Positions 1 through 64,000 of a stretch of 64,000 bases of DNA are shown here, in pieces (positions within the stretch are counted from its first letter, which is position 1; the number at the start of each line of letters is the position of its first letter). The stretch comes from an uncultured delta proteobacterium (GTDB taxonomy: Bacteria > Myxococcota > Myxococcia > Myxococcales > Myxococcaceae). The notes beneath the pieces are model-generated. The model worked only from the letters and a program-made list of their open reading frames with translations. It was not told where the DNA came from and did no database searches. The DNA lies in NCBI GenBank assembly GCA_963771175.1, contig CAVYSY010000038.1:192001-256000 (forward strand). Reading direction: 5' to 3'. A program made the position numbers and the translations under genes.

Positions 1-595
1 CCTCGAGTCCCTGAAGCAGGAATTTGGCGACCTCATCCGCTGGCGCGTGCGGCCCTACCCGCTGCGCCTCCATGACAAGCGACCCACGGAGAAGGAGCTG
101 CGGGGGCTGACGGAGGAGGTGCGCCGGGCCCAGCAGGAGCCGGAGCCGCTGGCGCGACTGCTGTCGACGGAGCTGTGGCAGGGCAATGATGCGCCGCGCT
201 CCAGCATCCCGGCACTGGCGGCGCTGGAGGCGGCGCGGCTGCAGAGCCCCACGGCGAGGACGTACCTCGCGCGCGCCATGCAGCGCGCGGCGCTGGAGCA
301 GGGCGTGAACGTCACGCGCACCGACGTCATCTTCGAGCTGGCCAACCGCGTGGGCCTGGACATGGGGCCCTTCTCGGCGGCGTACCACTCGGAGGACACG
401 CGCAAGCTCATCCTCGACGAGCACGAGCTCGCCGCCAGCCGCGGCGTGCGCGGGGTGCCCACGCTCGTCATCGGCGGCCGGTGGATGGTGTGCGGCCTGC
501 GCGAGGTGGCCGAGTACCGCGAGCACATCGTCACCTGCCTCGGCAAGGTGTACACCACCCCGCGCCCGGGCTCGTCCGAGCGCGTGGTGCACTGA
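1..595 (+). CDS. DsbA/FrnE-family thioredoxin-fold protein, 5'-truncated by the window edge
   Basis: Frame is open from base 2 (LESLKQEFGDLIRWRVRPYPL); C-terminal 'A..RGVRGVPTLVIGGR' cis-Pro motif typical of DsbA-like proteins; the CxxC would lie upstream of the window. Confidence 0.8.
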   Translation, partial: LESLKQEFGDLIRWRVRPYPLRLHDKRPTEKELRGLTEEVRRAQQEPEPLARLLSTELWQGNDAPRSSIPALAALEAARLQSPTARTYLARAMQRAALEQGVNVTRTDVIFELANRVGLDMGPFSAAYHSEDTRKLILDEHELAASRGVRGVPTLVIGGRWMVCGLREVAEYREHIVTCLGKVYTTPRPGSSERVVH

Positions 596-613
596 GCGCC
601 GCCGCGGCGCGGG

Positions 614-1582
614 CTACTCCAGCTCGGAGCCGTTGCGCAGCGCCAGGTAGAGACCGCCCACGAGGAGCTGGATCAGGCCGTAGGCCGGGAGGATGCCCAC
701 GCAACAGGCCAGCAGACCGACGAGCCCCACCAGGCCGGCGATCAACAGCACCCCGACGATGGACAGACGCTGGCCGCGCGCCAGCGCATAGCAGTTGCGC
801 AGCGCCTGCACCGGCGTGACGTCGTCATTGAAGGCGAGCTCCGCCTGCAACAGGTAGAGCGGGATGACGAAGTAGATGGCGGGGACGAAGGTGACGAGGG
901 ACGCCCCCACGAAGGCGACCAGCCCGACCGTCTCGTTCGAGCCGAAGATGCTGCCGCTGGCGATGTCCGCCATGGATACGCCCCCCGCCATCATCCCGAT
1001 GAACGCCAGCACGAAGAAGAGCAGCATCAGGGGCAGGACCAGCACCACGAAGACGAGGAACATCGTCACCACGTAGCGGCCCGCCTTGGTCCACTGGGAG
1101 AAGAGCCGGCCGATGTCCACGCCCCCTCCCTCCAGGACATCGAAGGCCACCCGCATCATCCCGAGCCCCATCACGCCCTGCACCACCACCTGCACGAAGA
1201 CGGAGATGAGCAACAGGGCGCCGATGATCACGAAGGAGTCGGTGGCCTGCATGACCACCCCCGCGATGTTGCCGGCGAAGTTGGCCACCGTGGTCACGGA
1301 CACCCCCACGAGCATCGCCACCGAGAGCATCAACCAGTCGCGCTTGAAGGCCTCGAAGCAGTAGTCCCAGAGGGCGCTGATGCTCCAGGTGTCCCGCCGC
1401 AGCGGGAAGACCGCGTCCCCGGTGCGCTGGCGGCAGGTGGGGCAGAACTTCTGCGAGCCCCGCTGACTGCAGATCTCGCACATGAAGTTGCCACACCGCT
1501 CGCACGTGCCCGTGGCCCCCAGCGTCGGGTGAATCGCACACCGCGCCCCCATCCCCCCACTCCCGGAATCCGTCACGGCCAT
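614..1582 (-). CDS. Integral membrane protein with N-terminal Cys/His zinc-binding (B-box-like) module
   Basis: CAIHP..CERCGNFMCEIC..CPTC followed by about 6 hydrophobic helices; ATG at 1582 preferred over 1663. Confidence 0.7.
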   Translation of the reverse strand: MAVTDSGSGGMGARCAIHPTLGATGTCERCGNFMCEICSQRGSQKFCPTCRQRTGDAVFPLRRDTWSISALWDYCFEAFKRDWLMLSVAMLVGVSVTTVANFAGNIAGVVMQATDSFVIIGALLLISVFVQVVVQGVMGLGMMRVAFDVLEGGGVDIGRLFSQWTKAGRYVVTMFLVFVVLVLPLMLLFFVLAFIGMMAGGVSMADIASGSIFGSNETVGLVAFVGASLVTFVPAIYFVIPLYLLQAELAFNDDVTPVQALRNCYALARGQRLSIVGVLLIAGLVGLVGLLACCVGILPAYGLIQLLVGGLYLALRNGSELE

Positions 1583-1821
1583 CGCTCTGTCTCCAGCGGC
1601 GTCCGGGCCGGAAGGGCCTCCAGGGAGCGCCGCCTCCCTCGCCCCCTCTTTATCAAGGGCCACGACTGAGCGAGCATCCCGGAAACGGCTCGGACACCGG
1701 GGCGAGGGAAAATCGGGAAACAGGGGGGGTGAATTTTCTCCCTGCTCGCCCGTCTGCTCCGATGTCCTCGCCGTGATGAAATGGATGGGCCGGCTCAGAG
1801 ACCGGCCTCGGAGAGCCTCCC

Positions 1822-3204
1822 ATGCGTCGCCTTCTCGCCCTCACAGTCCCGGCCGCCCTGATGATGGGGACCGGCTGTGTCGCCCACTACCACCAGCCCG
1901 GTACCACCTACGAGACCCGCGTCTACGAGTACCGGTACTCGGGCCCCCACCCGGATCCGTACGGCGGGTGGTGCACCGAGTCGTACAGCCACGTCCACGG
2001 CTACGCGCCCGAGGACGTCAACACGTACAACTACTCGAACGACGTGTACGTCTACCGGGGCCCCACGGTGGTCTGGTACCTCGACTACCACCCGGGGCCC
2101 AGCGGCGATCCCTGCTACATCCACGGCCGCCACAGCCACGACTACTTCCCTCACAGGCACACGAGCAGCACGTACCGCTGGGACAAGGGCCGCTCGGTGT
2201 ACGTCTACAACAACTACCGGCCCGCTCCGCCCCCCGGTGGCTGGGACAACTCGCACGACGCCTCGCCCGGTGGCTGGGGCAACCCGCAGCCTCCGCCCTC
2301 GAACAGTGGCGGCTGGGGCAACTCCAACCGGCCTCCTCCGTCGAACAATGATGGCTGGGGCAACTCCAGCCGGCCTCCTCCCGCGCCGGGAACGGGTTAC
2401 GGCACGCAGCCCCCGACGAGCGGCGGCGGCTGGGGCAACCCGACTCCGCCTCCGTCCAACCCGGGCGGTGGCTGGGGCAACCCGACTCCGCCTCCGTCCA
2501 ACCCGGGCGGCAACAACCCGACTCCGCCTCCGTCCAACCCGGGCGGCAACAACCCGCCTCCCGCCAATGGCGGCGGCTGGGGCAACACGCCCCCCGGGCA
2601 CGGCGGCACGCCTCCGGGACACGGGGGCACTCCTCCCGGCCAGGGCGGCTGGGGTCAGCCCCCCGGCCACAGCAACAACCCCGGCCAGGGTCATGACCGG
2701 GACAATGACGACGATTCGCCGCGTCCGCCTCGCGGCAATGGCGGCGGCTGGGGCAACGGTGGCGGCAACAGCGGTGGCAACAACACGCCTCCTCCGCCCA
2801 GCAACAGCGGTGGCAATGGCGGCGGTAACGGTGGCGGCTGGGGCAATGGTGGCGGCAACGGCGGTGGCAACAGTGGCGGCAGCACGCCGCCTCCGTCTCG
2901 TCCGCCCAGCAACGGCGGTGGCAATGGCGGTGGCTGGGGCAACGGTGGCGGCAACAGCGGTGGCGGCAATAGCGGTGGCGGCAGCACGCCTCCGCCGTCT
3001 CGTCCGCCCAGCAACGGCGGCGGCAATGGCGGCGGTAACGGTGGCGGCTGGGGCAACGGCAATGGCGACGGCAACGGCAATGGCGGTGGCAACGGCGGCG
3101 GCAATGGCGGCGGCAACGGCGGCGGCAACGGCGGCGGCAACGGCGGCGGTCGCGGCAACGGCAACGGCGGTGGCAATGGCTGGGGCCCTGGTGGACGCCG
3201 GTAG
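1822..3204 (+). CDS. Lipoprotein with His/Cys/Tyr-rich N-domain and long Gly/Asn/Pro low-complexity tail
   Basis: Signal peptide with lipobox (MGTG-C), GGAG upstream of ATG, GC3-rich codons, terminator-like hairpin downstream. Confidence 0.75.
   Translation: MRRLLALTVPAALMMGTGCVAHYHQPGTTYETRVYEYRYSGPHPDPYGGWCTESYSHVHGYAPEDVNTYNYSNDVYVYRGPTVVWYLDYHPGPSGDPCYIHGRHSHDYFPHRHTSSTYRWDKGRSVYVYNNYRPAPPPGGWDNSHDASPGGWGNPQPPPSNSGGWGNSNRPPPSNNDGWGNSSRPPPAPGTGYGTQPPTSGGGWGNPTPPPSNPGGGWGNPTPPPSNPGGNNPTPPPSNPGGNNPPPANGGGWGNTPPGHGGTPPGHGGTPPGQGGWGQPPGHSNNPGQGHDRDNDDDSPRPPRGNGGGWGNGGGNSGGNNTPPPPSNSGGNGGGNGGGWGNGGGNGGGNSGGSTPPPSRPPSNGGGNGGGWGNGGGNSGGGNSGGGSTPPPSRPPSNGGGNGGGNGGGWGNGNGDGNGNGGGNGGGNGGGNGGGNGGGNGGGRGNGNGGGNGWGPGGRR
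2260..3190 (+). repeat. Intragenic tandem/low-complexity repeats (GGWGN, PTPPPSNP, GGNG)
   Basis: Repeated ggctggggcaac, aacccgactccgcctccgtccaacccgggcgg (x3) and ggcggcaac units. Confidence 0.9.
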
Positions 3205-3231
3205 GAGTTGACCTCCAGCGGGTCGTGATTC

Positions 3232-3280
3232 GAGGGCCGCTCCCTTCCTTTCGAGGAAAAGGGGGCGGCCCTTCGTCTTT
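3232..3280 (+). terminator. Probable intrinsic terminator
   Basis: Stem agggccgctccctt / aagggggcggccct followed by tcgtcttt, about 30 nt after the stop at 3204. Confidence 0.65.
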
Positions 3281-3389
3281 CCACCGGTGAGCACTCGGGA
3301 CCCGGGGTGTTTTCCATCACCCAGGGGACGTCCACGGCCCGAGGGTGGATTGCCACCGCGCGGGAGCGTGAAGAACTTGGCGCGCAGCC

Positions 3390-4247
3390 ATGAAGCGTCC
3401 GCGTCTCGTCCTCTGCTGCGCTCTCCTCGGGCTTGCCCCGGTCGCATGTGGTCCTTCCAACGACCCGGACCCCGGCGTCGACCCCAGTGACAGTCAGGCG
3501 GTGGACCTCGACCACCTCGCCATCACCGTCACCGGCCGCGCCGAGCTCTTCCCCGAGGCCGCACGCCTGCTCGAAGCCCAGGGGCAACCCCTTCCCCCGG
3601 TCGAGGGGCTCGAGCTCACCCTCGAGGAGCCCCTGCGCGTCGGCGTGAGCGATCCAGATGCCGCGCTGGGCAAGGGCCCGGTCGGCGCCGGCGGCGAGTT
3701 CTCCGTGTCCGACGTCCCCGTGCGCGAGGTGAACCTGAGCCTCGCCGCCACCCTCGTGAGCGAGGGGCTCGTGCGCAGCTCCACGGTCGTCTTCGACACC
3801 GCCTTCACCCGCACGCGGCCGCGCACGGACATCATCAATGCCCGCGTCTGGGCCCTGCCCGTCTCCTTCCACGACACCCTGACCCGGGCCGTCGGCGAGA
3901 TGTCGATCCGCACCCACACCAACGACCGCGCCCTCACGCTGCGCGAGGCCGGCTTCATCCTCGGCCGCGTCGTGGATGCCTCTGGAGCACCCGTGGCTGG
4001 CGCCCGCGTCGCGCTCGACCGCGGCGACCTGGCCCATCGCATCTACTACCCCGCGCCGGACTTCCAGAGCGCCAGCCAGGACGCCACCAGCGCCACCGGC
4101 CTCTTCATCTACGTCCACTCCGGCGCGGAGGCGGAGATCTTCACCCTCTCCCTTCAGGGTTCCCAGGACTACCTGCCCCGCAACGCGGGCGCCACTCCCG
4201 GCCAGGGGCTCGTCCTCACCCTGTACCCGGGCAGCTTCGCTCCGTAG
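3390..4247 (+). CDS. Lipoprotein with carboxypeptidase-regulatory-like (beta-sandwich) domain
   Basis: Lipobox PVA-C; 'GRVVDASGAPVAGARVAL...TSATGLF' motif. Confidence 0.7.
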   Translation: MKRPRLVLCCALLGLAPVACGPSNDPDPGVDPSDSQAVDLDHLAITVTGRAELFPEAARLLEAQGQPLPPVEGLELTLEEPLRVGVSDPDAALGKGPVGAGGEFSVSDVPVREVNLSLAATLVSEGLVRSSTVVFDTAFTRTRPRTDIINARVWALPVSFHDTLTRAVGEMSIRTHTNDRALTLREAGFILGRVVDASGAPVAGARVALDRGDLAHRIYYPAPDFQSASQDATSATGLFIYVHSGAEAEIFTLSLQGSQDYLPRNAGATPGQGLVLTLYPGSFAP

Positions 4248-4309
4248 CTCTCGTCAACCCGAGAGGACAGGCGGAGGCTCGGTCGCACGGCGCCCCTCCC
4301 CGAGGGCAG

Positions 4310-5755
4310 CTACCCCGTCCGCTTCTTCGGGCTCGCGTAGGGCGCCAGGAGGTCGGGCCGGTCCACCAGACAGCGCAGCGCCCTGCCGGCGAATTCCTCC
4401 AGCCGGTCGATGAAGGCGAAGTCGTGCTCGTCGCCCGCCTCGTGCGCCAGCTCATGCAGGATGATGCCGAGCGTCCGCGGCTCCAGCGGGTCCTCCAGCC
4501 GCACCTGCCCGCGCATGTTCACCCGCAGCACGCGCCGCTCGCGGTCGTACTCCGCATCGACCTGGGCGCTCGGGTCGCGCACCTTGCGCTCGAAGAACTC
4601 CACGCCCACCTCCCGCCCGGTGAGCTCTCGCGACAGGCAGCGCACCAACCCCACGAAGCGCTCGGCCCTCGCCCCTGGCCGCACCAGCATGTCCCGCGGC
4701 GGGCCCTCCATCCGCTCCACGTAGGCGTCCGCCGACTCCACCACCGTCTCGAGCTGCGCCAGCGCCGAGTCCGGCATCCCCCGCAGGTCCACCACCTTCG
4801 CCCCGAGCTGCCGCGCCCGGTCATCCTCGAGGGGCCCCACGGACAGCACCGCCCGCGCCGGCAGCACCCTGGCCACGTAGGCTCCGAGCGCCTCCTCGCC
4901 CAGGGAGAAGTGCGCCAGCACCTCCGTCACCCACGCTCCCGACAGCTCCTGCCGGCTCAGCTCGGGCGCCAGCGACTCGAGGATGATGGCCGCCAGCGTG
5001 CGCTTGTACGGGTCCCTCGCCGCATCGCGCTCGGCCGCCAGCGGAATGCGCTGCTGCACGTCCACGTGCCACGGCAGGTGGTGCGGCTCCACCGGCAGCC
5101 CCAGCTCGAAGAGGTGCGGCGTCTCCCCGGGACGCGGGTGGTAGAGGTCCACCCGCGCGGGCCGCTCGACGAACCGCTCCACCGCGCGGTGCAGCTCCAC
5201 CGTCTCCAGGGGGCAGTCCTCCAGCGACTCCCGGAGCCTCGGAGGCCGTACTCCACGCCCGTTGATGACCAGCTCCACCCCCGGCGGTGGAATGGTGAGG
5301 CGCAGCAACTGGAGCGCGGCCTCGCGCTCGCTGGCGCTCGTGTGGCGGAAGAGCCGCAGGCACGTGCCCACCAGGCGCGTGTTGGCCTTCACGTGGCGCC
5401 CCGAGTCGTCGAACACGAGCGTGCGCCCCACCGTCTCCACCTCGGCGCGGTCGCTCGCGGCGATCATCTCCTTCAAGCCACGGCCCTTGCGCCCCCGCCA
5501 CGTGGGCGGCGTGTCCTTCTCCCCGAGGAAGACGGTGAAGGCGAACTCGTCACGCGCCAGTCCGGCGGGGGCATCGTCCTCGATGCGGACCTCGTCCTCC
5601 TCCAGGCGCACCTTCACCCGACGCGCGCGCTGGTCGAACGCGTTCTGCAGCGCCTCGCGCACGAGCTGACCGAGCGGCCGGGCACGGTTGGACCGCCGCC
5701 AGCCCTCCTCCGACAACTCGAACCATTCCGCACGACCGTTCCGGGCCTGGGGCAT
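4310..5755 (-). CDS. GHKL (HATPase_c-like) ATPase with C-terminal HExxH metallopeptidase motif
   Basis: N-box VREALQNAFD, IEDD.PAG, G-box RGRKGRGLK, GT; C-terminal ILHELAHEAGDEHDFAF; ATG at 5755. Confidence 0.7.
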   Translation of the reverse strand: MPQARNGRAEWFELSEEGWRRSNRARPLGQLVREALQNAFDQRARRVKVRLEEDEVRIEDDAPAGLARDEFAFTVFLGEKDTPPTWRGRKGRGLKEMIAASDRAEVETVGRTLVFDDSGRHVKANTRLVGTCLRLFRHTSASEREAALQLLRLTIPPPGVELVINGRGVRPPRLRESLEDCPLETVELHRAVERFVERPARVDLYHPRPGETPHLFELGLPVEPHHLPWHVDVQQRIPLAAERDAARDPYKRTLAAIILESLAPELSRQELSGAWVTEVLAHFSLGEEALGAYVARVLPARAVLSVGPLEDDRARQLGAKVVDLRGMPDSALAQLETVVESADAYVERMEGPPRDMLVRPGARAERFVGLVRCLSRELTGREVGVEFFERKVRDPSAQVDAEYDRERRVLRVNMRGQVRLEDPLEPRTLGIILHELAHEAGDEHDFAFIDRLEEFAGRALRCLVDRPDLLAPYASPKKRTG

Positions 5756-5900
5756 CAAGACTCTCCGAGTACGGGAAACACCTGAAAACACCTCGGGCCG
5801 CGCGTCTCTTCCCGGTGTGCACTCCGTCAGTGGACTTGACGCCCCCCGGCCCGAGGAGGGGCAATGAGTGCATGGTGGCCCCCCCTCCGGAGCGTGCGTG

Positions 5901-6635
5901 ATGACCCGAGACCTGGTAGCCGCCGCGGCCTCCAACAACGCGTCCTGGTGTGACGCGGTGTGCCGCTCCCATGGCCGTCCCGGCGAATTCGCGGAGGTGC
6001 TCTGGCTCAACCGCACCCCGGTGCCGCCCTTCTACCCGAACGTCGTCACGCTCACGCCGGAGGGAGTGGCTCGACAGGTGGACGCAATCTCCGCGCTCGT
6101 CCTGCCGGGACACTGGGGCGTCAAGGACAGCTTCGCGACGCTCGACCTCGCACCGCTGGGCTTCAGGGAGCTGTTCTCCGCGCAGTGGATCCACCTGCCC
6201 CCGGCAGGGCCGGCTCCCACCCTCTCCAGCGAAGTGCGCTGGGCCCAGGTCCATGACGCGAGCGCGTTGGCCACGTGGGAAGCGGCCTGGAGCGGCCCGG
6301 CTGGGAATTCCAGGCCGGACTCCGCGAACGCCCTGTTCCGTCCTGGCCTGCTCGAGGATTCAAGCACCACGTTCTTCGCCGCGTACCTCGGGGACGCCGT
6401 CGTCGCCGGTGCCATCGCGTATCGCGCCGCGGGGGTCGTCAGCCTGTCGAACACGTTCTTCACCGAGAGCGCACCCGGCATGCCGCGCGCGGAGCTCCTC
6501 GGGCAGGTCGCGAGGGCCTTCCCGGGCCTGCCGCTCGTTGGTTACGAGCACGGCGACGAGCTGGCCGAGTGGTGCGCCCTGGGCTTCGAGTCCCTCGGCC
6601 CCCTGCGGGTCTGGCTGAAGACGCCGGCCCCCTGA
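5901..6635 (+). CDS. Conserved hypothetical protein (possibly GNAT-like fold)
   Basis: Clean GC3-biased ORF; 'AASNNASWCDAVCRSHG' start and 'ALGFESLGPLRVW' end resemble a widespread uncharacterised family. Confidence 0.6.
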   Translation: MTRDLVAAAASNNASWCDAVCRSHGRPGEFAEVLWLNRTPVPPFYPNVVTLTPEGVARQVDAISALVLPGHWGVKDSFATLDLAPLGFRELFSAQWIHLPPAGPAPTLSSEVRWAQVHDASALATWEAAWSGPAGNSRPDSANALFRPGLLEDSSTTFFAAYLGDAVVAGAIAYRAAGVVSLSNTFFTESAPGMPRAELLGQVARAFPGLPLVGYEHGDELAEWCALGFESLGPLRVWLKTPAP

Positions 6636-6689
6636 CCGCTCCGACCGCAGTGACCGGATTGGCCCGCCGCATGCTTGTGGACCGCTCGC

Positions 6690-7719
6690 ATGCCCGGACC
6701 CCATGACCTCTTCGCCCGCTACACCTTCGGTCACCCCGAGCGGGCCGCGGCCGAGTTGCGCGCCGCCCTGCCCCCGCATGTCGTCTCGCAGGTGGACTGG
6801 GCGTCCCTGCGGCGAGAGTCCGGCTCCGTGGTGGACCCGGAGCTGCGGGAGACCGAGAGCGACCTGCTCTTCACGGCTCGACTGCGCACGGGCCGCCCGC
6901 TGCTGCTGTACGTGCTGCTCGAACACCAGTCCTCGGTGGACAGGTGGATGGCGCTGCGCATGCTGCGCTACGTGGTGCGCCAGGTGGAGCACTGGCGCCA
7001 GCAGCACCCGGAGAGCACAGCGCTCCCGGTCATCATTCCCCTCGTCATGTACCACGGGCAGGAGGGCACCTGGTCGGCGCCCCGCCGGGTGGAGGAGCTC
7101 TTCGACCTGCCGGGCGAAGGCGAGCAGCGCGGAACGTTGGCGGGCACTGGTGCCGCGCTTCGAGTACCTGCTGGATGACCTGACAGCCAAGCGAGCCGAG
7201 GCGCTGCTGGCGCGCCCCGGCCCACCTCTGGCCCGGCTGGCGTGGCTCGCCCTACGCTACGGGCGCACCGAGGAGTTGGCTCAACGACTGCCGGACTGGA
7301 CGGCGCTCTTCGCCCAGGTGCATGACACTCCCGAGGGCTCCGAACATCTGGTGGTGGTCATCCGCTATCTCATCTGGATCGGGGACGAGGCAGCCCACGA
7401 AGCAACGAGGCAGGTGCTAGATTCAGTCTTGGATACCCAACGAACGGAGGCGCTGATGCGGAGCTATGGCGAGGAACTCATCGAGCGGGGACGCCGGCGG
7501 GGACTGGAGCAGGGACTGGAGCAGGGGCTGGAGCAGGGGCGGCTCCGAGGACGTGCCGAGGCGGTGCTTCGGATTCTCGCCGCACGGGGCGTGCAGGTCG
7601 GGGAGGAGGCGCAACAGCGCATCCTGACGTGCACGGACATGGCCACCCTCGACCGTTGGTTCGATAAGTCCCTGAACGCCACCACCCTCTCCGACGTGCT
7701 GGATGACCTGGTGAGCTGA
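6690..7719 (+). CDS. Rpn family recombination-promoting nuclease / putative transposase (one apparent frameshift near 7130)
   Basis: MPGPHDLF..., ESDLLF, YVLLEHQS, ALRMLRY, VIIPLVMYHG in frame 1; continues in another frame (WRALVPRFEYLLDDL) to a GLEQGLEQG tail. Confidence 0.9.
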
Positions 7720-7812
7720 ACCGAGGGCGCCTCCGCGGCTCACGCGCGCGGCCACGCGACCGTACTGGAGCACCTGCCGGGCCACCTGGCATTCGGACTA
7801 CGGTGGAGCACC

Positions 7813-8910
7813 GTGAAACGCCTCCTCCTGGTCGGCCCCGGCCACGCACACCTCTTCGTGCTCGAAGCCCTGGCCCGTGCGCCCTGGCCGGGAGTGGAGA
7901 CGGTACTGGTATCGCGGGGGCGCACGCAGCTCTACAGCGGCATGGTGCCGGGCTACCTGGCGGGGCAGTACGCGCTGGAGGCGCTGAGCTTCGACCTGGA
8001 GGGACTGGCGCGAGCGGCCGGGGCCCGGCTGGAGCCAAGCGGCGCCTCGGGCCTGGACGCGGAGCGGCGCGAGCTCCGGCTGGGAGATGGGCGGACGCTG
8101 ACGTACGACGCGGCGAGCTTCGACCTCGGCTCGCTGCCCGCGGGCGACGCGGTGCCCGGGGTGCGCGAGCACGCGGTGCCCCTCAAGCCGCTGGAGCTGG
8201 CGCTCTCCCGCCTCACGTCGGCCCGGGAGACGGGCCCGCTGCTGGTGGTGGGCGGAGGAGCGGCGGGCGTGGAGCTGGCGCTGTGCCTCCAGGCGGGCAC
8301 GAACCGGCCCACGGTGCTGCTCGAGGACGGGAGCCAGGTGCCCCAGGGCGCCTCCCGCGCGGCCACGCGCCGGGTGCGCGGACTGCTGGAGCGCCGGGGC
8401 ATCCGCCTCCACCTCGAGTCCCGGGTGACGAAGCTGGAAGCAAACGTGGCGCACCTGGACTCGGGCGAGCGACTCCACTTCGGCACGTGCGTGTGGGCGA
8501 CGGGGCCCCGCGCGCCGGAGCTCTTCGCGGCGAGCGGCGCGGCCGTGGACGCCCAGGGCTACATCGCGGTGCGGGACACGCTGGAGAGCCCCTCGCACCC
8601 GGGCCTCTTCGCGTCGGGGGACTGCGCGGGCTTCATCAGCGGGCAACGCGTGCCGAAGGCCGGCGTGTACGCGGTGAGACAAGGGCCGGTGCTGCGAGAC
8701 AACCTGCGCGCCTTCCTCACGGGCTCGGGCACGCCGAGGCCCTACCGGGCACAGTCGGGCTTCCTCTCGCTGCTCAACGCGGGGGACGGGACGGCGGTGG
8801 GCGCGTGGAAGGGACTGGCCTTCCACGGCCGCTCCATGTGGCGGCTGAAGGACCTCATCGACCGGCGCTTCATGGAGCGCTTCCAGCGATTGGCCCCGCG
8901 CATCAAGTAG
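7813..8910 (+). CDS. FAD-dependent pyridine nucleotide-disulfide oxidoreductase (resembles N-terminal part of SelD fusions)
   Basis: GPGHAH, YSGMVPG, GGGAAGVE, FASGDC, PKAGVYAVRQGP, WRLKDLIDRRFM. Confidence 0.85.
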   Translation: MKRLLLVGPGHAHLFVLEALARAPWPGVETVLVSRGRTQLYSGMVPGYLAGQYALEALSFDLEGLARAAGARLEPSGASGLDAERRELRLGDGRTLTYDAASFDLGSLPAGDAVPGVREHAVPLKPLELALSRLTSARETGPLLVVGGGAAGVELALCLQAGTNRPTVLLEDGSQVPQGASRAATRRVRGLLERRGIRLHLESRVTKLEANVAHLDSGERLHFGTCVWATGPRAPELFAASGAAVDAQGYIAVRDTLESPSHPGLFASGDCAGFISGQRVPKAGVYAVRQGPVLRDNLRAFLTGSGTPRPYRAQSGFLSLLNAGDGTAVGAWKGLAFHGRSMWRLKDLIDRRFMERFQRLAPRIK

Positions 8911-10006
8911 GCACGAACCAGCGCGGCAGCCAGTCCGCCCCCTTCGACTTCGTCAACTGCGCCTGACCACTCCCGTCCGCCCGCATCAGGAACAGCTCCA
9001 CGTCTCCCGTGCGGTCCGAGGGGAACACCAGGTACTTCCCATCCGGGCTCCACGCCGGCTGGTCATCCGTGCTCTTCCCATCCGTCAGCGCCACCGGCTC
9101 GCCACCCGCCACGCTCGCCACCCAGATGCGCGCGTTGCCTTCCTTGCCCCGCGCCACGAAGGCCAGCTTCTGCCCGTCCGGGCTCCACGCCGGCTCCCGC
9201 TCCTCGCCTGTCGTCGCGCTCCCCGACACCGCTCGCAGCCCCGTCCCGTCCGGCTTCACCAGGAACACCCGCGTGCGCCCCTCCCGGTCACTCAGGAAGG
9301 AGAGCCACTTCCCGTCCGGGCTCCAGCGCGGCGCCATGTCCTCCTTGTGGAAGGCCGTCAGCCGGCGCACGTCCGACCCATCCGCCTTCATCACGTAGAT
9401 TTCCGGATCTCCCTCGCGGCTGGACACGAACGCCACCTGCGTCCCGTCCGGAGACACGCTCGGCTCGAAGTTGCCCTCGCGCGCCGTGGCCAGCCTCACC
9501 ACCTCCGCGCCCGCGCGCGGCTCCTGCCGCACCACGTCACTGAAGCCCTGTGCGTCCGACTCGGCCACGAACCAGCCGCCGTCCGGGGCCCAGCTCGGGT
9601 TGCGCGCGCGCCCCCGGGGCTCCGACAGCATCACCACCTCGCCGCCACCCACCGGCGCCAGCCGGAGCTGCTCCACGTGCAGCCCGCCCACCTCGGCCGC
9701 CGCCACCACCATCACCGCGGCACCATCCGGAGATGGCGCCATGGGGTACTCATCCTCGGGACCTCGCGTGAGCTGCGACTCCTCGCCCGTCGGCCGCACC
9801 AGCCAGACATCCTTCTGGGGCGCCCGCTCCGAGACGAAGGCGATGATTCCTGGCATCCCTCGCCGCTCATCCTCGGTGAGGGGCCCGGAGCCAGATGCAC
9901 CTCGGCCACACATGCCCGCCTTGCATCCGGCCCCGAGCAGGGCGAGTACGGCCAACCGCCGCGCTCCACCCCGCCACGCCTGTCTCGCGAAGTCCCGAGT
10001 CATCAC
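8903..10006 (-). CDS. TolB-like PD40/WD40 beta-propeller lipoprotein
   Basis: Repeated P.WSPDG..L.F.S.R.G blades; lipobox GAG-C. Confidence 0.85.
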   Translation of the reverse strand: MMTRDFARQAWRGGARRLAVLALLGAGCKAGMCGRGASGSGPLTEDERRGMPGIIAFVSERAPQKDVWLVRPTGEESQLTRGPEDEYPMAPSPDGAAVMVVAAAEVGGLHVEQLRLAPVGGGEVVMLSEPRGRARNPSWAPDGGWFVAESDAQGFSDVVRQEPRAGAEVVRLATAREGNFEPSVSPDGTQVAFVSSREGDPEIYVMKADGSDVRRLTAFHKEDMAPRWSPDGKWLSFLSDREGRTRVFLVKPDGTGLRAVSGSATTGEEREPAWSPDGQKLAFVARGKEGNARIWVASVAGGEPVALTDGKSTDDQPAWSPDGKYLVFPSDRTGDVELFLMRADGSGQAQLTKSKGADWLPRWFVPT

Positions 10007-10015
10007 GTCACATCA

Positions 10016-11624
<1,609 letters not shown>

Positions 11625-11867
11625 TAGCACTCCTTGAGGGGGATGGGGGGAAGCCATGGCTCCGCCCCTCCTGGGGAGAGCCGGGGCATAAGATGCACTT
11701 TTCCAGCCCTCAAGGGAAGCTCGTTTTTCTCGGAAATTGGTTATGACTCTCAAAACCTGATTTGAGCTGAAAACAACTCCGAGGGCCATCGACCGGGCAC
11801 CCGGAGGGCCGCCAGGAGGGCCACGTCCGGAGGCGACGCGGGGAGCGGGCTGGGTTAGGAGAAGGGC

Positions 11868-12602
11868 ATGCGTCTCTTCGCCATCGGCGACACCCATCTG
11901 CCCTCCACGCGCAACAAGGACATGCACCGCTTCGGGTGGACGGAGCACCCGCTGCCGCTGCAGCGAGCCTGGGACGAGAAGGTGCGACCCGAGGACGTGG
12001 TGCTGGTGGTGGGGGACATCTCGTGGGCCACGCGGCCCACGGAGGTGCAGGACGATCTGAAGTGGCTGGACGAGCGACCGGGGCGCAAGGTGCTGGTGCG
12101 CGGCAACCACGACTACTGGTGGGGCGACTCGGCGGCGAAGCTGCGCAAGGTGCTGGAGCCCTACAAGACGATCGAGGGCTTCCTGCACAACAGCGCGTTC
12201 GTCATCGGCCGATGGGTGATCGCCGGCACGCGGCTGTGGACGGCCCCCGAGGCCCCGCCGATGCCGGGCGGGGAGATGGGCGACGAGGCGGGAGACTCGG
12301 GGTACGTGGAGCGGGAGACGCGGCGGCTGGCGACGTCCATCGCGGACGCGGAGAAGAAGGAGAAGGAGAGCGCCGAGCCGCTGACACGCGTGGTGGCGGT
12401 GCACTTCCCGCCGGTGTACGCCAACGAGAAGCCCACCTCCTTCAGCGCCCCCATCGAGGCGTTCAAGCCGAAGGTGTGCGTCTACGGGCACCTGCACGCG
12501 GGAGGCATCCCGGCCGGCTTCACGGGGGAGCGGGCCGGAGTGCGCTACGTGCTGGCCTCCTGCGACGCGGCGGGCTTCTCGCCGGTGCTGCTGGACGAGT
12601 AG
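11868..12602 (+). CDS. Calcineurin-like metallophosphoesterase
   Basis: GDTH, GDISWA, GNHD, HFPP, YGHLH motifs; GGAG RBS. Confidence 0.9.
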   Translation: MRLFAIGDTHLPSTRNKDMHRFGWTEHPLPLQRAWDEKVRPEDVVLVVGDISWATRPTEVQDDLKWLDERPGRKVLVRGNHDYWWGDSAAKLRKVLEPYKTIEGFLHNSAFVIGRWVIAGTRLWTAPEAPPMPGGEMGDEAGDSGYVERETRRLATSIADAEKKEKESAEPLTRVVAVHFPPVYANEKPTSFSAPIEAFKPKVCVYGHLHAGGIPAGFTGERAGVRYVLASCDAAGFSPVLLDE

Positions 12603-12603
12603 C

Positions 12604-14793
12604 TCACGGCACGGCGGAGATGGGCCCCCAGGGGAGCGTGCTCCCCGCGGGACGGCACTCGCGCCAGGCCTCGCCGCTGCCCTGCACGGGCGTCCCGTTC
12701 CGCTCCAGCGGCACGCCCACCGGGCAGACGCCGCGGGTGATGTTGCCCGCCGTGTCACGCACCTCGAAGTGGAGGGAGTACACGCGACCATCCCCACCAT
12801 CGGAGCGGTCCGCGCGGACCTTCACGGTGGTGGCGTCCACGAAGACGACATCCGGCTCGACCCCGCTCTGCGGCTCGTCGGAGGCCACGCAGGAGATAGA
12901 GGCGGAGGCCCCCGTGTGGGTGAGCCCGCCGCTGCACTTGTCGTGCACGGTGATGCAGTCCTCGAGGCGCACGGTGCGCAAGCCCTGGTCCGCGGGCCAG
13001 AAGGGCGCGGGCGGCGCCAGGGTGACGGTGGGAGGCCGCGGGTCCACCACCTCGATGATGGAGGTGCACGAGGCCTCGTTGCCCGCGGAGTCCTTCGCCG
13101 TGTAGCGCACGGTGTTGGTGCCGAGCGTGTACCAGTCCGACAGCGGGCCGGAGACCTGGGCGCCCGAGCAGGAGTCGGAGGCGGTGGCCAGGCCGGGGGC
13201 GACATAGGCGGAGTTGCGGCTGGTGCACTCGGCGATGATGCGCTCGGGGCACACGACCACGGGCACCTGGGTGTCCACCACCGTCACGGTGGGAGCACAG
13301 GTCGCGGTGTTGCCGGACGCGTCCGTCGCCGCGTACGTGAGCGTGTGCGAGCCGAGCGGCAGGCTGACGGACTCGGGCTGCGTCACGCTCGCCGGGCCGC
13401 AGTTGTCCGTGGCGCTGGCCTGCGGCGGCGACACGACGGCGCGCCCCTCGCTGGAGCACTCCACGCGGAAGTCGGCGGGGCAGGCGAGCGCGGGAGCCTC
13501 GCAGTCACGCACCGTCACCATGGACCAGCAGGAGTCCCGCGCCTTGCCGTCCGAGGCGGTGACGCAGACGCCGTGCATGCCCGGGGCATAGGGGCCCAGC
13601 GGGTGCAGGTCCCACGACACCGCGTCCCCATCCGGGTCCGTGGCGGTGGCCAGGTCCGTGACGGTGGCGACGCACACGCCCGGGTCGGTGCAGACGGAGA
13701 CGTCGTGGCACGTGGCATCGGGAGCGTGGTTCTCCTCCCTCTGGCACGAGGCGTTGCAGCCGTCCCCGGGCTTCACATTGCCGTCATCGCAGGCCTCGCC
13801 GGGGTCGACGGTGCCGTTGCCACACACCTGGCAGTCCGTGTCCTGCCCATCCACCGCGCCGTCGCCGTCGTTGTCACTCCCATCGCCGCAGTCCTCGGCG
13901 GTGAGGATGACGGCGGTGCCACCGAGCATCACCGGCCTGCCGGCGTGCGGGCTGAAGGCCTCGTCGTTGTAGGCGAGCACGCGCAGGCCCGAGAAGCCGC
14001 TCGGCCCGGTGAAGACGTTGTGGAAGGACTTGTGGCTGAGCTCGAAGGCGGTGAGGGTGGGCGCGAACTCGCGCAGCTCCTCGGTGGGCTCCGCGACGTC
14101 GAAGGGCAGGTCGGCCGTCTCCAGTGGAATGGGGAGGAAGCCCCAACCCCCGGGGACCTCGGCCTGGGTGAGGGCGATGAGCGAGCCACCCTTCTCGTTG
14201 ATGAACCGGGCGAGCTCCGGCTGGCGCGCGTTGAGCGCGGAGATCTGCCGCGGATTGATGCCGCCCTGGGTGTGCCGCTCCGCCGAGGGCAGGTAGACGA
14301 AGGCGAAGCGGTTGAAGTCCACGTGGGAGATCTCCTCGAGGGTGCGCACGTGGGTGACGCGCGCGCCGGGGCCGCCATTGGAGGAGTCGTTCCAGCCATT
14401 GAAGGCGGCGAGGGCCTGGGCACCGTTGACGCCGACGGCGAGGATGCCGGTGCCACCCGAGCGAGAGCGAGAGAGAGCGGAGCGGAAGAGCGAGGGATAG
14501 AGCCCGCCGCAGCCCTTGGCCTCGCAGTGCCACAGGTCGTCGGCGTCATCGCCCGTCACGACGACGAAGCCCCCCCGGGTGGGCCCGGAGGAAGGCGGCG
14601 GGGAGGAGGGAGTCGAGGGATGCGGGGCGGTCTCCAGCACGGGTTCGGCGTCGTGGATGGAGGTCTCGTTCCAATCCTCGTAGTAACCCATCCCACAGCC
14701 GGAGACGAAACCGACGAGCGACAGGATGGACAGGCACACACCGAGGCCCGGAAGGACGCTGGGCAAGCGAACAGGCGGACACGTATCGCGCAT
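12604..14793 (-). CDS. Surface lipoprotein with Myxococcus Cys-rich repeat and HYR domains
   Basis: Lipobox VSG-C; CGNGTVDPGEACDDGNVKPGDGCNASC; repeated ATDNC...YAATDASGN.ATC..VTVVD. Confidence 0.8.
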   Translation of the reverse strand: MRDTCPPVRLPSVLPGLGVCLSILSLVGFVSGCGMGYYEDWNETSIHDAEPVLETAPHPSTPSSPPPSSGPTRGGFVVVTGDDADDLWHCEAKGCGGLYPSLFRSALSRSRSGGTGILAVGVNGAQALAAFNGWNDSSNGGPGARVTHVRTLEEISHVDFNRFAFVYLPSAERHTQGGINPRQISALNARQPELARFINEKGGSLIALTQAEVPGGWGFLPIPLETADLPFDVAEPTEELREFAPTLTAFELSHKSFHNVFTGPSGFSGLRVLAYNDEAFSPHAGRPVMLGGTAVILTAEDCGDGSDNDGDGAVDGQDTDCQVCGNGTVDPGEACDDGNVKPGDGCNASCQREENHAPDATCHDVSVCTDPGVCVATVTDLATATDPDGDAVSWDLHPLGPYAPGMHGVCVTASDGKARDSCWSMVTVRDCEAPALACPADFRVECSSEGRAVVSPPQASATDNCGPASVTQPESVSLPLGSHTLTYAATDASGNTATCAPTVTVVDTQVPVVVCPERIIAECTSRNSAYVAPGLATASDSCSGAQVSGPLSDWYTLGTNTVRYTAKDSAGNEASCTSIIEVVDPRPPTVTLAPPAPFWPADQGLRTVRLEDCITVHDKCSGGLTHTGASASISCVASDEPQSGVEPDVVFVDATTVKVRADRSDGGDGRVYSLHFEVRDTAGNITRGVCPVGVPLERNGTPVQGSGEAWRECRPAGSTLPWGPISAVP

Positions 14794-15054
14794 GGAGTTT
14801 CCCCAACGTGGGCAACGAAGCACCCACGCTGGGCAAATCAGTAGTGATGCAGTGCCATCCGCGAGGAGCGTGCGCGGAGGGCAATGTCCAGCGGGAGCGT
14901 GCCGGGCGTCGGCTCGTCGACGAACAAGGTGGAGCTCGCGTCCACCACGGACGTTCATCCCGTCCCGTGGGACTGTAGCCCTGTCATGGACGAACGATTC
15001 TCAGGCTGAGACAAACCGAGACGGCCGCGAGGGCAGGCAGCCGAGCGCGAAGGC

Positions 15055-16944
15055 CTACAGCTCCACCTGCGCGCCGAGCTCCACCACGCGGTTGGGCGGA
15101 ATCCGGAAGTACGCCGTGGCGCTGCGCGCGTTGCGCGACATCCACGCGAACAGGGCCTCGCGCCACAGCGCCATTCCCGGCTTCTTGCTCGGAATCAGCG
15201 TCTCCCGGCCCAGGAAGAACGACGTCCCCATCAGGTTGAACTGCAACCCCTTCTCCCTCGCCCGCTTGAGGATGTCCGGGACGCTCGGGTTCTCCATGAA
15301 GCCGTAGCGGGCAATCACCCGCACGAAGCCCCCGTCCAGCTTGAGGACCTCCACCCGCTCCTCCGGAGGCACGTGCGGCACCTCCTCCGAGGCGATGGTC
15401 AGCAGCATCACCTGCTCGTGCAGCACCTTGTTGTGCTTGAGGTTGTGCAGCAGCGCCGGCGGCGTGCCCTCGGGATTGCCCGTCATGAAGACGGCCGTGC
15501 CCGACACCCGCTCCGGCGGGTGGTCGCCGAAGCTCTCCAGCAGGGTCTTCAGGGGCATGCTGCTGCCGCGCAGCCGGTTGCCCAGGATGTCCCGCCCCCG
15601 CTTCCACGTCGTCATCAACGTGAACACCAGCAGGGCCAGGACGAGCGGGAACCATCCCCCCGCGGCGATCTTCACCGCGTTGGCGCCGAAGAAGGACAGG
15701 TCCACCACCGCGAACAGCCCCGCCACCGGTAGCGCCACCGCCCGCGACACGTTCCACCGCTCGCGCGCCACCACGTACGCCAGCCCCGTGGTAATCCCCA
15801 TCGTCGCCGTCACCGCGATGCCGTACGCCGCCGCCAGGTTCGTGGACGACTTGAAGCCCAGCACCAGCACGATGATGCCCACCAGCATCGCCACGTTGAT
15901 GCCCGGCAGGTAGATCTGCCCCCGCTCCTCCGCCGAGGTGTGCACCACCTCCAGGCGCGGGGTGTAGCCGAGTTGAATCGCCTGCTGCGTGAGCGAGAAC
16001 ACTCCCGAGATGAGCGCCTGCGAGGCAATCACCGTCGCCCCCGTGGCGAGGACCACCAGCGGGTAGAGCGCCCAGGAAGGGGCCATCAGGTAGAAGGGGT
16101 TGGTCGCCGCGCTCGGGTCGCGCAGCAGCAGCGCCCCCTGCCCCATGTAGTTGAGCATCAGCGCCGGCAGCACCACCGTGAACCACGCCCACTTGATGGG
16201 CCGCAACCCGAAGTGGCCCATGTCCGCGTAGAGCGCCTCGCCGCCCGTCACCACCAGGAACACCCCGCCCAGCACCAGGAAGCCGTGCCAGTGGTTCGCC
16301 ATGAAGAAGCGCACCGCCTGCATGGGGGAGAACGCCCAGATGACCGCCGGGTACGTCACCATCTCCTTCACCCCCAGCACCGCCAGGGTGATGAACCACA
16401 CCAGCATGAAGGGCCCGAAGATGGCGCCAATCCCCGCCGTCCCGTGCCGCTGGATGAGGAACAGGCCCACCAGGATGAGGATGGTCAGCGGCCGGATGTA
16501 CGGCTCGAAGAACGGCGTGGCCACGCTCAGACCCTCCACCGCGCTCAGCACCGAGATGGCCGGGGTGATGAGCCCATCCCCGTACAGCAGCGCCGCGCCG
16601 AAGAGGCCCAGGGTGATGACCACCGGCCTCACCTTCACCTCCTCGCCCCGCTTGCGCTGCATCGCCAGCGCCATCAGCGCCAGGATGCCGCCCTCGCCCC
16701 GGTTGTCCGCCCTCATCACGAAGACGAGGTACTTCACCGTCACCACGATGATGAGCGCCCAGAAGATGAGCGACAGCACCCCGAGCACGTTCTCGTGCGT
16801 CGCCGCCACGCCGTGGGGGCCCGTGAAGCACTCGCGCAGCGCGTACAGCGGGCTCGTCCCGATGTCGCCGTAGACAATGCCCAACGCCCCCAACGCCATC
16901 GGGGCGACACGTTTGTACGACTCCGCTGCTTCCGGAACGCTCAT
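15055..16944 (-). CDS. kup: KUP/HAK/KT potassium transporter
   Basis: GIVYGDIGTSPLYA, ADNRGEGG, YGDG.ITPAISVLSAVEG, TGGEALYADMGHF, SFFLGRET. Confidence 0.97.
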   Translation of the reverse strand: MSVPEAAESYKRVAPMALGALGIVYGDIGTSPLYALRECFTGPHGVAATHENVLGVLSLIFWALIIVVTVKYLVFVMRADNRGEGGILALMALAMQRKRGEEVKVRPVVITLGLFGAALLYGDGLITPAISVLSAVEGLSVATPFFEPYIRPLTILILVGLFLIQRHGTAGIGAIFGPFMLVWFITLAVLGVKEMVTYPAVIWAFSPMQAVRFFMANHWHGFLVLGGVFLVVTGGEALYADMGHFGLRPIKWAWFTVVLPALMLNYMGQGALLLRDPSAATNPFYLMAPSWALYPLVVLATGATVIASQALISGVFSLTQQAIQLGYTPRLEVVHTSAEERGQIYLPGINVAMLVGIIVLVLGFKSSTNLAAAYGIAVTATMGITTGLAYVVARERWNVSRAVALPVAGLFAVVDLSFFGANAVKIAAGGWFPLVLALLVFTLMTTWKRGRDILGNRLRGSSMPLKTLLESFGDHPPERVSGTAVFMTGNPEGTPPALLHNLKHNKVLHEQVMLLTIASEEVPHVPPEERVEVLKLDGGFVRVIARYGFMENPSVPDILKRAREKGLQFNLMGTSFFLGRETLIPSKKPGMALWREALFAWMSRNARSATAYFRIPPNRVVELGAQVEL

Positions 16945-17190
16945 GGGCACCTGCTCTAATCCAACCGCCACCCGTGAACAGTCCTTTTCGGCCCGTTCGA
17001 AGGTTGAGGCCCCAAGACGCCCCTGTTTTCAGCCCCTTGGCCTACACCCCTGAACACAACCCGGCCCCTTGCGTCCGGAATCCATCGCTTCCCCTGGGTT
17101 GCCACCCGGTTGGCCAACCTCTTGGATTCTCTCGGGTCGTGGTTTCTGTTCACATGGCGCGCCGCCACGGCAACGGCGGGTGGAGACCCC

Positions 17191-20100
17191 TTGGGAGCAA
17201 GAGCGACACAGCCACGCGCGCAGGACTCCGGCACCCCGGACAGCGAGCGACTGATGCTGCTCGCGGACGCTTCCCATCAGCTCGCCGACGCCGGCCTCGA
17301 GCCCCTCGCCGTGCTGGAGCGGCTGTGCGAGCTGGTCGTGCCCCGGCTGGGCACCGCCTGCTACGTGCTCCTGCTCTCCGAGGACGGCGCCTGGCTCAAC
17401 CCGGTGGCCTCGGCGCACGCGGACCCGGAGAAGGTGCGCGCCCTCATCGAGCGCCTCGACTCCGCCCCCCAGCGCGCGGACGAGTCCCTCCCCGCGAAGG
17501 TGCTGCGCACCGGCCGCGCCGCCCTCCTCACGCCGGAGGAGCTGACCCAGCTCAAACGGCAACTCCCCGCCGAGGTGCAGAAACACCTCCCGCGCTTCGC
17601 CTCCCTCCACCTGCTGCTGTTGCCGCTGCGCGCACGCCAGCGCCCGCTCGGCCTCATCGCCGTCCACCGCCGCGTGGAGGCGCCTCCTTTCGAGAAGGAC
17701 GAGCAGCTCCTGCTGCAGGAGCTCGTCGACCGCGCGGGGCTGGCGCTGGACCTGGCGCGCGCCTACGAGGCCGAGCGCCGGGCCCGTCACGCCGCGGAGG
17801 TGGCCGCCGAGCGGCTCACCCGCCTGCAGCGCGTCACCGAGGCCCTCAGCGAGGCCGTTACCCCCGCGGATGTGAGCCGCGTCATCATCAAGGAGATGGT
17901 CGCCGCCCTCGGCGCGGACCGGGCCATCGCCGCCACCCCGGTGCCAGGAGAGCCCGAGCAGCTCGAGGTGGTGGGCCAGCACGGCGTCTCGCCGGAGGCC
18001 CTGGCGCACTCCCCCCGCATCTCCCCCACCGCCCCGCTGCCCGTGGCGGTGGCGTACCGCACCGGCGAGCCGGTGTGGCTCGAGTCGCCAGAGGCCGTCT
18101 CCACCGCGTTCCCCCGCATCCTCGTCTCGGAGCCCGGGGTGACGCAGGCGGTGGTCGCCCTGCCGCTACGGGCGCGCGGGCGGACCCTGGGCTCCATCGG
18201 CTTCGGCTTCGACACGCGGCGCACGTTTGGCCCGGACGAGCGCTGCCTGATGGTGGAGCTGTCGCGGCAGAGTGCCCAGGCCCTGGAGCGCGCCTGGCTC
18301 TACGAGGCCGCGCAGCAGGCCCGTAACCGCGCCGAGCGCGTCGCCGCGCGCACCGCCCGCCTGCAGACGCTCAACACCGCCCTCTCCCAGGTGCTCACCG
18401 CCTCGCGCGTGGCGGAGGTCGTCATCGACCAGGGAGTGGCGGCCATCGGCGCCGAGATGGGTGGCCTCTGGCTGGTGGACGAGTCCGAGCCCCAGGCCCG
18501 GCTGCTGCGCTGCGTGGGGATGGCACCGGGGGTGGTCTGCGCCCTCTCCACCCTGCCGCTGACCCACCCCATGCCCCTGACCGACGTCATCCAGCGCGAG
18601 CAGCCGGTGTGGCTCGAGTCGCCCGAGGAGGTCGCCCGTCACTACCCCCAGACAGGGAAGCAGTTGAGCGAGCTGATGCCGTCCACCCCCGCCTTCTCCA
18701 TGGCTTGCCTGCCGCTGCTGGTGGACGGGCGCAGCCTGGGCGGGCTCGTCTTCGGCTTCCCCAGCGCGCACCGCTTCGACGACGACGAGCGCGTCTTCCT
18801 CACGCTGCTGACCCACCACGCCGCCCAGGCGCTCGAGCGGGCCCGGCTCTTCGCCCAGGAGCGCAGCGCCCGCGAGGCCCTGCGCGACGCCCACCACACG
18901 CTGGAAGCCATCATCCAGTCCTCGCCCACCGCCATCACCTTGATGGAGCTGGACGGCACGCTGCGCCTGTGGAACCCCGCCGCCGAGCGCATCTTCGGCT
19001 GGAAGGCCGAGGAGGTGCTCGGTCGCATCCCCCCCGCCGTCCCCGAGGAGAAACGGGAGGAACTGCGCGACAACCTCGCGCGCATCGCCCGCGGCGAGTC
19101 CATCCTGGGCCTGGAGACGCACCGCCAGCGACGCGACGGCACCACCATCGCCGTGTCCATGTGGAGCACCTCGGTACGGCTGGCCGATGACCAGCGGCTG
19201 TGCCTCACCGTGGTGGCGGACATCACCGAGCGCAAGCGCGCCGAGCAGGCCCTGCGCTTCCTCGCCGAGGCCAGCACCGTGCTCGCCAGCTCGCTGGAGC
19301 ACGAGGTGACGCTGGAGCGGGTGGCGCACCTGGCCGTCCCCACGTACGCCGAGGGCTGCTACGTGTACCTGCTCGGAGATGGAGGCGCGGTGAGCTGCGT
19401 GGCCACCGCCCGCGAGGGGGAACAACCCGCGCTGCCTCGGGAGCTGGGGCCGCTGGCGCCGGGGGTCTCCGCCGTCTCACGCGTCATCGCCTCGGGCCAG
19501 CCGGAGCTGCGCGCGGACCGCTCCGGCCTCCCGCCCCCGTCGACCCCCGGGAGCACCACGCTGCCGTGCGAGCTGGCGGCGCGCTCCTACCTCTGCGTGC
19601 CCCTGGTCGTCCGCGGACAGACAATCGGCGCGCTGTCCTTCGTCTCGTCCCGGTACAGCTACGACGCGCAGGACCTGACCCTGGCCCAGGAGCTGGCCCG
19701 GCGCGCCGCCCTGGCCATCGACAACGCCCGCCTCTACCGCGAGGCGCGTCATGCCATCCGCCTGCGCGAGGAGTTCCTCTCCATCGCCAGCCACGAGCTG
19801 CGCACCCCCATCACCGCCATCCAGCTCCAGGTGCAGGGACTGCGGGGGGCCCTCGCCCGGAATCCCGACGGGCTTCCCCCGGAGCGGCTGCGCCGCGGTC
19901 TGGAGCTGCTGGACCGGCAGACGAAGCGGCAGATGCAGCTCGTGAGCGACCTGCTGGACGTATCGCGCCTGCGGGAGGGCCGGCTCGTGCTACGGCCAGA
20001 GCCCTTGGAGCTCGTGGCCCTGACGCGCGAGGTGGCGGAGCACTTCGAGCCGGAGCTGGCGCGCACCGGCTCGCGCATCACCGTGCACGCCCCCGCCGCG

Positions 20101-20448
20101 GTGCCCGGCACCTGGGACCGAGCGCGGCTGGAGCAGGTGCTGACGAACCTCATCTCCAACGCGGTGAAGTACGGGCAGGACAACCCCATCGAGCTCACCG
20201 TCGAGGCCACGGAGGGGCGCGCCCGCCTGGTGGTGCGTGACACGGGCATCGGCATCGCCACCGAGCACCTGGAGCGCGTCTTCAACCGCTTCGAGCGCGC
20301 GGTGTCCGAGCGCCACTACGGCGGCTTCGGCCTGGGGCTGTGGATTGCCCGGCGCATCGTCGAGGCCATGGGTGGCCGCATCACCGTGGCCAGCGAGCTG
20401 GGCGTGGGCTCCACCTTCTCCGTGGAGCTGCCCCTCGCGCCCGCCTGA
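17191..20448 (+). CDS. Cytoplasmic multi-GAF/PAS sensor histidine kinase
   Basis: Several GAF-ending 'A.AL.RA.L' segments, PAS (WNPAAERIFGW...DITERK), SHELRTP, NLISNAVKY, DTGIG, GLGL; start uncertain (TTG 17191 with GGAG, or 17110/17254). Confidence 0.92.
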   Translation: MGARATQPRAQDSGTPDSERLMLLADASHQLADAGLEPLAVLERLCELVVPRLGTACYVLLLSEDGAWLNPVASAHADPEKVRALIERLDSAPQRADESLPAKVLRTGRAALLTPEELTQLKRQLPAEVQKHLPRFASLHLLLLPLRARQRPLGLIAVHRRVEAPPFEKDEQLLLQELVDRAGLALDLARAYEAERRARHAAEVAAERLTRLQRVTEALSEAVTPADVSRVIIKEMVAALGADRAIAATPVPGEPEQLEVVGQHGVSPEALAHSPRISPTAPLPVAVAYRTGEPVWLESPEAVSTAFPRILVSEPGVTQAVVALPLRARGRTLGSIGFGFDTRRTFGPDERCLMVELSRQSAQALERAWLYEAAQQARNRAERVAARTARLQTLNTALSQVLTASRVAEVVIDQGVAAIGAEMGGLWLVDESEPQARLLRCVGMAPGVVCALSTLPLTHPMPLTDVIQREQPVWLESPEEVARHYPQTGKQLSELMPSTPAFSMACLPLLVDGRSLGGLVFGFPSAHRFDDDERVFLTLLTHHAAQALERARLFAQERSAREALRDAHHTLEAIIQSSPTAITLMELDGTLRLWNPAAERIFGWKAEEVLGRIPPAVPEEKREELRDNLARIARGESILGLETHRQRRDGTTIAVSMWSTSVRLADDQRLCLTVVADITERKRAEQALRFLAEASTVLASSLEHEVTLERVAHLAVPTYAEGCYVYLLGDGGAVSCVATAREGEQPALPRELGPLAPGVSAVSRVIASGQPELRADRSGLPPPSTPGSTTLPCELAARSYLCVPLVVRGQTIGALSFVSSRYSYDAQDLTLAQELARRAALAIDNARLYREARHAIRLREEFLSIASHELRTPITAIQLQVQGLRGALARNPDGLPPERLRRGLELLDRQTKRQMQLVSDLLDVSRLREGRLVLRPEPLELVALTREVAEHFEPELARTGSRITVHAPAAVPGTWDRARLEQVLTNLISNAVKYGQDNPIELTVEATEGRARLVVRDTGIGIATEHLERVFNRFERAVSERHYGGFGLGLWIARRIVEAMGGRITVASELGVGSTFSVELPLAPA

Positions 20449-20559
20449 GCGGGAAGGGAACGACCAGACAGGCGCGTCACAGCGTCCGGATCCGGCGAGA
20501 CATTCTCGAGCAGGGCCCTCTGACTTGGGACGAAACCCCCTTGCTCGAAAGGACGAGAC

Positions 20560-20832
20560 ATGGACGCGAGAACGCAGTCGGGCGTCAGCACCTTCACGAA
20601 GCTGCTCGCCGTGCTGGTCATCCTCGGAGCCATCACCTGGGGCCTCATCGGCCTCTTCCAGTGGAACCTCGTGAACGCCCTCTTCGGAGGCGACGTGTCC
20701 CCGGCGGACTCCAGCCGCCTCAGCCAGATCCTCTACATCCTGGTGGGCCTGTCCGGCGTGGCGCTCGCCTTCACCTTCCCCTGGAGGAGCAGGGGCGGGT
20801 GGTACGAGCCGCGCCGGGAAGTCCTTCCGTAG
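20560..20832 (+). CDS. DUF378-family small membrane protein
   Basis: LVILGAITWGLIGLFQWNLVNALFGG...LYILVGLSG. Confidence 0.85.
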   Translation: MDARTQSGVSTFTKLLAVLVILGAITWGLIGLFQWNLVNALFGGDVSPADSSRLSQILYILVGLSGVALAFTFPWRSRGGWYEPRREVLP

Positions 20833-20847
20833 TCGGGAGAAAGGACT

Positions 20848-20877
20848 CCGGCCGGGGCGCGTGGGCACCCCGGCCGG
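20848..20877. terminator. GC-rich inverted repeat between convergent genes
   Basis: ccggccgggg...ccccggccgg; no U-tract. Confidence 0.4.
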
Positions 20878-20903
20878 GACATGCAGCTCCCGCGCTCCTC
20901 ACT

Positions 20904-22403
20904 TCAAGGCAGCAGGTTGGCCTTGTCGTTGATGGGCGACAGGTCGCCCGCGAAGTTGAGCAGATCCGTCATCTCGAACTCGCCCGCCTTGGCCGAGGGC
21001 AGCGTCGGCCGCCACTGCGGGTTGCTGGCCAGGAAGGAGCCGTTGTCCAGCTCGAGCATGCCCACGAAGACCTCGGACAGGATGCGGCTGCCCACGGGAC
21101 CGAGCCGCTTGCTGTCGCCGCGCTGCTCGGCCTCCTTGAGGATGTAGTACCAGAGCGGCGTCTCGACGTGCAGGCCGTGCTTCTCGGCCACCGCCCCATC
21201 GGGTCCCTTGGCGATGTCCTTGGGCGAGAGGGGCTCGATGCGCATGCGCCGCGCCACGTTCTGACCGGAGGGGAGCCCGAGGCTGCGCCCGCGCCGGAGG
21301 TTGGCGATGGGCAGGTTGACGCCGGGCAGGACCCCGTGGTCGGGAATCTCGGAGAGCGTCGGCGCGAGGAACGGGTCGAGCTTGCGGCTGAGGCCGGCCG
21401 TCACCCCATCGCCAGCGAACCGGAAGAACCGCCGCCAGTCGATGATCCAATCGCTGGGGATGGGCACGTTCTTGCCCGAGCGTCCGGAGAAGCGGAACAG
21501 GAGCTGGAGCGACGCCGGCACCCGCTTGCGAGGACTGTCCTTGAAGGTGAAGACCTCGTTGTAGTCGTACGCATCGCGCACCATGCTGTGCCCCAGGCGG
21601 TAGGCGGCGGCGGAGAACTCCACCGGGATGAAGGCATCCCCCTCCGGGAGGTAGAACGCCCGGCCCCGCTCCAGCACGTCGCCGAGCACCTTCTTGTCCA
21701 CCAACCGCGGCAGGAAGTCGTGCAGGACAATCCACTGGTAGTGCCAGATGACGAGCTTGCGCGCCTGCTCGAACAGGGTGGCCTGGGTCGCCGACGGGGG
21801 CGGCTTGAGGGTGCCGGCCTTGAGGCCCTCGACCACCTTGTTGTGGAAGCGGAGGAACGCCAGGTGGAGCTGGGCGACGATGAGGTTCTCGTCGTTGCGC
21901 GGGTCACCGATGATGGCCTGCGCCTGAGCGCCACGCGGCAGGTCGAAGGGGAGCGACGGCTTCACCTTCGGGTCGCCCGCGCCCGGGGCCGTGTTGGTGC
22001 TCCCGATGACGAAGAGCGCCTCGTTGGGAGGGAGCTGGTAGAGGTAGGGCTGATCGCCCGGTCCCCGGCCATAGACGCAGTCCAGGTCGAGTGCCGGTGT
22101 GCGGAAGTTGTGGAGCGCCAGCGGGTCGACCTGCACCTCCTGGATGGGCGTGGTGTCGAAGGTGATGTCGTGGTCGATGAACTGGCCGAGGTACGTGAAG
22201 CCCGCGGGGACGTCCTCGTTGTCACCCTTCGGGTCCGCGGGGATGGCGTCCTTCATCGCGCGGCCAAGGTCATCCAGGACCTCCACCGGCGGTAACAGCG
22301 GCTGGAGCGACGGAAAAATCCTCCCGAACTTCCCCGAGGGGACGAACTGCCCCAGCGGGGTCCCCTCCCCATTGCGAATCAAAATCCCATGAATTCCTGG
22401 CAT
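20904..22403 (-). CDS. Heme peroxidase of the peroxidase-cyclooxygenase (animal-type) superfamily
   Basis: YLGQFIDHDI distal motif, GDPRNDEN, EFSAAAYRLGHSMV proximal His, LGPVGSRI. Confidence 0.9.
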   Translation of the reverse strand: MPGIHGILIRNGEGTPLGQFVPSGKFGRIFPSLQPLLPPVEVLDDLGRAMKDAIPADPKGDNEDVPAGFTYLGQFIDHDITFDTTPIQEVQVDPLALHNFRTPALDLDCVYGRGPGDQPYLYQLPPNEALFVIGSTNTAPGAGDPKVKPSLPFDLPRGAQAQAIIGDPRNDENLIVAQLHLAFLRFHNKVVEGLKAGTLKPPPSATQATLFEQARKLVIWHYQWIVLHDFLPRLVDKKVLGDVLERGRAFYLPEGDAFIPVEFSAAAYRLGHSMVRDAYDYNEVFTFKDSPRKRVPASLQLLFRFSGRSGKNVPIPSDWIIDWRRFFRFAGDGVTAGLSRKLDPFLAPTLSEIPDHGVLPGVNLPIANLRRGRSLGLPSGQNVARRMRIEPLSPKDIAKGPDGAVAEKHGLHVETPLWYYILKEAEQRGDSKRLGPVGSRILSEVFVGMLELDNGSFLASNPQWRPTLPSAKAGEFEMTDLLNFAGDLSPINDKANLLP

Positions 22404-22604
22404 GGCTCTCCCTCGTGTAGGTGATGCATCGAGACAGACGTCACACATTGCGTCTGTGATCGCGGGCATGCCCCAGGGTGGGAAGCTCGGTGGGCTGGCA
22501 GCCACGCATCTCGAACGCGACCGCTAGATTTCAACGCGTGTAACGGGCCGCAATGCCCCGCGGGGCACCTGTCCGGAAGCACCCTCGACTCTCGGCCGGC
22601 GGGA

Positions 22605-23387
22605 CTACGTGTTGCTGGAGCCGCCGACCGCGCCGCGCCACGCCCGCCACCGCACGAGCGCGCAGCCCAGGGAGAGCCCGACGAGCGTGCCGGTGACGGT
22701 GGGCCAGAAGGCCCACCAGAGCTGCGCCTCCAACGCGCCCATGTCCTGGTAGCGCGCCAGCCGCAACGCGAGTCCCACGAAAGCCCCGGTGGCGGTGGGC
22801 AGCAGCATGCGAAGGAAGTCAGACCAGGAGCCCCCTCGCACGGGGGCCAGACTCGAATAGCGGCGCGCCATGTACCCGAGCACGATGAGCGAGCCCACGA
22901 GGGACGAGGCGTGCTGGAGGACACGGGCGAGCGGCAGCTCCCGGCTTCCGGCGAGAACACGCACCTCCGGGTAGAGGACGTCCGCGGGCCACATGCCGTG
23001 GTGGGTGAAACCATCCCAGAGGATGTGCGTGGCGGCCCCGAGCACGAGCGCCCCGGCGGCGACCCCCCAGGCGAGAGGCGTGCGCGGCAGGCCCCCGGTG
23101 CTGACGAAGCGGCCCCACTGCACACCGCCGACCTCGGGCAGGGCGAGGCGCAGCGCGGGCAGGACGAGCGCCTCCAGCCACACCAGTACCGCGAGGCCCA
23201 TGGGAACACAGAAGAGGACGAAACCGGGGACCGCATGCGAGAGGAGGCCCAGCCCTCGCACCGCGTACAAATAGGAGAGGTCGGGCGCACAGGCTCCGAC
23301 GACGAGCGCGGTGGGCAGCAACCCCCGGCGGAAGAGCCGGAAGAAGGGCAGCACCGCGGCGGCATGGGCAGGGAGGGTGACGGGCAT
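22605..23387 (-). CDS. DUF4184-family membrane protein
   Basis: MP.TLPAH.AAV, APDL, THILWDGFTH, LQHASS. Confidence 0.85.
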   Translation of the reverse strand: MPVTLPAHAAAVLPFFRLFRRGLLPTALVVGACAPDLSYLYAVRGLGLLSHAVPGFVLFCVPMGLAVLVWLEALVLPALRLALPEVGGVQWGRFVSTGGLPRTPLAWGVAAGALVLGAATHILWDGFTHHGMWPADVLYPEVRVLAGSRELPLARVLQHASSLVGSLIVLGYMARRYSSLAPVRGGSWSDFLRMLLPTATGAFVGLALRLARYQDMGALEAQLWWAFWPTVTGTLVGLSLGCALVRWRAWRGAVGGSSNT

Positions 23388-23450
23388 GGGTGTCCGCCCC
23401 CATGCGTAGTCACGATGCCGCCCGGGGCAACCCCCTCGGGTCACATCCCG

Positions 23451-26400
23451 TCAGGCCGCGTCGGCGTCCGTACGCGACACAGGGGCGGCCGAGTCGTCGG
23501 GCCTCCAGGGCCAGGCCCGCGGGGCGATGCGCGCGTAGAGCAGGAAGAGCGACTCTCCGTCGGCGTGCTCGCGACAGACGCGACTGGCCTCGCGCAGCAG
23601 CGGACCCGGCGACAGCTCCCGGCCAGACTCGCGTAGCAGGGATCGCAGCGCCTCCGGCACGGCCTCGAAGATGCCATCCTTGTTGAGCCGCCCGTCGTTG
23701 GCCTCCGCGCACGACTCCAGGTGGCGCACCAGCTCGGCCTTCAGCCGCGCGTCGTACCCGAAGACGTACGAGCACATCTGGAACAGCTCCGAGCCCGCCT
23801 CCGTCATCAGGTCCGACTGCTCGCGCGCGAAGCCCGGCTCGCCCGCGGCCCGCCACAGGCAGTCCCACCGCGACTGCGAGGCATGGCGTGCGTACAGCGC
23901 CCGCGCCGTGAGGTAGCTCTGCATCGAGTCGTGGAAGAAGCGCACGTGCGTGGGCACCGGGCCGGGCCGCGCGTCCGCCGGCACCAGCAGCCCCGCGTCC
24001 AGCAGCACCCGCAGCTTCGCCTCGTCCGGGCTGTCCCGGAAGATGATGAGCCGGCTGCGGTGCTCCCAGTAGCTGCCCAGGCACAGCGTCTCCGCGAAGG
24101 TCAGCAGCTCCGAGGTGGCCTCGTCGTCCGGGGCCTTCTTCAGCAGCCCCGCGAACACGGCACGGTAGAGGTTGATGACGCTGTCCACGTCGCTCCCGCC
24201 GAAGCGCAGCGCCAGTCGCACGAGGATGGGCACGTAGGTCGCGTCCGCCACTCGCCCCCGACAGATGCGCTTGAGTGACTCGGAGAGCGGCACGGGCTTC
24301 CCGTCGGCGCCCGGGTACGCGGCCTGGAAGCGCACCAGCCCCGCCTCGTCCAGCCGCTTCGGCTCCACCCCCATCCAGCGCAGCGAATGCTCCATCGCCG
24401 TCCGGTACGCCTCGTTGGGCCGGGCCGACAGCAGCAGCGGCGCGTGCAGCCCCATCTCGCGCTCCAGGTAGCGGCGCAGCGCCTCGGGCTCCACCCTCGA
24501 CTCGGTGAGGCCGTCCAGCACGAGGAAGAAGTCCCCCGACTCCAGCAGCGCGTCCCGCAGCGCCTCCGGCAGCCCGAGGTCCTTCAGCGATTCCTTCGCG
24601 GCGGACTCCAGGTCCTCGGCCGCCGGATCGATGAAGACGGGCAGCGGCGAGGAGGGCTGCTTCTCGAAGCGCTCCAGCGACAACCGGACGAGCTGCCGCA
24701 GCAGGGCGCTCTTCCCCCGGCCTCCCGCGCACTGGATGAGCAGGTGCGCGCGCTCGCGCGTGAGCAGCGTGGCCAGCTCCTCGGCGGTGCGCTCGGAGGG
24801 CGAGGGCGGCACCCCGGGCCCGGCGTACTCGGTGACGTGCGAGGACAGCTCCACGTACACCTCGTCGTTGGCGCGGGCCGAGGCCACCTCCACCCGGCGG
24901 CGCACCTGCCGGACATAGGAGGCGAAGAAGCGGCGCCGGAAGGCGGGCCAGCGCAGCAGCGGCGCGGCGGCCCAGGAGAACGGATGGGTGAAGACGAGCC
25001 GGCGGAACACGCTCGGAGACAGCAGCCCCAGGCCCGCGCACAGCACCAACTCGGCACCCACCACGGCCATCAGGGAGGGCACGTGGATGCGCAGGCCACC
25101 CAGCAACCCGAGCACCTCGCCGCCACCCGCGCCCACGACGGAGGCGACGTAGCCGAGGAGCGGCAACCACTTGCGGGGAGCGGCGGTGGGGCGCAGCAGC
25201 AACATGGGCAGCAGGAGCAGCAGCGTCACCGCGAGGCACGCCAGCGCGGTGCGCACCCAGACGCGGTCGAGCAGCGGCATGCCGAAGGGCACGTGCCGGA
25301 AGGTGGCGGTGAGGCGGGTGCCATTCTCCACCTCGTGCGCCAACACGGCCCGGTAGAGGCGCTCCGCGTCTCCCGGGGGCTCCGTCCACTGGAAGAGTGG
25401 GCCGGCCGGCACCCCGAGGCGCCGAAGCCCCTGCCCGGCCAGCGCGTCTCCGTCCTCCGCGCGCAACTCGAGCCGCAGCGAGCGCCCGAGCTCCGTGGCA
25501 TGTGCGAGCCCGGGCCAGTCGAGCTCCAGGGACTCCAGCGGCAGGCCCGCCTCGAGCTTGCCCGCCATGTGGACCTTTCCGCTCGCGTCGCGCTCGAGGC
25601 GGGCGCCCCCCGCGAAGCCCACGCCCATGCGCCCCACATCCGAGGCCGGTCCGTAGATGTAGCTGCGCGGCTCGCCGGCAATCCACACGCGCCCGGTGCC
25701 CTGGATGGGGAGCACGTCGCGCATCCCCGCGCCCTCGAGCACCAACTGTGCACTCGGCCCGTCTGGCGTGAGCACGAGCCGATGCAGGGCCGTGCCACCG
25801 TCCAACAGCAGCCACCCATCCTTCTCGCTCCAGGCCTTCAGCAGTGGGGCGCCAGAGCCCATCGGCAGCGGGGCGCTTGCCGTGATGGCGTTGCCCTTCA
25901 CGGACAGCAGGCGGACCTCGCCAGCCTCCGTCACCGCCCACGCGTGCTCCGCGGAGAGCGGCAGGAGCCACGCGCCGCCGAACCCCTGCGCGCTACGCGC
26001 CACCTCGTTCCCGTCATCCCCCAGGAGGTAGACGCGCCCATCGCCGATGCTCCACACGTCGCCGTCCGGCGAGCGCCACAGCGACGGTATCCCCTCCACC
26101 GCCAGCCCCGTGCCCACCGTCTTCTCATCGCGCCCCACCAGCCGCACCTCGCTCCGGGAGGACGACGCAGTCCCCCGCCAGCACGGCCCAGACCCGGTCC
26201 GCATCGCGATGGGCGAAGATGCCCCGGACGCCAGCCCCCCCGAACATCACGCGCTTGGCGCTCTTCGCTCCGTCGCGGCTGACGAGCAGGAGCTGGACGG
26301 GCATCCCGGGCTGAGCCGCGAACACCCAGATGCTCTGGGGCCGCCGGGTGGGGAGGAGGCAGCATGTCGCGCATCTCGAGCAGGCGCCGGCTGAGTGGGC

Positions 26401-27107
26401 GAGCGTTCGTCCAGGTCCACGAAGTGGAGGCCCTGGTCCAGCACCAGCCAGCCCTGGCGCCCCTCCGCCACGGGCATCACCGTGCGCGCGGTGGTCCACC
26501 AGAGGCTGGAGGTCACCTTCAAGCCTTGACCCGAAGGAGACAGCGAGACGACCTCCACCCGGCCCGTGGCATCGATGACCCGGAGCTGGGAGTCGAACTC
26601 GGACAAGGCCCAGAGCCGCTCGCGCCCCGCTGTGGGGGTGAGCGCCAGCTCGAAGGCCCCCTCGTCCAACAGGCCCCGGGCGGTGCCTTGATGGTCCACC
26701 AGGAACACCTGGCTGCGCACCTTGGCCGAAGGCGAGAACACCTGAACCTGAACCCAGGCACGCTCGGGGTCCGCCGTGGGCACCACGTGCAGGATGGCTC
26801 CGCCCGTCTTGTCGCCGAAGCTCACGGAGGTGAGCTCACGGCCCTCCGCGTCCACGAGCCTGAGCCCGACCCGACCCGGCGTCCACACCCAGGCATGGTG
26901 GCCATGCCCGCACGGCACGATCTCACTGCCTCGCGCGATGGGCTTCAGCCAGTACCCCTCGACCTCGGCCTCGACGGGTGGAGGCGGGGCCTCGCTCTGG
27001 GCACGGGCGGCCACGCTCGCGAGCAGCAGGAGCACGGCGCTCGCGAGGAGCGGCCCCTGGGGAAACAGGCTCCGCCGGAAAGACCGGGCACGGGAGGAAG
27101 TCGTCAT
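23451..27107 (-). CDS. Large membrane protein: signal peptide + beta-propeller-like repeats + TM helices + NACHT/STAND-like NTPase (2-3 apparent frameshifts at 26150-26400)
   Basis: Joined from ORFs 26247..27281, 26125..26499 and 23451..26204; Walker A AGGRGKS, Walker B FLVLDGLTE, LLLSARP, FFHDSMQSY. Confidence 0.7.
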
Positions 27108-27198
27108 GGCGAGCGGACGTCCGGGGGCAACGAGGAGCCCGGGCGCCGGTGCATTGTGGCACAGGAGCCCCCGCTTCAGAGCCCCCCCGGGCCGCGAC

Positions 27199-27658
27199 TC
27201 ACCCGCGCGTCTTGAGCAGCCGGGTAAGCTCGCGGTCGAGGCTGGCGGCGAACTGCTGGCGGTCCTGGTTGGAGAAGCCACTGGGGCCGCCGGTGTTCAC
27301 CCCGCTGTCGCGCAGCTCCTGCATGAAGTTCCGCACCGAGAGACGCTCGGAGATGTTCTCCTCGCTGAAGAGCTCCCCGCGCGGGTCGAGCACCACCACG
27401 CCCTTGGGGACGAGCAGCGCGGCGAGCGGGATGTCCTGGGTGACGGCGAGGTCCCCGGTCTGGGCCGAGGCGGCGATGTGCCGGTCCGCCACGTCGAGCC
27501 CGGAGCCCACCTGCACCGTGGAGACGAGCTCCGAGCGAGGCAGGGTGAGGCGCTTGTTGGCCACGAAGACGATGGGGACCTGCAAGCGCTGCGAGGCGCG
27601 CAGGAGGATGTCCCGCACCGGCACCCGGACACGCATCGGCGTCGATCCAGATTCGCAT
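27199..27658 (-). CDS. yaiI: YaiI/YqxD (UPF0178) family protein, frameshift near 27625
   Basis: MRIWIDADACP then PVRDIL..VAN..VADRHI..VTQDIPLA..DPRGELF. Confidence 0.9.
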
Positions 27659-27664
27659 GTGGGC

Positions 27665-28108
27665 TCAGCCCTCGGTGTTGCGCAGGAAGTCGGCGACGTC
27701 GGCGAAGCGCTTGTCGAGGAACACACGCACCGAGCCCTTCACGCCCCGGGCATCCATCGCCCGGCTCATGCTGCGCACCCAGGCATCGCGCATGGCGATG
27801 TCCACGGGAACGTGTCCGTGGCGCATGCGCAGGCGCGGGTGGCCGTGCTTCTCCATGTAGTGCTGGGGTCCGCCCAGCCAGGCGATGAGGAAGAGGCCGA
27901 AGCGCTCACGCATGCCGCGCGACACCCTGCCCTGCTCATCCAGCTCATGCAGGCGGGCGAGCGCCGGCTCGTGCGCATCCATGGCGTCATAGAAGGCCTC
28001 GGCGAGGGCTCGCACGCCCTCCTCCCCACCCAGACGGTGGAAGGGCATGTCCTCCATGGTGGGGTACCAGTCGTCATCGCTGGGAACGTTCAGCCCGATG
28101 GGCTTCAT
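27665..28108 (-). CDS. Group II truncated hemoglobin
   Basis: LGGEEGV..L...FYD.M, WLGGPQHY...GHPRLRMRH, RDAW. Confidence 0.92.
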   Translation of the reverse strand: MKPIGLNVPSDDDWYPTMEDMPFHRLGGEEGVRALAEAFYDAMDAHEPALARLHELDEQGRVSRGMRERFGLFLIAWLGGPQHYMEKHGHPRLRMRHGHVPVDIAMRDAWVRSMSRAMDARGVKGSVRVFLDKRFADVADFLRNTEG

Positions 28109-28193
28109 TCCCGGTGGACATAGCGGTATTCAACCCGGTGCGGGGAGACACATTCTCCTCGCACAGCGCGCGCGGCGGGGAAAGCCCTTCGTC

Positions 28194-29086
28194 TCACGCC
28201 GCCCAGCGCTTGGGGCGCGTCTTCATCGTGGTGAGCCCCAGCGAGTCGCACAGCGCCAGGAAAGGCTCGCGAGGCACACCCGCCCAGGCGAGGTCCTCGA
28301 GGGACTCGGCCCAGGGGCACGTCCGTCACCAGCGTGGCGAGCTTGCGGTAGAGCAGCGCGTCCTCGCGGTGCTCGCGCAGGGTGGCCGCGAGCTTGTCCG
28401 CGCCGCGCGGGCGCACCGTCCAGTCGAGGCCGGGTCGTCGGGAATGGCCTCCAGGTGGCCGTAGGCGCCGAGCAGCGCCGACGCGCTCTTCTCGCCGAAG
28501 CCGGGCAGCCCCGGGATGCCGTCCGCGTCGTCGCCCACCAGCGCGAGCAGGTCCGGCACGCTCGCCGGGCGCGACGCCGCGCTGCGCGCGCACCGCGTCC
28601 TCGTCGAGCACCTTCTCGCTGCCTGCGGTCCACCTGCACCACGCGCTCGCCCGCGCACGCACTGCCCGAGGTCCTTGTCCGGCGTGAGGATCCGCACCTG
28701 CTCGACCTGGCCCGGCCCAGCGCGCGGCGGCGGTGGCCAGCGCGTCGTCGGCCTCGTAGCTCCTTCATCGACCAGACCGTGACGCCCGAGCGCGCGCACC
28801 GCCTCCTCGACCAGGTCGAACTGCGCGAGCAGCTCGGGCGGCACGCCCTCGTCGGTCTTGTAGCCGGCGAAGAGGTCGTTGCGGAACGAGCGGATGGGGT
28901 TGTCGAAGGCGACGCGCGACGTGGCGTCACCGCCTCCGTCGGCGTCGTGCAGCAGCGCGAGCAGCGAGCGACACGAGCCCCACCGTGGCCTTCACGTCCC
29001 GACCGTCCGGCGCGGTGTGAGCCGGGGCGGGGCGAGAAGTGGGCGCGGAAGAGCTCGTAGGTACCGTCGACGAGGTGCAGGCGCAT
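28194..29086 (-). CDS. Standalone 5'-3' exonuclease / flap endonuclease (PolI N-terminal-like), multiple frameshifts
   Basis: LHLVDGTYELFRAHF, PDKDLGQCV, LVGDDADGIPGLPGFGEKSA (H3TH), LYRKLATL spread over several frames. Confidence 0.85.
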
Positions 29087-29101
29087 GGGGCCCTGTCTAA
29101 C

Positions 29102-29569
29102 TCAATTCCGGCGGTAGCGGACCACGGTGACCTCGATGTCCGCGCCCTCCGCCTCCAGCGAGGACACCATCACCGCGAGCGCCCGCGCCTCGTCGAAGCC
29201 ACCGCTGCCCGAGCCGATGACGGGAAACGCCACGGAGCGGAAGCCGTGCTCCCGCGCCCGCGCGAGCGCATTGGCCACCGAGTCCCGGATGGAGCGCTCG
29301 GACGAGCGCCAGAGCATGTTGATGCCGGCCACGTGGATGATGCCCTGGTAGGGCAGCCGGCCCGCGGAGGTGACCACCGCCGAGCCGAGTGGCATCGGCC
29401 CCACGCGCGCCAGCTCGCGGAAGGGCTGGAGCCCGCCCCGCTTCTTGATGGCACCCGATACGCCCTGCGGCAGCAACAACCACCACGGGATGATGTTCCG
29501 GTTCCAGGCGTTGACGATGGCGTCGACCCGCTGCTCCAGCAGGTCTCCCTCGACGATGTGCGGCGTCAT
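29102..29569 (-). CDS. Macro domain (ADP-ribose binding/hydrolase) protein
   Basis: VEGDLL..VDAIVNA.N, GVSGAI, IIHVAG, SVAFP.IGSGSGG. Confidence 0.9.
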   Translation of the reverse strand: MTPHIVEGDLLEQRVDAIVNAWNRNIIPWWLLLPQGVSGAIKKRGGLQPFRELARVGPMPLGSAVVTSAGRLPYQGIIHVAGINMLWRSSERSIRDSVANALARAREHGFRSVAFPVIGSGSGGFDEARALAVMVSSLEAEGADIEVTVVRYRRN

Positions 29570-29706
29570 GGTGGGCTCCAACCTCCACCAGTCAACGCGA
29601 GCGGCGAGGACCTGTCGAGCCTCCCTCCTTGACTGGGCGAGTGGCACCTGGGCCCTCGACCGGCGGTAGCAGGCTCCTCGCGCATGGAAGCTTGTAGAGT
29701 GCGCCC

Positions 29707-30495
29707 ATGCGCCCACTGCTCATCCTGACGGCCCTGCTCGCCGCGACGTCCTCGGTAGCCCAGTCCGCGCCCGAGGCGCCCAAGTCCATGCTCCTCGTCT
29801 GGGGCGGAGGCAAGACGCCCCAGGAGGCCGAGGCCGCCGCGAAGGACTACCGCGAGCGCGCCGGCGACTGGAAACAGGTGCTGACGCTCGCCGAGGGCTA
29901 CCCGCGCATCCTCGAGAGCGACACCGTCCCCGGCCTCAAGCCCGGCTTCCACGTGGTGGTGCTCGGCGTGTGCGAGCCCAAGGAGGGCGCCACCCTCGAG
30001 GCCGCCTTCGACGCCCTGGAGCCCCGCACCTACAGCCGCGAGGTGTCCTGGCCCGAGAAGGGCAAGCTGCCCTGCCCGCAGCTCGCCTATTACTGGTCCT
30101 TCGAGAACTCGGTGCGGGCCAAGAGCAAGCAGGGCGACCTCCTCGCCGCCTTCTTCAGCGCCTCCGAAGCCGAGGGCGACTTCGAGATGCACGGCTGGCA
30201 CGTGGTGTTCACCGCGTTCGACAAGCAGGGCAAGCGGCTCGGCACGCGCACGGAGTCCTCCGGCACCACGTACTCCGACCTCCAGCAACTGGAGGCCAAG
30301 GGGGCCCGGCTGCTGATGAAGGAGCGCAAGCTGGACCCGCCATGCCATGGCGCGCCGAGCTTCGAGGTGGTCGAGCGCACCTGGAGCGCGCGCCTCGACG
30401 GGGAGGCCATCGTCATCGACAGCGGCACCACGAAGAGCGTGGAGTCGGGCTCCTGCTCGTACCCGGAGCTCGGGGCTCCCCCCGAGGGAGACTGA
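29707..30495 (+). CDS. Secreted hypothetical protein
   Basis: Signal peptide (SVA-Q), strong GC3 codon bias, 'VPGLKPGFHVVVLGVC' motif. Confidence 0.65.
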   Translation: MRPLLILTALLAATSSVAQSAPEAPKSMLLVWGGGKTPQEAEAAAKDYRERAGDWKQVLTLAEGYPRILESDTVPGLKPGFHVVVLGVCEPKEGATLEAAFDALEPRTYSREVSWPEKGKLPCPQLAYYWSFENSVRAKSKQGDLLAAFFSASEAEGDFEMHGWHVVFTAFDKQGKRLGTRTESSGTTYSDLQQLEAKGARLLMKERKLDPPCHGAPSFEVVERTWSARLDGEAIVIDSGTTKSVESGSCSYPELGAPPEGD

Positions 30496-30573
30496 GCCCC
30501 GGAAGGCACCACTTCGCCTCGAGGGCGCTCGCACGCGCCGCCGCCGCTGTCGTTAGCCTCCCCGGTGCACGCC

Positions 30574-31158
30574 ATGTCCTTGGACACCCCACCCGTCCTG
30601 CTCACCACTCCGCGCCTGAACCTGACCCTGCTGCCTCCGGACGCCGCCGCGCGCGTGCTGGCCTACCATCGGGCCAACCGCGAGCACCTCGGCCCCGTCT
30701 CGCCCTCGCGCCCCGACAACTTCTTCACCGTCACCTGGTGGCGCTCGCGGCTGGCGCAGGACGCCGAGGACTGGCGGCGAGGCCTCGCCCTGCGCCTCTT
30801 CCTGCTGTCGCGCGAGGCCCCCCTCACCTCCGCCCCGGTGCTCGGCAGCGTGTCCCTCACCGACATCCGCCGCGGGCCCCTGCAGTCCGCCGAGCTGGGC
30901 TTCGGGCTGGACCACCGCGCCCAGGGCCAGGGGTACATGACCGAGGCCGTGCGCGCCTTGTGTGACCATGCCTTCGGGCCCCTGGGGCTGCACCGTATCC
31001 AGGCCAACCACCTGCCGGAGAACCACCGGAGCGCCGCCGTGATGCGCCGCCTGGGCTTCGCCGTCGAGGGCCTCGCGCGCGAGCTCGTCCTCATCGACGG
31101 CCGCTGGCGCGACCACGTCCTCACGGCGCTGCTGGCGCCTCGGCCACCGGAAGAGTGA
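30574..31158 (+). CDS. RimJ/RimL-type GNAT N-acetyltransferase
   Basis: [44 protein letters not shown]. Confidence 0.9.
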
Positions 31159-34100
31159 AGGAGAAGGTGCTGCCCACTCCCGGCTGGCTCTCCACCTGGA
31201 GGTGCCCGCCGTGGGCCTCGACGATGCCCTTGGCGATGGGCAGCCCCAGCCCCGCGCCCTCCCGCGAGCTCTTGGCCTGCCAGTAACGGTCGAAGAGATA
31301 CGGCAGGTGCTCGGACGCGATGCCCTTGCCCGTGTCGCTGATGGCGAAGCCCACCGCCTCCCCCTCGCGCCGGGCCCTCACGGTGATGCGCCCGCCCTCG
31401 GGCGTGAAGCGCAGCGCGTTGCCGATGAGGTTGGAGAACACCTGCAGCACCCGGCTCCGATCCGCCAGCACCGGCGGCAGCTCCGACTCCTCCTCGCGCT
31501 CCAGCCGCAGCCCGCGTGACTCCGCCAGGGGCCGGTGCAGCTCGATGACCTCGTCCAGCAGCCTCTTCACCGACTCGGGCTTGCGCTCCACCGTCATGCG
31601 CCCCACCTCGAGCTTGGCCACGTCGAGCAGGTCCTGGATGAGGTGGACGGCCCGCTCCGCCGAGCGCCGGATGAGCTCCCCCTGCTTGCGCCAGGACGCC
31701 GCCTCGGGGCCCTCGGGCAGGTGCTTGAGCAGGTAGGTGGCGCCCAGCGAGATGACGTTGAGGGGATTGCGCAGGTCATGCGAGACGACGGCGAGCACCT
31801 CGTCGCGCGCCTGCGTGGCCTGCTGGGACTGCTTGTAGAGCCGGGCGTTGTCGATGGTGAGGGCGGCCCGGCCGGCCAGCCCCTCGGCGAGCGCGAGATC
31901 CGTCGGCCCGTAGCGCCGCCCCGACTCCGCATCCGTGGCGAAGGTGATGGCGCCCAGCGTCCGCCCCCGTGCCACCAGGGGGACGATCATCATCGAGCGC
32001 GGCACCAGCCTGCACAGGGTGGAGTAGTGCGCCTCGTCCTCGGAGGCGGCCCGCAACCAGGCGTCCGTCACCTCGGGGATGAGCTCCGGACTCGCCAGTG
32101 CGCAGCACGCTCTGCACGCCCACCACCGTGTGATGGACGCGCTGCATGCGCCCGAGCTGGTGCAGCAGCGGCTCCCGAGCGGGCTCCCTGTGGGCCATGG
32201 CCACCCGGCGCATGCCGTCGCCCTCCAGCATCCCCACGACGCAGAAGTCCGCCAGACGCGGCACCACGAGCCGGGCGAGGCTCAGCAGCGTGGCCTCGTA
32301 CTCCAACGCGGCCACCAGCACGCGGCTGCTCTCGGAGAGGAACTGCTGGGCCTCCTCGGCGCGTTTGCGATCCGAGATGTCGCGGATGATGGTGGAGAGC
32401 ATCTCCAGCGTCCCCTCCGCGTCGCGGTGCGCCAGCAGCACCTGGGAGACGGGCAGCTCGAGCCCCTCCGGGGTGAGCAGCGCCGTCTCTCCCATCCACA
32501 CGCCCTCGTGCAGCGCGGTGGGCACGCCCTCGGACAACAGGCGCCGGGCGGCCCAGGTCGGCTGGGCCGAGGCGATGTTCCAGTCCTTCGCGTCCTGGTC
32601 CTCGGCGAGCCCCACCATGCGTCGGCCGGCGCGGTTGAGGTAGAGGCCGCGTCCCTGCGCGTCCGTGCTGCCCACGAAGTCCGGGGTGGCCTCGATGATG
32701 GAGGTGAGGCGGCGGCGAGCCTCCTCCGCCCGCTTCCGCGCCGTCACCTCGCGCAAGTAGACGGAAACACCCTCGCTGGAGGGACTCACGTGGCACTCGA
32801 ACCAGGCCTTCAGGGAGTCGATGTACAGCTCGCACTCGGAGGAGCCGTGGCCGGCCAGCACCCGGCGCACCCCTTGCACCAGCACGGACGACTGGTCGCC
32901 CTCGGGCAGCACCTCCTCCAGACGATGGGTCAGGAGCTCTTCCCTGGGGTGCCGCAGCACCTGCACCGCGCGACGGTTGACGAAGGTGAAGCGCTGCTCG
33001 CGGTCCAAGGCGAAGAAGGCATCGGTGATGCTCTGCAGGATGGCCTCGATGCGCGCGTGTGCCGCCTCGACCTCGGAGCGCGCCGCCTCCTCGCGGGCGA
33101 GCCGCAGCGCCGCCTCCTCGGCCCGTTTGCGCTCCGTCACCTCGCGCGACATGCCGACCCAGTGCAACAGCCGTCCCTGCTCGTCCTTCTCGGGCACCAG
33201 GGTGTTCTCCGTCCAGAAGGTGGAGCCGTCCTTGCGATAGATGAGCAGTTCCTCTCGGATGGGCTCCTGCCGCTTCATGGCCTCGCGCATGCGCGCGAGA
33301 GTGGACGGGTCCGTCTCCGGCCCCACCAAAATCAGCGACTCCGACTTCAGCAACTCCTCCTCGCTGTAGCCCGTCATCCGTGAGAAGGCCGCGTTGGAAT
33401 AGACGATGCGCCGGCTGCCGCACCCATTCCGCGGCTCGGGCTCGATGATGACCACGCCGTCGTTGGCGTTCACCACCATGGACTCGAAGAGGCGCAGCCG
33501 CTGCTCGGTGCGTTTGCGCTCGGAGATGTCCCGGAAGTAGACGGAGAGCCCCTCCGCGGAGGGATGGGCATGGAGCTCGAACCAGGCATCCAGCTCGCGG
33601 GCGTACTGCTCGAAGTGGACGGCCCGCTGCTCGGTGAAGGCGGTGCGGAACTCCTGCTCGGCGAGCGAGCCGATGAAGCCCGGGAACACCTCCTGGACGG
33701 TGCGCCCGAGCAGTTCCTCGCGCGAGCCCTGGAGCATCGTCTCGGCCCGGTGGTTGACGTAGGTGAAGCGCCAGGCGCGGTCCAGGGTGGCGAAGCACTC
33801 GGTGATGCTCTCCAGGATGCGGCGCACGCGTCGCTCCGCCTCCTGGGCCTCGGCACGCGCGACCTGCTCGCGGAGGAACTGGCGCTCGTGTTCGAGGGCG
33901 CGCACGCGCTCGGTGATGTCGCGGAAGGTGATGACCGCCCCGATGATGCGCCCCCCCTCCCAGACGGGGCTGCCGCGGTACTCCACCGGAAAGCGGGTGC
34001 CGTCGCGCCGCCAGAACACCTCGTCCGCCCCCGACTGGTGGACCCGACCATCCCGAACGGCGGCGTAGAGCTCACAGCTGGACTCGGGAATGGGCGTGCC

Positions 34101-34715
34101 GTCCGGGTACGAGTGGTGGATGCGCTCATGCAGCGCCCGGCCGATGAGCTCCTCGGACTTCCACCCCAGCATGCGCGCCGCGGCCGGGTTGACGAAGGTG
34201 GTGAGGCCCGTGGTGTCCAGGCCGCAGATGCCCTCGTCGGCGGAGGCGAGGATGAGCTCGCCCAGGTGATGCAGCAGCTCGAGCTCACGCTCCCGCTCCT
34301 CCATGAGCCGCAGGTTGCACGCGAAGCCCACGAGCGCACCGCGCGTATCGCGTAGCGCGGTGAGCACCTGCCTGGACCAGAAGCGGGTGCCGTCGAGCCG
34401 CAGGCGCCAGCCCTCCAGCACGCGATGCCCCTCCACCTCGGCCTCGTGCAGGTCCCTCGCCGCCCGCTCGCGCTCCTCGGGCGGGTAGAGGGAGGAGAGC
34501 GGCGCTCCGAGCAGATCGGCCCTCGCATGCCCGGTGAGCAGCTCCGCGCCGGGGCTCCAGAGGGCGATGCGGCCGTCCACGGTCAGCCCGACGAGCGCAC
34601 ACCCCTCGGCTTGCTCCAATATCCGCAGGGCGAGCGTACCGAGAGGGCCCGCCGCCTCGTCCGGGCGTTGCTCACCCCTGGGCTCCTCGGACTCGCCGGG
34701 AGCGCTGTGAAACAT
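31121..34715 (-). CDS. Multi-PAS/GAF sensor histidine kinase (frameshift near 32085)
   Basis: About 6 PAS domains ending RDI(S/T)ERK, GAF, SHDLRNP, NLIGNA, DTGKG, GLGL. Confidence 0.9.
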
Positions 34716-35081
34716 CGAGGGCAAACCGTGGGGCCCTCCTCTCGGGAAACCCGTCTGGTCCCAGCCCGACCCCGGACGCGAGGTTCCAGGGTTTGTATCT
34801 GGATGCCTGGGCGCCCGATGCAAGGGGAGCCCCACCGGCTGGCACCCGCTCGCGCGGGGGGGCGGGGGCCTTGGGAGCGGGCGGTGGCGCGGGCCTGGGC
34901 CTGGGGGCGGCTGGAGCTGGAGCTGCGCCCCGCGACGGAGAAGTTCCAGGAGCGCTTCGGCGTGAGGAGCGCCGACTCATCGGGCGGAGACGGAGCGGAG
35001 AACCAGTCGGCAAGTGCCTCGATGAAGTCGGGGGCCGGAGAATCCACCGGCGGCGAGGAGAGGACCCGCCCAAGCGACGGT

Positions 35082-35894
35082 CTACCAGTCCAGGGCCTCC
35101 GGGGCCCTGCGGAACAGGTCTCGAAGCTCGGGGTGCTGCCGATGCTGCCTCTGCATCTCCTTCCACACCGTGGGATGTGCCGCCCGCTGGATGGACTGGG
35201 TGCGTCGAGCCAGCGCGGACGGAGCAGCCCCCTGTTCGCGCAGCGAGACGTACTCGGAGAGGCGAGCGCGATACCCCGTGAAGGCTTCGGCGCGCGCCAC
35301 CAGGAGAAGCTCGCGAGCATTGAGCCGCAGGATGTCCAGGGTGTACTCGGCCCGTGCGTGGTCCTTCGAGCCCTTCGACGCGATGGGGATGAAGAAGAAG
35401 GTCTCCCGCAGGTCGAGCATCAAGAAGGCCATCGGATCCTCGTGGCGCGGATCGATGAGAGCAGGAGTGCCCTGACGCGGCGGCTCGAGGGGCGCTCCGG
35501 GGCGCCGCCTGACCTCGATGGGCTTGCGCGCTCCGCGAGGGAAGACCGCGAAGCGGTTGTTCTTGGGCCTGTTGCAATGGCCGCAAGCATAGAGGTAGTT
35601 GTGCCAGGCGAAGACCAGCTCCGGGTAGAGGTCCTTGGGCCTGATGTGCTCGACCTCATCGGCCGCCGAGTCCTCGCAATAACCGCAACGCCGGGCACCC
35701 GCGCACATCGCCGCCAGCGTGCGGCGAACGGCTCGAAGAAGGTCTCGTTCCTGGCGGTGTTGCGCTGGAGAAAGTGTTGCTTCGCGGCCTCGACACGTTC
35801 GGCATGGCTCGGCGAGCGCGTTCACCTCCGCCTGCCAGCGCTCGAGCTGATGTGCCGCGCGTGGTGGGCAGCGGGACGTCGGCAGCCGGATCAC
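35082..35894 (-). CDS. HNH endonuclease (Septu PtuB-like)
   Basis: CGYCE...VEHIRPK..YPEL.F.W.NYLYACGHCNRPK; N-terminus appears to have compensating indels. Confidence 0.85.
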   Translation of the reverse strand: MIRLPTSRCPPRAAHQLERWQAEVNALAEPCRTCRGREATLSPAQHRQERDLLRAVRRTLAAMCAGARRCGYCEDSAADEVEHIRPKDLYPELVFAWHNYLYACGHCNRPKNNRFAVFPRGARKPIEVRRRPGAPLEPPRQGTPALIDPRHEDPMAFLMLDLRETFFFIPIASKGSKDHARAEYTLDILRLNARELLLVARAEAFTGYRARLSEYVSLREQGAAPSALARRTQSIQRAAHPTVWKEMQRQHRQHPELRDLFRRAPEALDW

Positions 35895-35903
35895 TTCAGG
35901 CTC

Positions 35904-37231
35904 TCACGACTCCGAGTCATGGACCGTCATCGCGGCAGTGGGCAGACTCGCGCGCAGAACCTGCAGCTCCTTGCGCTCGGAGGCACTCAAGCCCCTGCGT
36001 AGCTCCTTCAGGTTCAGCTCGGCCAGGCGGCTGCAAGCCGGCGCTTCGACGTGCTCCGAGCGAGCCACGTCCTCGCCAAACAGCTCCGTGCCATAGGCTT
36101 CGAGCACGTTGCCGAAGATGAGCCGGTCGAAGCTCCACACCGGTCACCTGCCGGGCCTCCTCGTCCGAGCCGGGCCGGGGAGCCGCCACACCGTGCCCGA
36201 CTTCCGCCGCCTGACAGACCAGGGGGCTGTGGGTGGTGACGATGAATTGCAGCTTGGGGAAGTGCTCGCGGAACCAGAGGCCCACCTTGCGCTGCCAGGT
36301 CGGGTGCAGGTGCGCATCCACCTCGTCGATGAGGACCACGCCCGGCACGTCCACCTTGGTCGGCTCCTTCGGATGGAAGACGCGCTTCGGACCGTAGGTG
36401 GCCGCGAGCTGGCGGATGAGTTCGAAGGTCATGCTGAGGATGGAGCGATAGCCATCGCTGAGATCCTCCACGGGGACGCGATAGCCATTGCCATCAACGA
36501 AGAGCACCTCGCGAGAGCTGATCTTCTCCAGGCGTGCATGGTGCGGCAGGAACCCAGGCTGGTTGATGAACTCCTTCAGCGAGTCGAGCAGGTCACTCTC
36601 GGGATCTCCCTCGAGCTTCTTGAACTGAAGCTGCTGGAGCCACCGGAGGCTCTCGGTGAGCGCGACGCTCTCGTTGAACACGGAGAGGTGCCGGGCGAGC
36701 CGTCGGGTTGGTCGCGAAGAGCTCTTCGTACTCCGTCGTCGCCACCCGTGAACCGGCGGAAGGGGCCATAAGAAGCCGAGAACCAGCCCGTCGCCTCTGC
36801 TGCCAACACATACGCTGCCCGACGGAAGGATCGAGTCCTGGAGCTGGACTCAGCCCTGAGAATCGCCCCGCTCGGGCTCAATCCTCCCGAAGAGTCCAGG
36901 TACCATCAGAGGCCGCCCCAACTTCACGGGGAAGCGTCCGCGGCTCCCTTGCCTTCAGAGCTTGTCGAGCTTCGCGAATCCGGCACAAGCACCAGATGGA
37001 TCATGGCCTTGCTGCTCGTGCCACGTCGCCACCGAGCCCACTCGCGCGGCAGGGCCTCGGCGCTCATCAGGCCCCACGAAGCGCCAGCGCGAGAGAGCGC
37101 AGGACCGTGGACTTCCCAGAGCCGTTGTCCCCCAGGATGACGTGCCAGCCTGGAGCACGCTCGGCAGGAACCTCCCACTCCAGCTTCCGGATGGCTCGGA
37201 TGTTCTCGATGACGAATCGTGTCAGGTACAT
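35904..37231 (-). CDS. ABC/AAA-family ATPase (Septu PtuA-like), multiple frameshifts
   Basis: MYLTRFVIENIRAI...LGDNGSGKST (Walker A), LSDGYRS (signature), VLIDEVDAHLHP.WQ (Walker B/D-loop), QFIVTTHSP (H-loop). Confidence 0.85.
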
Positions 37232-37289
37232 GGCTCGGGCGCCACCGTAATCCCATCCACGTGCAGGACCAACGACTCCGACCCCGGCC

Positions 37290-37470
37290 TCACTTCCCGC
37301 GCCGCGGCGCGAAGAGCCAGGTACTCACGGCCTCGTCGAGGTACACGGTGTCGAAGATGTCGTGACCCAGGCCGGACGAGCTCGGTGTAGCGCACGGTGC
37401 TGCTGGCCCGCGCGCTTCAACTCCGCCACCAGGGCTCGGGGTGCAGCCGGGCCGCCTCCGCCAGGCTCAT
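37290..37470 (-). pseudogene. C-terminal remnant of an alpha/beta-hydrolase (esterase/peptidase)
   Basis: Across frames: LVAELKRAG..VRYTEL.GLGHDIFDTVYLDEAVSTWLFA; no N-terminal domain recognisable upstream. Confidence 0.55.
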
Positions 37471-37638
37471 GGACCCCCTCGCGTTCCGCCGCACAGGTTC
37501 TGTCGCGGAGTCAGACCGAGTCCCCAGGGTACCGCTCTCCCAGAGGAGGCGGGACGCACCCATCGAGTACCAGCCGGCCAAGGGTTGCGTTTCCGTCACC
37601 CGCTGCTTGCATCTGACCGAACAGGTGGGAAACTAGGG

Positions 37639-37851
37639 CTGCGCGCGTCCTCGGGGTTCGACCTTGGAGGGGTTTTGCACCCCGAGGACGCGCGCAGTCA
37701 CCAATCAGCCCGATTCCGCGGCATTTACCTTGGAGGGGTTCCTCCGCAGGAGCCGGGCTGCATGGGTGGAACAGGTGACATCCACCCGAAATTCGTGTTC
37801 GCGCGCCTGATAGGAGAAAATCAGGCAAAACGCCAGCCCCGCACGCGCGAA
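37639..37851. ncRNA. Candidate structured non-coding element (multi-hairpin, repeated loop motif)
   Basis: Perfect 19-bp inverted repeat 37639-37657/37679-37697; second stem 37706-37760; both loops contain ACCTTGGAGGGGTT; further stems 37764-37787 and 37805-37826. Confidence 0.4.
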
Positions 37852-37932
37852 GCCATCAGCGTCGTAGAGGGCTTGCCATCAGTTCGCCTGATTCTGTCTG
37901 GGTAGCGCTATCAGCCTACATCATGGAAGCCT

Positions 37933-37962
37933 GTGTGCCCACCAGATTGTAGGTGGGCACAC
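37933..37962 (-). terminator. Hairpin downstream of the GlsB/YeaQ-family gene
   Basis: gtgtgcccacc / ggtgggcacac perfect 11-bp stem, about 10 nt after the stop. Confidence 0.55.
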
Positions 37963-37971
37963 CTGGGCACC

Positions 37972-38226
37972 TCAACGCCGGCTCGACATCATCCGGCCCA
38001 GGGCCAGCAGCACGATGGCGCCGACGATGGCGCCGATGAAGCCGCTGGGATTCAACAGGCGCCAGTTCCCGCCCCGGAGCACCGAGGCGAGGAAGCCGCC
38101 CATGAAGGACCCGGCGATGCCGAGCAGCGTGGTCGAGATGAGGCCCATGCCCTGACGGCCGGGCATCACGGCGCGGGCAATCAGCCCCGCTATGAAACCA
38201 GAGATGATCCACATACACAGGCCCAT
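37972..38226 (-). CDS. GlsB/YeaQ/YmgE (transglycosylase-associated) membrane protein
   Basis: WII.G.IAGLIARAVMPG...LLGIAGSFMGG...AIVGAIVLL; GGAGG RBS. Confidence 0.9.
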   Translation of the reverse strand: MGLCMWIISGFIAGLIARAVMPGRQGMGLISTTLLGIAGSFMGGFLASVLRGGNWRLLNPSGFIGAIVGAIVLLALGRMMSSRR

Positions 38227-38421
38227 CGAGCCCTCCGTGCTACCGCTGCTGGGGTGAGCCCCCAGTGTGCATGAAGTACGTCCCTGGACGAACTCCATTG
38301 CGAGAACGGCTCGGGGGGACGAGCGCTGTGAACGCGTTCACACCTTTGGCGTGAACCGGTTCGTACTCCCAGCCTGGGAGACATGGTCGGCTCGGGTCCA
38401 GAAATTCCCGAGAACGCAGCC

Positions 38422-38781
38422 ATGTCCGAACCCCTCATTGGAGAGATCCGCATGTTCGCCGGCGCCTTCGCCCCCCGCGGGTGGGCGCCCTGCGATGGCC
38501 GGCTCCTGTCCATCTCGCAGAACTCCGCGCTCTTCTCCGTCCTGGGCACCGCCTACGGTGGCGATGGCATGACCACCTTCGCCCTACCGGATCTGCGGGG
38601 CCGCGTGCCGCTCCACCCGGGGGTGGGTCCGGGCCTGACGCTCCGAGGCTCGCCGCACACCGCCTCGGACCTGCCGGCCGCCAGCGACACCACCGATCGC
38701 CGGCCGCTCGATGACCTGCGGCCATACACGCAGGTGAACTTCATCATCGCGCTCGACGGGTCCTTCCCCGCCCGGGGCTAG
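38422..38781 (+). CDS. Phage tail-collar / microcystin-dependent-protein-like protein (short)
   Basis: IGEIRMFAG.FAPRGW..CDG.LLSISQNSALFS.LGT.YGGDG.TTFALPDLRGR; VNFIIAL.G.FP. Confidence 0.88.
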   Translation: MSEPLIGEIRMFAGAFAPRGWAPCDGRLLSISQNSALFSVLGTAYGGDGMTTFALPDLRGRVPLHPGVGPGLTLRGSPHTASDLPAASDTTDRRPLDDLRPYTQVNFIIALDGSFPARG

Positions 38782-40122
38782 GACTGGCCCGCGGCCACCT
38801 CGCGCAGGCTGGCCTCCACTCCGGCGAGCAGCTCGTCCAGCGCGGCGTCCGGGATGTTGAGCGCGGGGGCCACGTACACCGTGTCCCCCAGCGGGCGCAG
38901 GTACAGCGCCGCGCCGCCGCGCCGCCTCGTACACGCGCCAGCCGCCGTGCGCCAGGTAGCCGCCGCCTCCCAGGTCCACCGCGCCCACCATGCCGAGGGC
39001 CCGCGGCCGCGTCAGCCCCGGGATCGTCCCGGCCATGCCGCTCGAAGGCGGCCTCAGATTCGCGGGCCTTGCGCGCCACCTGTCCCAGCACGTCCTCGTC
39101 CCGGTACACCGCGAGCACCTCGCGCGCCACCGCCGCGCCCAGCGGGTTCCCGCAGTACGAGTGCCCGTAGTACAGCGCCCGCTGCCTCGCCTCCGCGGAA
39201 GCCCGAGAACACCCGCTCGGTGGCCAGCGTCGCGGCGAAGGGCAACATGCCCTCCGGACAGCGCCTTCGCCAGGCACAGCAGGTCCGGCACCACCCCCGC
39301 CAGGTCGCACGCGAAGCGCGCCCCCGTGCGCCCCATGCCCGTGAAGACCTCGTCCGCGATGAGGAAGGTGTCCACCGCCCGCGTGGCCTCGCGCACCGCG
39401 CGCACGAACTCGGGCGGGTACATCTGCATGCCCGCCGCGCCCTGGATGCACGGGCTCGAGGATGACGGCGGCGATCTCGTCCGGGTGCTGCGCGCAGCGT
39501 GGCCTCCACCTGTGCGAAGGCGCGCTCCCAGCCCCCGTCCTCCGCCGGCGAGGGCACGTGCACCACGTCGAAGAGCAGCGGCCCGAAGATGTCGCGGAAC
39601 AGCGCCACCCCGCCCACGCTGGTGGCCCCGATGGTCTCGCCGTGGAAGGCGCCCGAGAGCGTGATGAAGCGCGTGCGCCTGGGGCGGCCGTTCTGCGCCC
39701 AGTACTGCGCGGCCATCTTGATGGCCACCTCCACCGCCGTGCTCCCGTTGTCCGAGTAGAAGACGCGCGAGAGGCGCTCGCCCGGCCGGGAGGTCCGTGC
39801 GCTCGGCGCCCGGTGCCAGCGGGACGAGCTCCTGCGCGAGCCGCGCCGCCGGCTCGTGCGTCACGCCCGCGAGCGAGACGTGCGGGAAGGCGCCGGCCTG
39901 CTCGGTGAGCGCGCGCACCAGCCGCGGGTGCCGGTGCCCCAGCGTGGACACCCACCACGAGCCGTTGGCGTCCAGGTAGCGCGTGCCGTCCGCGTCGTAG
40001 AGGTACGGCCCCTCGGCGCGCACCACCACCAGCGGGTCCGTCTTCGCGATGTACTCGTCCATCGCGGTGTACGGGTGCCACACGTACCGCTTGTCCAACG
40101 CGACGATGTCCGCGCGCTCCAT
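38778..40122 (-). CDS. bioA: Adenosylmethionine-8-amino-7-oxononanoate aminotransferase (multiple frameshifts)
   Basis: VWHPYT, DANGSWWV..LGH, EVAIKMA.QYW, FHGET.GA, IADEVFTG.GRTG, LAKALSGG, GHSYCGNPL. Confidence 0.9.
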
Positions 40123-40273
40123 GGTCGTTGCTCCTCCCGATGCGCGGCCCTCCCTACCACGCTCTGCCCGAGCCCCAACACTCGTGCGTGGACGAGACTC
40201 TCCGGGCTGGCGTGTCCCGCCTCGGGAACGCTAGAGAGACGGCTCCTCGCGTCGAGACAGCTTCCTCTCTGAC

Positions 40274-40687
40274 ATGGGCAAGAGCTTGAACCGAAAGCAC
40301 CCCTCCCTCCCGCTGGCGCGCACCGCGCTCCTGACGATGCCCCTGGCCCTCTTCGCCTGCTCGGACAAGTCCGAGCAGAAGGAGCCTGCCTCGCCCTCCT
40401 CCGCCACCGCGCAAGGCAGCCCGCCACAGGCCAAAGCCGCGCGGCCCCCGGAGCAGCTCTACTCCGACCTCGGGTGCAAGACCTGCCATGGGCCGGGCAG
40501 CGCCTACGCCGCCTCGCTCGCCAACGCTCGCGGCAAATCGGCGGAAGTGGTCGCCATGTGGATCCTCGCTCCCCAGAAGATCCGTCCCGGGACGATGATG
40601 CCTGCCTACGCCGGCCGCATCTCCACGGCGGAAGCGCTCGCGCTCGCCAACTGGCTCAAGGCGGGCAACCCGGCTCCCTCCGAGTAG
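40274..40687 (+). CDS. Monoheme cytochrome c lipoprotein
   Basis: Lipobox LFA-C, CKTCH, PGTMMP axial Met. Confidence 0.88.
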
Positions 40688-40718
40688 GGCTTGGGCGGCT
40701 TCGTGCGGGGCCGTGCTC

Positions 40719-40958
40719 ATGCGGAGCCTCTTCCTGCACCGCTACGCCGCGCACCGCATGTACACCATGGGTCCGCGCACCGAGCGCGCCCTGCACCTGC
40801 TCACCTACCTGCTCCAGGGCTCCTCGTACCTGTCGCCGCGCGCGTACGCCATCCTCCACCGCCAGCACCACGCATACTCGGACACGGAGAAGGATCCGCA
40901 CTCGCCCCACTACTACCGGGACGAGCCCACCCACGTGGTGGAGGCCCAGACGGCCTAG
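40719..40958 (+). pseudogene. Internal fragment of a membrane acyl-CoA (delta-9) fatty-acid desaturase
   Basis: His boxes FLHRYAAH and [15 protein letters not shown] present; first TM and third His box absent. Confidence 0.7.
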
Positions 40959-41051
40959 CAACACCGGGGTGGGCGGCGGGATGATGAATAAGGAGGCGCC
41001 CCCTTCCGTCCGGGGGAGCCGCCTCCCGTTCTCTCCAGCGACCTCCCGCCC

Positions 41052-42659
41052 ATGCGTTTCCAGCTCCCGGTTTCTCGACTCTCCCCGCTGCTCGCACTCC
41101 TGGCGTTGAGCGGCTGCAACACCGCGTACCGGGAGGCCATGGCCCTCGCGCGAGACGCGGCGATCCGCGGTGACTTCCTGACCGCGGCCCGCGCCTATCG
41201 GGATGCCTGCACCGCCAAGCCCGAGGACGAGCTGGCCTGCACCCGCGTCCCCCTCTTCGCGGAGAAGGCCACGGCCCAGGCCATCGAGAGCGCCGCCCTT
41301 CCTGCGAGGCGGGTGACCTCGACCGGTGCATTCCTCCCCTCCTCGATGCCTGGGACCTCATCCCCAACCACCCCGAGCTCTCCGCGATGCTCGAGAAGGC
41401 CAGCCAGCTCCACATGGAGCGCTGCGCCCGATGGAGCCTGGACGGCCCGCTGAACGTGGCGGTCACCGGGCTCACGTGTCTCCAGTCGCGCGGCCGTCAG
41501 TTCCCCGTCCCGAGCTACCAGACACGCCTCGCCGAGAGCGCGAGCCGGGTCGCCTCGCGCTTCGTGGACCTCGCCCTCATCGCCCAGGGACAGAACCACG
41601 CGGGCGCCGCTACCGTGATGTGGTCCACGGCGCAGTGCCTCGCGCCCGGTGAGAACCTGGCCCCGCGCGTCGAGCGGACCCGCCAAGAGCTTCCTCGCCC
41701 AGAGCGCCATCCGCTGTCTCCATCCCGGGCCCGACGGCTCGATGTCGCCCCCGGTCGCTTCCGCGCTCTCGGGCGTGTGCGCGTACCTGGCCTCGGGACT
41801 GCCGCCCTGGGCGCGGTGCGCGAGTCCCGAATCGCTGCCCGGCGAGCCCGAGCCGCTCCAGCTCCAGGTGGACGCGGTCATCCAGATGCCCGCGAAGACC
41901 CGCACCGAGCACAAGAAAACCGTGCGCTATGTCAGCGGCAGGGAGGAGGCCGCGGAATCCCGACTACGACACCGCCGAGGAGAACTTCTCGCTCGCCGAG
42001 AGCGAGCTGCGGAGTGCCCGGGAGAAGGAGAAGGAGAAGGACGCCGAGTGCGAGAAAGGCCCAGGAAAAGCACGAGGCCACCTGCGTCACCTGCCCCACG
42101 CCCAAGTCCCCGTGCGAGGAGGCCCGGGAGGCCGCCACGGACGAGAGCGATGCCCGGAACGCGCGCGATCTGGCGAGCAAGACGCTGAACAACACCCCCG
42201 CCACGGTGCTCGTGGACGTCTACGACGACTTCACGTAGTCGGTGTGGACGCACCGTTGGACGTCGGGCTTCCGCTTCACGCTCCAGGCGAGCACGCCCTC
42301 CTCCACTCCCGACCAGAAGGTGGGCGGAGATGCGCTTCGAGGACGGGGAGCACGTGGGCTTCGGGCCCGCGGGGCTCGTGGCGGATCCACTGGTGGTGCC
42401 TCCTCCGCAGGCGTACGCGGACATCCTCCTCCAGCAACTCGCGCCCCATGTGTTCGCGGCGGTGAAGCGGGACGCCGAGGCCCGAGGGGCCGTGCGCGGA
42501 GCCCAGTGCGGCGCGCTCCCAGCGGACGGGAACGTCTCCTGGGTGCAGTGCTGGGCCGAGGCCGCGCTCTGGAAGAACGGGCAGGAGCCCCAGCCCACCG
42601 AGCTCCTCCAACTCCTCGCCACCAGCGTCGACGCGCCCGCACAACCCCTGTGCCGCTGA
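41052..42659 (+). CDS. Cys-rich hypothetical lipoprotein, broken by several indels and one in-frame TAG (42236)
   Basis: Lipobox LSG-C; codon-biased segments continue through ORFs 41387, 41649, 41929 and 42330. Confidence 0.55.
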
Positions 42660-42898
42660 GCCAGGGTGCGCGGCCCCATGAAGTCCCTGCTCATTGGCGG
42701 ATCGACGGTCGTTCCGACCCTCCTCGCTGTGCTTCCTACTGTTCCGCTCGGGGCTGCGCGCTCCCTTGGTGGCACCTCCCATATCGGGAGAAAATTCCCC
42801 AAACGTTCCGGGGGCTTGAGACGCGTCTCCGGCCCGGCCGAAGGGAGAGGAGGGGTACGCACGGCGAGCGTCCCGGGACCGCGTTAAGAAGGTCTCCC

Positions 42899-44073
42899 GT
42901 GGCCGCCGACTCTCCCCTCCGCCTCCGCCTCCTCGAGTCCATCACCGACGTCCCCGCCTCGGCCTGGGACGCGCTCGCTGGACCCGAGGCCCCTCCCTTC
43001 ATCCGCCATGCGTGGCTCGCCGCCATGGAGGAGAGTGGCAGTGCCCGGCTGGAGACCGGCTGGGAGCCCCAGCACCTCACGCTCTGGCGTGGGAAGCAGC
43101 TCGTCGCCGCCTCGCCCGCCTATCGCAAGCACCACAGCATGGGCGAGTACATCTACGACTTCGCCTGGGCCAGCGCCGCCGAGCGGCTCGGCATCGAGTA
43201 CTACCCCAAGCTGGTCGTCGGCGCCCCGCTCTCCCCCGCCACCAGCCCGCGCTTCCTCATCGCCGCCGGGGAGGACGTCGCCCGCGCTCCGCAAGGCGCT
43301 GCTCCAGGCCGCCATCGAGAGCGCGCGCGAGGAGCGGTTGCTCCTCCGTCCACGTCCTCTACCCCCGCGAGGACGAGGCGGACCTGCTGGAGGAGGACGG
43401 GCTCGCGCGCCGCATCACCCTGCAGTTCCACTGGAAGAACCCGGGCTATCGCGGCTACGACGACTACCTGGCCCGCTTCGACTCCAAGCGCCGCTCGCAG
43501 ATCAAGCGCGAGCGCGCCGCCGCGGCCTCCCAGGGCATCGTCATCCGCACCGTGCGCGGCCAGGAGCTGGGCCCCGAGCACGCCCGGCGTGCCTACGGCT
43601 TCTACGAGGCCACCTGCGAGAGCCGGGGGCCCTGGGGTCAGGTGCAGCTCAACCGGGACTTCTTCGAGCGCGCCTTCCGCGCGTTGCCGGAGACGGTGGA
43701 GCTGGTCCAGGCCGAGCGCGGCGGCAAGGTCATCGCCGGGGCCTTCAACCTCGCCACCCCCAAGCGCCTCTACGGCCGCTACTGGGGCTGCTTCGAGGAG
43801 CACCCCTTCCTGCACTTCCACGTGTGCCTGTACCACTCGGTGGACGAGTGCATCCAGACCGGGCGCAAGGTGTTCGAGCCCGGCGCGGGCGGGGAGCACA
43901 AGATCGCCCGCGGCTTCGAGCCCACCGCCGTGCACAGCGCGCACCTGCTCTTCGACAGGACGCTCGACAAGGCCGTGCGTGACTTCCTCCGCCGCGAGCA
44001 CGCCCACCTGCGCCCCGCCATCGAGCAGGCCGAGCAGCTCGCCGGCCTCAAGCCCTGGCCCCTCCCGGAATAG
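42899..44073 (+). CDS. FemAB-like GNAT protein (DUF482-type), frameshift near 43280-43340
   Basis: PFIRHAWL.A.EESG, HSMGEYIYDFAWA, YYPKL, QFHWKN, YGRYWG, FEPGAGGEHK. Confidence 0.9.
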
Positions 44074-44087
44074 GGCCGCGCCACCGG

Positions 44088-44627
44088 TCAGTAGCGCACG
44101 TCCAGGCTCGGCAGCAGCAGGCGGGACTCGCCCTGGGCCCGCAGCGACTGCCCCAGGTCCAGGTGCACCACCGCGTGGCCACGCTTGGCGAGGTAGGCCA
44201 CCGGAGCCTCGAAGCGCAGCGGCGCCACCCGCGTGTCGAGGACCCCGCCGCCCGAGGCTCCCTCGTAGCCGCCGAAGTCGTCGAACTCCACCGCCACCTT
44301 CACCCGCTCCACCCCGTCCGGCACCACGAAGCGGCCGATGAGGTGCGCGTGCTCGGGATTGGTCAGCTCCAGCGCCTGACGCGTCTTGAGTCGGGTGGCC
44401 AGCGGCTGGCCGTCCACCGTGGTGACGGTGATGCGGCGCACCTGCACGAGCGCCGAGCCGTAGCCGGGATTGTTCACCCCCTTGAGGCGCAGCTCGAAGC
44501 GCTGGCCCTGGAGCTCCTCGGGGAAGTCCGGGCGGGGACCGGTGACCCCGCGCGTCTGGTCACTCTCACCGCAGCCCGCGAGACAGAGGACGACCGCGCC
44601 CAGCGCGGACAACATCAGCTTCTTCAT
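44088..44627 (-). CDS. Hypothetical lipoprotein
   Basis: MKKLMLSALGAVVLCLAG-C lipobox with AGGAG RBS. Confidence 0.7.
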   Translation of the reverse strand: MKKLMLSALGAVVLCLAGCGESDQTRGVTGPRPDFPEELQGQRFELRLKGVNNPGYGSALVQVRRITVTTVDGQPLATRLKTRQALELTNPEHAHLIGRFVVPDGVERVKVAVEFDDFGGYEGASGGGVLDTRVAPLRFEAPVAYLAKRGHAVVHLDLGQSLRAQGESRLLLPSLDVRY

Positions 44628-44664
44628 GGTGTGTTCTCCTGGAAGTCGAGTGGGGGAGCTGGCG

Positions 44665-45636
44665 CTACCGGCGGACGGGCTCCGTCGGGTCGATGGCGAT
44701 GCTGGCGGCGTGCGCCGGCGTGGCCCGGCCCGCGTCGAAGCCCTGGGGCAGCGGCTCGCGCGTGCCCGCCTCGTTGGTGCGCCGCAGCTCCGTGGCGAGT
44801 CGCTCGGTGCCCTCGTCCCCCGAGGTGCCCAGCGTCCGCAGGGCCTCGTCGAGCGCCCGGCTCCGCTTCGCCTCGGTCCCGAAGAGGCGCTCGTTGCACG
44901 AGGCCACCAGCGCCTCACGCGCGAGCTCGAAGCGCCAGGCCTCCGTCTCGTTCCGGGCCTCGCCATTGCGGTCCAGGCCGGGGCTGGCCCACAGCAGGCC
45001 GAGCGCGTGCTCCAGCGACTCCACCTGAGCCACGCCCAGGTCGATGCGCCCCGGCGCGAGGCACTGCTGGAGTGCCCCCTCGTGCACCTTGAAGAAGCCC
45101 GCGTTGCGCGAGGCCGGGGCCAGGGCGTTCCCCGTATCCGTGCACAGGGGATCATGCTGCGGACAGGTCATGTCGCAGTCCACATAGGGCTCGCAGCAGG
45201 AGACGCGCGCGGCGCACTGCGTCTCGCCCAGGTCCCACCCCACCCGGAGCGCGCTGTCGAAGTGCCCGTCCACCTTGCCGTCCGAGGCCGCCAGCGCCTG
45301 ACAGGCATCGAGGGACGCCAGCTTCACCTCGAAGGAGCTCTCCTTCTCCTGGCCCACCCCGACCGCCAGCGGCGTCTGGAACGGGAAGCGGAAGCCGTAG
45401 GGCTCCAGCAGCGCGTCCTCCACCACGTTGGCCACCGACTCGCCCGTCGGGTGGACATTCTTCAGCGTGTAGTGGAAGCGCAGCGTGGCCGGGAACTTCG
45501 TCACCCGGGGGGCCTCGGCCGTCGGCTTCTCGCCCTGGACCCGGATGCGCTTTTCACAGGTGAACTCATGGGCACTCGCCGCCCCCGCCCCTCCCAGCAC
45601 CGCGGCCATGGCCATGGCCTTCCATCCCCTCTGCAT
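44665..45636 (-). CDS. Secreted Cys-containing hypothetical protein
   Basis: Signal peptide ending ASA-H; codon bias; 38 nt from downstream lipoprotein gene. Confidence 0.65.
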   Translation of the reverse strand: MQRGWKAMAMAAVLGGAGAASAHEFTCEKRIRVQGEKPTAEAPRVTKFPATLRFHYTLKNVHPTGESVANVVEDALLEPYGFRFPFQTPLAVGVGQEKESSFEVKLASLDACQALAASDGKVDGHFDSALRVGWDLGETQCAARVSCCEPYVDCDMTCPQHDPLCTDTGNALAPASRNAGFFKVHEGALQQCLAPGRIDLGVAQVESLEHALGLLWASPGLDRNGEARNETEAWRFELAREALVASCNERLFGTEAKRSRALDEALRTLGTSGDEGTERLATELRRTNEAGTREPLPQGFDAGRATPAHAASIAIDPTEPVRR

Positions 45637-45903
45637 AGCGTTCCCCCGTGTGTGGACCCGAGCGCCCTGGCGGCTCGTGCCCCCGTTCCCCTTCACGACC
45701 CATACCGGGCGCGCCAACCACCCACTTCGTCCACCGGAAGGCGCCTCGTGGGTACAGCGTGCGACAGGGATGCTCGCCCGCCTGCCCTGGAGGAGGGAAC
45801 GGCGCCTCCCACGGTGGGAAAGCGGTTACCCACCCTGGAACCGGACACACCCCTGTGAATGGAAAGTGAATTGGGAGGAAACAACCCGTAGAGTCTGACC
45901 GCT

Positions 45904-46593
45904 ATGAAAGCGCCTGAGACAGAAGCGGACTTCCTGCAGTGGTACGAGGACTGCTGGGCGGATCGGGACGAGGTCGAGTACCCCAAGCTCTTTGGAGCCA
46001 TCAGCGAGGAGGTCTACACGCTGGACCAGAGTGGAGCTCTGGAGGCCTGGTTGGAGAGTGACCTGGCCGAGGTCAAGGAGTTGGATCCCAACTGGGGGGG
46101 GATGGGGGTGCGCGTGGCGCCCCCGAGCCCGGACTACCCCTACTGGACATACGTGACGAGTGGCCTGTCCAACCCCTTCACGGTGGCCCCGGGTCAGGAG
46201 ATTGAAGCGGGCCGGCCGAGCGGCATCGGCTACGAGATGGTCATCCACACGACCGAGGAGGCGAAGTGGCCGGTGCTCCGGCTGCTGGACATGATGGCCT
46301 ACAACCTCGTGTGCATGCGGGCCTTCGCGGTGGGACACCGCTACCCGGTGGAGGGCACGCTGGACGGCAGCCCCGAGACGAAGCTCAACGGCTTCGTCTT
46401 CGTGACGGACCCCTCGCGCCCCTCCCACTTCGAGCTGGAGTCGGGGAAGGTGCAGCTCCTGACGCTGGTGGGCGTGACGAAGAACGAGATGGCCTTCTCT
46501 CGTTCCAACGGCATGGACCGGCTGATGGCGAAGCTGGTGGCCGCGGGCACCGGCTTCATCACGAATACCCAGCGCGAGCAGGTCCCGCTGTAG
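45904..46593 (+). CDS. Suppressor-of-fused (SUFU)-like domain protein
   Basis: WTYVTSGLS, SGIGYEM, GHR.P, F.L.SGKVQLL.LVGVT.NE. Confidence 0.85.
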   Translation: MKAPETEADFLQWYEDCWADRDEVEYPKLFGAISEEVYTLDQSGALEAWLESDLAEVKELDPNWGGMGVRVAPPSPDYPYWTYVTSGLSNPFTVAPGQEIEAGRPSGIGYEMVIHTTEEAKWPVLRLLDMMAYNLVCMRAFAVGHRYPVEGTLDGSPETKLNGFVFVTDPSRPSHFELESGKVQLLTLVGVTKNEMAFSRSNGMDRLMAKLVAAGTGFITNTQREQVPL

Positions 46594-46621
46594 CCGTCCT
46601 CCATCCCTTCGTGACGCCAGC

Positions 46622-46648
46622 CCCCTCTCCCGACACCTGGGAGAGGGG
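46622..46648. terminator. Hairpin (terminator or REP-like) after the SUFU gene
   Basis: cccctctccc-gacacct-gggagagggg. Confidence 0.45.
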
Positions 46649-46709
46649 CAAAACTCACGGGGTTGGCACCGGCCATGTCAGAGCCGGGTGTTAGAGACGT
46701 CACTGCACC

Positions 46710-46823
46710 ATGACCTCCAACACCCAGACCCTGCAGAGCACCTGGGCGGCCCTGAAGCTGTTGGGCTGCACCCTGGTGGGTTCGGTGGTGGGAGCACTGC
46801 TCATCACCACCCTCACCTCGTGA
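46710..46823 (+). CDS. Putative 37-aa single-helix membrane microprotein
   Basis: MTSNTQTLQSTWAALKLLGCTLVGSVVGALLITTLTS; almost all codons end in G/C; fills an intergenic gap. Confidence 0.45.
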   Translation: MTSNTQTLQSTWAALKLLGCTLVGSVVGALLITTLTS

Positions 46824-46836
46824 GACGGCTCGCCGC

Positions 46837-47763
46837 TCAGCCCATGCGGCCGTAGACGGCGCCGCTCACGTCCACACCCACACCCCACTCGCGGCCGGCG
46901 ATGTCCACCTGAGGACCGATCGGCAGCGAGTGGTTCGACCACGTCCGGCCGCCGTCCTCGCTCTGATGCAGGGCGAGGTCGGCGCTCCTGGTCGGGTCCG
47001 CGCTACGGGTCAGCAGGCGCAGCACGCCCTCGGCGGAGACGAGGCGCAGCGGCTCGCGGCCATTGGGCAGCGGCTCCAACCAGCGCACCTCGGAGCCCTG
47101 GAGCTCGCCCACCCGGGCCTGGCCCTCCACCACGGCGGCCACGAAGGCCCCGTCCACGTCCACCACGCGGCTCGCGCCCACCACGTCCTGCTGGCGCCAC
47201 GAGGCACCGCCGTCCGTGGTGAGGGAGATGCCCTTGCCCAGCAGGGCCACGCCCCCCTCGATGCGCCGCAGACGCTCGGTGTGCGGGTTGCGCTCGCCCG
47301 CCAGCTCCACCTCGGTCCACGAGGCGCCACCCTCCGTGGTGCGCCCGAGGAACCAGGCGCCCAGCACCCAGACTTCGTTGGCACTGAGGGCCAGCACCTG
47401 GGCGAGGCTCGGCGCGCCCACCGGCCCGCGCGTCTGCCACTCGAGGCCACCGTCCGTGGACACCAGCAGGTGGTAGTCCGAGCCCGAGCCCGAGGGCTTC
47501 AGCGTGGCACCGACGGCCACGCCCAGCGACCCGTTGCAGTCCAGGGCCTGAATCCAGCCCGGACCCTCCCAGGTCCTCGTCACGGACCCGGCGGACACCC
47601 GGTGGAGCTGGGCGCGACGGCCCCGCATGCGCTCCAGGAGGGCGCCCGCGGACGGCTCCGCCACGGCCCCGACGAGGCCGAAGCCCTCACGGCTCGCGGC
47701 GACCACTCCCACCTTCAAGCCCTCGGACAGCGCTCCCAGCCTCTCCCAGTCTTTCTCCGGCAC
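46837..47763 (-). CDS. BNR/Asp-box repeat beta-propeller protein
   Basis: STDGGLEW, TTEGGASW, TTDGGASW, SEDGGRTW. Confidence 0.8.
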   Translation of the reverse strand: MPEKDWERLGALSEGLKVGVVAASREGFGLVGAVAEPSAGALLERMRGRRAQLHRVSAGSVTRTWEGPGWIQALDCNGSLGVAVGATLKPSGSGSDYHLLVSTDGGLEWQTRGPVGAPSLAQVLALSANEVWVLGAWFLGRTTEGGASWTEVELAGERNPHTERLRRIEGGVALLGKGISLTTDGGASWRQQDVVGASRVVDVDGAFVAAVVEGQARVGELQGSEVRWLEPLPNGREPLRLVSAEGVLRLLTRSADPTRSADLALHQSEDGGRTWSNHSLPIGPQVDIAGREWGVGVDVSGAVYGRMG

Positions 47764-47929
47764 GCGTCAACCTCGGCGAATCAGGAATGCGGGCGTGGAA
47801 GATGCCAGCCCGCCCGCAACCAGGGAAGGGATAGGTGGGGCACGAGTGTGGACCCCCCGATATGGCCCACGGGCCGCGACGTTCCCCAGGGGGGAATGCA
47901 CCCGGACTTCCCTCGCCGAGAACGCGGGC

Positions 47930-48497
47930 GCCACCTTCCACCACCTCGGGCAGGACCTGGCGCTGAGCTCGCCGTACTCGACCTGCCCTTCCTCTTCTGG
48001 GTCTCCTCCGACGCGTCCCAGTGCCCTTTCATCCCCGGCCCCCAGGCTCCGGCCTCCGAGCTGCTCGGCTTCCTCGATGGCCTACACACTGTGACCAGGC
48101 GCTCGCGGGCTCTCAAGGCTTCTACTACCAGGCGGCCACCGAGCTGGGCTGGCCCCACCTCCCCGAGGAGCACCTGAAGGACCTGCTGCGCTACCCGCGC
48201 AAGAACAACCCCCTCACGAACCTGCTGGTCCCCATGGAGCCGCGCAACGACCCCTCGCTCCTGCTTCAGGTGGAGCAGTGGAGCCGCACCGAGGCCGAGC
48301 GCCTGCTGCTCGTCTACGGTGAGAACGACCCCTGGACCACCGGCGGCTTCTCGGTCCATGCGCCCAACGACTCCTTCCGCTTCACCGTCCCCGGAGGCAA
48401 TCACCTCGCCCGGCTGGGCCAGCTCCCCGAGCCCGAGCGCATGCGGGCCCTGGAGCGACTCTCCGCGTGGACGGGCGTCGCCGTGACGCCGCCATAG
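47930..48497 (+). pseudogene. C-terminal remnant of an S28/S37-type (tripeptidyl amino)peptidase
   Basis: FYYQAATELGWP, LLLVYGENDPW, VPGGNH; upstream part frameshifted and N-terminal half absent. Confidence 0.65.
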
Positions 48498-48669
48498 CCC
48501 TCCGAGGAGGAACACCGTCCACCCGGTGTCAGGTGTGCTCCCCCGCTCGCCATGCGGCCAATCTTCCGGGACGTGGAGAAGTGTCGGCTCACGCCCCTTG
48601 AGGCCCCTCACCCTCCGCCCCAGCTTTCGGCGGCGCGGCATCTTCCGCGCGCTTCAGGAGGTAGACGGC

Positions 48670-49137
48670 ATGGCGGCGATGGACCTGAACAAGATGCTCG
48701 AGCGGCTCAATGACCTCATCGCGCTCGACTACGACGCGGTGGGGGCCTACGAGGCGGCGATCAACCGCATCGACGCGGAGTCCCTGCGCATGAGCCTGCG
48801 GACGTTCCAGCAGGACCATGAGCGCCACATCCGGGACCTGTCCCAGGTGGTGACGATGCTGGGCGGCACGCCGAGGCAGAAGCCGGACACGAAGGGCTTC
48901 ATCCTCAAGGGCTTCACCGCGGTCACCTCGATGATGGGCAACGAGGCCGCGCTCCAGGCGATGCGGGGCAACGAGATGCTCACCAACCGCACCTACCAGA
49001 ACGCCCTGAAGGAGGACTGGAGCGACGAGGCCCGCCGCGTCATCGAGCGCAACTTCTCGGACGAGCAGCGGCACCTGAAGTTCATCGAGAACGCGCTGCG
49101 CGACCGCAGCTGGGAGCAGGCGCCGGTGCAGCCGTAG
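48670..49137 (+). CDS. Ferritin-like domain protein (DUF2383-like)
   Basis: LNDLIALDYDA..AY, DHERH, E...NRTY, DEQRH; AGGAGG RBS. Confidence 0.85.
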   Translation: MAAMDLNKMLERLNDLIALDYDAVGAYEAAINRIDAESLRMSLRTFQQDHERHIRDLSQVVTMLGGTPRQKPDTKGFILKGFTAVTSMMGNEAALQAMRGNEMLTNRTYQNALKEDWSDEARRVIERNFSDEQRHLKFIENALRDRSWEQAPVQP

Positions 49138-49307
49138 GCCCCGCGAGGGTGTCCGGTCGGGTCCGGAGCGGCCAGCGTGAATGAGCCTGGCCGCCCGGCG
49201 ACCCGGCCGAGGGGGAATGGGTGCGAGTGGGACGGCTGCCCGCTCCCCCACGTGTTTCCTCCCCATTGAGCGGCGGAAGGAACATCCCCGCCCCTCGGGA
49301 GGAGGAC

Positions 49308-50381
49308 ATGCGAGAGAACGAGTACCCCGCGCGCTGGTGGCATGCGCTGGAGGACGGGCGCATCCAGTGCGACCTGTGTCCGCGCGACTGCAAGCTGCAC
49401 GAGGGGCAGCGGGGCATGTGTTTCGTGCGGGAGCGGACGGGCGACCAGATGGTGCTGAGCACGTATGGGCGCTCGTCGGGGTTCTGCGTGGACCCCATCG
49501 AGAAGAAGCCCCTGGTGCACTTCCATCCGGGCAGCAGCGTGCTGTCCTTCGGGACGGCCGGGTGCAACCTGGCGTGCCGCTTCTGCCAGAACTGGGACAT
49601 CTCGAAGTCGCGCGAGATGGACAGGCTCACCGACGAGGCGACCCCCGAGGCCATCGCCCGCGCCGCCGAGGCGCGCGGCTGCCGGAGCGTGGCCTTCACC
49701 TACAACGACCCGGTCATCTTCGCCGAGTACGCCATGGACGTGGCGGACGCGTGCCATGCGCGCGGCATCCAGACGGTGGCGGTGACCGCGGGCTACATGC
49801 GCGCCGAGCCACGCCGTGAGTTCTACGCGAAGATGGACGCGGCGAACGTGGACCTGAAGGCCTTCACCGAGGACTTCTACTTCCAGCTCACCGCCGCGCA
49901 CTTGAAGCCGGTGCTGGAGACGCTCGAGTACCTCCGCCACGAGACGAAGACGTGGCTGGAGATCACCACGCTGCTGATTCCGGGGAAGAACGACTCGGAC
50001 GCGGAGGTGGGGGCGATGAGCGAGTGGCTGATGGAGCACCTGGGCCCGGACGTGCCGCTGCACTTCACGGCGTTCCACCCGGACTACAAGCTGCGAGACC
50101 TCCCACCCACCCCGCCGGCCACGCTGCGCCGGGCGAGGGACATCGCTCGCAAGGCGGGGCTGCGGTACGTGTACACGGGCAACACGCACGACCCCGCGGG
50201 CGAGACGACGCTGTGCCCGGACTGCGGCAAGGCGCTCATCGTGCGCGACTGGTTCCAGCTCCTGACGTACCGGCTCACGGCGGAGGGCAAGTGCCCGGAT
50301 TGCGGAGCGCAGGTGCCGGGGCACTTCGACACGGAGCCGGGAGACTTCGGCCGCCGCCGGCTGCCCGTGGCCGTGATGTGA
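49308..50381 (+). CDS. amrS: AmmeMemoRadiSam system radical SAM enzyme
   Basis: CDLCPR.C, DPIEKKPL.HF.PG, GCNLACRFCQNW.IS, YVYTGN..CP.CG; GGAGG RBS. Confidence 0.92.
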   Translation: MRENEYPARWWHALEDGRIQCDLCPRDCKLHEGQRGMCFVRERTGDQMVLSTYGRSSGFCVDPIEKKPLVHFHPGSSVLSFGTAGCNLACRFCQNWDISKSREMDRLTDEATPEAIARAAEARGCRSVAFTYNDPVIFAEYAMDVADACHARGIQTVAVTAGYMRAEPRREFYAKMDAANVDLKAFTEDFYFQLTAAHLKPVLETLEYLRHETKTWLEITTLLIPGKNDSDAEVGAMSEWLMEHLGPDVPLHFTAFHPDYKLRDLPPTPPATLRRARDIARKAGLRYVYTGNTHDPAGETTLCPDCGKALIVRDWFQLLTYRLTAEGKCPDCGAQVPGHFDTEPGDFGRRRLPVAVM

Positions 50382-50493
50382 CCTACCTCCCCGCCGGAGG
50401 AGGGCTGGGGTGAGGGTCATCCTGTGGATTCAGCGAAGCCGCCCTGCCACCATTCGTGTAGTAGAACGCGCCAACGCCTCCTTTTCCGAGCCC

Positions 50494-51665
50494 ATGATCC
50501 ACAAGCTGACCCTGCAGAACTTCAAAGGCATCGAGTCGGCTGAACTCGCCTTCGACCGATTCACGGTGCTCGTTGGACCGAATGCTTCAGGGAAAACGAG
50601 CGTGCTGCAGGCACTGGACCTGCTTTCGGCTTTTGCCGACCCGATCCATCCATCGCAGCAACGTCATCCAGCAGTACGGTGGTCTTCCGCCATCAGGCGG
50701 AGCAGCGAGTCCCTGGTTCTCATTCAGGCAGAAGGAGAATGGGAGCCAGAAGCCGGGCGTCCTTCGTATGGAGCTGAAGGCCACGAAACAGCAGTCGGCC
50801 GACAATCTGCGCCCTCTATTGGAAGTGAATGGCCGATGGGGAGAACTGGACTTCGTAGTACCAGAGGTTCCACGCACGGCAATGGACATCTCCACACGCA
50901 GAAGCCAGCCGCAAGCCTCCTCGCCTTCCTGAAGGACTGGACCGCCAGCGTCCTCCTGCGTCTGGAAGTCGCGCCGCCTCGCTGAGCCGTCCTATGCGGA
51001 ATCAGTCCAGCCCAGGATCGACACAGACGGGGCGGGCCTCGCCACCACGCTGGCTCAGATGGCCCTGAATCGGCCAGAAGACTTCGCGGAACTCCTTGGT
51101 GCACTTCGTGCCGTGATTCCCCAGGTCGTTCGGGTTCGACTCTCCCTGGCGGAGGTCACACGTCAGGAGGCGGAAACACTCCGCATCAACGATGAGCCCA
51201 TCACCCGACATGTGACACGGACCTACTCCGGTCACCGAATCCTCTTCGATACGAAGTCAGGCACGGGAATCCCGAGCGAGGCCGCGAGCGAAGGCACCCT
51301 CCTCGTCCTCGGCCTGCTCACCGTCCTGATGAGCGAACCCAGGCCCAAGCTGGTCCTGCTCGATGATCTCGGACCGTGGCCTGCATCCCAAGGCCCAGCG
51401 AGATTTGGTAGTCCAGCTCCGCAAGCTGCTGGAGCGCGACCCGGAGCTGCAGATCATCGCTACCAGCCACTCCCCCTACCTCGTGGACCACCTCGAGCCG
51501 CAGGAGGTCCGGCTGTCCACCGTACTCCCCGACGGCACCATCCGCTTCGCCGCCCTCACGGACCATCCGGATTTCGAGCGCTGGAAGGAAGCAATGCGGC
51601 CCGGTGAGTTCTGGAGCACAGTGGGCGAGCAGTGGGTGGGTGAGCGAGGAGCGGAGCAGCCCTGA
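50494..51665 (+). CDS. ABC/AAA-family ATPase (AAA_21/AAA_15-like), multiple frameshifts
   Basis: LQNFKGI, VGPNASGKT, ASEGTL, LVLLDD..RGLHP, QIIATSHSP. Confidence 0.85.
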
Positions 51666-51671
51666 TGGCGG

Positions 51672-52427
51672 ATGCGAGCTCGTTCCATCGTCGTCATCTG
51701 CGAGGCCGCCGCCGATCAGCGGACAACCTGTGGCATCGTGGATCGCATCCTGAGCCAGAGCGCGGACTGGATACAGCCCGAGTTGCTCGATGCCCTGCGG
51801 CAATGGCGTGGGCTGACAAAGAGCGAGCCCTTCCTCGCATGGAAGAACCTTCACGCTCGCGCCGATGCGGCCAACATCCGCATCAACGGCCTTTTCGGAG
51901 GTGAGCCGGGAGCTCCGGATGCCTTCATCGCTCGCCGTGCTCTGGCACTCCTGACGACCCAGGGAGAGCACGACATTGATGCCGTGCTACTGATCCGGGA
52001 CAGCGACATGGACCCCCGCCGGCACAAGGGACTCGAACAGGCCCGCGCACAGACCAGCGGCCTGGGTCCCATCATCATTGCCGTTGCCCATCCCAAGCGC
52101 GAGGCCTGGGTCCTGGCTGGATTCGATGCGGCCAGTGATGACGAGCGCTCGAGGCTCGAAGAACTTCGCCGAGAGCTCGGCTTCGATCCGTGCCGCCACG
52201 CGGAGGAACTGACCGCCACCAAGCACGGGGCAAAGCGGGATGCCAAGCGAGTCCTGAGCGAGCTCACCCAGGATGACTATCAGCGGGAAGTCGTGTGCTG
52301 GACGGAAGCCCCGCTGGAGCAACTCGAAGCCCGGGGAGAGGCAACGGGCCTCGCGGACTTCATCCAGGAAGTGCGTGACCGGCTCGTGCCGCTCTGGACC
52401 GGACGTCCTACGACTCAGCAGAATTGA
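51672..52427 (+). CDS. TOPRIM-like (RloB/DUF4276-type) putative nuclease
   Basis: IVVICEAAAD, VLLIRDSD, P.REAW.L; starts 6 nt after the ATPase stop. Confidence 0.6.
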   Translation: MRARSIVVICEAAADQRTTCGIVDRILSQSADWIQPELLDALRQWRGLTKSEPFLAWKNLHARADAANIRINGLFGGEPGAPDAFIARRALALLTTQGEHDIDAVLLIRDSDMDPRRHKGLEQARAQTSGLGPIIIAVAHPKREAWVLAGFDAASDDERSRLEELRRELGFDPCRHAEELTATKHGAKRDAKRVLSELTQDDYQREVVCWTEAPLEQLEARGEATGLADFIQEVRDRLVPLWTGRPTTQQN

Positions 52428-52531
52428 ACTCGTGGAGGATGTGAACTGTCCGACGCCTGATGCGGCGCGGCGAACCCGGACCCTGAGCACGGCCGAGCGC
52501 GGCGCAGGCATGCCCGTTAGGCATAGGCGCT

Positions 52532-53170
52532 GTGCTGGACTCCGACGCCTCCCCCGTCCGTCTCACCCTGGTCGCCGAGGACCCACTCGCCCGAGGAGCG
52601 CTCTCCCGCGCCCTCGCGGAGCAGGGCGACGACATCGCCGTCATCGCCTCCGGCACCCTGGCGGAGGTGGAGTCCTCGCGCCCGGAGCTCGCTCCCGATG
52701 TCGTGCTGTGGGACGTGGGCCTGCACCCAGCCGAGCCCGGTGGACGGCTCGATGCTCCCGAACTCGGCGCCCCCGTGCTCGCGCTCGTTCCCGATGAGCC
52801 CGCCGGAGAGGCAGCACTCTCCACGGGGGCCCGGGGGTTGCTCTTCCGGGACGTGGCCCCCGCTCCGCTGCTCGCCGCGCTCCGCGCCGTGGCCCGAGGC
52901 CTCACCGTGTTCGACCCGGCCCTCGCCCCTCTGCGAGCCACCCCGCGCGCCTCGAATCCCACCGTGGGGCCGGAGACGCTGACGCCTCGGGAGCGAGAGG
53001 TGCTCGCACTGCTCGCCGAGGGCCTGTCCAACAAGGCCATCGCCGATCGGCTCGACATCAGCGAGCACACCGCGAAGTTCCATGTGAACGCGGTGCTGGC
53101 CAAGCTCGGCGTACAGCGGCGCACCGAAGCCGTCGTCCGGGCCGCGCGCATGGGACTCGTAACGCTATAG
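52532..53170 (+). CDS. NarL/LuxR-family response regulator
   Basis: REC (AED, PDVVLWD) plus LTPREREVL.L.AEGLSNKAIA.RL.ISEHT.KFH. Confidence 0.92.
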   Translation: MLDSDASPVRLTLVAEDPLARGALSRALAEQGDDIAVIASGTLAEVESSRPELAPDVVLWDVGLHPAEPGGRLDAPELGAPVLALVPDEPAGEAALSTGARGLLFRDVAPAPLLAALRAVARGLTVFDPALAPLRATPRASNPTVGPETLTPREREVLALLAEGLSNKAIADRLDISEHTAKFHVNAVLAKLGVQRRTEAVVRAARMGLVTL

Positions 53171-53186
53171 CCCGATGGGAGAGGGC

Positions 53187-53220
53187 ACCTACCCGTTCGG
53201 GTAGGTCGAGCACCTGCCCG
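53187..53220 (+). promoter_or_regulatory. Dyad operator (9-2-9) plus extra half-site upstream of the protease gene
   Basis: ACCTACCCG-TT-CGGGTAGGT then CACCTGCCCG. Confidence 0.55.
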
Positions 53221-53277
53221 TCTCGCCGATGTGCCGCCGGGGCGTGCCGTTTAGCTTTCACAGCGAAAGGAAACGCC

Positions 53278-54174
53278 ATGTCCGTCGACCTCTCCGCCCT
53301 GTCCCAGTCCCTCGCCTCCATCGTCGAGTGCGTCGCCCCCAGTGTCGTGCGCGTCGAGGCCCGCCGTCGACACGGTGCCACCGGCATCGTCTGGAGCGCC
53401 GAGGGCCACATCGTCACCACCCACCACGCCATCGAGCACGAGGGCTCCATCACCATCGGTCTCGCCGATGGTCGCACCGTCTCCGCCGAGCTCGTCGGGA
53501 GAGATCCATCCACCGACCTCGCGCTCCTCAAGGCCGACGTCCCCGGCCTCACCCCGCTGGCGCCCACGCCGCTCGATGGCGTCAAGGTGGGCCACCTCGT
53601 GCTCGCCCTGGGCCGCCCTGGCCGCACCGCCCGCGCCACGCTCGGCATCGTCAGCGCGTTCGGCGAGAGCTGGCGCACCTTCGCGGGCGGCCGCATCGAC
53701 CGCTACCTGGAGACCGACGCGGACCTGCCTCCGGGCTTCTCCGGCGGCGCGCTCGTGGATGCACAGGGCCGATTCCTCGGCCTGCTCACCGCGGCCCTGT
53801 CCCGCACCGCGGCCGTCATCATTCCCGGAGAGACCATTGGCCGCGTCACCCAGGCGCTCCAGCAGCACGGAGGCATCCGCCGGGGATACCTCGGCGTGGG
53901 AGCGCACCCCGTCCGCCTGCCCCAGGGCCTCTGGGCCCGTGCGGGCAGCGAGGACGGCCTCATGTTCCTCACCGTCGAGCCCGAGGGCCCCGCCGACCGC
54001 GCGGGCCTGATGATCGGCGACGTGCTGGTGAGCCTCGGAGGCCAGCCGCTGCACAGCATCGAGGAGCTGCTCGGCTATCTCGGCGACGAGAAGGTGGGCA
54101 CGCAGGTGCAGGCCCGGGTGCTGCGCGCTGGAGAGGTGCGCGAGTTGCCCCTCACCATTGGCAAGCGGTCGTGA
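53278..54174 (+). CDS. S1C (HtrA-like) serine protease with PDZ domain, no signal peptide
   Basis: TTHHAI, DLALL, PGFSGG triad; YLGV..GPADRAGL.IGDV PDZ. Confidence 0.92.
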   Translation: MSVDLSALSQSLASIVECVAPSVVRVEARRRHGATGIVWSAEGHIVTTHHAIEHEGSITIGLADGRTVSAELVGRDPSTDLALLKADVPGLTPLAPTPLDGVKVGHLVLALGRPGRTARATLGIVSAFGESWRTFAGGRIDRYLETDADLPPGFSGGALVDAQGRFLGLLTAALSRTAAVIIPGETIGRVTQALQQHGGIRRGYLGVGAHPVRLPQGLWARAGSEDGLMFLTVEPEGPADRAGLMIGDVLVSLGGQPLHSIEELLGYLGDEKVGTQVQARVLRAGEVRELPLTIGKRS

Positions 54175-54226
54175 GGTCCAACACCCCGCGCGCAAGAAAC
54201 CCTCGGGGCCTCTATTCTCCGCGTCC

Positions 54227-55183
54227 ATGCGTTTCGCCATCGTGGGCTCCGGGGCTGTCGGCGGCTTCTTCGGCGCGAAGTTGGTGCAGGCGGGCCATGA
54301 GGTCACCTTCCTGGCCCGGGGTGCGCACCTGGAGGCGCTGCGCCAGCGGGGGCTGACCATCAGGAGCCCGGCCGGCGAGGTGCGCGTGCCAGTGCGCGCG
54401 GAGTCCGACGCGGCCCGAGTGGGTCCGGTGGACGTCGTGATGCTGGCGGTGAAGACGTACGACCTCGCGGGGGCCCTGCCGGCGGTGAAGACGCTGGTGA
54501 CCGCCTCCGAGCGCCCGGCCCTTGGCGGGAGCACGGCGGTGGTGCTCACCCTGCAGAACGGCGTGGACAGTCCGGACGAGGTGGCCGCCGCGGTGGGCCG
54601 GGAGGCGGTGCTTGGCGGCTCGGCCTACATCTCCGCGGCCATCGCCGAGCCCGGCGTGCTCACGCAGACGGGGATGCACCAGCGCATCACCTTCGGCGAG
54701 TTCTTCGGGGACACCTCGCGCAGCTCGCCCCGGGTGGCCACGCTGCGCGACGTGCTCGCCGGGGCCGGTATCAACACGGACGCGGTAGCGGATGCCCGCG
54801 TCTCCCTCTGGGACAAGCTCGTCTTCCTGGCGCCCTTCGCCGGGCTGACCGGCACCACCCGGCTGCCCATCGGCGTGCTGCGGACGTGCCCACCGACACT
54901 CGACACATATAAGGAGGCGGCATCCGAGGTCATCCGGGTCGCCGCCGCCGAGGGAGTGACCGTCAACCGCAACCCGGAGACGCTCATGCGGGAGCTGCAG
55001 GGGCTGCCCCCACAGACGCGGGCGTCGCTGCTGGTGGACCTGGAGCAGGGCAAGCGCCTGGAAGTGGAGGCGTTGATGGGCTCGGTGGTGCGCCGGGGCC
55101 GGGCAGCGGGCGTGCCCACTCCAGTGATGGCCACCCTCCATGGCCTGCTCGCGCCTTATACAAATGGGCGACCTCAGGATTGA
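54227..55183 (+). CDS. panE: 2-dehydropantoate 2-reductase
   Basis: GSGAVGG, LAVKTYD, LQNG, WDKL, SL..DL..GK.LE. Confidence 0.9.
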   Translation: MRFAIVGSGAVGGFFGAKLVQAGHEVTFLARGAHLEALRQRGLTIRSPAGEVRVPVRAESDAARVGPVDVVMLAVKTYDLAGALPAVKTLVTASERPALGGSTAVVLTLQNGVDSPDEVAAAVGREAVLGGSAYISAAIAEPGVLTQTGMHQRITFGEFFGDTSRSSPRVATLRDVLAGAGINTDAVADARVSLWDKLVFLAPFAGLTGTTRLPIGVLRTCPPTLDTYKEAASEVIRVAAAEGVTVNRNPETLMRELQGLPPQTRASLLVDLEQGKRLEVEALMGSVVRRGRAAGVPTPVMATLHGLLAPYTNGRPQD

Positions 55184-55472
55184 AAGGGTGTCTGGAACCG
55201 GATTTCACCGGGAGCCGTCACGTCCCTCCAGACGGCCCGGGCCTGGAACGGCGACCCACACCCGGTGTATGCATCCGGCCCGCCCGCAGGATGGGTATCG
55301 GGATGGCTCGCGAGCAGCCGTTCCCCCAGCCCAGGCATGAAATCCCGCCCTTGTCTGTGAACGGCTTCACACCGCCTTGGTGAGTCGCTTCACAGCCTCA
55401 CGGGGACGCCCCGGGCTATCACCGTACTTGGGACCGGGGACTCACTACCCGTTGGACCCGAACACCGAGTGA

Positions 55473-55643
55473 GGGCCGCGCCCGGGGGGGTGTGGCCCAT
55501 GCGCTCGGGTCCAAGGGGCAGGGGCGTCGCGCTGGGGGGCGCGACCCACATCGTCTCAAGGTCCCAGGGAATGGGGGCCGCGCTGGGGGGCGCGGCCTCT
55601 GCCCGTGTTTTCCGGGAGTCGAGGTCCGCCGGGGGGCGGCCTC
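55473..55643. repeat. Array of four GC-rich palindromes with G-run loops, about 50-bp period
   Basis: 55473-55498, 55526-55545, 55574-55599, 55621-55643; core GCGC-TGGGGG-GCGC / CGCC-GGGG-GG. Confidence 0.7.
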
Positions 55644-55660
55644 CTCCCACTGTTGTACCC

Positions 55661-56341
55661 TCAGTCCACGTCACGGCGCAGGCGCGCGGGGTCCACGAGG
55701 GTGATCTGCCCCCCCTCGACCGTCAGCAGCCCCTCGCGCCGGTAGAAGCTCAGCCACTTGTTGGCGCTCTCCCGGGTGACGCCGCACAGGTTGGCCAGCT
55801 CCGCCTGGGTCAGCTTGGGGATGATGACCCCGCCCTCGGCCCCGGGCTGGCCCTGCGTCCGGGCCAGATCCAACAGCACCCGCGCCAGGCGCGCGCGCGC
55901 ATCCAGGAAGGCCGCGTCATGCACGAGCTGGGTGACCCGCCGTACCATGCGGCTGAGCACCGCCAGCAGCGCCATGGCCACCTGGGGGCGCTCGACCAGG
56001 AAGCGCCGGAAGTCCTCCTGGTTGAGCTTCAGCAGCTCCGTCTCGTCGCGCGACACCGCGTCCGCCGAGCGCGGCTCCCCGTCCAGCAGCGCCAGCTCTC
56101 CGAAGGCATCGCCCCGGCCCAGCAGCGCCAGGATGACCTCCCGGCCCTCCGCGGAGCTCAGGCGAATGGCCACCTCGCCCTTGCGGACGATGAAGAGGGC
56201 CGTGCCCACGTCTCCCTCGTGGAAGATGACCTCGCCCTTGCTGTAACGCCGCAGCTGGAGCAACCCCGACAGATGCTCCTGGTCCTCGCTCGCGAGGTGC
56301 TCGAACATCGGGATTTTACGCAGCAGCGGCGCGTACGACAT
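55661..56341 (-). CDS. Crp/Fnr-family transcriptional regulator
   Basis: FGELALL..PRSA cNMP pocket; LTQAELA.L.G.TRES.NK HTH. Confidence 0.95.
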   Translation of the reverse strand: MSYAPLLRKIPMFEHLASEDQEHLSGLLQLRRYSKGEVIFHEGDVGTALFIVRKGEVAIRLSSAEGREVILALLGRGDAFGELALLDGEPRSADAVSRDETELLKLNQEDFRRFLVERPQVAMALLAVLSRMVRRVTQLVHDAAFLDARARLARVLLDLARTQGQPGAEGGVIIPKLTQAELANLCGVTRESANKWLSFYRREGLLTVEGGQITLVDPARLRRDVD

Positions 56342-56596
56342 GCGGGCACCTCGGCGAGCCGGAACGAGATAAACAGGCGAGCACCGGAAGTCTCCACTTC
56401 CTCGGCCCGGGCGCCAACCTAATCGGATCCTCCCCCGACTCCAATGATCCGTCTCCTACACTCCCCATCCCACCCCACCCGGACCCGCCGTTGCATTGAC
56501 CCCTCCCCCCGATTGCGAAATGATGCGTCCAGGGTGTAACGCCGAGTCCGGCACGCGTGGATTCCCTGGCCGTGTTCCTCGGAGCCCATCGAGCGC

Positions 56597-57139
56597 ATGA
56601 CCGCAGAGCCTCGCCCATCACCCCCGGTGCCGACCCTCCAGTGCCCCCGCTGCAAGGCGACGCTGCCGCCCGTGTCCCTGGGCAGTCAGATCGTCCGCTG
56701 CGGGAGCTGTGGGGCCGCCATGGAGGTGAGGGTGCGCACGGCGCAGCAGGCGGCGAGCGAGGGGCCCACCACGGCCTACATCCCCCCTCCCGCCCCGCTC
56801 GAGGGGATGGCACGGCCTCGCCGCCGGCCCATGGTGGAGGTCTCCGGCCCGAGGCGCGCCGCGGTCGAGCCCGTCTCCACCCTCACGGTGGACATCCCCG
56901 TGGAGCCCGAGCCCGCTCTGGCCTCCACCCCGCCGCCCTCGCCCGCCAGCATCGACGTGCCCTGGTTCGCCGAGGACATCGAGCGACTGCCGGAGGCCGA
57001 CGTGGACCTCGGGCAGCTCGCGCTGGAGTCCTTCGAGTCCCTGCCCCCACTGGCGCTGCGGCCCGACCTGTCGTCGGCCTCCCGCGCGGCCGGAGCGGCT
57101 CCGTCGCGCCCCCCTGGTTCCCAGTTGCCGGGTAAATGA
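56597..57139 (+). CDS. Zinc-ribbon protein with Pro/acidic disordered tail
   Basis: CPRC-x14-CGSC; GGAG upstream. Confidence 0.6.
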   Translation: MTAEPRPSPPVPTLQCPRCKATLPPVSLGSQIVRCGSCGAAMEVRVRTAQQAASEGPTTAYIPPPAPLEGMARPRRRPMVEVSGPRRAAVEPVSTLTVDIPVEPEPALASTPPPSPASIDVPWFAEDIERLPEADVDLGQLALESFESLPPLALRPDLSSASRAAGAAPSRPPGSQLPGK

Positions 57140-57272
57140 CAGAATCCACCAGGCTGGTGTGTTGACGGCCAGGCCCCAACCCCCTGAAGCCCGCCACGAG
57201 AGGGTGGGGTATCATGGCGGGGACGCGCGGTTGGAGGACGGCCGGCATCGAGGAGGGAGTGGAGGAAGCGTG

Positions 57273-58418
57273 ATGAGGAACGCAACCAGCATGGAGTCAG
57301 CGTCGGGCTCCTCGGCGAACCTCCAGGAGCTCCGCCAGGGTTGTATCGAGCTGGGGCGCCAGGTCGAGGGCCTCGCCGAGCTGGTGCTGCCCCTGCTGCG
57401 ACAGGCGACCCAGGAGCTCGGCCGGCTGGAGGCGCAGCGCGAGGAGCTCCGCAAGACGGGAGCCCGCGAGGCGCAGCAGACCGTCCTGCCCAAGCTGAAC
57501 GAGCGCATCGAGGAGCAGGCCCAGGGCATCAAGCGCCTGGAGCGGACCAGCCGGGGCCTCAAGGAGCTCCTCACGGGGCTCGGGGGCCTGGGCGAGCAGA
57601 TGCAGAGCGGGCTCGCGCGGCGCGACGAGGCCTGGCGCGAGCAGGAGGCCATCGTCCGCGAGGAGAAGCGGATGTGGCTCCAGGAGCTCACCGCCCTGCG
57701 TGAGCAGGTGCGGAGCCAGGGCACCCCCGCGAGCCCCTCGCCCGTCCAGCACGAGGAGCTGCCGCGGCTGCGCGCCGAGAAGGAGCGGCTCACCCAGCGC
57801 GTGGCCGAGCTCGAGAAGAGCCTCGCCGCCCGGGAGCAGACGCTCACGGCCAAGGAGCAGACCATCGAGGACCTGCGCAGGATGATCGTCCTGCTCACGG
57901 GGGACGCGGCCTCCTCGGCCGCGCCCAAGGCCGAGACGAAGCCGCTGCCGCCGCCGCCCGTCAACGTCGTCCCGCTCACCACCAAGGCCCCACCGAAGCC
58001 CAAGCCGCCCGACACGATGTTCGGCAACAGCACGATGCAGCTCGCCACCAGCATGCTGGAGACGCTCGGCGCGGACGTCCCTCCGCCTCCGCTGCCCGAG
58101 CCGCCCGTGGCGCTCGGGCCCAAGGTGCCGAGCATGGAGATCATGCTCGGCCCGCTCGACGAGCTGGAGCCACCGCCGCCGTCGCTGCCTCCCCCCGTAC
58201 CCGTCGCGCCGCCCGTCCCCATCATCCCCGCCATGCCCCCCGTGCCCTCCATGCCCCGCGCCAGCGCGAGGACCGCGGCACCGGCCAAGACACCCGCGCC
58301 CCTCCCCGGCCTCGCGCCCAAGGTGGTGGGCCGTCCCGGCACGCTCGTCGTCAGCGAGGACATGTTCAACGAGATGCTCGTCGAGGAGAGCACCCGGGGC
58401 GGCTCCGGTAGGAAATGA
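57273..58418 (+). CDS. Coiled-coil protein with Pro-rich C-terminus
   Basis: About 210 aa of E/Q/R/L heptads then PPP-rich region; GGAGG RBS; stop overlaps kinase ATG (ATGA). Confidence 0.75.
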   Translation: MRNATSMESASGSSANLQELRQGCIELGRQVEGLAELVLPLLRQATQELGRLEAQREELRKTGAREAQQTVLPKLNERIEEQAQGIKRLERTSRGLKELLTGLGGLGEQMQSGLARRDEAWREQEAIVREEKRMWLQELTALREQVRSQGTPASPSPVQHEELPRLRAEKERLTQRVAELEKSLAAREQTLTAKEQTIEDLRRMIVLLTGDAASSAAPKAETKPLPPPPVNVVPLTTKAPPKPKPPDTMFGNSTMQLATSMLETLGADVPPPPLPEPPVALGPKVPSMEIMLGPLDELEPPPPSLPPPVPVAPPVPIIPAMPPVPSMPRASARTAAPAKTPAPLPGLAPKVVGRPGTLVVSEDMFNEMLVEESTRGGSGRK

Positions 58419-60379
58419 GCACGACGGACGGCGACAGCTCCCTGCCGGCCCGCTTCGGCCGCTACGTGCTGCTCAGTCACCTGGGCCGCGGCGGCATGGC
58501 GGACATCTACCGGGCCCTGGCGCTCGGCGCCGGCGGCTTCGCCAAGCAGGTGGTCGTCAAGCGCGTGCTGCCGGAGGCCACCCGGCAGGAGTCGACGGTG
58601 AAGATGTTCATCGAGGAGGCGCGGCTCTCGGGCCAGCTCCAGCACATGAACATCGCGCAAATCTTCGACTTCGGAGAGCACCGGGGCGAGTACTTCATCG
58701 CCATGGAGTTCATCCATGGGCGCGACCTGCATGACCTGATGCGGCGCGTGGCGGCGAGGGGGCAGGGCATCCCCGTGCACATCGCCTGCTACATCACCCA
58801 GGAGGTGCTCAAGGGGCTGGACTACGCGCACCGGGCGCGCTCGGCGGCGGGCGAGCCGCTCCACCTCGTGCACCGCGACGTCAACCCCACCAACATCATC
58901 CTCTCCTTCGAGGGAGAGGTGAAGCTGCTGGACTTCGGCGTGGCGCTCGTGGGCGAGGGCAACAACGACATCGCCATCAACGTGCGGGGCAAGCCGGGCT
59001 ACATCCCTCCCGAGCAGCTCAACCGGAAGAAGCCGGACGCGCGCGGCGACATCTTCGCCCTGGGCATCACCCTCTACGAGCTGCTCGCCCGGCGGCCCGC
59101 CTTCAAGCCCGGCCCGGTGATGGACGTGCTCAAGCAGACGCTGACGCTCAAGGTCCGCCCGCTGCGGCTCCAGGACGCGTCCCCCTTCCTGCCCGAGCCC
59201 CTGTGCGCCATCGTCAACCGCTGCATGCTGGCCAACCCGGAGGAGCGCTTCCAGTCGGCCGCCGACGTGCTCGACGCCCTGGACGAGTTCCTCCTGTCCG
59301 CCGGCCTGCGCGTGTCCCAGCGCGACCTCGCCGCGCTGATGGCCACCTGCTACGAGCCGGAGGTGCGCACCCCGCCGGTGCTGCCCCCCATCTCCGAGGC
59401 GCTGCTGGCGCAGGAGGCGCCCCCAGCCCCGGCCCCGGTCACTCTCCCCATCTACGCGGTGCGCGAGCCGGATGGGCGCTCGCTCGCGAAGCTGGGCGAG
59501 GAGGACGTGCAGCTCCTCTTCGCCTCGGGGAAGCTGTCGCCGGAGGCGCAGGTGTCCCAGGCCGGCGGACCCTTCCTGCCGCCCTCGGCCTTCCCCCGCC
59601 TCAGCTCCGTGGCGGCCGCGGCCCGCGAGCGCCTCGAGGCCCGGCGCGCCAAGGCGCCCCCGCCGCGCTATGCCGGGGACCTCGGACAGGTGCCCGCCCT
59701 GCGGGTCATCTCGCGGCTGCTGCTGGCCAAGGCCACCGGCCGGCTCCACTTCGAGAACAACCGCGCCCACAAGGAGCTCTTCCTCAAGGCGGGTCAAATC
59801 ATCGCGGTGCGCTCCAACGTGGCCGCGGACCGCTTCGGCCCCTTCCTGCTGAGCACCGGCAAGCTGGCGCCGGAGCTGTGGTTCCGCGCGGTGGAGCGCA
59901 CCCGCCCCTTCTCCGGCCGGCTGCTGGATGCGCTGCTGGCCTCGCGGGCCCTCTCCCCGGCGGAGCTGGCCGAGTGGTCCCGCGACCACCGGCGCACGGT
60001 GGCGCTCGGCCTGCTCGGCTGGACGCGGGGCCGTTATGCCTTCTTCGAGCGCGAGCAGCCCGTCATCGACAGCACCGAGGAGAAGCTCGGCGGCCTGGCG
60101 CTGCTCAACGAGGGCCTGCGCGCGCACTACCCGCTGGAGCGGCTGGTGCGTGAGCAGGAGCCGCTGCGCAACAAGCCCCTCTACCGCAACCTGGACGCCC
60201 CCGTGGCCGCCAGCGACCTGGCACTCTCGGCGTCCGAGCTGCGCGCCGCCTCTCTCCTCGGCAAGCCGGGAAATACCCTGTCCGGCGCCCTTGCGGAACT
60301 CAAGCGGCCGGAGGATGAAGTAGCGTTGCGCCGGGTGGCGCTGCTCTTCACGGAGATAGGGCTCCTGGCGGCGGCCTGA
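58415..60379 (+). CDS. Hanks-type Ser/Thr kinase with GYF_2-like and DUF4388-like domains
   Basis: GRGGMA, VVVK, HRDVNPTN, DFG, GK.GY.PPE, DIFALG; C-terminal TG.L.F...K.LFL..G.I, W..G.YAF. Confidence 0.92.
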   Translation: MSTTDGDSSLPARFGRYVLLSHLGRGGMADIYRALALGAGGFAKQVVVKRVLPEATRQESTVKMFIEEARLSGQLQHMNIAQIFDFGEHRGEYFIAMEFIHGRDLHDLMRRVAARGQGIPVHIACYITQEVLKGLDYAHRARSAAGEPLHLVHRDVNPTNIILSFEGEVKLLDFGVALVGEGNNDIAINVRGKPGYIPPEQLNRKKPDARGDIFALGITLYELLARRPAFKPGPVMDVLKQTLTLKVRPLRLQDASPFLPEPLCAIVNRCMLANPEERFQSAADVLDALDEFLLSAGLRVSQRDLAALMATCYEPEVRTPPVLPPISEALLAQEAPPAPAPVTLPIYAVREPDGRSLAKLGEEDVQLLFASGKLSPEAQVSQAGGPFLPPSAFPRLSSVAAAARERLEARRAKAPPPRYAGDLGQVPALRVISRLLLAKATGRLHFENNRAHKELFLKAGQIIAVRSNVAADRFGPFLLSTGKLAPELWFRAVERTRPFSGRLLDALLASRALSPAELAEWSRDHRRTVALGLLGWTRGRYAFFEREQPVIDSTEEKLGGLALLNEGLRAHYPLERLVREQEPLRNKPLYRNLDAPVAASDLALSASELRAASLLGKPGNTLSGALAELKRPEDEVALRRVALLFTEIGLLAAA

Positions 60380-60405
60380 GCGGCACGCCAGGAGGGACGG
60401 GGTGT

Positions 60406-61938
60406 ATGGGAATCGTTCTCGGAATCGACCTGGGCACGACCAATAGCTGCATGGCCGTGGTCGACCCGGCCACCGGACAGGCCCGCGTGTTGCCCAACCG
60501 CGAGGGCGAGCGCACCACTCCGTCCGTCGTCGGCTTCGACCCCTCGGGCAAGGTGACGGTGGGCAGCCCCGCGCGCCGCCAGGGCGCCCTCCACCCCCGC
60601 AGCACCCTCTTCGGGGTGAAGCGCCTCATCGGCCGGCGCTTCTCGGACCCGGCGGTGCGCAAGCTGATGAGGCTGCTGCCCTACGAGGTGGTGGCGGACC
60701 CCGCCGGCAACGCCGCGGTGCGCGTCCACGGCCAGGTGCTGAGCCCGGCCGACGTGGCCAGCCACGTGCTGCGCTACCTCAAGGAGAGCGCCGAGGCCCG
60801 CCTGGGAGAGCCGGTGGACGGCGCCGTCATCACCGTGCCCGCCTACTTCGACGAGGTGCAGCGCCAGGAGACGAAGAACGCCGGCCTGCGCGCCGGGCTG
60901 ACGGTGCACCGGCTCCTCAACGAGCCCACCGCCGCCATGCTCGCCTGCCGCTTCGACGAGTCGCAGCCGGAGAACATCGCCGTCTTCGACCTGGGCGGCG
61001 GCACCTTCGACATCTCCCTGCTGCACGTGGAGGAGGAAGTGGTGCAGGTGCTGGCCACCTGCGGTGACAACTTCCTGGGCGGCGACAACTTCGACGAGCT
61101 CGTGGTGGATGCGCTGCACCGCATCTTCCTCAAGCAGACCGGGGTGGACCTGGCCGGAGACCCCGCGGCCCTCTGGCGCTTGAAGGAAGCGGCGGAGAAC
61201 ACCAAGCGCGCCCTCTCCGAGGTGGAGCTGACGGCGGTGGACCTGCCCTTCGTCGCCACCGGCCCCGAGGGCCCGCTGCACCTGTCCATCCCCTCCTTCC
61301 CGCGCACGCTCTTCGAGAACCTCGTGGCCCGGGAGCTGGAGCGGCTGCGCACCCCCTGCGAGCAGGCCCTCCAGGACGCGGACCTCCAGCACCGGGACAT
61401 CCACCGCGTCCTCCTCGTGGGCGGCATGTCGCGCATGCCCGCGGTGCGCGCGCGCGCCGAGCAGTACCTCGGCCGGCCCGGGGAGCGCTCCGTCAACCCC
61501 GACGAGGCCGTGGCCCTCGGCGCCGCCCTCGAGGCGGACATCATCGCCGGCACCTCGCCGGAGCTGCCGCGGGTGCTGCTGCTGGACGTGCTCTCGCGCA
61601 GCCTGGGCGTGCGCACCGAGGGCGGCCGCTTCAGCGTCCTCATCCCCCGCAACACCACCATCCCCGCGCGCGAGACGAAGGTGTTCGCCACCACCTTCGA
61701 CCACCAGACCCACGTGGACATCGAGGTGTACCAGGGCGAGGCTTCCACCGTGGACGGCAACCGCTACCTCGGGGAGCTGCGACTGGCGGGGCTCCCCGCC
61801 GCGCCGGGTGGCAGGGTGCGCGTGGAGGTGGACTTCACCATCGACGCGGATGGCATCCTCCAGGTCACCGCGCGCGAGCCCGCCACCGGGCGCAAGGCCG
61901 AGGCCCGGATGCACCCGCCCACCGCCAGCTCGCCCTGA
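60406..61938 (+). CDS. Hsp70/DnaK-family protein lacking the alpha-helical lid (510 aa)
   Basis: GIDLGTTNS, TVPAYF, NEPTAA, DLGGGTFD, VGGMSRMP, LLLDV linker, SBD-beta; ends right after SBD-beta. Confidence 0.95.
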   Translation: MGIVLGIDLGTTNSCMAVVDPATGQARVLPNREGERTTPSVVGFDPSGKVTVGSPARRQGALHPRSTLFGVKRLIGRRFSDPAVRKLMRLLPYEVVADPAGNAAVRVHGQVLSPADVASHVLRYLKESAEARLGEPVDGAVITVPAYFDEVQRQETKNAGLRAGLTVHRLLNEPTAAMLACRFDESQPENIAVFDLGGGTFDISLLHVEEEVVQVLATCGDNFLGGDNFDELVVDALHRIFLKQTGVDLAGDPAALWRLKEAAENTKRALSEVELTAVDLPFVATGPEGPLHLSIPSFPRTLFENLVARELERLRTPCEQALQDADLQHRDIHRVLLVGGMSRMPAVRARAEQYLGRPGERSVNPDEAVALGAALEADIIAGTSPELPRVLLLDVLSRSLGVRTEGGRFSVLIPRNTTIPARETKVFATTFDHQTHVDIEVYQGEASTVDGNRYLGELRLAGLPAAPGGRVRVEVDFTIDADGILQVTAREPATGRKAEARMHPPTASSP

Positions 61939-61950
61939 GAGGGAGACCCC

Positions 61951-62568
61951 ATGTCCCTGGACTCGCCCTTCCACGGCAAGAACCCCTTCGAGGTGCTCGG
62001 ACTCCAGGGCACCGAGGACGTGCCCGCCATCCGCAAGGCCTTCCTGCGCATCGCCGCGCAGTCCCACCCGGACCGGCTCCGGATGAAGTCCGAGGAGGAG
62101 AAGGCCCAGGCGCTGGAGACCTTCCTGCTCGCCAAGAAGGCCTTCGAGGTGCTCTCCCTGCCGGACAAGCGGCGCGAGTGGAGCGAGCGGCTGGTGATGC
62201 CGCCCCGCACGCCCCCCGCTCCGGTGCAGCCCCCTCCCGAGGCGAAGGCCCCGCCCCCCCCGCGCAGTGGCCCCCTGCCCGCCGCCGCCGCGCTCCAGCT
62301 CTACAAGCTGGGCATGCTGGCCATGGAGTCCTCGGACTACGCGAAGGCGCTCGACCTGTTCTCCAAGGCCGCGAAGCTGGCTCCCACGCCTCGCCACCAG
62401 GCCATGGAGCTGGTGGGCCGCGGGCACCAGTACCTCAGCACCCGCTTCCTCGACCGCGCGCGCGAGAGCTTCGAGCGCGCCCTCCAGCTCCAGCCGGACT
62501 GCCGCGAGGCCCGCGCGGGCCTCGACGTGCTCGACAAACAGGCGGGCCGATTGTTCAAGGGGCGCTAG
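61951..62568 (+). CDS. J-domain + TPR co-chaperone
   Basis: NPFEVLG..IRKAF..HPD..AFEVLS; C-terminal TPR helices (A...FERAL.L.P...EA..GL). Confidence 0.9.
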   Translation: MSLDSPFHGKNPFEVLGLQGTEDVPAIRKAFLRIAAQSHPDRLRMKSEEEKAQALETFLLAKKAFEVLSLPDKRREWSERLVMPPRTPPAPVQPPPEAKAPPPPRSGPLPAAAALQLYKLGMLAMESSDYAKALDLFSKAAKLAPTPRHQAMELVGRGHQYLSTRFLDRARESFERALQLQPDCREARAGLDVLDKQAGRLFKGR

Positions 62569-62963
62569 CGCCCCGCCCCCTCCTCGGGTGCGACTCCTTG
62601 AAGACCTCGGACAGCCGCGGCGGCACCTGACGCACCGCGTCACGCATGACGAGGGCGGCAGGTCACCCCTACCGGCCGGGTCACTTATGTGAACTCAAGG
62701 TGAAAATGGGGCCCCCAGTTGGAAAGGACCCTCAAATGTTGATAAACGGCCGCTCCGGCAGTGACCGCCGTTCGCCTGGCAACGTCCGTCGCGTCGCGAG
62801 CCAACCCCCTACTCTCCCCAGGGAGGCCCTCGTGAATGCAGACGAAGCAGAAGTGGGTCCCCCCAGGGAGCTGCAGTCCGCACACGACGGCTCCGCTTCG
62901 AATCCGCCGGTCCGCATCACCGCCAACGGGTTCCTGCTCACCCTCCAGGTCTTGCGAGGTTCC

Positions 62964-64000
62964 ATGAAATCCCTTCGTCCATCCCACCACTTAAGGCTGA
63001 TAGTCCTCTTCATTACGACCGTGCTCGCGGCCGAGGCGCTGGCGCAAGGAGTCACGGGTTCGGCGGTGACCGGAACCATCATCAACCAGGAGAGCAAACC
63101 GCTCCCCGGCGTGGTGGTGCAGATGCGCAATTCAGCCACCGGGTTGACCTTCACCGCGGTGACCGGGTCGTCGGGAAACTACCTCCTCGACAACCTCCCC
63201 CCGGGAGGACCGTACCTCCTCACGGCCTCCATTGATGGCTACTACGGGCACACCCGCACCGGCATGCAGCTCGTGCTGGGTCAGCGGCTCACCCTCGACC
63301 TGCAGTTGCAGCCCTTCGAGGCGTTCGAGGAGGAGATGGTGGTCGTGGCCCAGGAGGCCGATGCGCTCCAGGACCAGGGCCGCACCGGGCCCTCGGCGAC
63401 CATGGACGCCAAGGAGATGGGCAAGCTGCCCCTCCAGGGCCGCAATTTCACCGACCTCATCGCGACCACGCCGCAGGTGAGCGGCAACGCGATGGCCGGC
63501 CAGAACAACCGCTTCAACAACATCCAGGTCGACGGCGCGGCCTACAATGACCTCTTCGGCCTGTCTTCGTCGGGCACGCCGGGCGGCAACGCCAACGCCA
63601 AGCCCATCTCCATGGAGGCCATCCAGACCTTCGTGGTGCAGGTGTCGCCGTTCGACGTCCGCTACGGCAACTTCGCGGGCGGCATGGTGAACGCCGTCAC
63701 CAAGAGCGGCACCAACGAGTTCCACGGCTCGCTCTTCGGGTACGGGCAGGACAAGGCCCTCGCCGGCAAGCAGGACGACCCGACGTTCCTCGGCTACAGC
63801 ATCTGGCAGTTCGGCGGCAGCCTCGGCGGCCCCATCGTGAAGGACAAGGCGCACTTCTTCATCGCGACCGACATCCAGGAGCGCAACTCGGCGTTCGGCA
63901 ATCAGTACCAGATCGGTGGCGTGAACCCGGAGGACGACGCGGCCCGGGCGGGCTTCACCACGGCGGAAGCCGAGCGGTTCACCAGCATCCTCGCCGACAA
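62964..64000 (+). CDS. Oar-like TonB-dependent receptor, 3'-truncated by the window edge (absent from the ORF track)
   Basis: MKSLRPSHHLRLIVLFITTVLAAEALAQ signal; carboxypeptidase-regulatory domain; LP..GRNFTDL, NNIQVDG, PFDVRYGNF.GG..NAVTKSGTNEFHGS. Confidence 0.92.
   Translation, partial: MKSLRPSHHLRLIVLFITTVLAAEALAQGVTGSAVTGTIINQESKPLPGVVVQMRNSATGLTFTAVTGSSGNYLLDNLPPGGPYLLTASIDGYYGHTRTGMQLVLGQRLTLDLQLQPFEAFEEEMVVVAQEADALQDQGRTGPSATMDAKEMGKLPLQGRNFTDLIATTPQVSGNAMAGQNNRFNNIQVDGAAYNDLFGLSSSGTPGGNANAKPISMEAIQTFVVQVSPFDVRYGNFAGGMVNAVTKSGTNEFHGSLFGYGQDKALAGKQDDPTFLGYSIWQFGGSLGGPIVKDKAHFFIATDIQERNSAFGNQYQIGGVNPEDDAARAGFTTAEAERFTSILAD

Follow-up and report, generated by a model that had tools for sequence, protein, structure and literature searches.

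A candidate membrane-spanning NACHT-like STAND receptor with an exported propeller-type domain in a myxobacterial assembly

A gene on the minus strand of the DNA analyzed here (27107..23451) probably encodes a single-chain receptor of the inner membrane, in which a STAND NTPase would respond to events in the cell envelope. This DNA, in the following called the window, comprises 64,000 nucleotides from an uncultured delta proteobacterium (GCA_963771175.1, CAVYSY010000038.1:192001-256000), and its host group is myxobacterial. From sequence and structure models we propose that a Sec signal exports an ectodomain of about 560 residues with ten propeller blades, and that the chain crosses back into the cytoplasm by way of three transmembrane (TM) helices. 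On the cytoplasmic side, it would continue through a basic juxtamembrane helix into a NACHT-like module with a nucleotide-binding domain (NBD), helical domain 1 (HD1), a winged-helix domain (WHD) and a second helical domain (HD2), and with neither a cytoplasmic repeat sensor nor a recognizable effector. To our knowledge, every STAND- or NLR-type sensor characterized in bacteria, plants or animals reads cytoplasmic signals, and surface sensing is carried out by other receptor classes. In the architecture described here, a repeat domain that is exported, fast-evolving and exchangeable is connected via three TM helices to an NLR-type switch, which would thereby be able to read cell-envelope signals. 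The protein is a candidate envelope-contact sensor for social, predatory bacteria and would allow a direct test of a NACHT switch driven from across a membrane.

When read through, the gene spans about 1218 codons, from an ATG at 27107 to a TGA at 23451–23453, both read directly from the sequence. The intact orthologues P0002 and P0007 matched it in a single tblastn HSP across 27107–23454. In the ORF table, two ORFs (26247..27296 and 23451..26246) meet at an in-frame TGA at 26247–26249. A MAFFT alignment of this stretch with DNA of L004, L006 and L009 located three separate +1 shifts relative to the intact orthologue L004, near 26395, 26360 and 26175, with a precision of about 10 nt. Within the disrupted stretch (26175..26395, minus strand), which includes the main-frame TGA, the middle part lies in two other frames, and relative to L004 all three frames are used across the gene. 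The window also carries a 9-nt in-frame insertion compared with L004. The initial annotation had joined three frames into one gene. One gene it is, but the first and the third of these frames are the same, i.e., the frame of the single HSP. A search of the window for a second copy of the gene found none.

The three shifts compensate each other and are most likely assembly errors, and we expect the gene to be intact in the organism. Assembly errors are favored because two neighboring genes are also frame-shifted: comparison with intact orthologues shows a frame change at about 32090 in a histidine kinase gene and a split over frames in the 5'-3' exonuclease gene (28105–29086). Alternatively, the window copy may be a real, recent pseudogene, with the three 1-nt insertions and the TGA present in the organism and no full-length protein made in this strain. 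We regard this as unlikely. The frame is indeed broken in the sequence as assembled, the gene caller's protein on the contig is only the 895-residue C-terminal part (P0001), and this copy has also lost a lipobox cysteine (see below), yet the three shifts lie within 220 nt, have the same sign and together bring the frame back, and the remainder of the gene is 85% identical to P0002 with no other stop. Moreover, with like shifts in at least two neighboring genes, an indel-prone assembly fits better than three independent pseudogenes in 8 kb.

The predicted signal peptide covers residues 1–37 (26997..27107, minus strand), with a basic n-region, a Leu/Ala h-region that forms a hydropathy peak, and a putative ARA/QSE junction. 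The signal-like segment, MTTSSRARSFRRSLFPQGPLLASAVLLLLASVAARA-QSE, begins directly at the start codon. A lipobox Cys after a basic, hydrophobic N-terminus is shared by 27 of 30 orthologues, and the window has Arg (CGT, 27003–27005) at the position that this Cys occupies in most of them. A crude test found signal-like N-termini in 71 of 120 distant long relatives. The signal-peptide-like segment described initially is hence present in the sequence, and a signal peptide or a lipobox recurs across the orthologues. As part of the whole explanation, we consider it probable that the ectodomain is exported by a Sec signal peptide, which would be of the lipoprotein type in most orthologues.

The extracytoplasmic domain (25263..26996, minus strand) is predicted to be all-β, with ten Trp-centered, four-stranded blades and a short membrane-proximal β unit. 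This assignment draws on the Trp ladder, the AF2 model and Foldseek. All ten W-centered repeats noticed earlier were found again in the window translations, and the ten Trp positions, spaced 38–49 residues apart, are invariant or nearly so in 30 orthologues (alignment A1). Because they are so conserved, and the region folds as all-β blades in the model, we do not take these repeats for a chance pattern. In the AF2 model of the orthologue P0034, residues 30–592 are all-β with a pLDDT of about 80–90. Foldseek aligned the ectodomain to tandem propellers and to hybrid two-component system (HTCS) sensors of the periplasm (BT4663, BT4673 and BT3049), at E values of about 1e-11 to 1e-15, and also to PorZ. 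Together with the signal peptide or lipobox, these matches bear out the proposal of an exported β-propeller.

In the Bacteroides HTCS sensors (BT4663, 4a2m; BT4673, 3ott and 3va6; BT3049, 3v9f; Foldseek E about 3-5e-11), a large periplasmic domain resembling tandem propellers likewise lies directly before the membrane anchor of a cytoplasmic signaling module. The likeness is at the level of the fold only, with TM-scores of 0.12–0.21, and the output module here is a STAND NTPase rather than a histidine kinase or response regulator. Pfam Reg_prop and Y_Y_Y were found neither in the window pieces nor in 40 + 14 relatives. The Pfam scan of the ectodomains of these relatives gave HEAT repeats in the five of the 40 that are of HEAT type and, below threshold, scattered matches to single domains (AbfS_sensor, BiPBP_C); on the window pieces, BiPBP_C reached 19 bits, also below threshold. 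With the ectodomain as query, the ESM Atlas gave no usable match, and the full-length model matched generic propellers only among viral structures.

Three predicted TM helices follow on the minus strand. TM helix 1 (25197..25262, beginning VWVRTALAC at 25262) would run from out to in and is marked by hydropathy, by AF2 helix 11–32 and by a basic loop found behind it family-wide. TM helix 2 (25095..25178, AF2 helix 39–66), which would lead back out, is Gly-rich and weakly hydrophobic. It starts at a conserved W-x-P (W42 in 48/57, P44 in 51/57), and the loop after it is acidic or neutral (D70 in 33/62). TM helix 3 (24996..25082, AF2 helix 71–99), again out to in and visible in hydropathy, ends in a conserved S-P-x-x-F-R (R97 in 57/67). 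Basic juxtamembrane helices (24873..24980, AF2 helices 105–140) with a conserved P-F and an RRR motif (R119 in 67/70, R120 in 50/70, R121 in 54/70) link the TM bundle to the NTPase.

Charges are biased across the family in the sense of an N-out, C-in topology: loop 1 is basic (R41 or Lys in 71%), loop 2 acidic (D70 in 55%) and the region behind TM3 basic (R97 in 91%, RRR 119–121). At least two strong hydrophobic peaks lie just ahead of the module in 118 of 120 long relatives; three peaks are seen, even at a low threshold, in only 60 of the 120. With TM2 weakly hydrophobic and three peaks in only half of these proteins, the odd number of TM helices is derived from the charge bias, the AF2 model and the argument that the ATPase must be cytoplasmic. 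A topology with the N-terminus outside, three TM helices and the NTPase inside, as expected in the initial annotation, is thus supported by the family-wide charge distribution and the three modeled helices.

All four domains of the cytoplasmic module lie on the minus strand. The NBD (24360..24842) has a β-α core in the AF2 model and carries Walker A (CAGGRGKS, 24708–24731), Walker B (FFLVLDGLTE, 24501–24530) and sensor-1 (LLLSARP, 24417–24437) motifs. HD1 (24060..24347, AF2 helices 316–411) contains YVPILVRL and is aligned by Foldseek to the NACHT modules of NLRC4, NLRP3 and NOD2. The WHD (23883..24023), modeled as helix, β-hairpin and helix (424–470), includes FFHDSMQSY (23913–23939), whose His is found in 70 of 71 relatives. 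The C-terminal, HD2-like domain (23487..23861) corresponds to AF2 helices 478–602. No further sensor or effector domain was found after HD2, where Pfam gave no match. All NTPase motifs listed before were located (starts: AGGRGKS 24728, FLVLDGLTE 24527, LLLSARP 24437, YVPILVRL 24236, FFHDSMQSY 23939), and about 153 residues follow FFHDSMQSY, close to the earlier count of about 150. In 71 relatives, G190, G191, G193 and K194 of Walker A and Ser or Thr at 195 are invariant, as are D260 of Walker B and R291 of sensor-1 (71/71 each); E264 is present in 67/71 and P292 in 63/70.

For the cytoplasmic part, AF2 had reached a pLDDT of 30–60 when full-length P0034 was modeled from an alignment of 30 close orthologues; a deeper alignment raised it, and the model of the TM and cytoplasmic part reached a pLDDT of 91.4 and a pTM of 0.90. 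Foldseek ranked animal NLR entries 1 to 42 for this model, with NLRC4 (4kxf) first at E = 5.9e-10 and NLRC4, NLRP3 and NOD2 as best matches; three of these 42 are oocyte-lattice entries for which the table gives no chain identity. CED-4 followed at rank 44 and Apaf-1 at rank 50. Closed, ADP-bound forms fitted better (TMq 0.40–0.46) than active or open forms (0.23–0.31). The predicted module hence combines the features of the STAND class, i.e., Walker A, Walker B with an acidic residue, a sensor-1 Arg, and helical and winged-helix domains C-terminal to the NTPase core, the latter seen in the AF2 model and aligned over 450–540 columns to NLRs, CED-4 and Apaf-1. With Walker A and B, the sensor-1 Arg and the WHD His invariant or nearly so and NLRs first in Foldseek, the proposed cytoplasmic STAND NTPase of NACHT type is well founded as a prediction. 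The NACHT signature D[GAS]hDE places a small residue after the Walker B Asp, followed by two acidic ones (Koonin and Aravind, as quoted by Kibby et al., bioRxiv 10.1101/2022.07.19.500537). This family has D-G-h-[ST]-E instead (G261 in 62/71, Ser or Thr at 263 in 57/71, E264 as above). As one of the two acidic residues is missing, we call the module NACHT-like and not NACHT in the strict sense.

The animal NLRs NLRC4, NLRP3, NOD2 and NAIP share the order NBD-HD1-WHD-HD2 with this module over about 500 columns, at an identity of 12–16%. The shared motifs, Walker A, D-G-h-x-E, the 'hhh[ST][ST]RP' sensor-1 and the winged-helix F-x-H-x-S-x-Q-x-[YF], are presumably common to NLRs. Here, in contrast to the animal proteins, Ser or Thr takes the place of the first acidic residue in D[GAS]hDE, a C-terminal LRR and an N-terminal CARD, PYD or other effector are absent, and the repeats are exported and sit at the N-terminus, with three TM helices between them and the module. 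The tripartite NLR order of effector, NACHT and repeats, all cytoplasmic, is hence not found; about 125 helical residues follow the WHD.

How might the protein work? By analogy with STAND and NLR proteins in general, the resting module would be kept in a closed, ADP-bound state in which the WHD His contacts the nucleotide. Binding of a ligand, or a contact, at the propeller in the periplasm could be relayed via the TM2/TM3 hairpin and the juxtamembrane helix and would permit ADP/ATP exchange, upon which the protein would oligomerize in the plane of the membrane. As output, the TM and juxtamembrane helices might act directly once clustered, or a partner whose gene lies elsewhere might take this role. 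The same analogy suggests, as initially proposed, that an envelope signal could control oligomerization and the TM bundle could act as effector. A complex prediction for four copies of the TM and juxtamembrane part (residues 1–145 of A3) gave no answer (score 0.00, with the fold of the partner uncertain) and speaks neither for nor against this.

A sensor role of the ectodomain is suggested because this domain is fast-evolving and exchangeable. Pairwise identity is 0.55 in the ectodomain versus 0.85 in the TM and cytoplasmic part, with a median dN/dS of 0.62 versus 0.25 (78 pairs), and in one clade (support 0.99) exported HEAT repeats replace the propeller on the same chassis of three TM helices and NTPase. 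Signaling might also proceed in the opposite direction, with the cytoplasmic nucleotide state of the ATPase driving or gating the propeller, so that an envelope partner is recruited or released by FtsEX-type transmission. The protein would then regulate cell wall, polysaccharide, motility or development and not sense an outside signal. We find this rather improbable. It would agree with the strong constraint on the TM and cytoplasmic parts, with the absence of an effector domain and of a conserved partner gene, and with the finding that 14 Archangiaceae genomes carry the gene as a single copy at a conserved, syntenic site between housekeeping genes. However, characterized STAND NTPases work as switches triggered by ligand, and a rapidly diverging ectodomain that comes as propeller or HEAT repeats is what a sensor would show.

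The envelope-sensing receptor may be thought further, although we give this extension a low probability. The protein would be the founding example of a bacterial 'surface NLR' family, whose exchangeable periplasmic domain, propeller or HEAT, detects an envelope cue, e.g., an adsorbing or DNA-injecting phage, contact with prey or kin, or damage to the cell wall. NACHT-driven oligomerization in the membrane would then cluster the three-helix TM units, with their conserved Gly and acidic residues, into a built-in effector acting as ion leak or pore. If true, one protein would unite the logic of TLRs and receptor kinases with that of NLR resistosomes.

Avs proteins carry their effector at the N-terminus and, at the C-terminus, a cytoplasmic sensor to which phage proteins bind within the cell. 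They share with the present protein a single-chain STAND switch with a repeat-type recognition domain, but both their effector and their cytoplasmic sensor are absent here. The gene is not in a defense island, and for four proteins examined PADLOC gave no match to a defense-system model. Its neighbors, DUF188, globin, exonuclease, macro domain, DUF4184 and peroxidase genes, are syntenic across genera. Among bacterial NACHT proteins, a class with TM regions also combines a NACHT-type module with TM segments, and some of its members may recognize intramembrane or periplasmic signals, as suggested by Kibby et al. (bioRxiv 10.1101/2022.07.19.500537). Compared with that class as described there, the large exported propeller and the TM helices are N-terminal here, and nothing follows HD2.

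KAP/PifA and the YobI-family Tmn are likewise inner-membrane-anchored P-loop NTPases in which a single polypeptide combines sensing with an output at the membrane level. According to bioRxiv 10.64898/2026.03.01.708804, KAP has four TM helices outside the P-loop domain and YobI/Tmn two inserted within it, and Tmn has RIIB of phage T2 as its trigger and is activated in cells that co-express this protein. These proteins are not of the STAND fold, whereas here a NACHT-like fold is predicted, the three TM helices precede it behind a large exported domain, and the putative sensor lies outside the cytoplasm. It is very unlikely that our protein belongs to another class of membrane-anchored P-loop NTPases (KAP, YobI/Tmn-like or generic AAA) and resembles NLRs only superficially. 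Pfam NACHT (PF05729) did stay below the gathering score throughout: window pieces gave no match at E ≤ 0.1, and relatives gave sub-threshold matches in 4/40 and 1/14 scanned, with best scores of 24.7 and 23.6 bits where 26.7 are required; a precomputed PF05729 tag is attached to one database entry, P0205. AAA_16 and KAP_NTPase also occur among weak matches and Atlas neighbors. The TM helices, however, end 50 residues before the first strand of an NBD that is continuous in the AF2 model, the whole NBD-HD1-WHD-HD2 unit aligns with NLRC4, NLRP3 and NOD2, and conservation extends to the Arg-Pro of sensor-1 and the His motif of the WHD. NACHT, NPHP3_N and nSTAND families appear in the nearest clusters of the ESM Atlas. 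Searches of PDB chains with profiles A1 and A2 gave first no matches and then matches at P-loop level only, none significant (best, Bms1, E = 0.0026; NLRC4 and MLA13, E about 2).

The prediction of one joined protein, with intact homologs of the same architecture elsewhere, holds in the relatives. One uninterrupted frame covers the whole match in 13 of the 14 loci from related genomes, most database relatives (37 of 42) are 1161–1242 residues long, and intact single-ORF orthologues of this size occur in Archangium, Cystobacter, Vitiosangium and Melittangium. Intact orthologues include AA314_01121 of A. gephyra and D187_002439 of C. fuscus. We therefore reject a secreted propeller protein and a separate membrane-anchored NTPase encoded by two or three genes, a reading of negligible probability for which the separate entries in the window's own ORF table speak, as against the continuous frame in these loci and a long N-terminal region, TM helices and module on one chain in 120 representatives of the broad family.

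No Pfam, NCBIfam or PADLOC model matched the family at threshold when window pieces and relatives were scanned, and it is hence invisible to censuses of defense systems or STAND proteins that rely on these models. One relative, P0060, comes close to the threshold for EAD1, a domain of the EAD adaptor type. The view that this is not a described system holds in part: NCBI and UniRef label some members 'NACHT domain-containing protein', and a class with TM segments was pointed out among bacterial NACHT proteins by Kibby et al. A description of this particular architecture was not found in the accessible literature, and the clade may be among the 25 of Kibby et al. A search for a conserved partner gene around related loci found none. 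The downstream DUF4184 gene was set aside, as it is adjacent in only 9 of 13 assessable loci; in three loci it lies 3–5 kb away behind unrelated genes, with different inserts in the two that were scanned (L008 and L014), and in one it is absent within 10 kb. An upstream candidate, a divergent gene for a Pro-rich membrane protein in L008 and L004, was rejected since the window lacks it. Among proteins of 2367–5000 residues, a search with A3 found nothing. Delimited by its cytoplasmic module, the family comprises 243 representative clusters at 50% identity, and some myxobacteria have two to three paralogues.

The propeller–3TM–NTPase architecture is real; the putative receptor is encoded by a single gene on the minus strand (27107 to 23451) and belongs with the STAND/NACHT-like proteins. 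The structural reading of the initial annotation, i.e., an exported propeller, TM helices and a cytoplasmic STAND NTPase, was right. A word-seeded search with a 931-aa piece of the receptor matched 43 proteins, one of them the window's own 895-aa call. Among the 42 other relatives, 37 were 1161–1242 aa long. The remaining five had 531–1100 aa; four of these lay on 2–5 kb contigs, and the fifth, P0043 (1100 aa), is the interrupted copy of locus L013 (Cystobacter fuscus NCWS, 10001–13596). Named relatives came from Archangium and Vitiosangium, both of the family Archangiaceae, and from Cystobacter and Melittangium. When one genome per species was scanned, we obtained 14 loci, all from these genera, and in 13 of them a single stop-free frame ran across the full match. 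The exception was L013, interrupted near its 3' end, where the stop-free frame spans 90% of the match. A joined single protein with intact homologues, as had been suspected, is found in most of the relatives.

When the cytoplasmic part (517 aa) was the query of an exhaustive HMMER search, 243 representative clusters were obtained at E ≤ 1e-3 (209 at ≤ 1e-10, 149 at ≤ 1e-30), most of them 1100–1300 aa long with the match at the C-terminus. Profile search added paralogues at 41–45% identity. Cystobacter fuscus DSM 2262 carries the orthologue D187_002439 together with two paralogues, D187_005558 and D187_000541; others occur in Stigmatella, Hyalangium, Pyxidicoccus, C. ferrugineus, Melittangium and Sorangium. 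Some members are labelled 'NACHT domain-containing protein' by NCBI or UniRef.

We modelled the window's own 613-residue TM and cytoplasmic segment with AF2, using 71 diverse relatives as further input (pLDDT 91.4, pTM 0.90). In the modelled module, a five-stranded α/β core is followed by a helical domain and then a winged helix, and the model ends in a further helical domain. Foldseek comparison with the PDB yielded 83 matches at E ≤ 0.001. Ranks 1–42 were animal NLR entries, with NLRC4 on top (4kxf, E 5.9e-10), then NLRP3, NOD2, NAIP and NLRP2/7/9/14; three of these ranks are oocyte-lattice entries whose chain is not named in the table. CED-4 and Apaf-1 appeared at ranks 44 and 50. Closed, ADP-bound forms were nearer to the model (TMq 0.40–0.46) than active or open assemblies (0.23–0.31). 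G190, G191, G193, K194, D260 and R291 were present in 71/71 relatives, E264 in 67/71 and the His of FFHDSMQSY in 70/71. Sequence, models and relatives together establish the domain order and the intact catalytic and switch residues. The predicted NBD/helical/winged-helix order, the NLR top matches and the conserved switch residues agree with the STAND class assigned initially.

The family reads D-G-h-[S/T]-E and hence matches the strict NACHT signature D[GAS]hDE (quoted in Kibby et al., bioRxiv 10.1101/2022.07.19.500537, section 6) in part. In 40 relatives, Pfam matches to NACHT (4), nSTAND_NTPase5 (8), AAA_16 (8) and NB-ARC (1) all stayed below threshold, and 17 of the 40 had no match at all. 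The best score to Pfam NACHT among 14 named paralogues, obtained for one of them, was 24.7 bits (cut-off 26.7). Because of the partial signature and the sub-threshold matches we file the receptor as STAND, with a module that is, by model and motif, NACHT-like rather than NACHT in the strict sense. The sequence ends after the last helical domain, with no cytoplasmic repeat sensor or effector domain. In the relative P0060, a C-terminal EAD1 adaptor domain scored near threshold (23.8 bits, cut-off 24.2), and in the HEAT-type relative P0112 a second STAND module (nSTAND1/NACHT) at the C-terminus exceeded its threshold.

TM helices were predicted at residues 11–32, 39–66 and 71–99 of the AF2 model. 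Family-wide, the loop after TM1 is basic (R/K at position 41 in 71% and at position 40 in 41%), the loop after TM2 acidic (D/E at position 70 in 55%) and the stretch after TM3 strongly basic (R97 in 91%, R/K at 119–121 in 83–99%). This distribution is the positive-inside pattern expected of an N-out, C-in protein. Together with the three modelled helices it supports the arrangement anticipated in the initial annotation, namely N-out, an odd TM number and the NTPase inside, and we consider this topology likely. In 118 of 120 distant long relatives, the 140 residues that precede the module showed two or more strong hydrophobic peaks; a third peak was found in only 60, even with a low threshold, because TM2 is Gly-rich. 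The odd TM count is therefore supported but not proven. Acidic residues lie within the TM helices, in GGGE of TM2 (~25095–25178) and GAE of TM3 (~24996–25082). E647 and E669 (numbering of P0034, the Melittangium orthologue) are nearly invariant across orthologues, and the wider family keeps these residues in part (E at position 81 in 13/62).

At the receptor N-terminus, a basic stretch precedes a Leu/Ala core, which is followed by ARA|QSE. At the matching site, a lipobox with its terminal Cys is present in 27 of 30 orthologues, and most orthologues should therefore be lipoproteins with an additional TM anchor, i.e., with an ectodomain tethered at both ends. P0007 (A. violaceum) and P0034 are without the Cys, and one further orthologue has a longer N-terminus. 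The window codon at this site is CGT (Arg; 27003–27005, minus strand), suggesting either that the lipid anchor is dispensable or that this is another error. Ten ectodomain Trp residues, spaced 38–49 residues apart, are invariant or nearly so in the 30 orthologues. In the AF2 model of P0034, the ectodomain is built of four-stranded units (pLDDT 80–90), followed by a short β unit before the membrane. Foldseek matched it to tandem-propeller PDB entries with E-values of 1e-15 to 1e-11 at low TM-scores (0.1–0.26). PorZ is among these entries, as are the sensor domains that BT4663, BT4673 and BT3049, hybrid two-component systems of Bacteroides, have in the periplasm. The ten blades may form a single ring or two. 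No Pfam model matched the ectodomain in the window pieces, 40 relatives and 14 named paralogues, HEAT-type members apart. Signal peptide or lipobox, all-β model and tandem-propeller matches together point to the exported β-propeller proposed initially. The first blade carries the motif P-C-G-H-G-x-H-A-W-x-W (P0034 residues 53–62; window ~26900–26935), in which C53, H55, H58, W60 and W62 are invariant in the alignment of 30 orthologues; variants were seen in distant relatives. This motif may bind a metal or a ligand.

In a tree of 154 cytoplasmic modules, 17 HEAT-type members, flagged by Pfam or an N-terminal motif, fell into one 25-tip clade (support 0.99) whose other 8 tips were mostly short fragments. 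The HEAT-type members are P0059, P0070, P0072, P0083, P0091, P0093, P0097, P0106, P0109, P0112, P0148, P0154, P0161, P0167 and P0218–P0220, and a signal-like N-terminus was seen in 11 of the 13 that the motif had flagged. From the position of this clade within the module tree and from these N-termini we infer that one 3TM-NTPase chassis is common to exported propeller and exported HEAT forms. Mean pairwise identity over 30 orthologues was 0.55 for the ectodomain, 0.79 for the TM region and 0.85 for NBD and HD1-WHD. Median dN/dS (Nei-Gojobori, 78 pairs, 13 loci) was 0.62, 0.27 and 0.25 for ectodomain, TM and cytoplasmic parts, respectively; as all three are inflated by codon bias (70% GC), the contrast alone is meaningful. 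Sequence comparison thus identifies the outer domain as the fast-evolving, exchangeable part.

The receptor gene sits at a conserved chromosomal position in the window and related loci. The genes upstream, which share its strand, encode a DUF188/YaiI protein, a bacterial truncated globin (27665–28108), an exonuclease and a macro-domain protein (29102–29716). Directly downstream on the minus strand lies a DUF4184/Zn-dependent-PLC-like membrane protein gene (22605–23444), with a Pfam match from residue 20; its true start is likely at ~23387, a Met just before that match. An animal-haem-peroxidase family gene follows (20904–22505, minus strand). The DUF4184 gene adjoins the receptor gene in 9 of 13 assessable loci, is 3–5 kb apart in three and is absent within 10 kb in one. 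In two of the three spaced loci, which were scanned, the inserts differ: L008 has genes of glyoxalase-like, OmpA-like and TSP3 type there, and L014 a DbpA helicase gene. A membrane hydrolase such as the DUF4184 product would be a plausible effector, but its linkage is weak. No conserved partner gene or defence island was seen around the receptor gene in the window and orthologue loci, and PADLOC gave no match. The peroxidase, globin and macro-domain neighbours are ordinary, but the pairing of peroxidase and globin genes near a putative envelope receptor may be of interest. A divergent Pro-rich multi-TM gene without Pfam match stands between YaiI and receptor genes in L008 (8507–9784, minus strand) and L004 (1275–3989, minus strand); it is missing from the window (between 27178 and 27199), and several other loci have a similar-sized gap at this place.

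By analogy with the STAND family, the resting module would be ADP-bound and closed. An event at the periplasmic domain might be relayed via the basic juxtamembrane helices together with the TM2/TM3 hairpin, nucleotide exchange would come next, and oligomerisation in the membrane would then ensue. Output could come directly from the clustered TM units, or else through a partner whose gene lies elsewhere; Tmn-type membrane-integrated NTPase defences offer a precedent for output at the membrane (bioRxiv 10.64898/2026.03.01.708804). As the main alternative, the protein could control an envelope process from the inside out. Its vertical, syntenic inheritance alongside housekeeping genes argues as much for a resident role in signalling as for immunity.

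We compared this architecture with the accessible parts of Kibby et al., Kaur et al. 2020/2021, the 2024 PNAS DGR paper, the 2026 Nature STAND census (PMC13581612) and the Tmn preprint. Some STAND-linked sensors are predicted to be periplasmic in the PNAS paper; the portions of the census available make no mention of the periplasm. Within these parts we found no published description of a protein in which a propeller or HEAT domain, exported at the N-terminus, is followed by three TM helices and, C-terminally, by a NACHT-like module; most subscription journals lay outside this coverage, and Table S1 of Kibby et al. and the census tables may list the clade. Six orthologue locus tags were not mentioned in the literature searched.

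All motifs named in the initial annotation were located in the window translation, each at its assigned position. Its three-frame reading held as regards one joined protein; its first and third frames are one and the same. The ORF pieces on the minus strand are 26247..27281, 26125..26499 and 23451..26204, the outer two share a frame, and the TGA at 26247–26249 is their junction. The intact orthologues P0002 and P0007 each gave one tblastn HSP against the window (~27107–23454). Compared with the intact orthologue in L004 (ORF 2505..6404), the window has three extra single bases at ~26395, ~26360 and ~26175, positioned to ~10 nt by MAFFT alignment in a variable region, and an additional in-frame 9-nt insertion. 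Reading passes from the main frame through short runs in both other frames and back, the frame being restored 220 nt on by shifts all of the same sign. The remainder of the gene has no stop and 85% protein identity to P0002, and no second copy was found within the 64-kb window.

Since same-sign shifts restore the frame, no other stop occurs and two nearby genes have the same defect, the break is probably an assembly error rather than damage in the organism. A real pseudogene is improbable: three of the roughly nine genes that were compared have frame breaks, for which an indel-prone assembly is a better explanation than three pseudogenes of recent origin. In the ~1200-aa, multi-PAS/GAF histidine kinase gene (34745–31127, minus strand), the frame changes at ~32090 relative to L008 and L005, which looks like another single-base indel. 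The 5'-3' exonuclease gene (~28105–29086, minus strand) is split over at least two frames, with its start in a different frame; its longest ORF had no Pfam match, and it shows 54% protein identity to orthologues in one frame at ~85% DNA identity. Taken together, the breaks in these two genes suggest an indel-prone assembly.

Follow-up and report, generated by a model that had tools for sequence, protein, structure and literature searches.

What does a Ser/Thr kinase do in one operon with an Hsp70, a J-domain protein and two small proteins? This question is raised by a myxobacterial locus in a 64,000-nt stretch of DNA (the window). The host is a soil myxobacterium of the Archangium type. The kinase, a lidless Hsp70, a private J-protein and two disordered partners together look like a chaperone for signalling and not for general folding. 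We found no description of this combination of kinase, Hsp70, J-TPR, coiled-coil and Zn-ribbon proteins in the literature searched, and the initial annotation likewise knew of none. The features are listed in Table 1.

Table 1 Features of the locus (positions in the window)
Feature	Position (nt)	Strand	Basis
Crp/Fnr-family regulator, cNMP-binding domain and HTH	55661..56341	-	Pfam; transcribed divergently
Divergent intergenic region, promoter-like site and conserved blocks	56342..56596	.	Promoter scan, 14-locus alignment
Zn-ribbon protein, disordered Pro-rich tail	56597..57139	+	Weak Zn_ribbon_LysW match, ortholog alignment
Conserved non-coding spacer	57140..57272	+	DNA alignment; invariant GGTATCAT, RBS GGAGGA
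Coiled-coil/Pro-rich protein, 381 aa	57273..58418	+	AF2 model, alignment
Cytoplasmic Hanks-type Ser/Thr kinase	58415..60379	+	Pfam, motifs, AF2 model, fold matches
Kinase domain	58463-59254	+	Pfam Pkinase
Putative GYF domain of kinase	59441-59662	+	Fold match
PATAN/DUF4388 domain of kinase	59663-60124	+	Pfam, fold
MshEN-like alpha-clip insert inside PATAN	59834-59992	+	Fold match, motif scoring
Winged-helix-like end of kinase	60149-60376	+	Fold
Lidless Hsp70, 510 aa	60406..61938	+	Pfam/NCBIfam coverage, C-termini of 16 clade members, tree
Class C J-protein with TPR (J-TPR)	61951..62568	+	Pfam DnaJ and TPR_2, ortholog alignment
J-domain with HPD	61984-62181	+	Pfam DnaJ
Pro-rich linker of J-TPR, variable length	62182-62286	+	Linker repeats
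TPR repeats of J-TPR	62287-62550	+	Pfam TPR_2

Gene layout and conservation of the operon

The initial annotation had described five co-oriented genes divergent from a Crp gene, and direct reading of the junctions confirmed this layout. The coiled-coil/Pro-rich gene runs into the kinase gene with a AGGAAATGA overlap (ATGA), the gap of 26 nt between the kinase and Hsp70 genes contains AGGAGG, and that of 12 nt between the Hsp70 and J-TPR genes contains GAGGGAG. The overlap and the two gaps, each with a ribosome-binding site, suggest translational coupling, which we count in favor of one functional unit. RNA-library contigs (151-233 nt) fell within each gene and none of them bridged a junction, although carry-over of DNA is possible. 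The NG86 dN/dS was below 1 for all six genes, with medians of 0.38-0.56 (eight pairs each). In none of the five operon proteins did any segment reach a 19-residue Kyte-Doolittle mean of 1.8, and thus no membrane helix is predicted, in agreement with the absence of a transmembrane helix already noted for the kinase.

The six-gene order was kept in 13 of 14 related loci (Archangium, Cystobacter, Vitiosangium), the 14th being cut by a contig end, so that the synteny check proposed at the outset revealed a co-conserved unit. The Crp gene adjoined the kinase operon in all 13 loci extending that far, and likewise in genome G007. A GrpE gene was absent from the contig of the window, as had been noted for the locus; the three GrpE matches of the genome are all on other contigs (C3, C1 and C40). 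The locus had also been called self-contained. This term fits only in part, since the operon encodes no exchange factor.

The divergently transcribed regulator matched Pfam cNMP_binding (95.3 bits, E 2.2e-27) and HTH_Crp_2 (E 9.4e-17). CRP proper was ruled out by the NCBIfam equivalog NF008732 (105.1 bits vs a cut-off of 266). Since the family domains are present and the equivalog cut-off was missed, the protein is, as judged by these profiles, a member of the Crp/Fnr family other than CRP itself. The promoter scan of the divergent intergenic region found one site, a promoter-like TTGACC-17-AATGAT at 56496-56524, vs 0.1 expected, and the 14-locus alignment revealed the conserved blocks GGAAGTCTCC, GTGTAACGCC and CACGCGTGGAT. 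As to the Crp control initially considered possible, an E. coli-type CRP palindrome, TGTGA-N6-TCACA with up to three mismatches, was absent from 56342-56596. The spacer at 57140-57272 had no match in Rfam, and its RNAalifold covariation term was about 0. A second promoter may lie in this conserved 133-nt spacer 5' of the coiled-coil gene.

A lidless Hsp70 with a private J-protein

The Hsp70 matched Pfam PF00012 with 554.8 bits (cut-off 20.6) over profile positions 1-498 of 599, which indicates that the alpha-helical lid is missing. The nucleotide-binding domain, the VLLLDV linker and the beta domain for substrate binding are all intact, and the motifs DLGTTNS, DLGGGTFD, LVGGMSRMP and NPDEAVA were read from the sequence. 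The tail RPPTA(S/T)SP is conserved at the C-termini of 16 clade members. Canonical DnaK was ruled out (NF001413, 590.2 vs 648; TIGR02350, 573.4 vs 822.55), as was HscA (NF003520, 463.3 vs 620; TIGR01991, 456.7 vs 708.55), and an HscC-specific model was not among the matches of the Hsp70 in the profile library scans. The DnaK model was matched at positions 1-492 of 625 only, and the same genome encodes a separate DnaK of 612 aa, 49% identical to the lidless Hsp70. Scores under the NCBIfam equivalog cut-offs are in accordance with the initial view of a specialised DnaK paralog.

In the tree with 29 full-length DnaKs, the clade of the operon Hsp70 (UFBoot 98) and a sister lidless clade (95) were joined with a support of 100, making the operon Hsp70 monophyletic with lidless Hsp70s of ~515 aa. 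We defined this unnamed lidless clade by monophyly with the ~515-aa Hsp70s and by an adjacent J-like/Pro-rich/TPR gene, and the operon Hsp70 has both.

J-TPR matched Pfam DnaJ (PF00226, 42.1 bits vs 27.8) and TPR_2 (43.2 vs 27), and neither DnaJ_C nor DnaJ_CXXCXGXG of Pfam was matched at E<=0.1. By this domain content, J-TPR is a class C J-domain protein. The HPD motif that had been seen in its J-domain was present in 15 of 15 orthologs, and the C-terminus carries the motif GRxxKGR. J-TPR aligned over its full length with the J-TPR proteins of the sister clade (29% identity over 231 aa, E 7.6e-12), and the closest solved natural J-domain was that of DNAJC3 (E 1.2e-5).

In the sister clade, metagenome loci were informative if they covered >900 nt upstream of Hsp70; in all 57 of them, the Hsp70 gene was preceded by a J-like/Pro-rich/TPR gene that ended within 120 nt of it, whereas the J-TPR gene of the operon adjoins Hsp70 downstream. 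The 80 loci of the sister clade are closely related, with 73-87% identity to one query, and hence are not independent. An ORF of a kinase cluster preceded the J-like/Pro-rich/TPR gene in 21 of the 34 loci with at least 1 kb of further upstream sequence, and Pkinase was found in all seven cluster members scanned. The other 13 loci had no upstream kinase, indicating that the Hsp70/J pair need not be accompanied by a kinase. The sister-clade kinases are membrane-anchored and carry a PEGA domain, whereas the operon kinase is a soluble GYF-PATAN protein. Because they are not orthologous to it, the kinase–chaperone link has arisen more than once. The association of kinase, Hsp70 and J-TPR drawn from the window therefore recurs beyond it. 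In genome G199, both lidless Hsp70 genes come after a REC-PilZ-J-TPR gene, so that a signalling input to the chaperone pair is a recurring theme.

A soluble kinase with a putative GYF domain and a PATAN domain

The kinase matched Pfam Pkinase (PF00069) with 123.2 bits (cut-off 31.7), and its catalytic motifs GxGxxA, VVVK, HRDVNPTN (HRD..N) and DFG were intact when read from the sequence, as initially reported. The activation loop, from DFG to PPE, contains neither Ser nor Thr. In the AF2 model of residues 330-654 (pLDDT 94.1), the tail is predicted to consist of a GYF domain, a PATAN domain with an MshEN-like insert and a winged helix, in this order. The DUF4388-like domain noticed earlier was recovered by PF14332 at residues 420-570 (49.8 bits vs a cut-off of 25); for this PATAN/DUF4388 domain, 1.84 billion representatives yielded 1423 relatives at E<=1e-3.

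The segment described as GYF_2-like resembles GYF domains in its predicted fold but gave no Pfam match. GYF_2 (PF14237) matched neither this segment nor three orthologous segments, even at E<=10, whereas homologs aligning over the segment did match it (P0147 with 29.2 bits vs 25.8; P0142 and P0151 more weakly). The segment resembled the GYF domains of GltJ, Smy2 and GIGYF (probability 0.93-0.99, Z 4.5-5.2), with a Foldseek probability of 0.99 and a VIA Z of 5.2 for GltJ (7z3c).

The insert inside the PATAN domain preserves a 24+5+24 spacing, and its fold is similar to 5htl_B (rmsd 1.3 over 52 columns). An MshEN domain was defined by two tandem 24-residue motifs with a 5-residue joint (relaxed motif of PMC5013675). 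Motif 1 of the insert kept 10 of 11 constrained positions and motif 2 kept 7 of 11, which argues against an MshEN c-di-GMP receptor. All 15 scored orthologs kept 6-7 of 11 positions in motif 2, with both Gly residues and the Gln lost; 10-11 positions were preserved in most of 74 relatives.

The kinase was closer to STK-GYF-PATAN kinases (n = 47, median 218 bits) than to those of the sister clade (n = 19, median 100 bits), which implies its independent recruitment to the chaperone pair. G007 has the Crp and kinase genes but none of the other four (Zn-ribbon, coiled-coil, Hsp70 and J-TPR); its kinase is without precisely the GYF segment, a contrast that is a single case.

Two disordered proteins restricted to the clade

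The Zn-ribbon protein has a CxxC-15-CxxC motif at nt 56636-56731 and matched Zn_ribbon_LysW weakly (E 8.8e-5). The ortholog alignment revealed the short conserved motifs ARPRRRPMVEV and PWFAEDIERLPEA in its tail. Its 43 relatives are all labelled 'hypothetical protein', and those named are from Archangium, Melittangium or Cystobacter.

The initial annotation placed the genes correctly except for the start of the coiled-coil gene. The ORF opens at 57159, and we assigned the true start to ATG 57273, since GGAGGA precedes it, relatives differ by 1-nt indels upstream and the protein has 381 aa in the database. Residues 10-209 are helical (AF2 helices 10-62, 65-149 and 159-209, pLDDT >90). Residues 210-381 (nt 57900-58415) form a disordered Pro-rich tail (pLDDT <50) with short AF2 helices at 252-266 and 362-373, and conserved motifs and invariant Ser/Thr residues were found in this tail by ortholog alignment. 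Every named one of the 58 relatives belongs to the same clade. As far as their relatives tell, both small proteins are orphans limited to the Archangium-type clade. Their genes have adjacent locus tags in annotated genomes.

Proposed coupling of kinase signalling to a dedicated Hsp70 cycle

We give about an even chance to the reading that the genes form a single functional unit, in which signalling by the Ser/Thr kinase is linked with a dedicated Hsp70 cycle. The observed basis of this reading is the domain make-up, the co-conservation, the membership in the lidless clade with its constant J-like/TPR partner and the repeated association with kinases; the physical contacts, phosphorylation, direction of control and cellular output in the following model are what we infer. 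The ATP-driven remodelling part would consist of the lidless Hsp70 and J-TPR, its co-chaperone with the HPD motif, and regulation and targeting would come from the cytoplasmic kinase. The putative GYF domain of the kinase would dock onto Pro-rich tails in the coiled-coil protein, with the Pro-rich tail of the Zn-ribbon protein and the linker of J-TPR as possible further docking sites, and the PATAN domain would bind another cellular partner. The two clade-specific disordered proteins would be the scaffold or clients, whose assembly state may be governed by phosphorylation together with binding to and release from Hsp70.

The GYF docking suggested in the initial annotation has a myxobacterial precedent. 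In the gliding machinery of Myxococcus xanthus, as described in PMC11135422, GltJ is built as ZnR-linker-GYF and AglZ as REC, Pro-rich sequence and coiled coil, and the GltJ GYF domain (PDB 7z3c), the Foldseek match of the kinase segment, binds the Pro-rich sequence of AglZ. The operon has the same three blocks, namely a Zn-ribbon followed by a long linker, a segment with a GYF-like fold and a coiled coil with a Pro-rich stretch, but they are split over three proteins, with the GYF in the kinase and with neither a membrane part nor a REC domain. The best reading is a signalling-dedicated, kinase-coupled Hsp70/J pair that would act on a GltJ/AglZ-like scaffold.

Other specialised chaperones resemble parts of the operon. 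The PilZ-DnaK chaperones CsdK1 and CsdK2 of M. xanthus are described as acting on a specific client, CdbS (PMC10313047). They are myxobacterial Hsp70 paralogs with a signalling input (c-di-GMP-type PilZ) and, by that account, serve a specific small client and not the whole proteome. However, in those chaperones the signalling domain and the Hsp70 form a single fusion protein, and the partners are given as DnaJ1 and GrpS, whereas the operon Hsp70 has neither a lid nor a fused signalling domain, is paired with a J-TPR of its own and would receive its input from a separate Ser/Thr kinase. DnaK1 of Synechococcus elongatus is reported to bind the PATAN regulator PixG and PilB (PMC13710413), and PATAN domains to bind PilB/PilC (bioRxiv 10.1101/2021.06.11.447907). 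In this DnaK1-DnaJ1-GrpE/PixG system, an Hsp70 paralog thus works with a PATAN signalling protein, and the operon kinase carries a PATAN domain; in contrast to the operon, DnaK1 is full length with a canonical DnaJ and GrpE, and PixG is not a kinase but a response regulator. Pilus genes are absent from the vicinity of the operon. By their descriptions, HscC with DjlB/DjlC of E. coli and StkA and SglK of M. xanthus are also specialised bacterial Hsp70s, HscC having a shortened lid (PMC13580251) and StkA a signalling-type role in exopolysaccharide and social motility (PMC4319316). The operon Hsp70 is ~50% identical to DnaK and, in the tree with the full-length DnaKs, falls into a separate lidless clade; in the texts consulted, none of HscC/DjlB/DjlC, StkA and SglK is described with a kinase.

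Alternatively, the kinase itself may be the client: the TPR would bind it and the J-domain would recruit Hsp70, which would keep the kinase inactive or free it from that state, the small proteins being kinase substrates. P58IPK (DNAJC3), described as an endogenous PKR inhibitor (PMC8550428, PMC3143134), is a TPR and J protein that connects Hsp70 to protein kinases (PKR, PERK) in eukaryotes, and its J-domain is the best solved natural match to that of J-TPR. Since the kinase, J-like/TPR and Hsp70 genes are the only ones recurring across both lidless clades, while the downstream neighbours vary, the kinase would be the simplest common client. However, the kinases of the two clades are non-orthologous and differ in build, so that a shared TPR docking site is not evident, and a kinase is missing upstream in the 13 sister loci mentioned above. 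The similarity to P58IPK is confined to the J-domain. P58IPK has nine TPRs followed by the J-domain, and both the domain order and the repeat number differ from those of J-TPR, in which the J-domain precedes two to three repeats. We consider a kinase client unlikely.

It is quite improbable that the pair is an ordinary stress or proteostasis paralog, that is, spare general chaperones with the kinase, Crp and small genes as neighbours by descent that share no joint function. The tight coupling of the genes, the J-TPR partner constant in 57 of 57 sister loci and the independent joining of kinases and REC-PilZ modules to the Hsp70/J pair speak against it, as do an Hsp70 without a lid and a J-protein without the client-binding DnaJ C-terminal domain. 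Such a paralog would fit the descriptions of up to 15 Hsp70-like genes per myxobacterium, several overlapping in sporulation and oxidative stress (PMC8265645, PMC13580251), and the observed synteny all comes from a single small clade with a gene order that is conserved in any case. It is very improbable that the locus is an anti-phage or conflict system whose kinase senses infection and whose chaperone pair serves as effector or regulator: the kinase domain matched the PADLOC models PD-T4-6 (200 bits) and mad6 (185 bits), but those matches are confined to the generic kinase domain, Hsp70 and J-TPR matched no PADLOC family, the genes on either side have housekeeping or transport functions, and the context beside Crp is fixed in the chromosome of every examined clade genome, unlike that of variable defence islands.

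The signalling-dedicated, kinase-coupled reading may extend further. Tentatively, and with some doubt, the lidless Hsp70 and J-like/TPR pair could be a general ATP-driven output device for signalling with kinase, REC-PilZ and other sensor inputs, which in the Archangium clade would serve the phospho-controlled assembly or disassembly of a coiled-coil polarity or motility scaffold made from split GltJ/AglZ-type parts. If true, bacteria would have in this pair a counterpart of the Hsp70/J-protein disassembly machines of eukaryotes. The locus is a concrete case of a lidless Hsp70 and a private J-TPR repeatedly wired to signalling proteins, with candidate clients encoded adjacent to the chaperone pair, and the myxobacteria concerned can be cultivated. 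Should the coupling prove real, the widespread STK-GYF-PATAN kinases would gain a function, and Hsp70 cycles would serve bacteria, as they do eukaryotes, as regulated switches in signal transduction.

Organization and conservation of the operon

Genes of the operon and their neighbors (window positions)
Feature	Position	Strand	Remark
LuxR-type regulator and ketopantoate reductase genes			upstream side of operon
Crp/Fnr-family regulator	55661-56341	-	
Zn-ribbon protein	56597-57139	+	
Coiled-coil/Pro-rich protein	start ATG 57273	+	381 residues on record
Ser/Thr kinase	58415-60379	+	
Hsp70	60406-61938	+	
J-domain/TPR (J-TPR) protein	61951-62568	+	
TonB-dependent receptor gene			next gene after operon

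The junctions of the operon were as the initial annotation had described them (an ATGA overlap before the kinase gene, 26 nt before the Hsp70 gene and 12 nt before the J-TPR gene), with a Shine-Dalgarno-like run at each. The G+C content of the window over the operon stretch is 70-74%. The window derives from an Archangium-type myxobacterium, and the nearest public loci are those of Archangium MAGs and strains. The longest ORF would start the coiled-coil gene at GTG 57159. This start was rejected in favor of the listed ATG, which lies behind GGAGGA, since the stretch upstream of it is conserved as DNA with 1-nt indels across 14 loci and is thus non-coding.

In a pattern scan with one genome per species, 14 loci in Archangium, Cystobacter and Vitiosangium proved to encode a full-length kinase relative (81-93% identity); one contig-end fragment and 61 loci that have the kinase domain alone in common were detected as well. 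Synteny, which had been proposed as a check, held: the six genes are in the same order at 13 of the 14 loci, and the other, L003, is cut within the coiled-coil gene. No Hsp70 gene was found nearby at any of the distant kinase loci L015-L076; a J-domain match at L035 was unrelated and on the other strand, and L069 turned out to be a contig-end fragment of the operon. Among 121 genomes of the family, true orthologs of the kinase C-terminal half (78-100% identity) were present in all 8 that belong to the window's genus, its own included, and in all 6 of a second genus. A single genome from a third genus, G007, has a 60%-identical copy, and the remaining 106 have generic DUF4388 matches at best (E >= 8e-16). 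Hsp70 orthologs were found in 4 of the 61 genomes searched, all from the same two genera, outside which the best match was a full-length DnaK with at most 50% identity (both tallies, 121 and 61, count the unpublished genome G049, which has no ortholog, and each n is one lower if it is left out). Among 5.8 billion clusters, 43 relatives of the Zn-ribbon protein and 58 of the coiled-coil protein were detected; all were annotated as hypothetical proteins, and every named one came from Archangium, Cystobacter, Vitiosangium or Melittangium.

Each of the six genes had an NG86 dN/dS ratio below 1 (medians 0.38-0.56, 8 pairs per gene). At L005 (~9112-11148), from one Cystobacter fuscus assembly, the Hsp70 match falls into separate pieces and continues into the J-TPR frame, and at L008 (~6753-6888), from Archangium violaceum Cb vi76, the coiled-coil gene is cut short; frameshifts or assembly errors are the probable cause.

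The lidless Hsp70 and its J-TPR partner

The match of the Hsp70 ends at position 498 of 599 in the Pfam profile and at position 492 of 625 in the DnaK model. Its scores were below the DnaK and HscA equivalog cut-offs. The protein ends directly behind its beta substrate-binding domain, and its C-terminus is a conserved tail, RPPTA(S/T)SP. The J-domain with HPD noted in the initial annotation is present in the J-TPR protein, and all 15 orthologs keep HPD. The J-domain is followed by a Pro-rich linker whose length varies widely, then by two to three TPR units (residues 113-200) and a conserved basic C-terminus. The linkers of the orthologous loci L002, L007-L011 and L014 contain one to five tandem copies of a RPAFTPAHGVPVA-like unit with a TP site in each (e.g. 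L009, ~10800-11100) and that of the window contains none; the linker length therefore differs greatly among species. The operon indeed lacks grpE, and the three GrpE matches of the genome sit on other contigs.

Beyond the orthologs, the next-best Hsp70 relatives in a large protein database were proteins of ~515 residues with 50-52% identity. IQ-TREE analysis, in which the alignment was limited to the columns covered by the window's Hsp70 and 29 full-length DnaKs lay outside, supported the Archangium clade with a UFBoot value of 98, the ~515-residue sister clade with 95 and the joint clade with 100, and the FastTree topology of the lidless clades was consistent with this. The 80 metagenome loci of the sister clade were collected around Hsp70s closely related to a single member (73-87% identical to it) and are therefore not independent. 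Where more than 900 nt precede the Hsp70 gene, every locus (57 of 57) has a co-oriented gene that terminates no more than 120 nt ahead of it; where more than 300 nt do, this holds for 63 of 65. The products of these genes align mutually and combine a J-like domain with TPR repeats, joined by a Pro-rich linker (Pfam DnaJ in 24/61 and TPR_2 in 26/61 at E <= 1e-3), and the window's J-TPR protein aligns with them over both domains. The Asp of HPD was replaced in 49 of the 61 sister J-like domains (HPA 31, HPV 14, HPT 4), and canonical ATPase stimulation is therefore doubtful there.

Among 301 Myxococcota genomes, two lidless sister-clade members were detected, both in G199. Both genes are preceded by a REC-PilZ-J-TPR gene, in whose products HPD is present (2/2). 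Of the two G199 pairs (L102 771-2540 and L103 259-8304), one is followed by PAS and REC genes and the other by an OmpA-family gene and a gene for a 2038-aa repeat protein. Among 10 sister-clade clusters looked up there was one named record, a Deltaproteobacteria MAG, and the commonest phyla of look-alike clusters per Atlas, Myxococcota and Aminicenantota, serve as a lead only.

Of the 34 loci whose sequence extends at least 1 kb beyond the sister J-like gene, 21 have an ORF of the kinase cluster upstream of that gene. Pkinase was detected in 7 of 7 members scanned, 3 of them with a PEGA domain, and a hydrophobic helix follows the kinase domain in 8 of 9 checked. The kinase domain of the window gave a median of 218 bits with Pkinase-GYF_2-DUF4388 kinases (47 proteins) and of 100 bits with sister-clade kinases (19 proteins). 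It is thus nearer to the former, indicating that two kinase lineages are linked to the lidless Hsp70/J-TPR pair. The genes downstream of the sister Hsp70 vary (FHA 4, GGDEF 3, acyl-CoA dehydrogenase 4 and LemA 3 of 29). ORFs of ~800 aa on the plus strand upstream of some sister J genes were rejected as shadows of an opposite-strand homoserine dehydrogenase gene.

Domain structure of the kinase and the two disordered proteins

The kinase has intact catalytic motifs and no predicted membrane helix, in agreement with the initial annotation, and its activation loop contains neither Ser nor Thr. A model of residues 330-654, for which 74 relatives were used as input, consists of three parts (pLDDT 94.1). 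Foldseek with the whole-tail model gave no match at E <= 0.001, and local domain matches alone were usable. Residues ~343-416 matched the GYF domain of GltJ (7z3c; Foldseek probability 0.99, VIA Z 5.2) as well as Smy2, GIGYF and CD2BP2-type GYF domains. At the sequence level, Pfam GYF_2 matched neither the kinase nor the isolated segment that the initial annotation called GYF_2-like, but it did match relatives that align over this segment.

The DUF4388-like domain was recovered as a PATAN domain. Its alpha-clip insert (59834-59992) matches the c-di-GMP-binding N-domain of MshE (5htl_B, rmsd 1.3, 52 columns) and has the same 24+5+24 spacing as the c-di-GMP site of MshEN. When the MshEN motif of PMC5013675 was scored, motif 1 (24 residues) kept 10 of 11 constrained positions. 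For motif 2 the count was 7 of 11 in the window's kinase and 6-7 in each of the 15 orthologs, against 10-11 for most of the 74 relatives. Both Gly residues and the Gln of motif 2 are lost in 15 of 15 orthologs and retained by most related kinases; the insert is predicted to bind c-di-GMP weakly or not at all. The C-terminal end is winged-helix-like at the level of a common fold (Z 5-6). Among 1423 relatives, Pkinase-GYF_2-DUF4388 proteins (~650 residues) and free GYF_2-DUF4388 proteins (~300 residues) are common.

The model of the coiled-coil protein contains three long helices within residues 10-209 (pLDDT >90), followed by a disordered tail in which two short helices are predicted. This tail has Pro runs, conserved motifs and Ser/Thr residues, including a TP site, that are shared by 12 or more of the 13 orthologs; these Ser/Thr residues are candidate phosphosites. 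The Zn-ribbon protein consists of CxxC-15-CxxC and a Pro-rich tail with two conserved motifs. These two proteins echo GltJ and AglZ of M. xanthus gliding. As described in PMC11135422, GltJ is composed of a Zn-ribbon that a linker joins to a GYF domain. This GYF domain binds a Pro-rich stretch in AglZ, a protein that likewise contains a long coiled coil, and Zn-ribbon and GYF occur together in ~44% of bacterial GYF proteins.

At the G007 locus (L104, G007:C712, 4356-7191), the Crp gene (84.5% identical) directly faces the kinase gene (57%). This contig (7.4 kb) has none of the four other operon genes (Zn-ribbon, coiled-coil, Hsp70, J-TPR), and the search of the genome, which is 86% complete, gave no ortholog of the Hsp70. 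The G007 kinase lacks exactly the GYF segment, and the kinase and PATAN parts align throughout. This single case fits a link between the GYF domain and the extra genes. L104 represents a minimal form of the locus, and a short Pro-rich repeat occupies the GYF position of its kinase.

Transcription and regulation

The promoter scan revealed one promoter-like site, located in the divergent Crp/Zn-ribbon spacer, in which alignment detected several conserved blocks; a TTGACG-N17 arrangement in G007 resembles this site. No CRP palindrome with three or fewer mismatches to an E. coli-type consensus was found in this spacer, and Rfam gave no match at E <= 1 on 56300-57400. Ahead of the coiled-coil gene, the spacer that separates it from the Zn-ribbon gene (57140-57272; the same stretch in L001-L014) is conserved DNA with an invariant GGTATCAT and an RBS, and may hold a second promoter or operator. 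The RNAalifold covariation term of this spacer was 0.05, and a structured leader is therefore unsupported there. Two RNA-library runs contained near-identical 151-233-nt contigs within each of the five operon genes; none spans a gene junction and, being contigs, they are silent on co-transcription. The terminator scan found none 3' of the operon. A perfect GC-rich palindrome seen by eye, GGGGCGC TA GCGCCCC (62558-62573), with no T-run behind it, lies over the J-TPR stop codon and may be a terminator-like hairpin.

Possible function of the operon

Our best reading is that a dedicated Hsp70/J cycle would be coupled to the kinase and would act on the two disordered proteins, Zn-ribbon and coiled-coil, with GYF docking on a Pro-rich tail predicted as the most concrete contact. 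In the main rival explanation, the client would be the kinase itself, in the manner of P58IPK. The initial annotation knew of no description of this combination, and among openly accessible main texts our literature search likewise found no paper describing the kinase/J-TPR/lidless-Hsp70 set; the words kinase and TPR are absent from the M. xanthus Hsp70 survey (PMC8265645).

As for the output of the proposed kinase-coupled cycle, no pilus or polarity genes were found near the operon. PATAN domains are reported to bind the cyanobacterial pilus motor (bioRxiv 10.1101/2021.06.11.447907), and a PATAN regulator and PilB are both described as binding partners of a DnaK paralog (PMC13710413). By analogy with these interactions, control of pili or polarity is a reasonable guess for what the operon may do.
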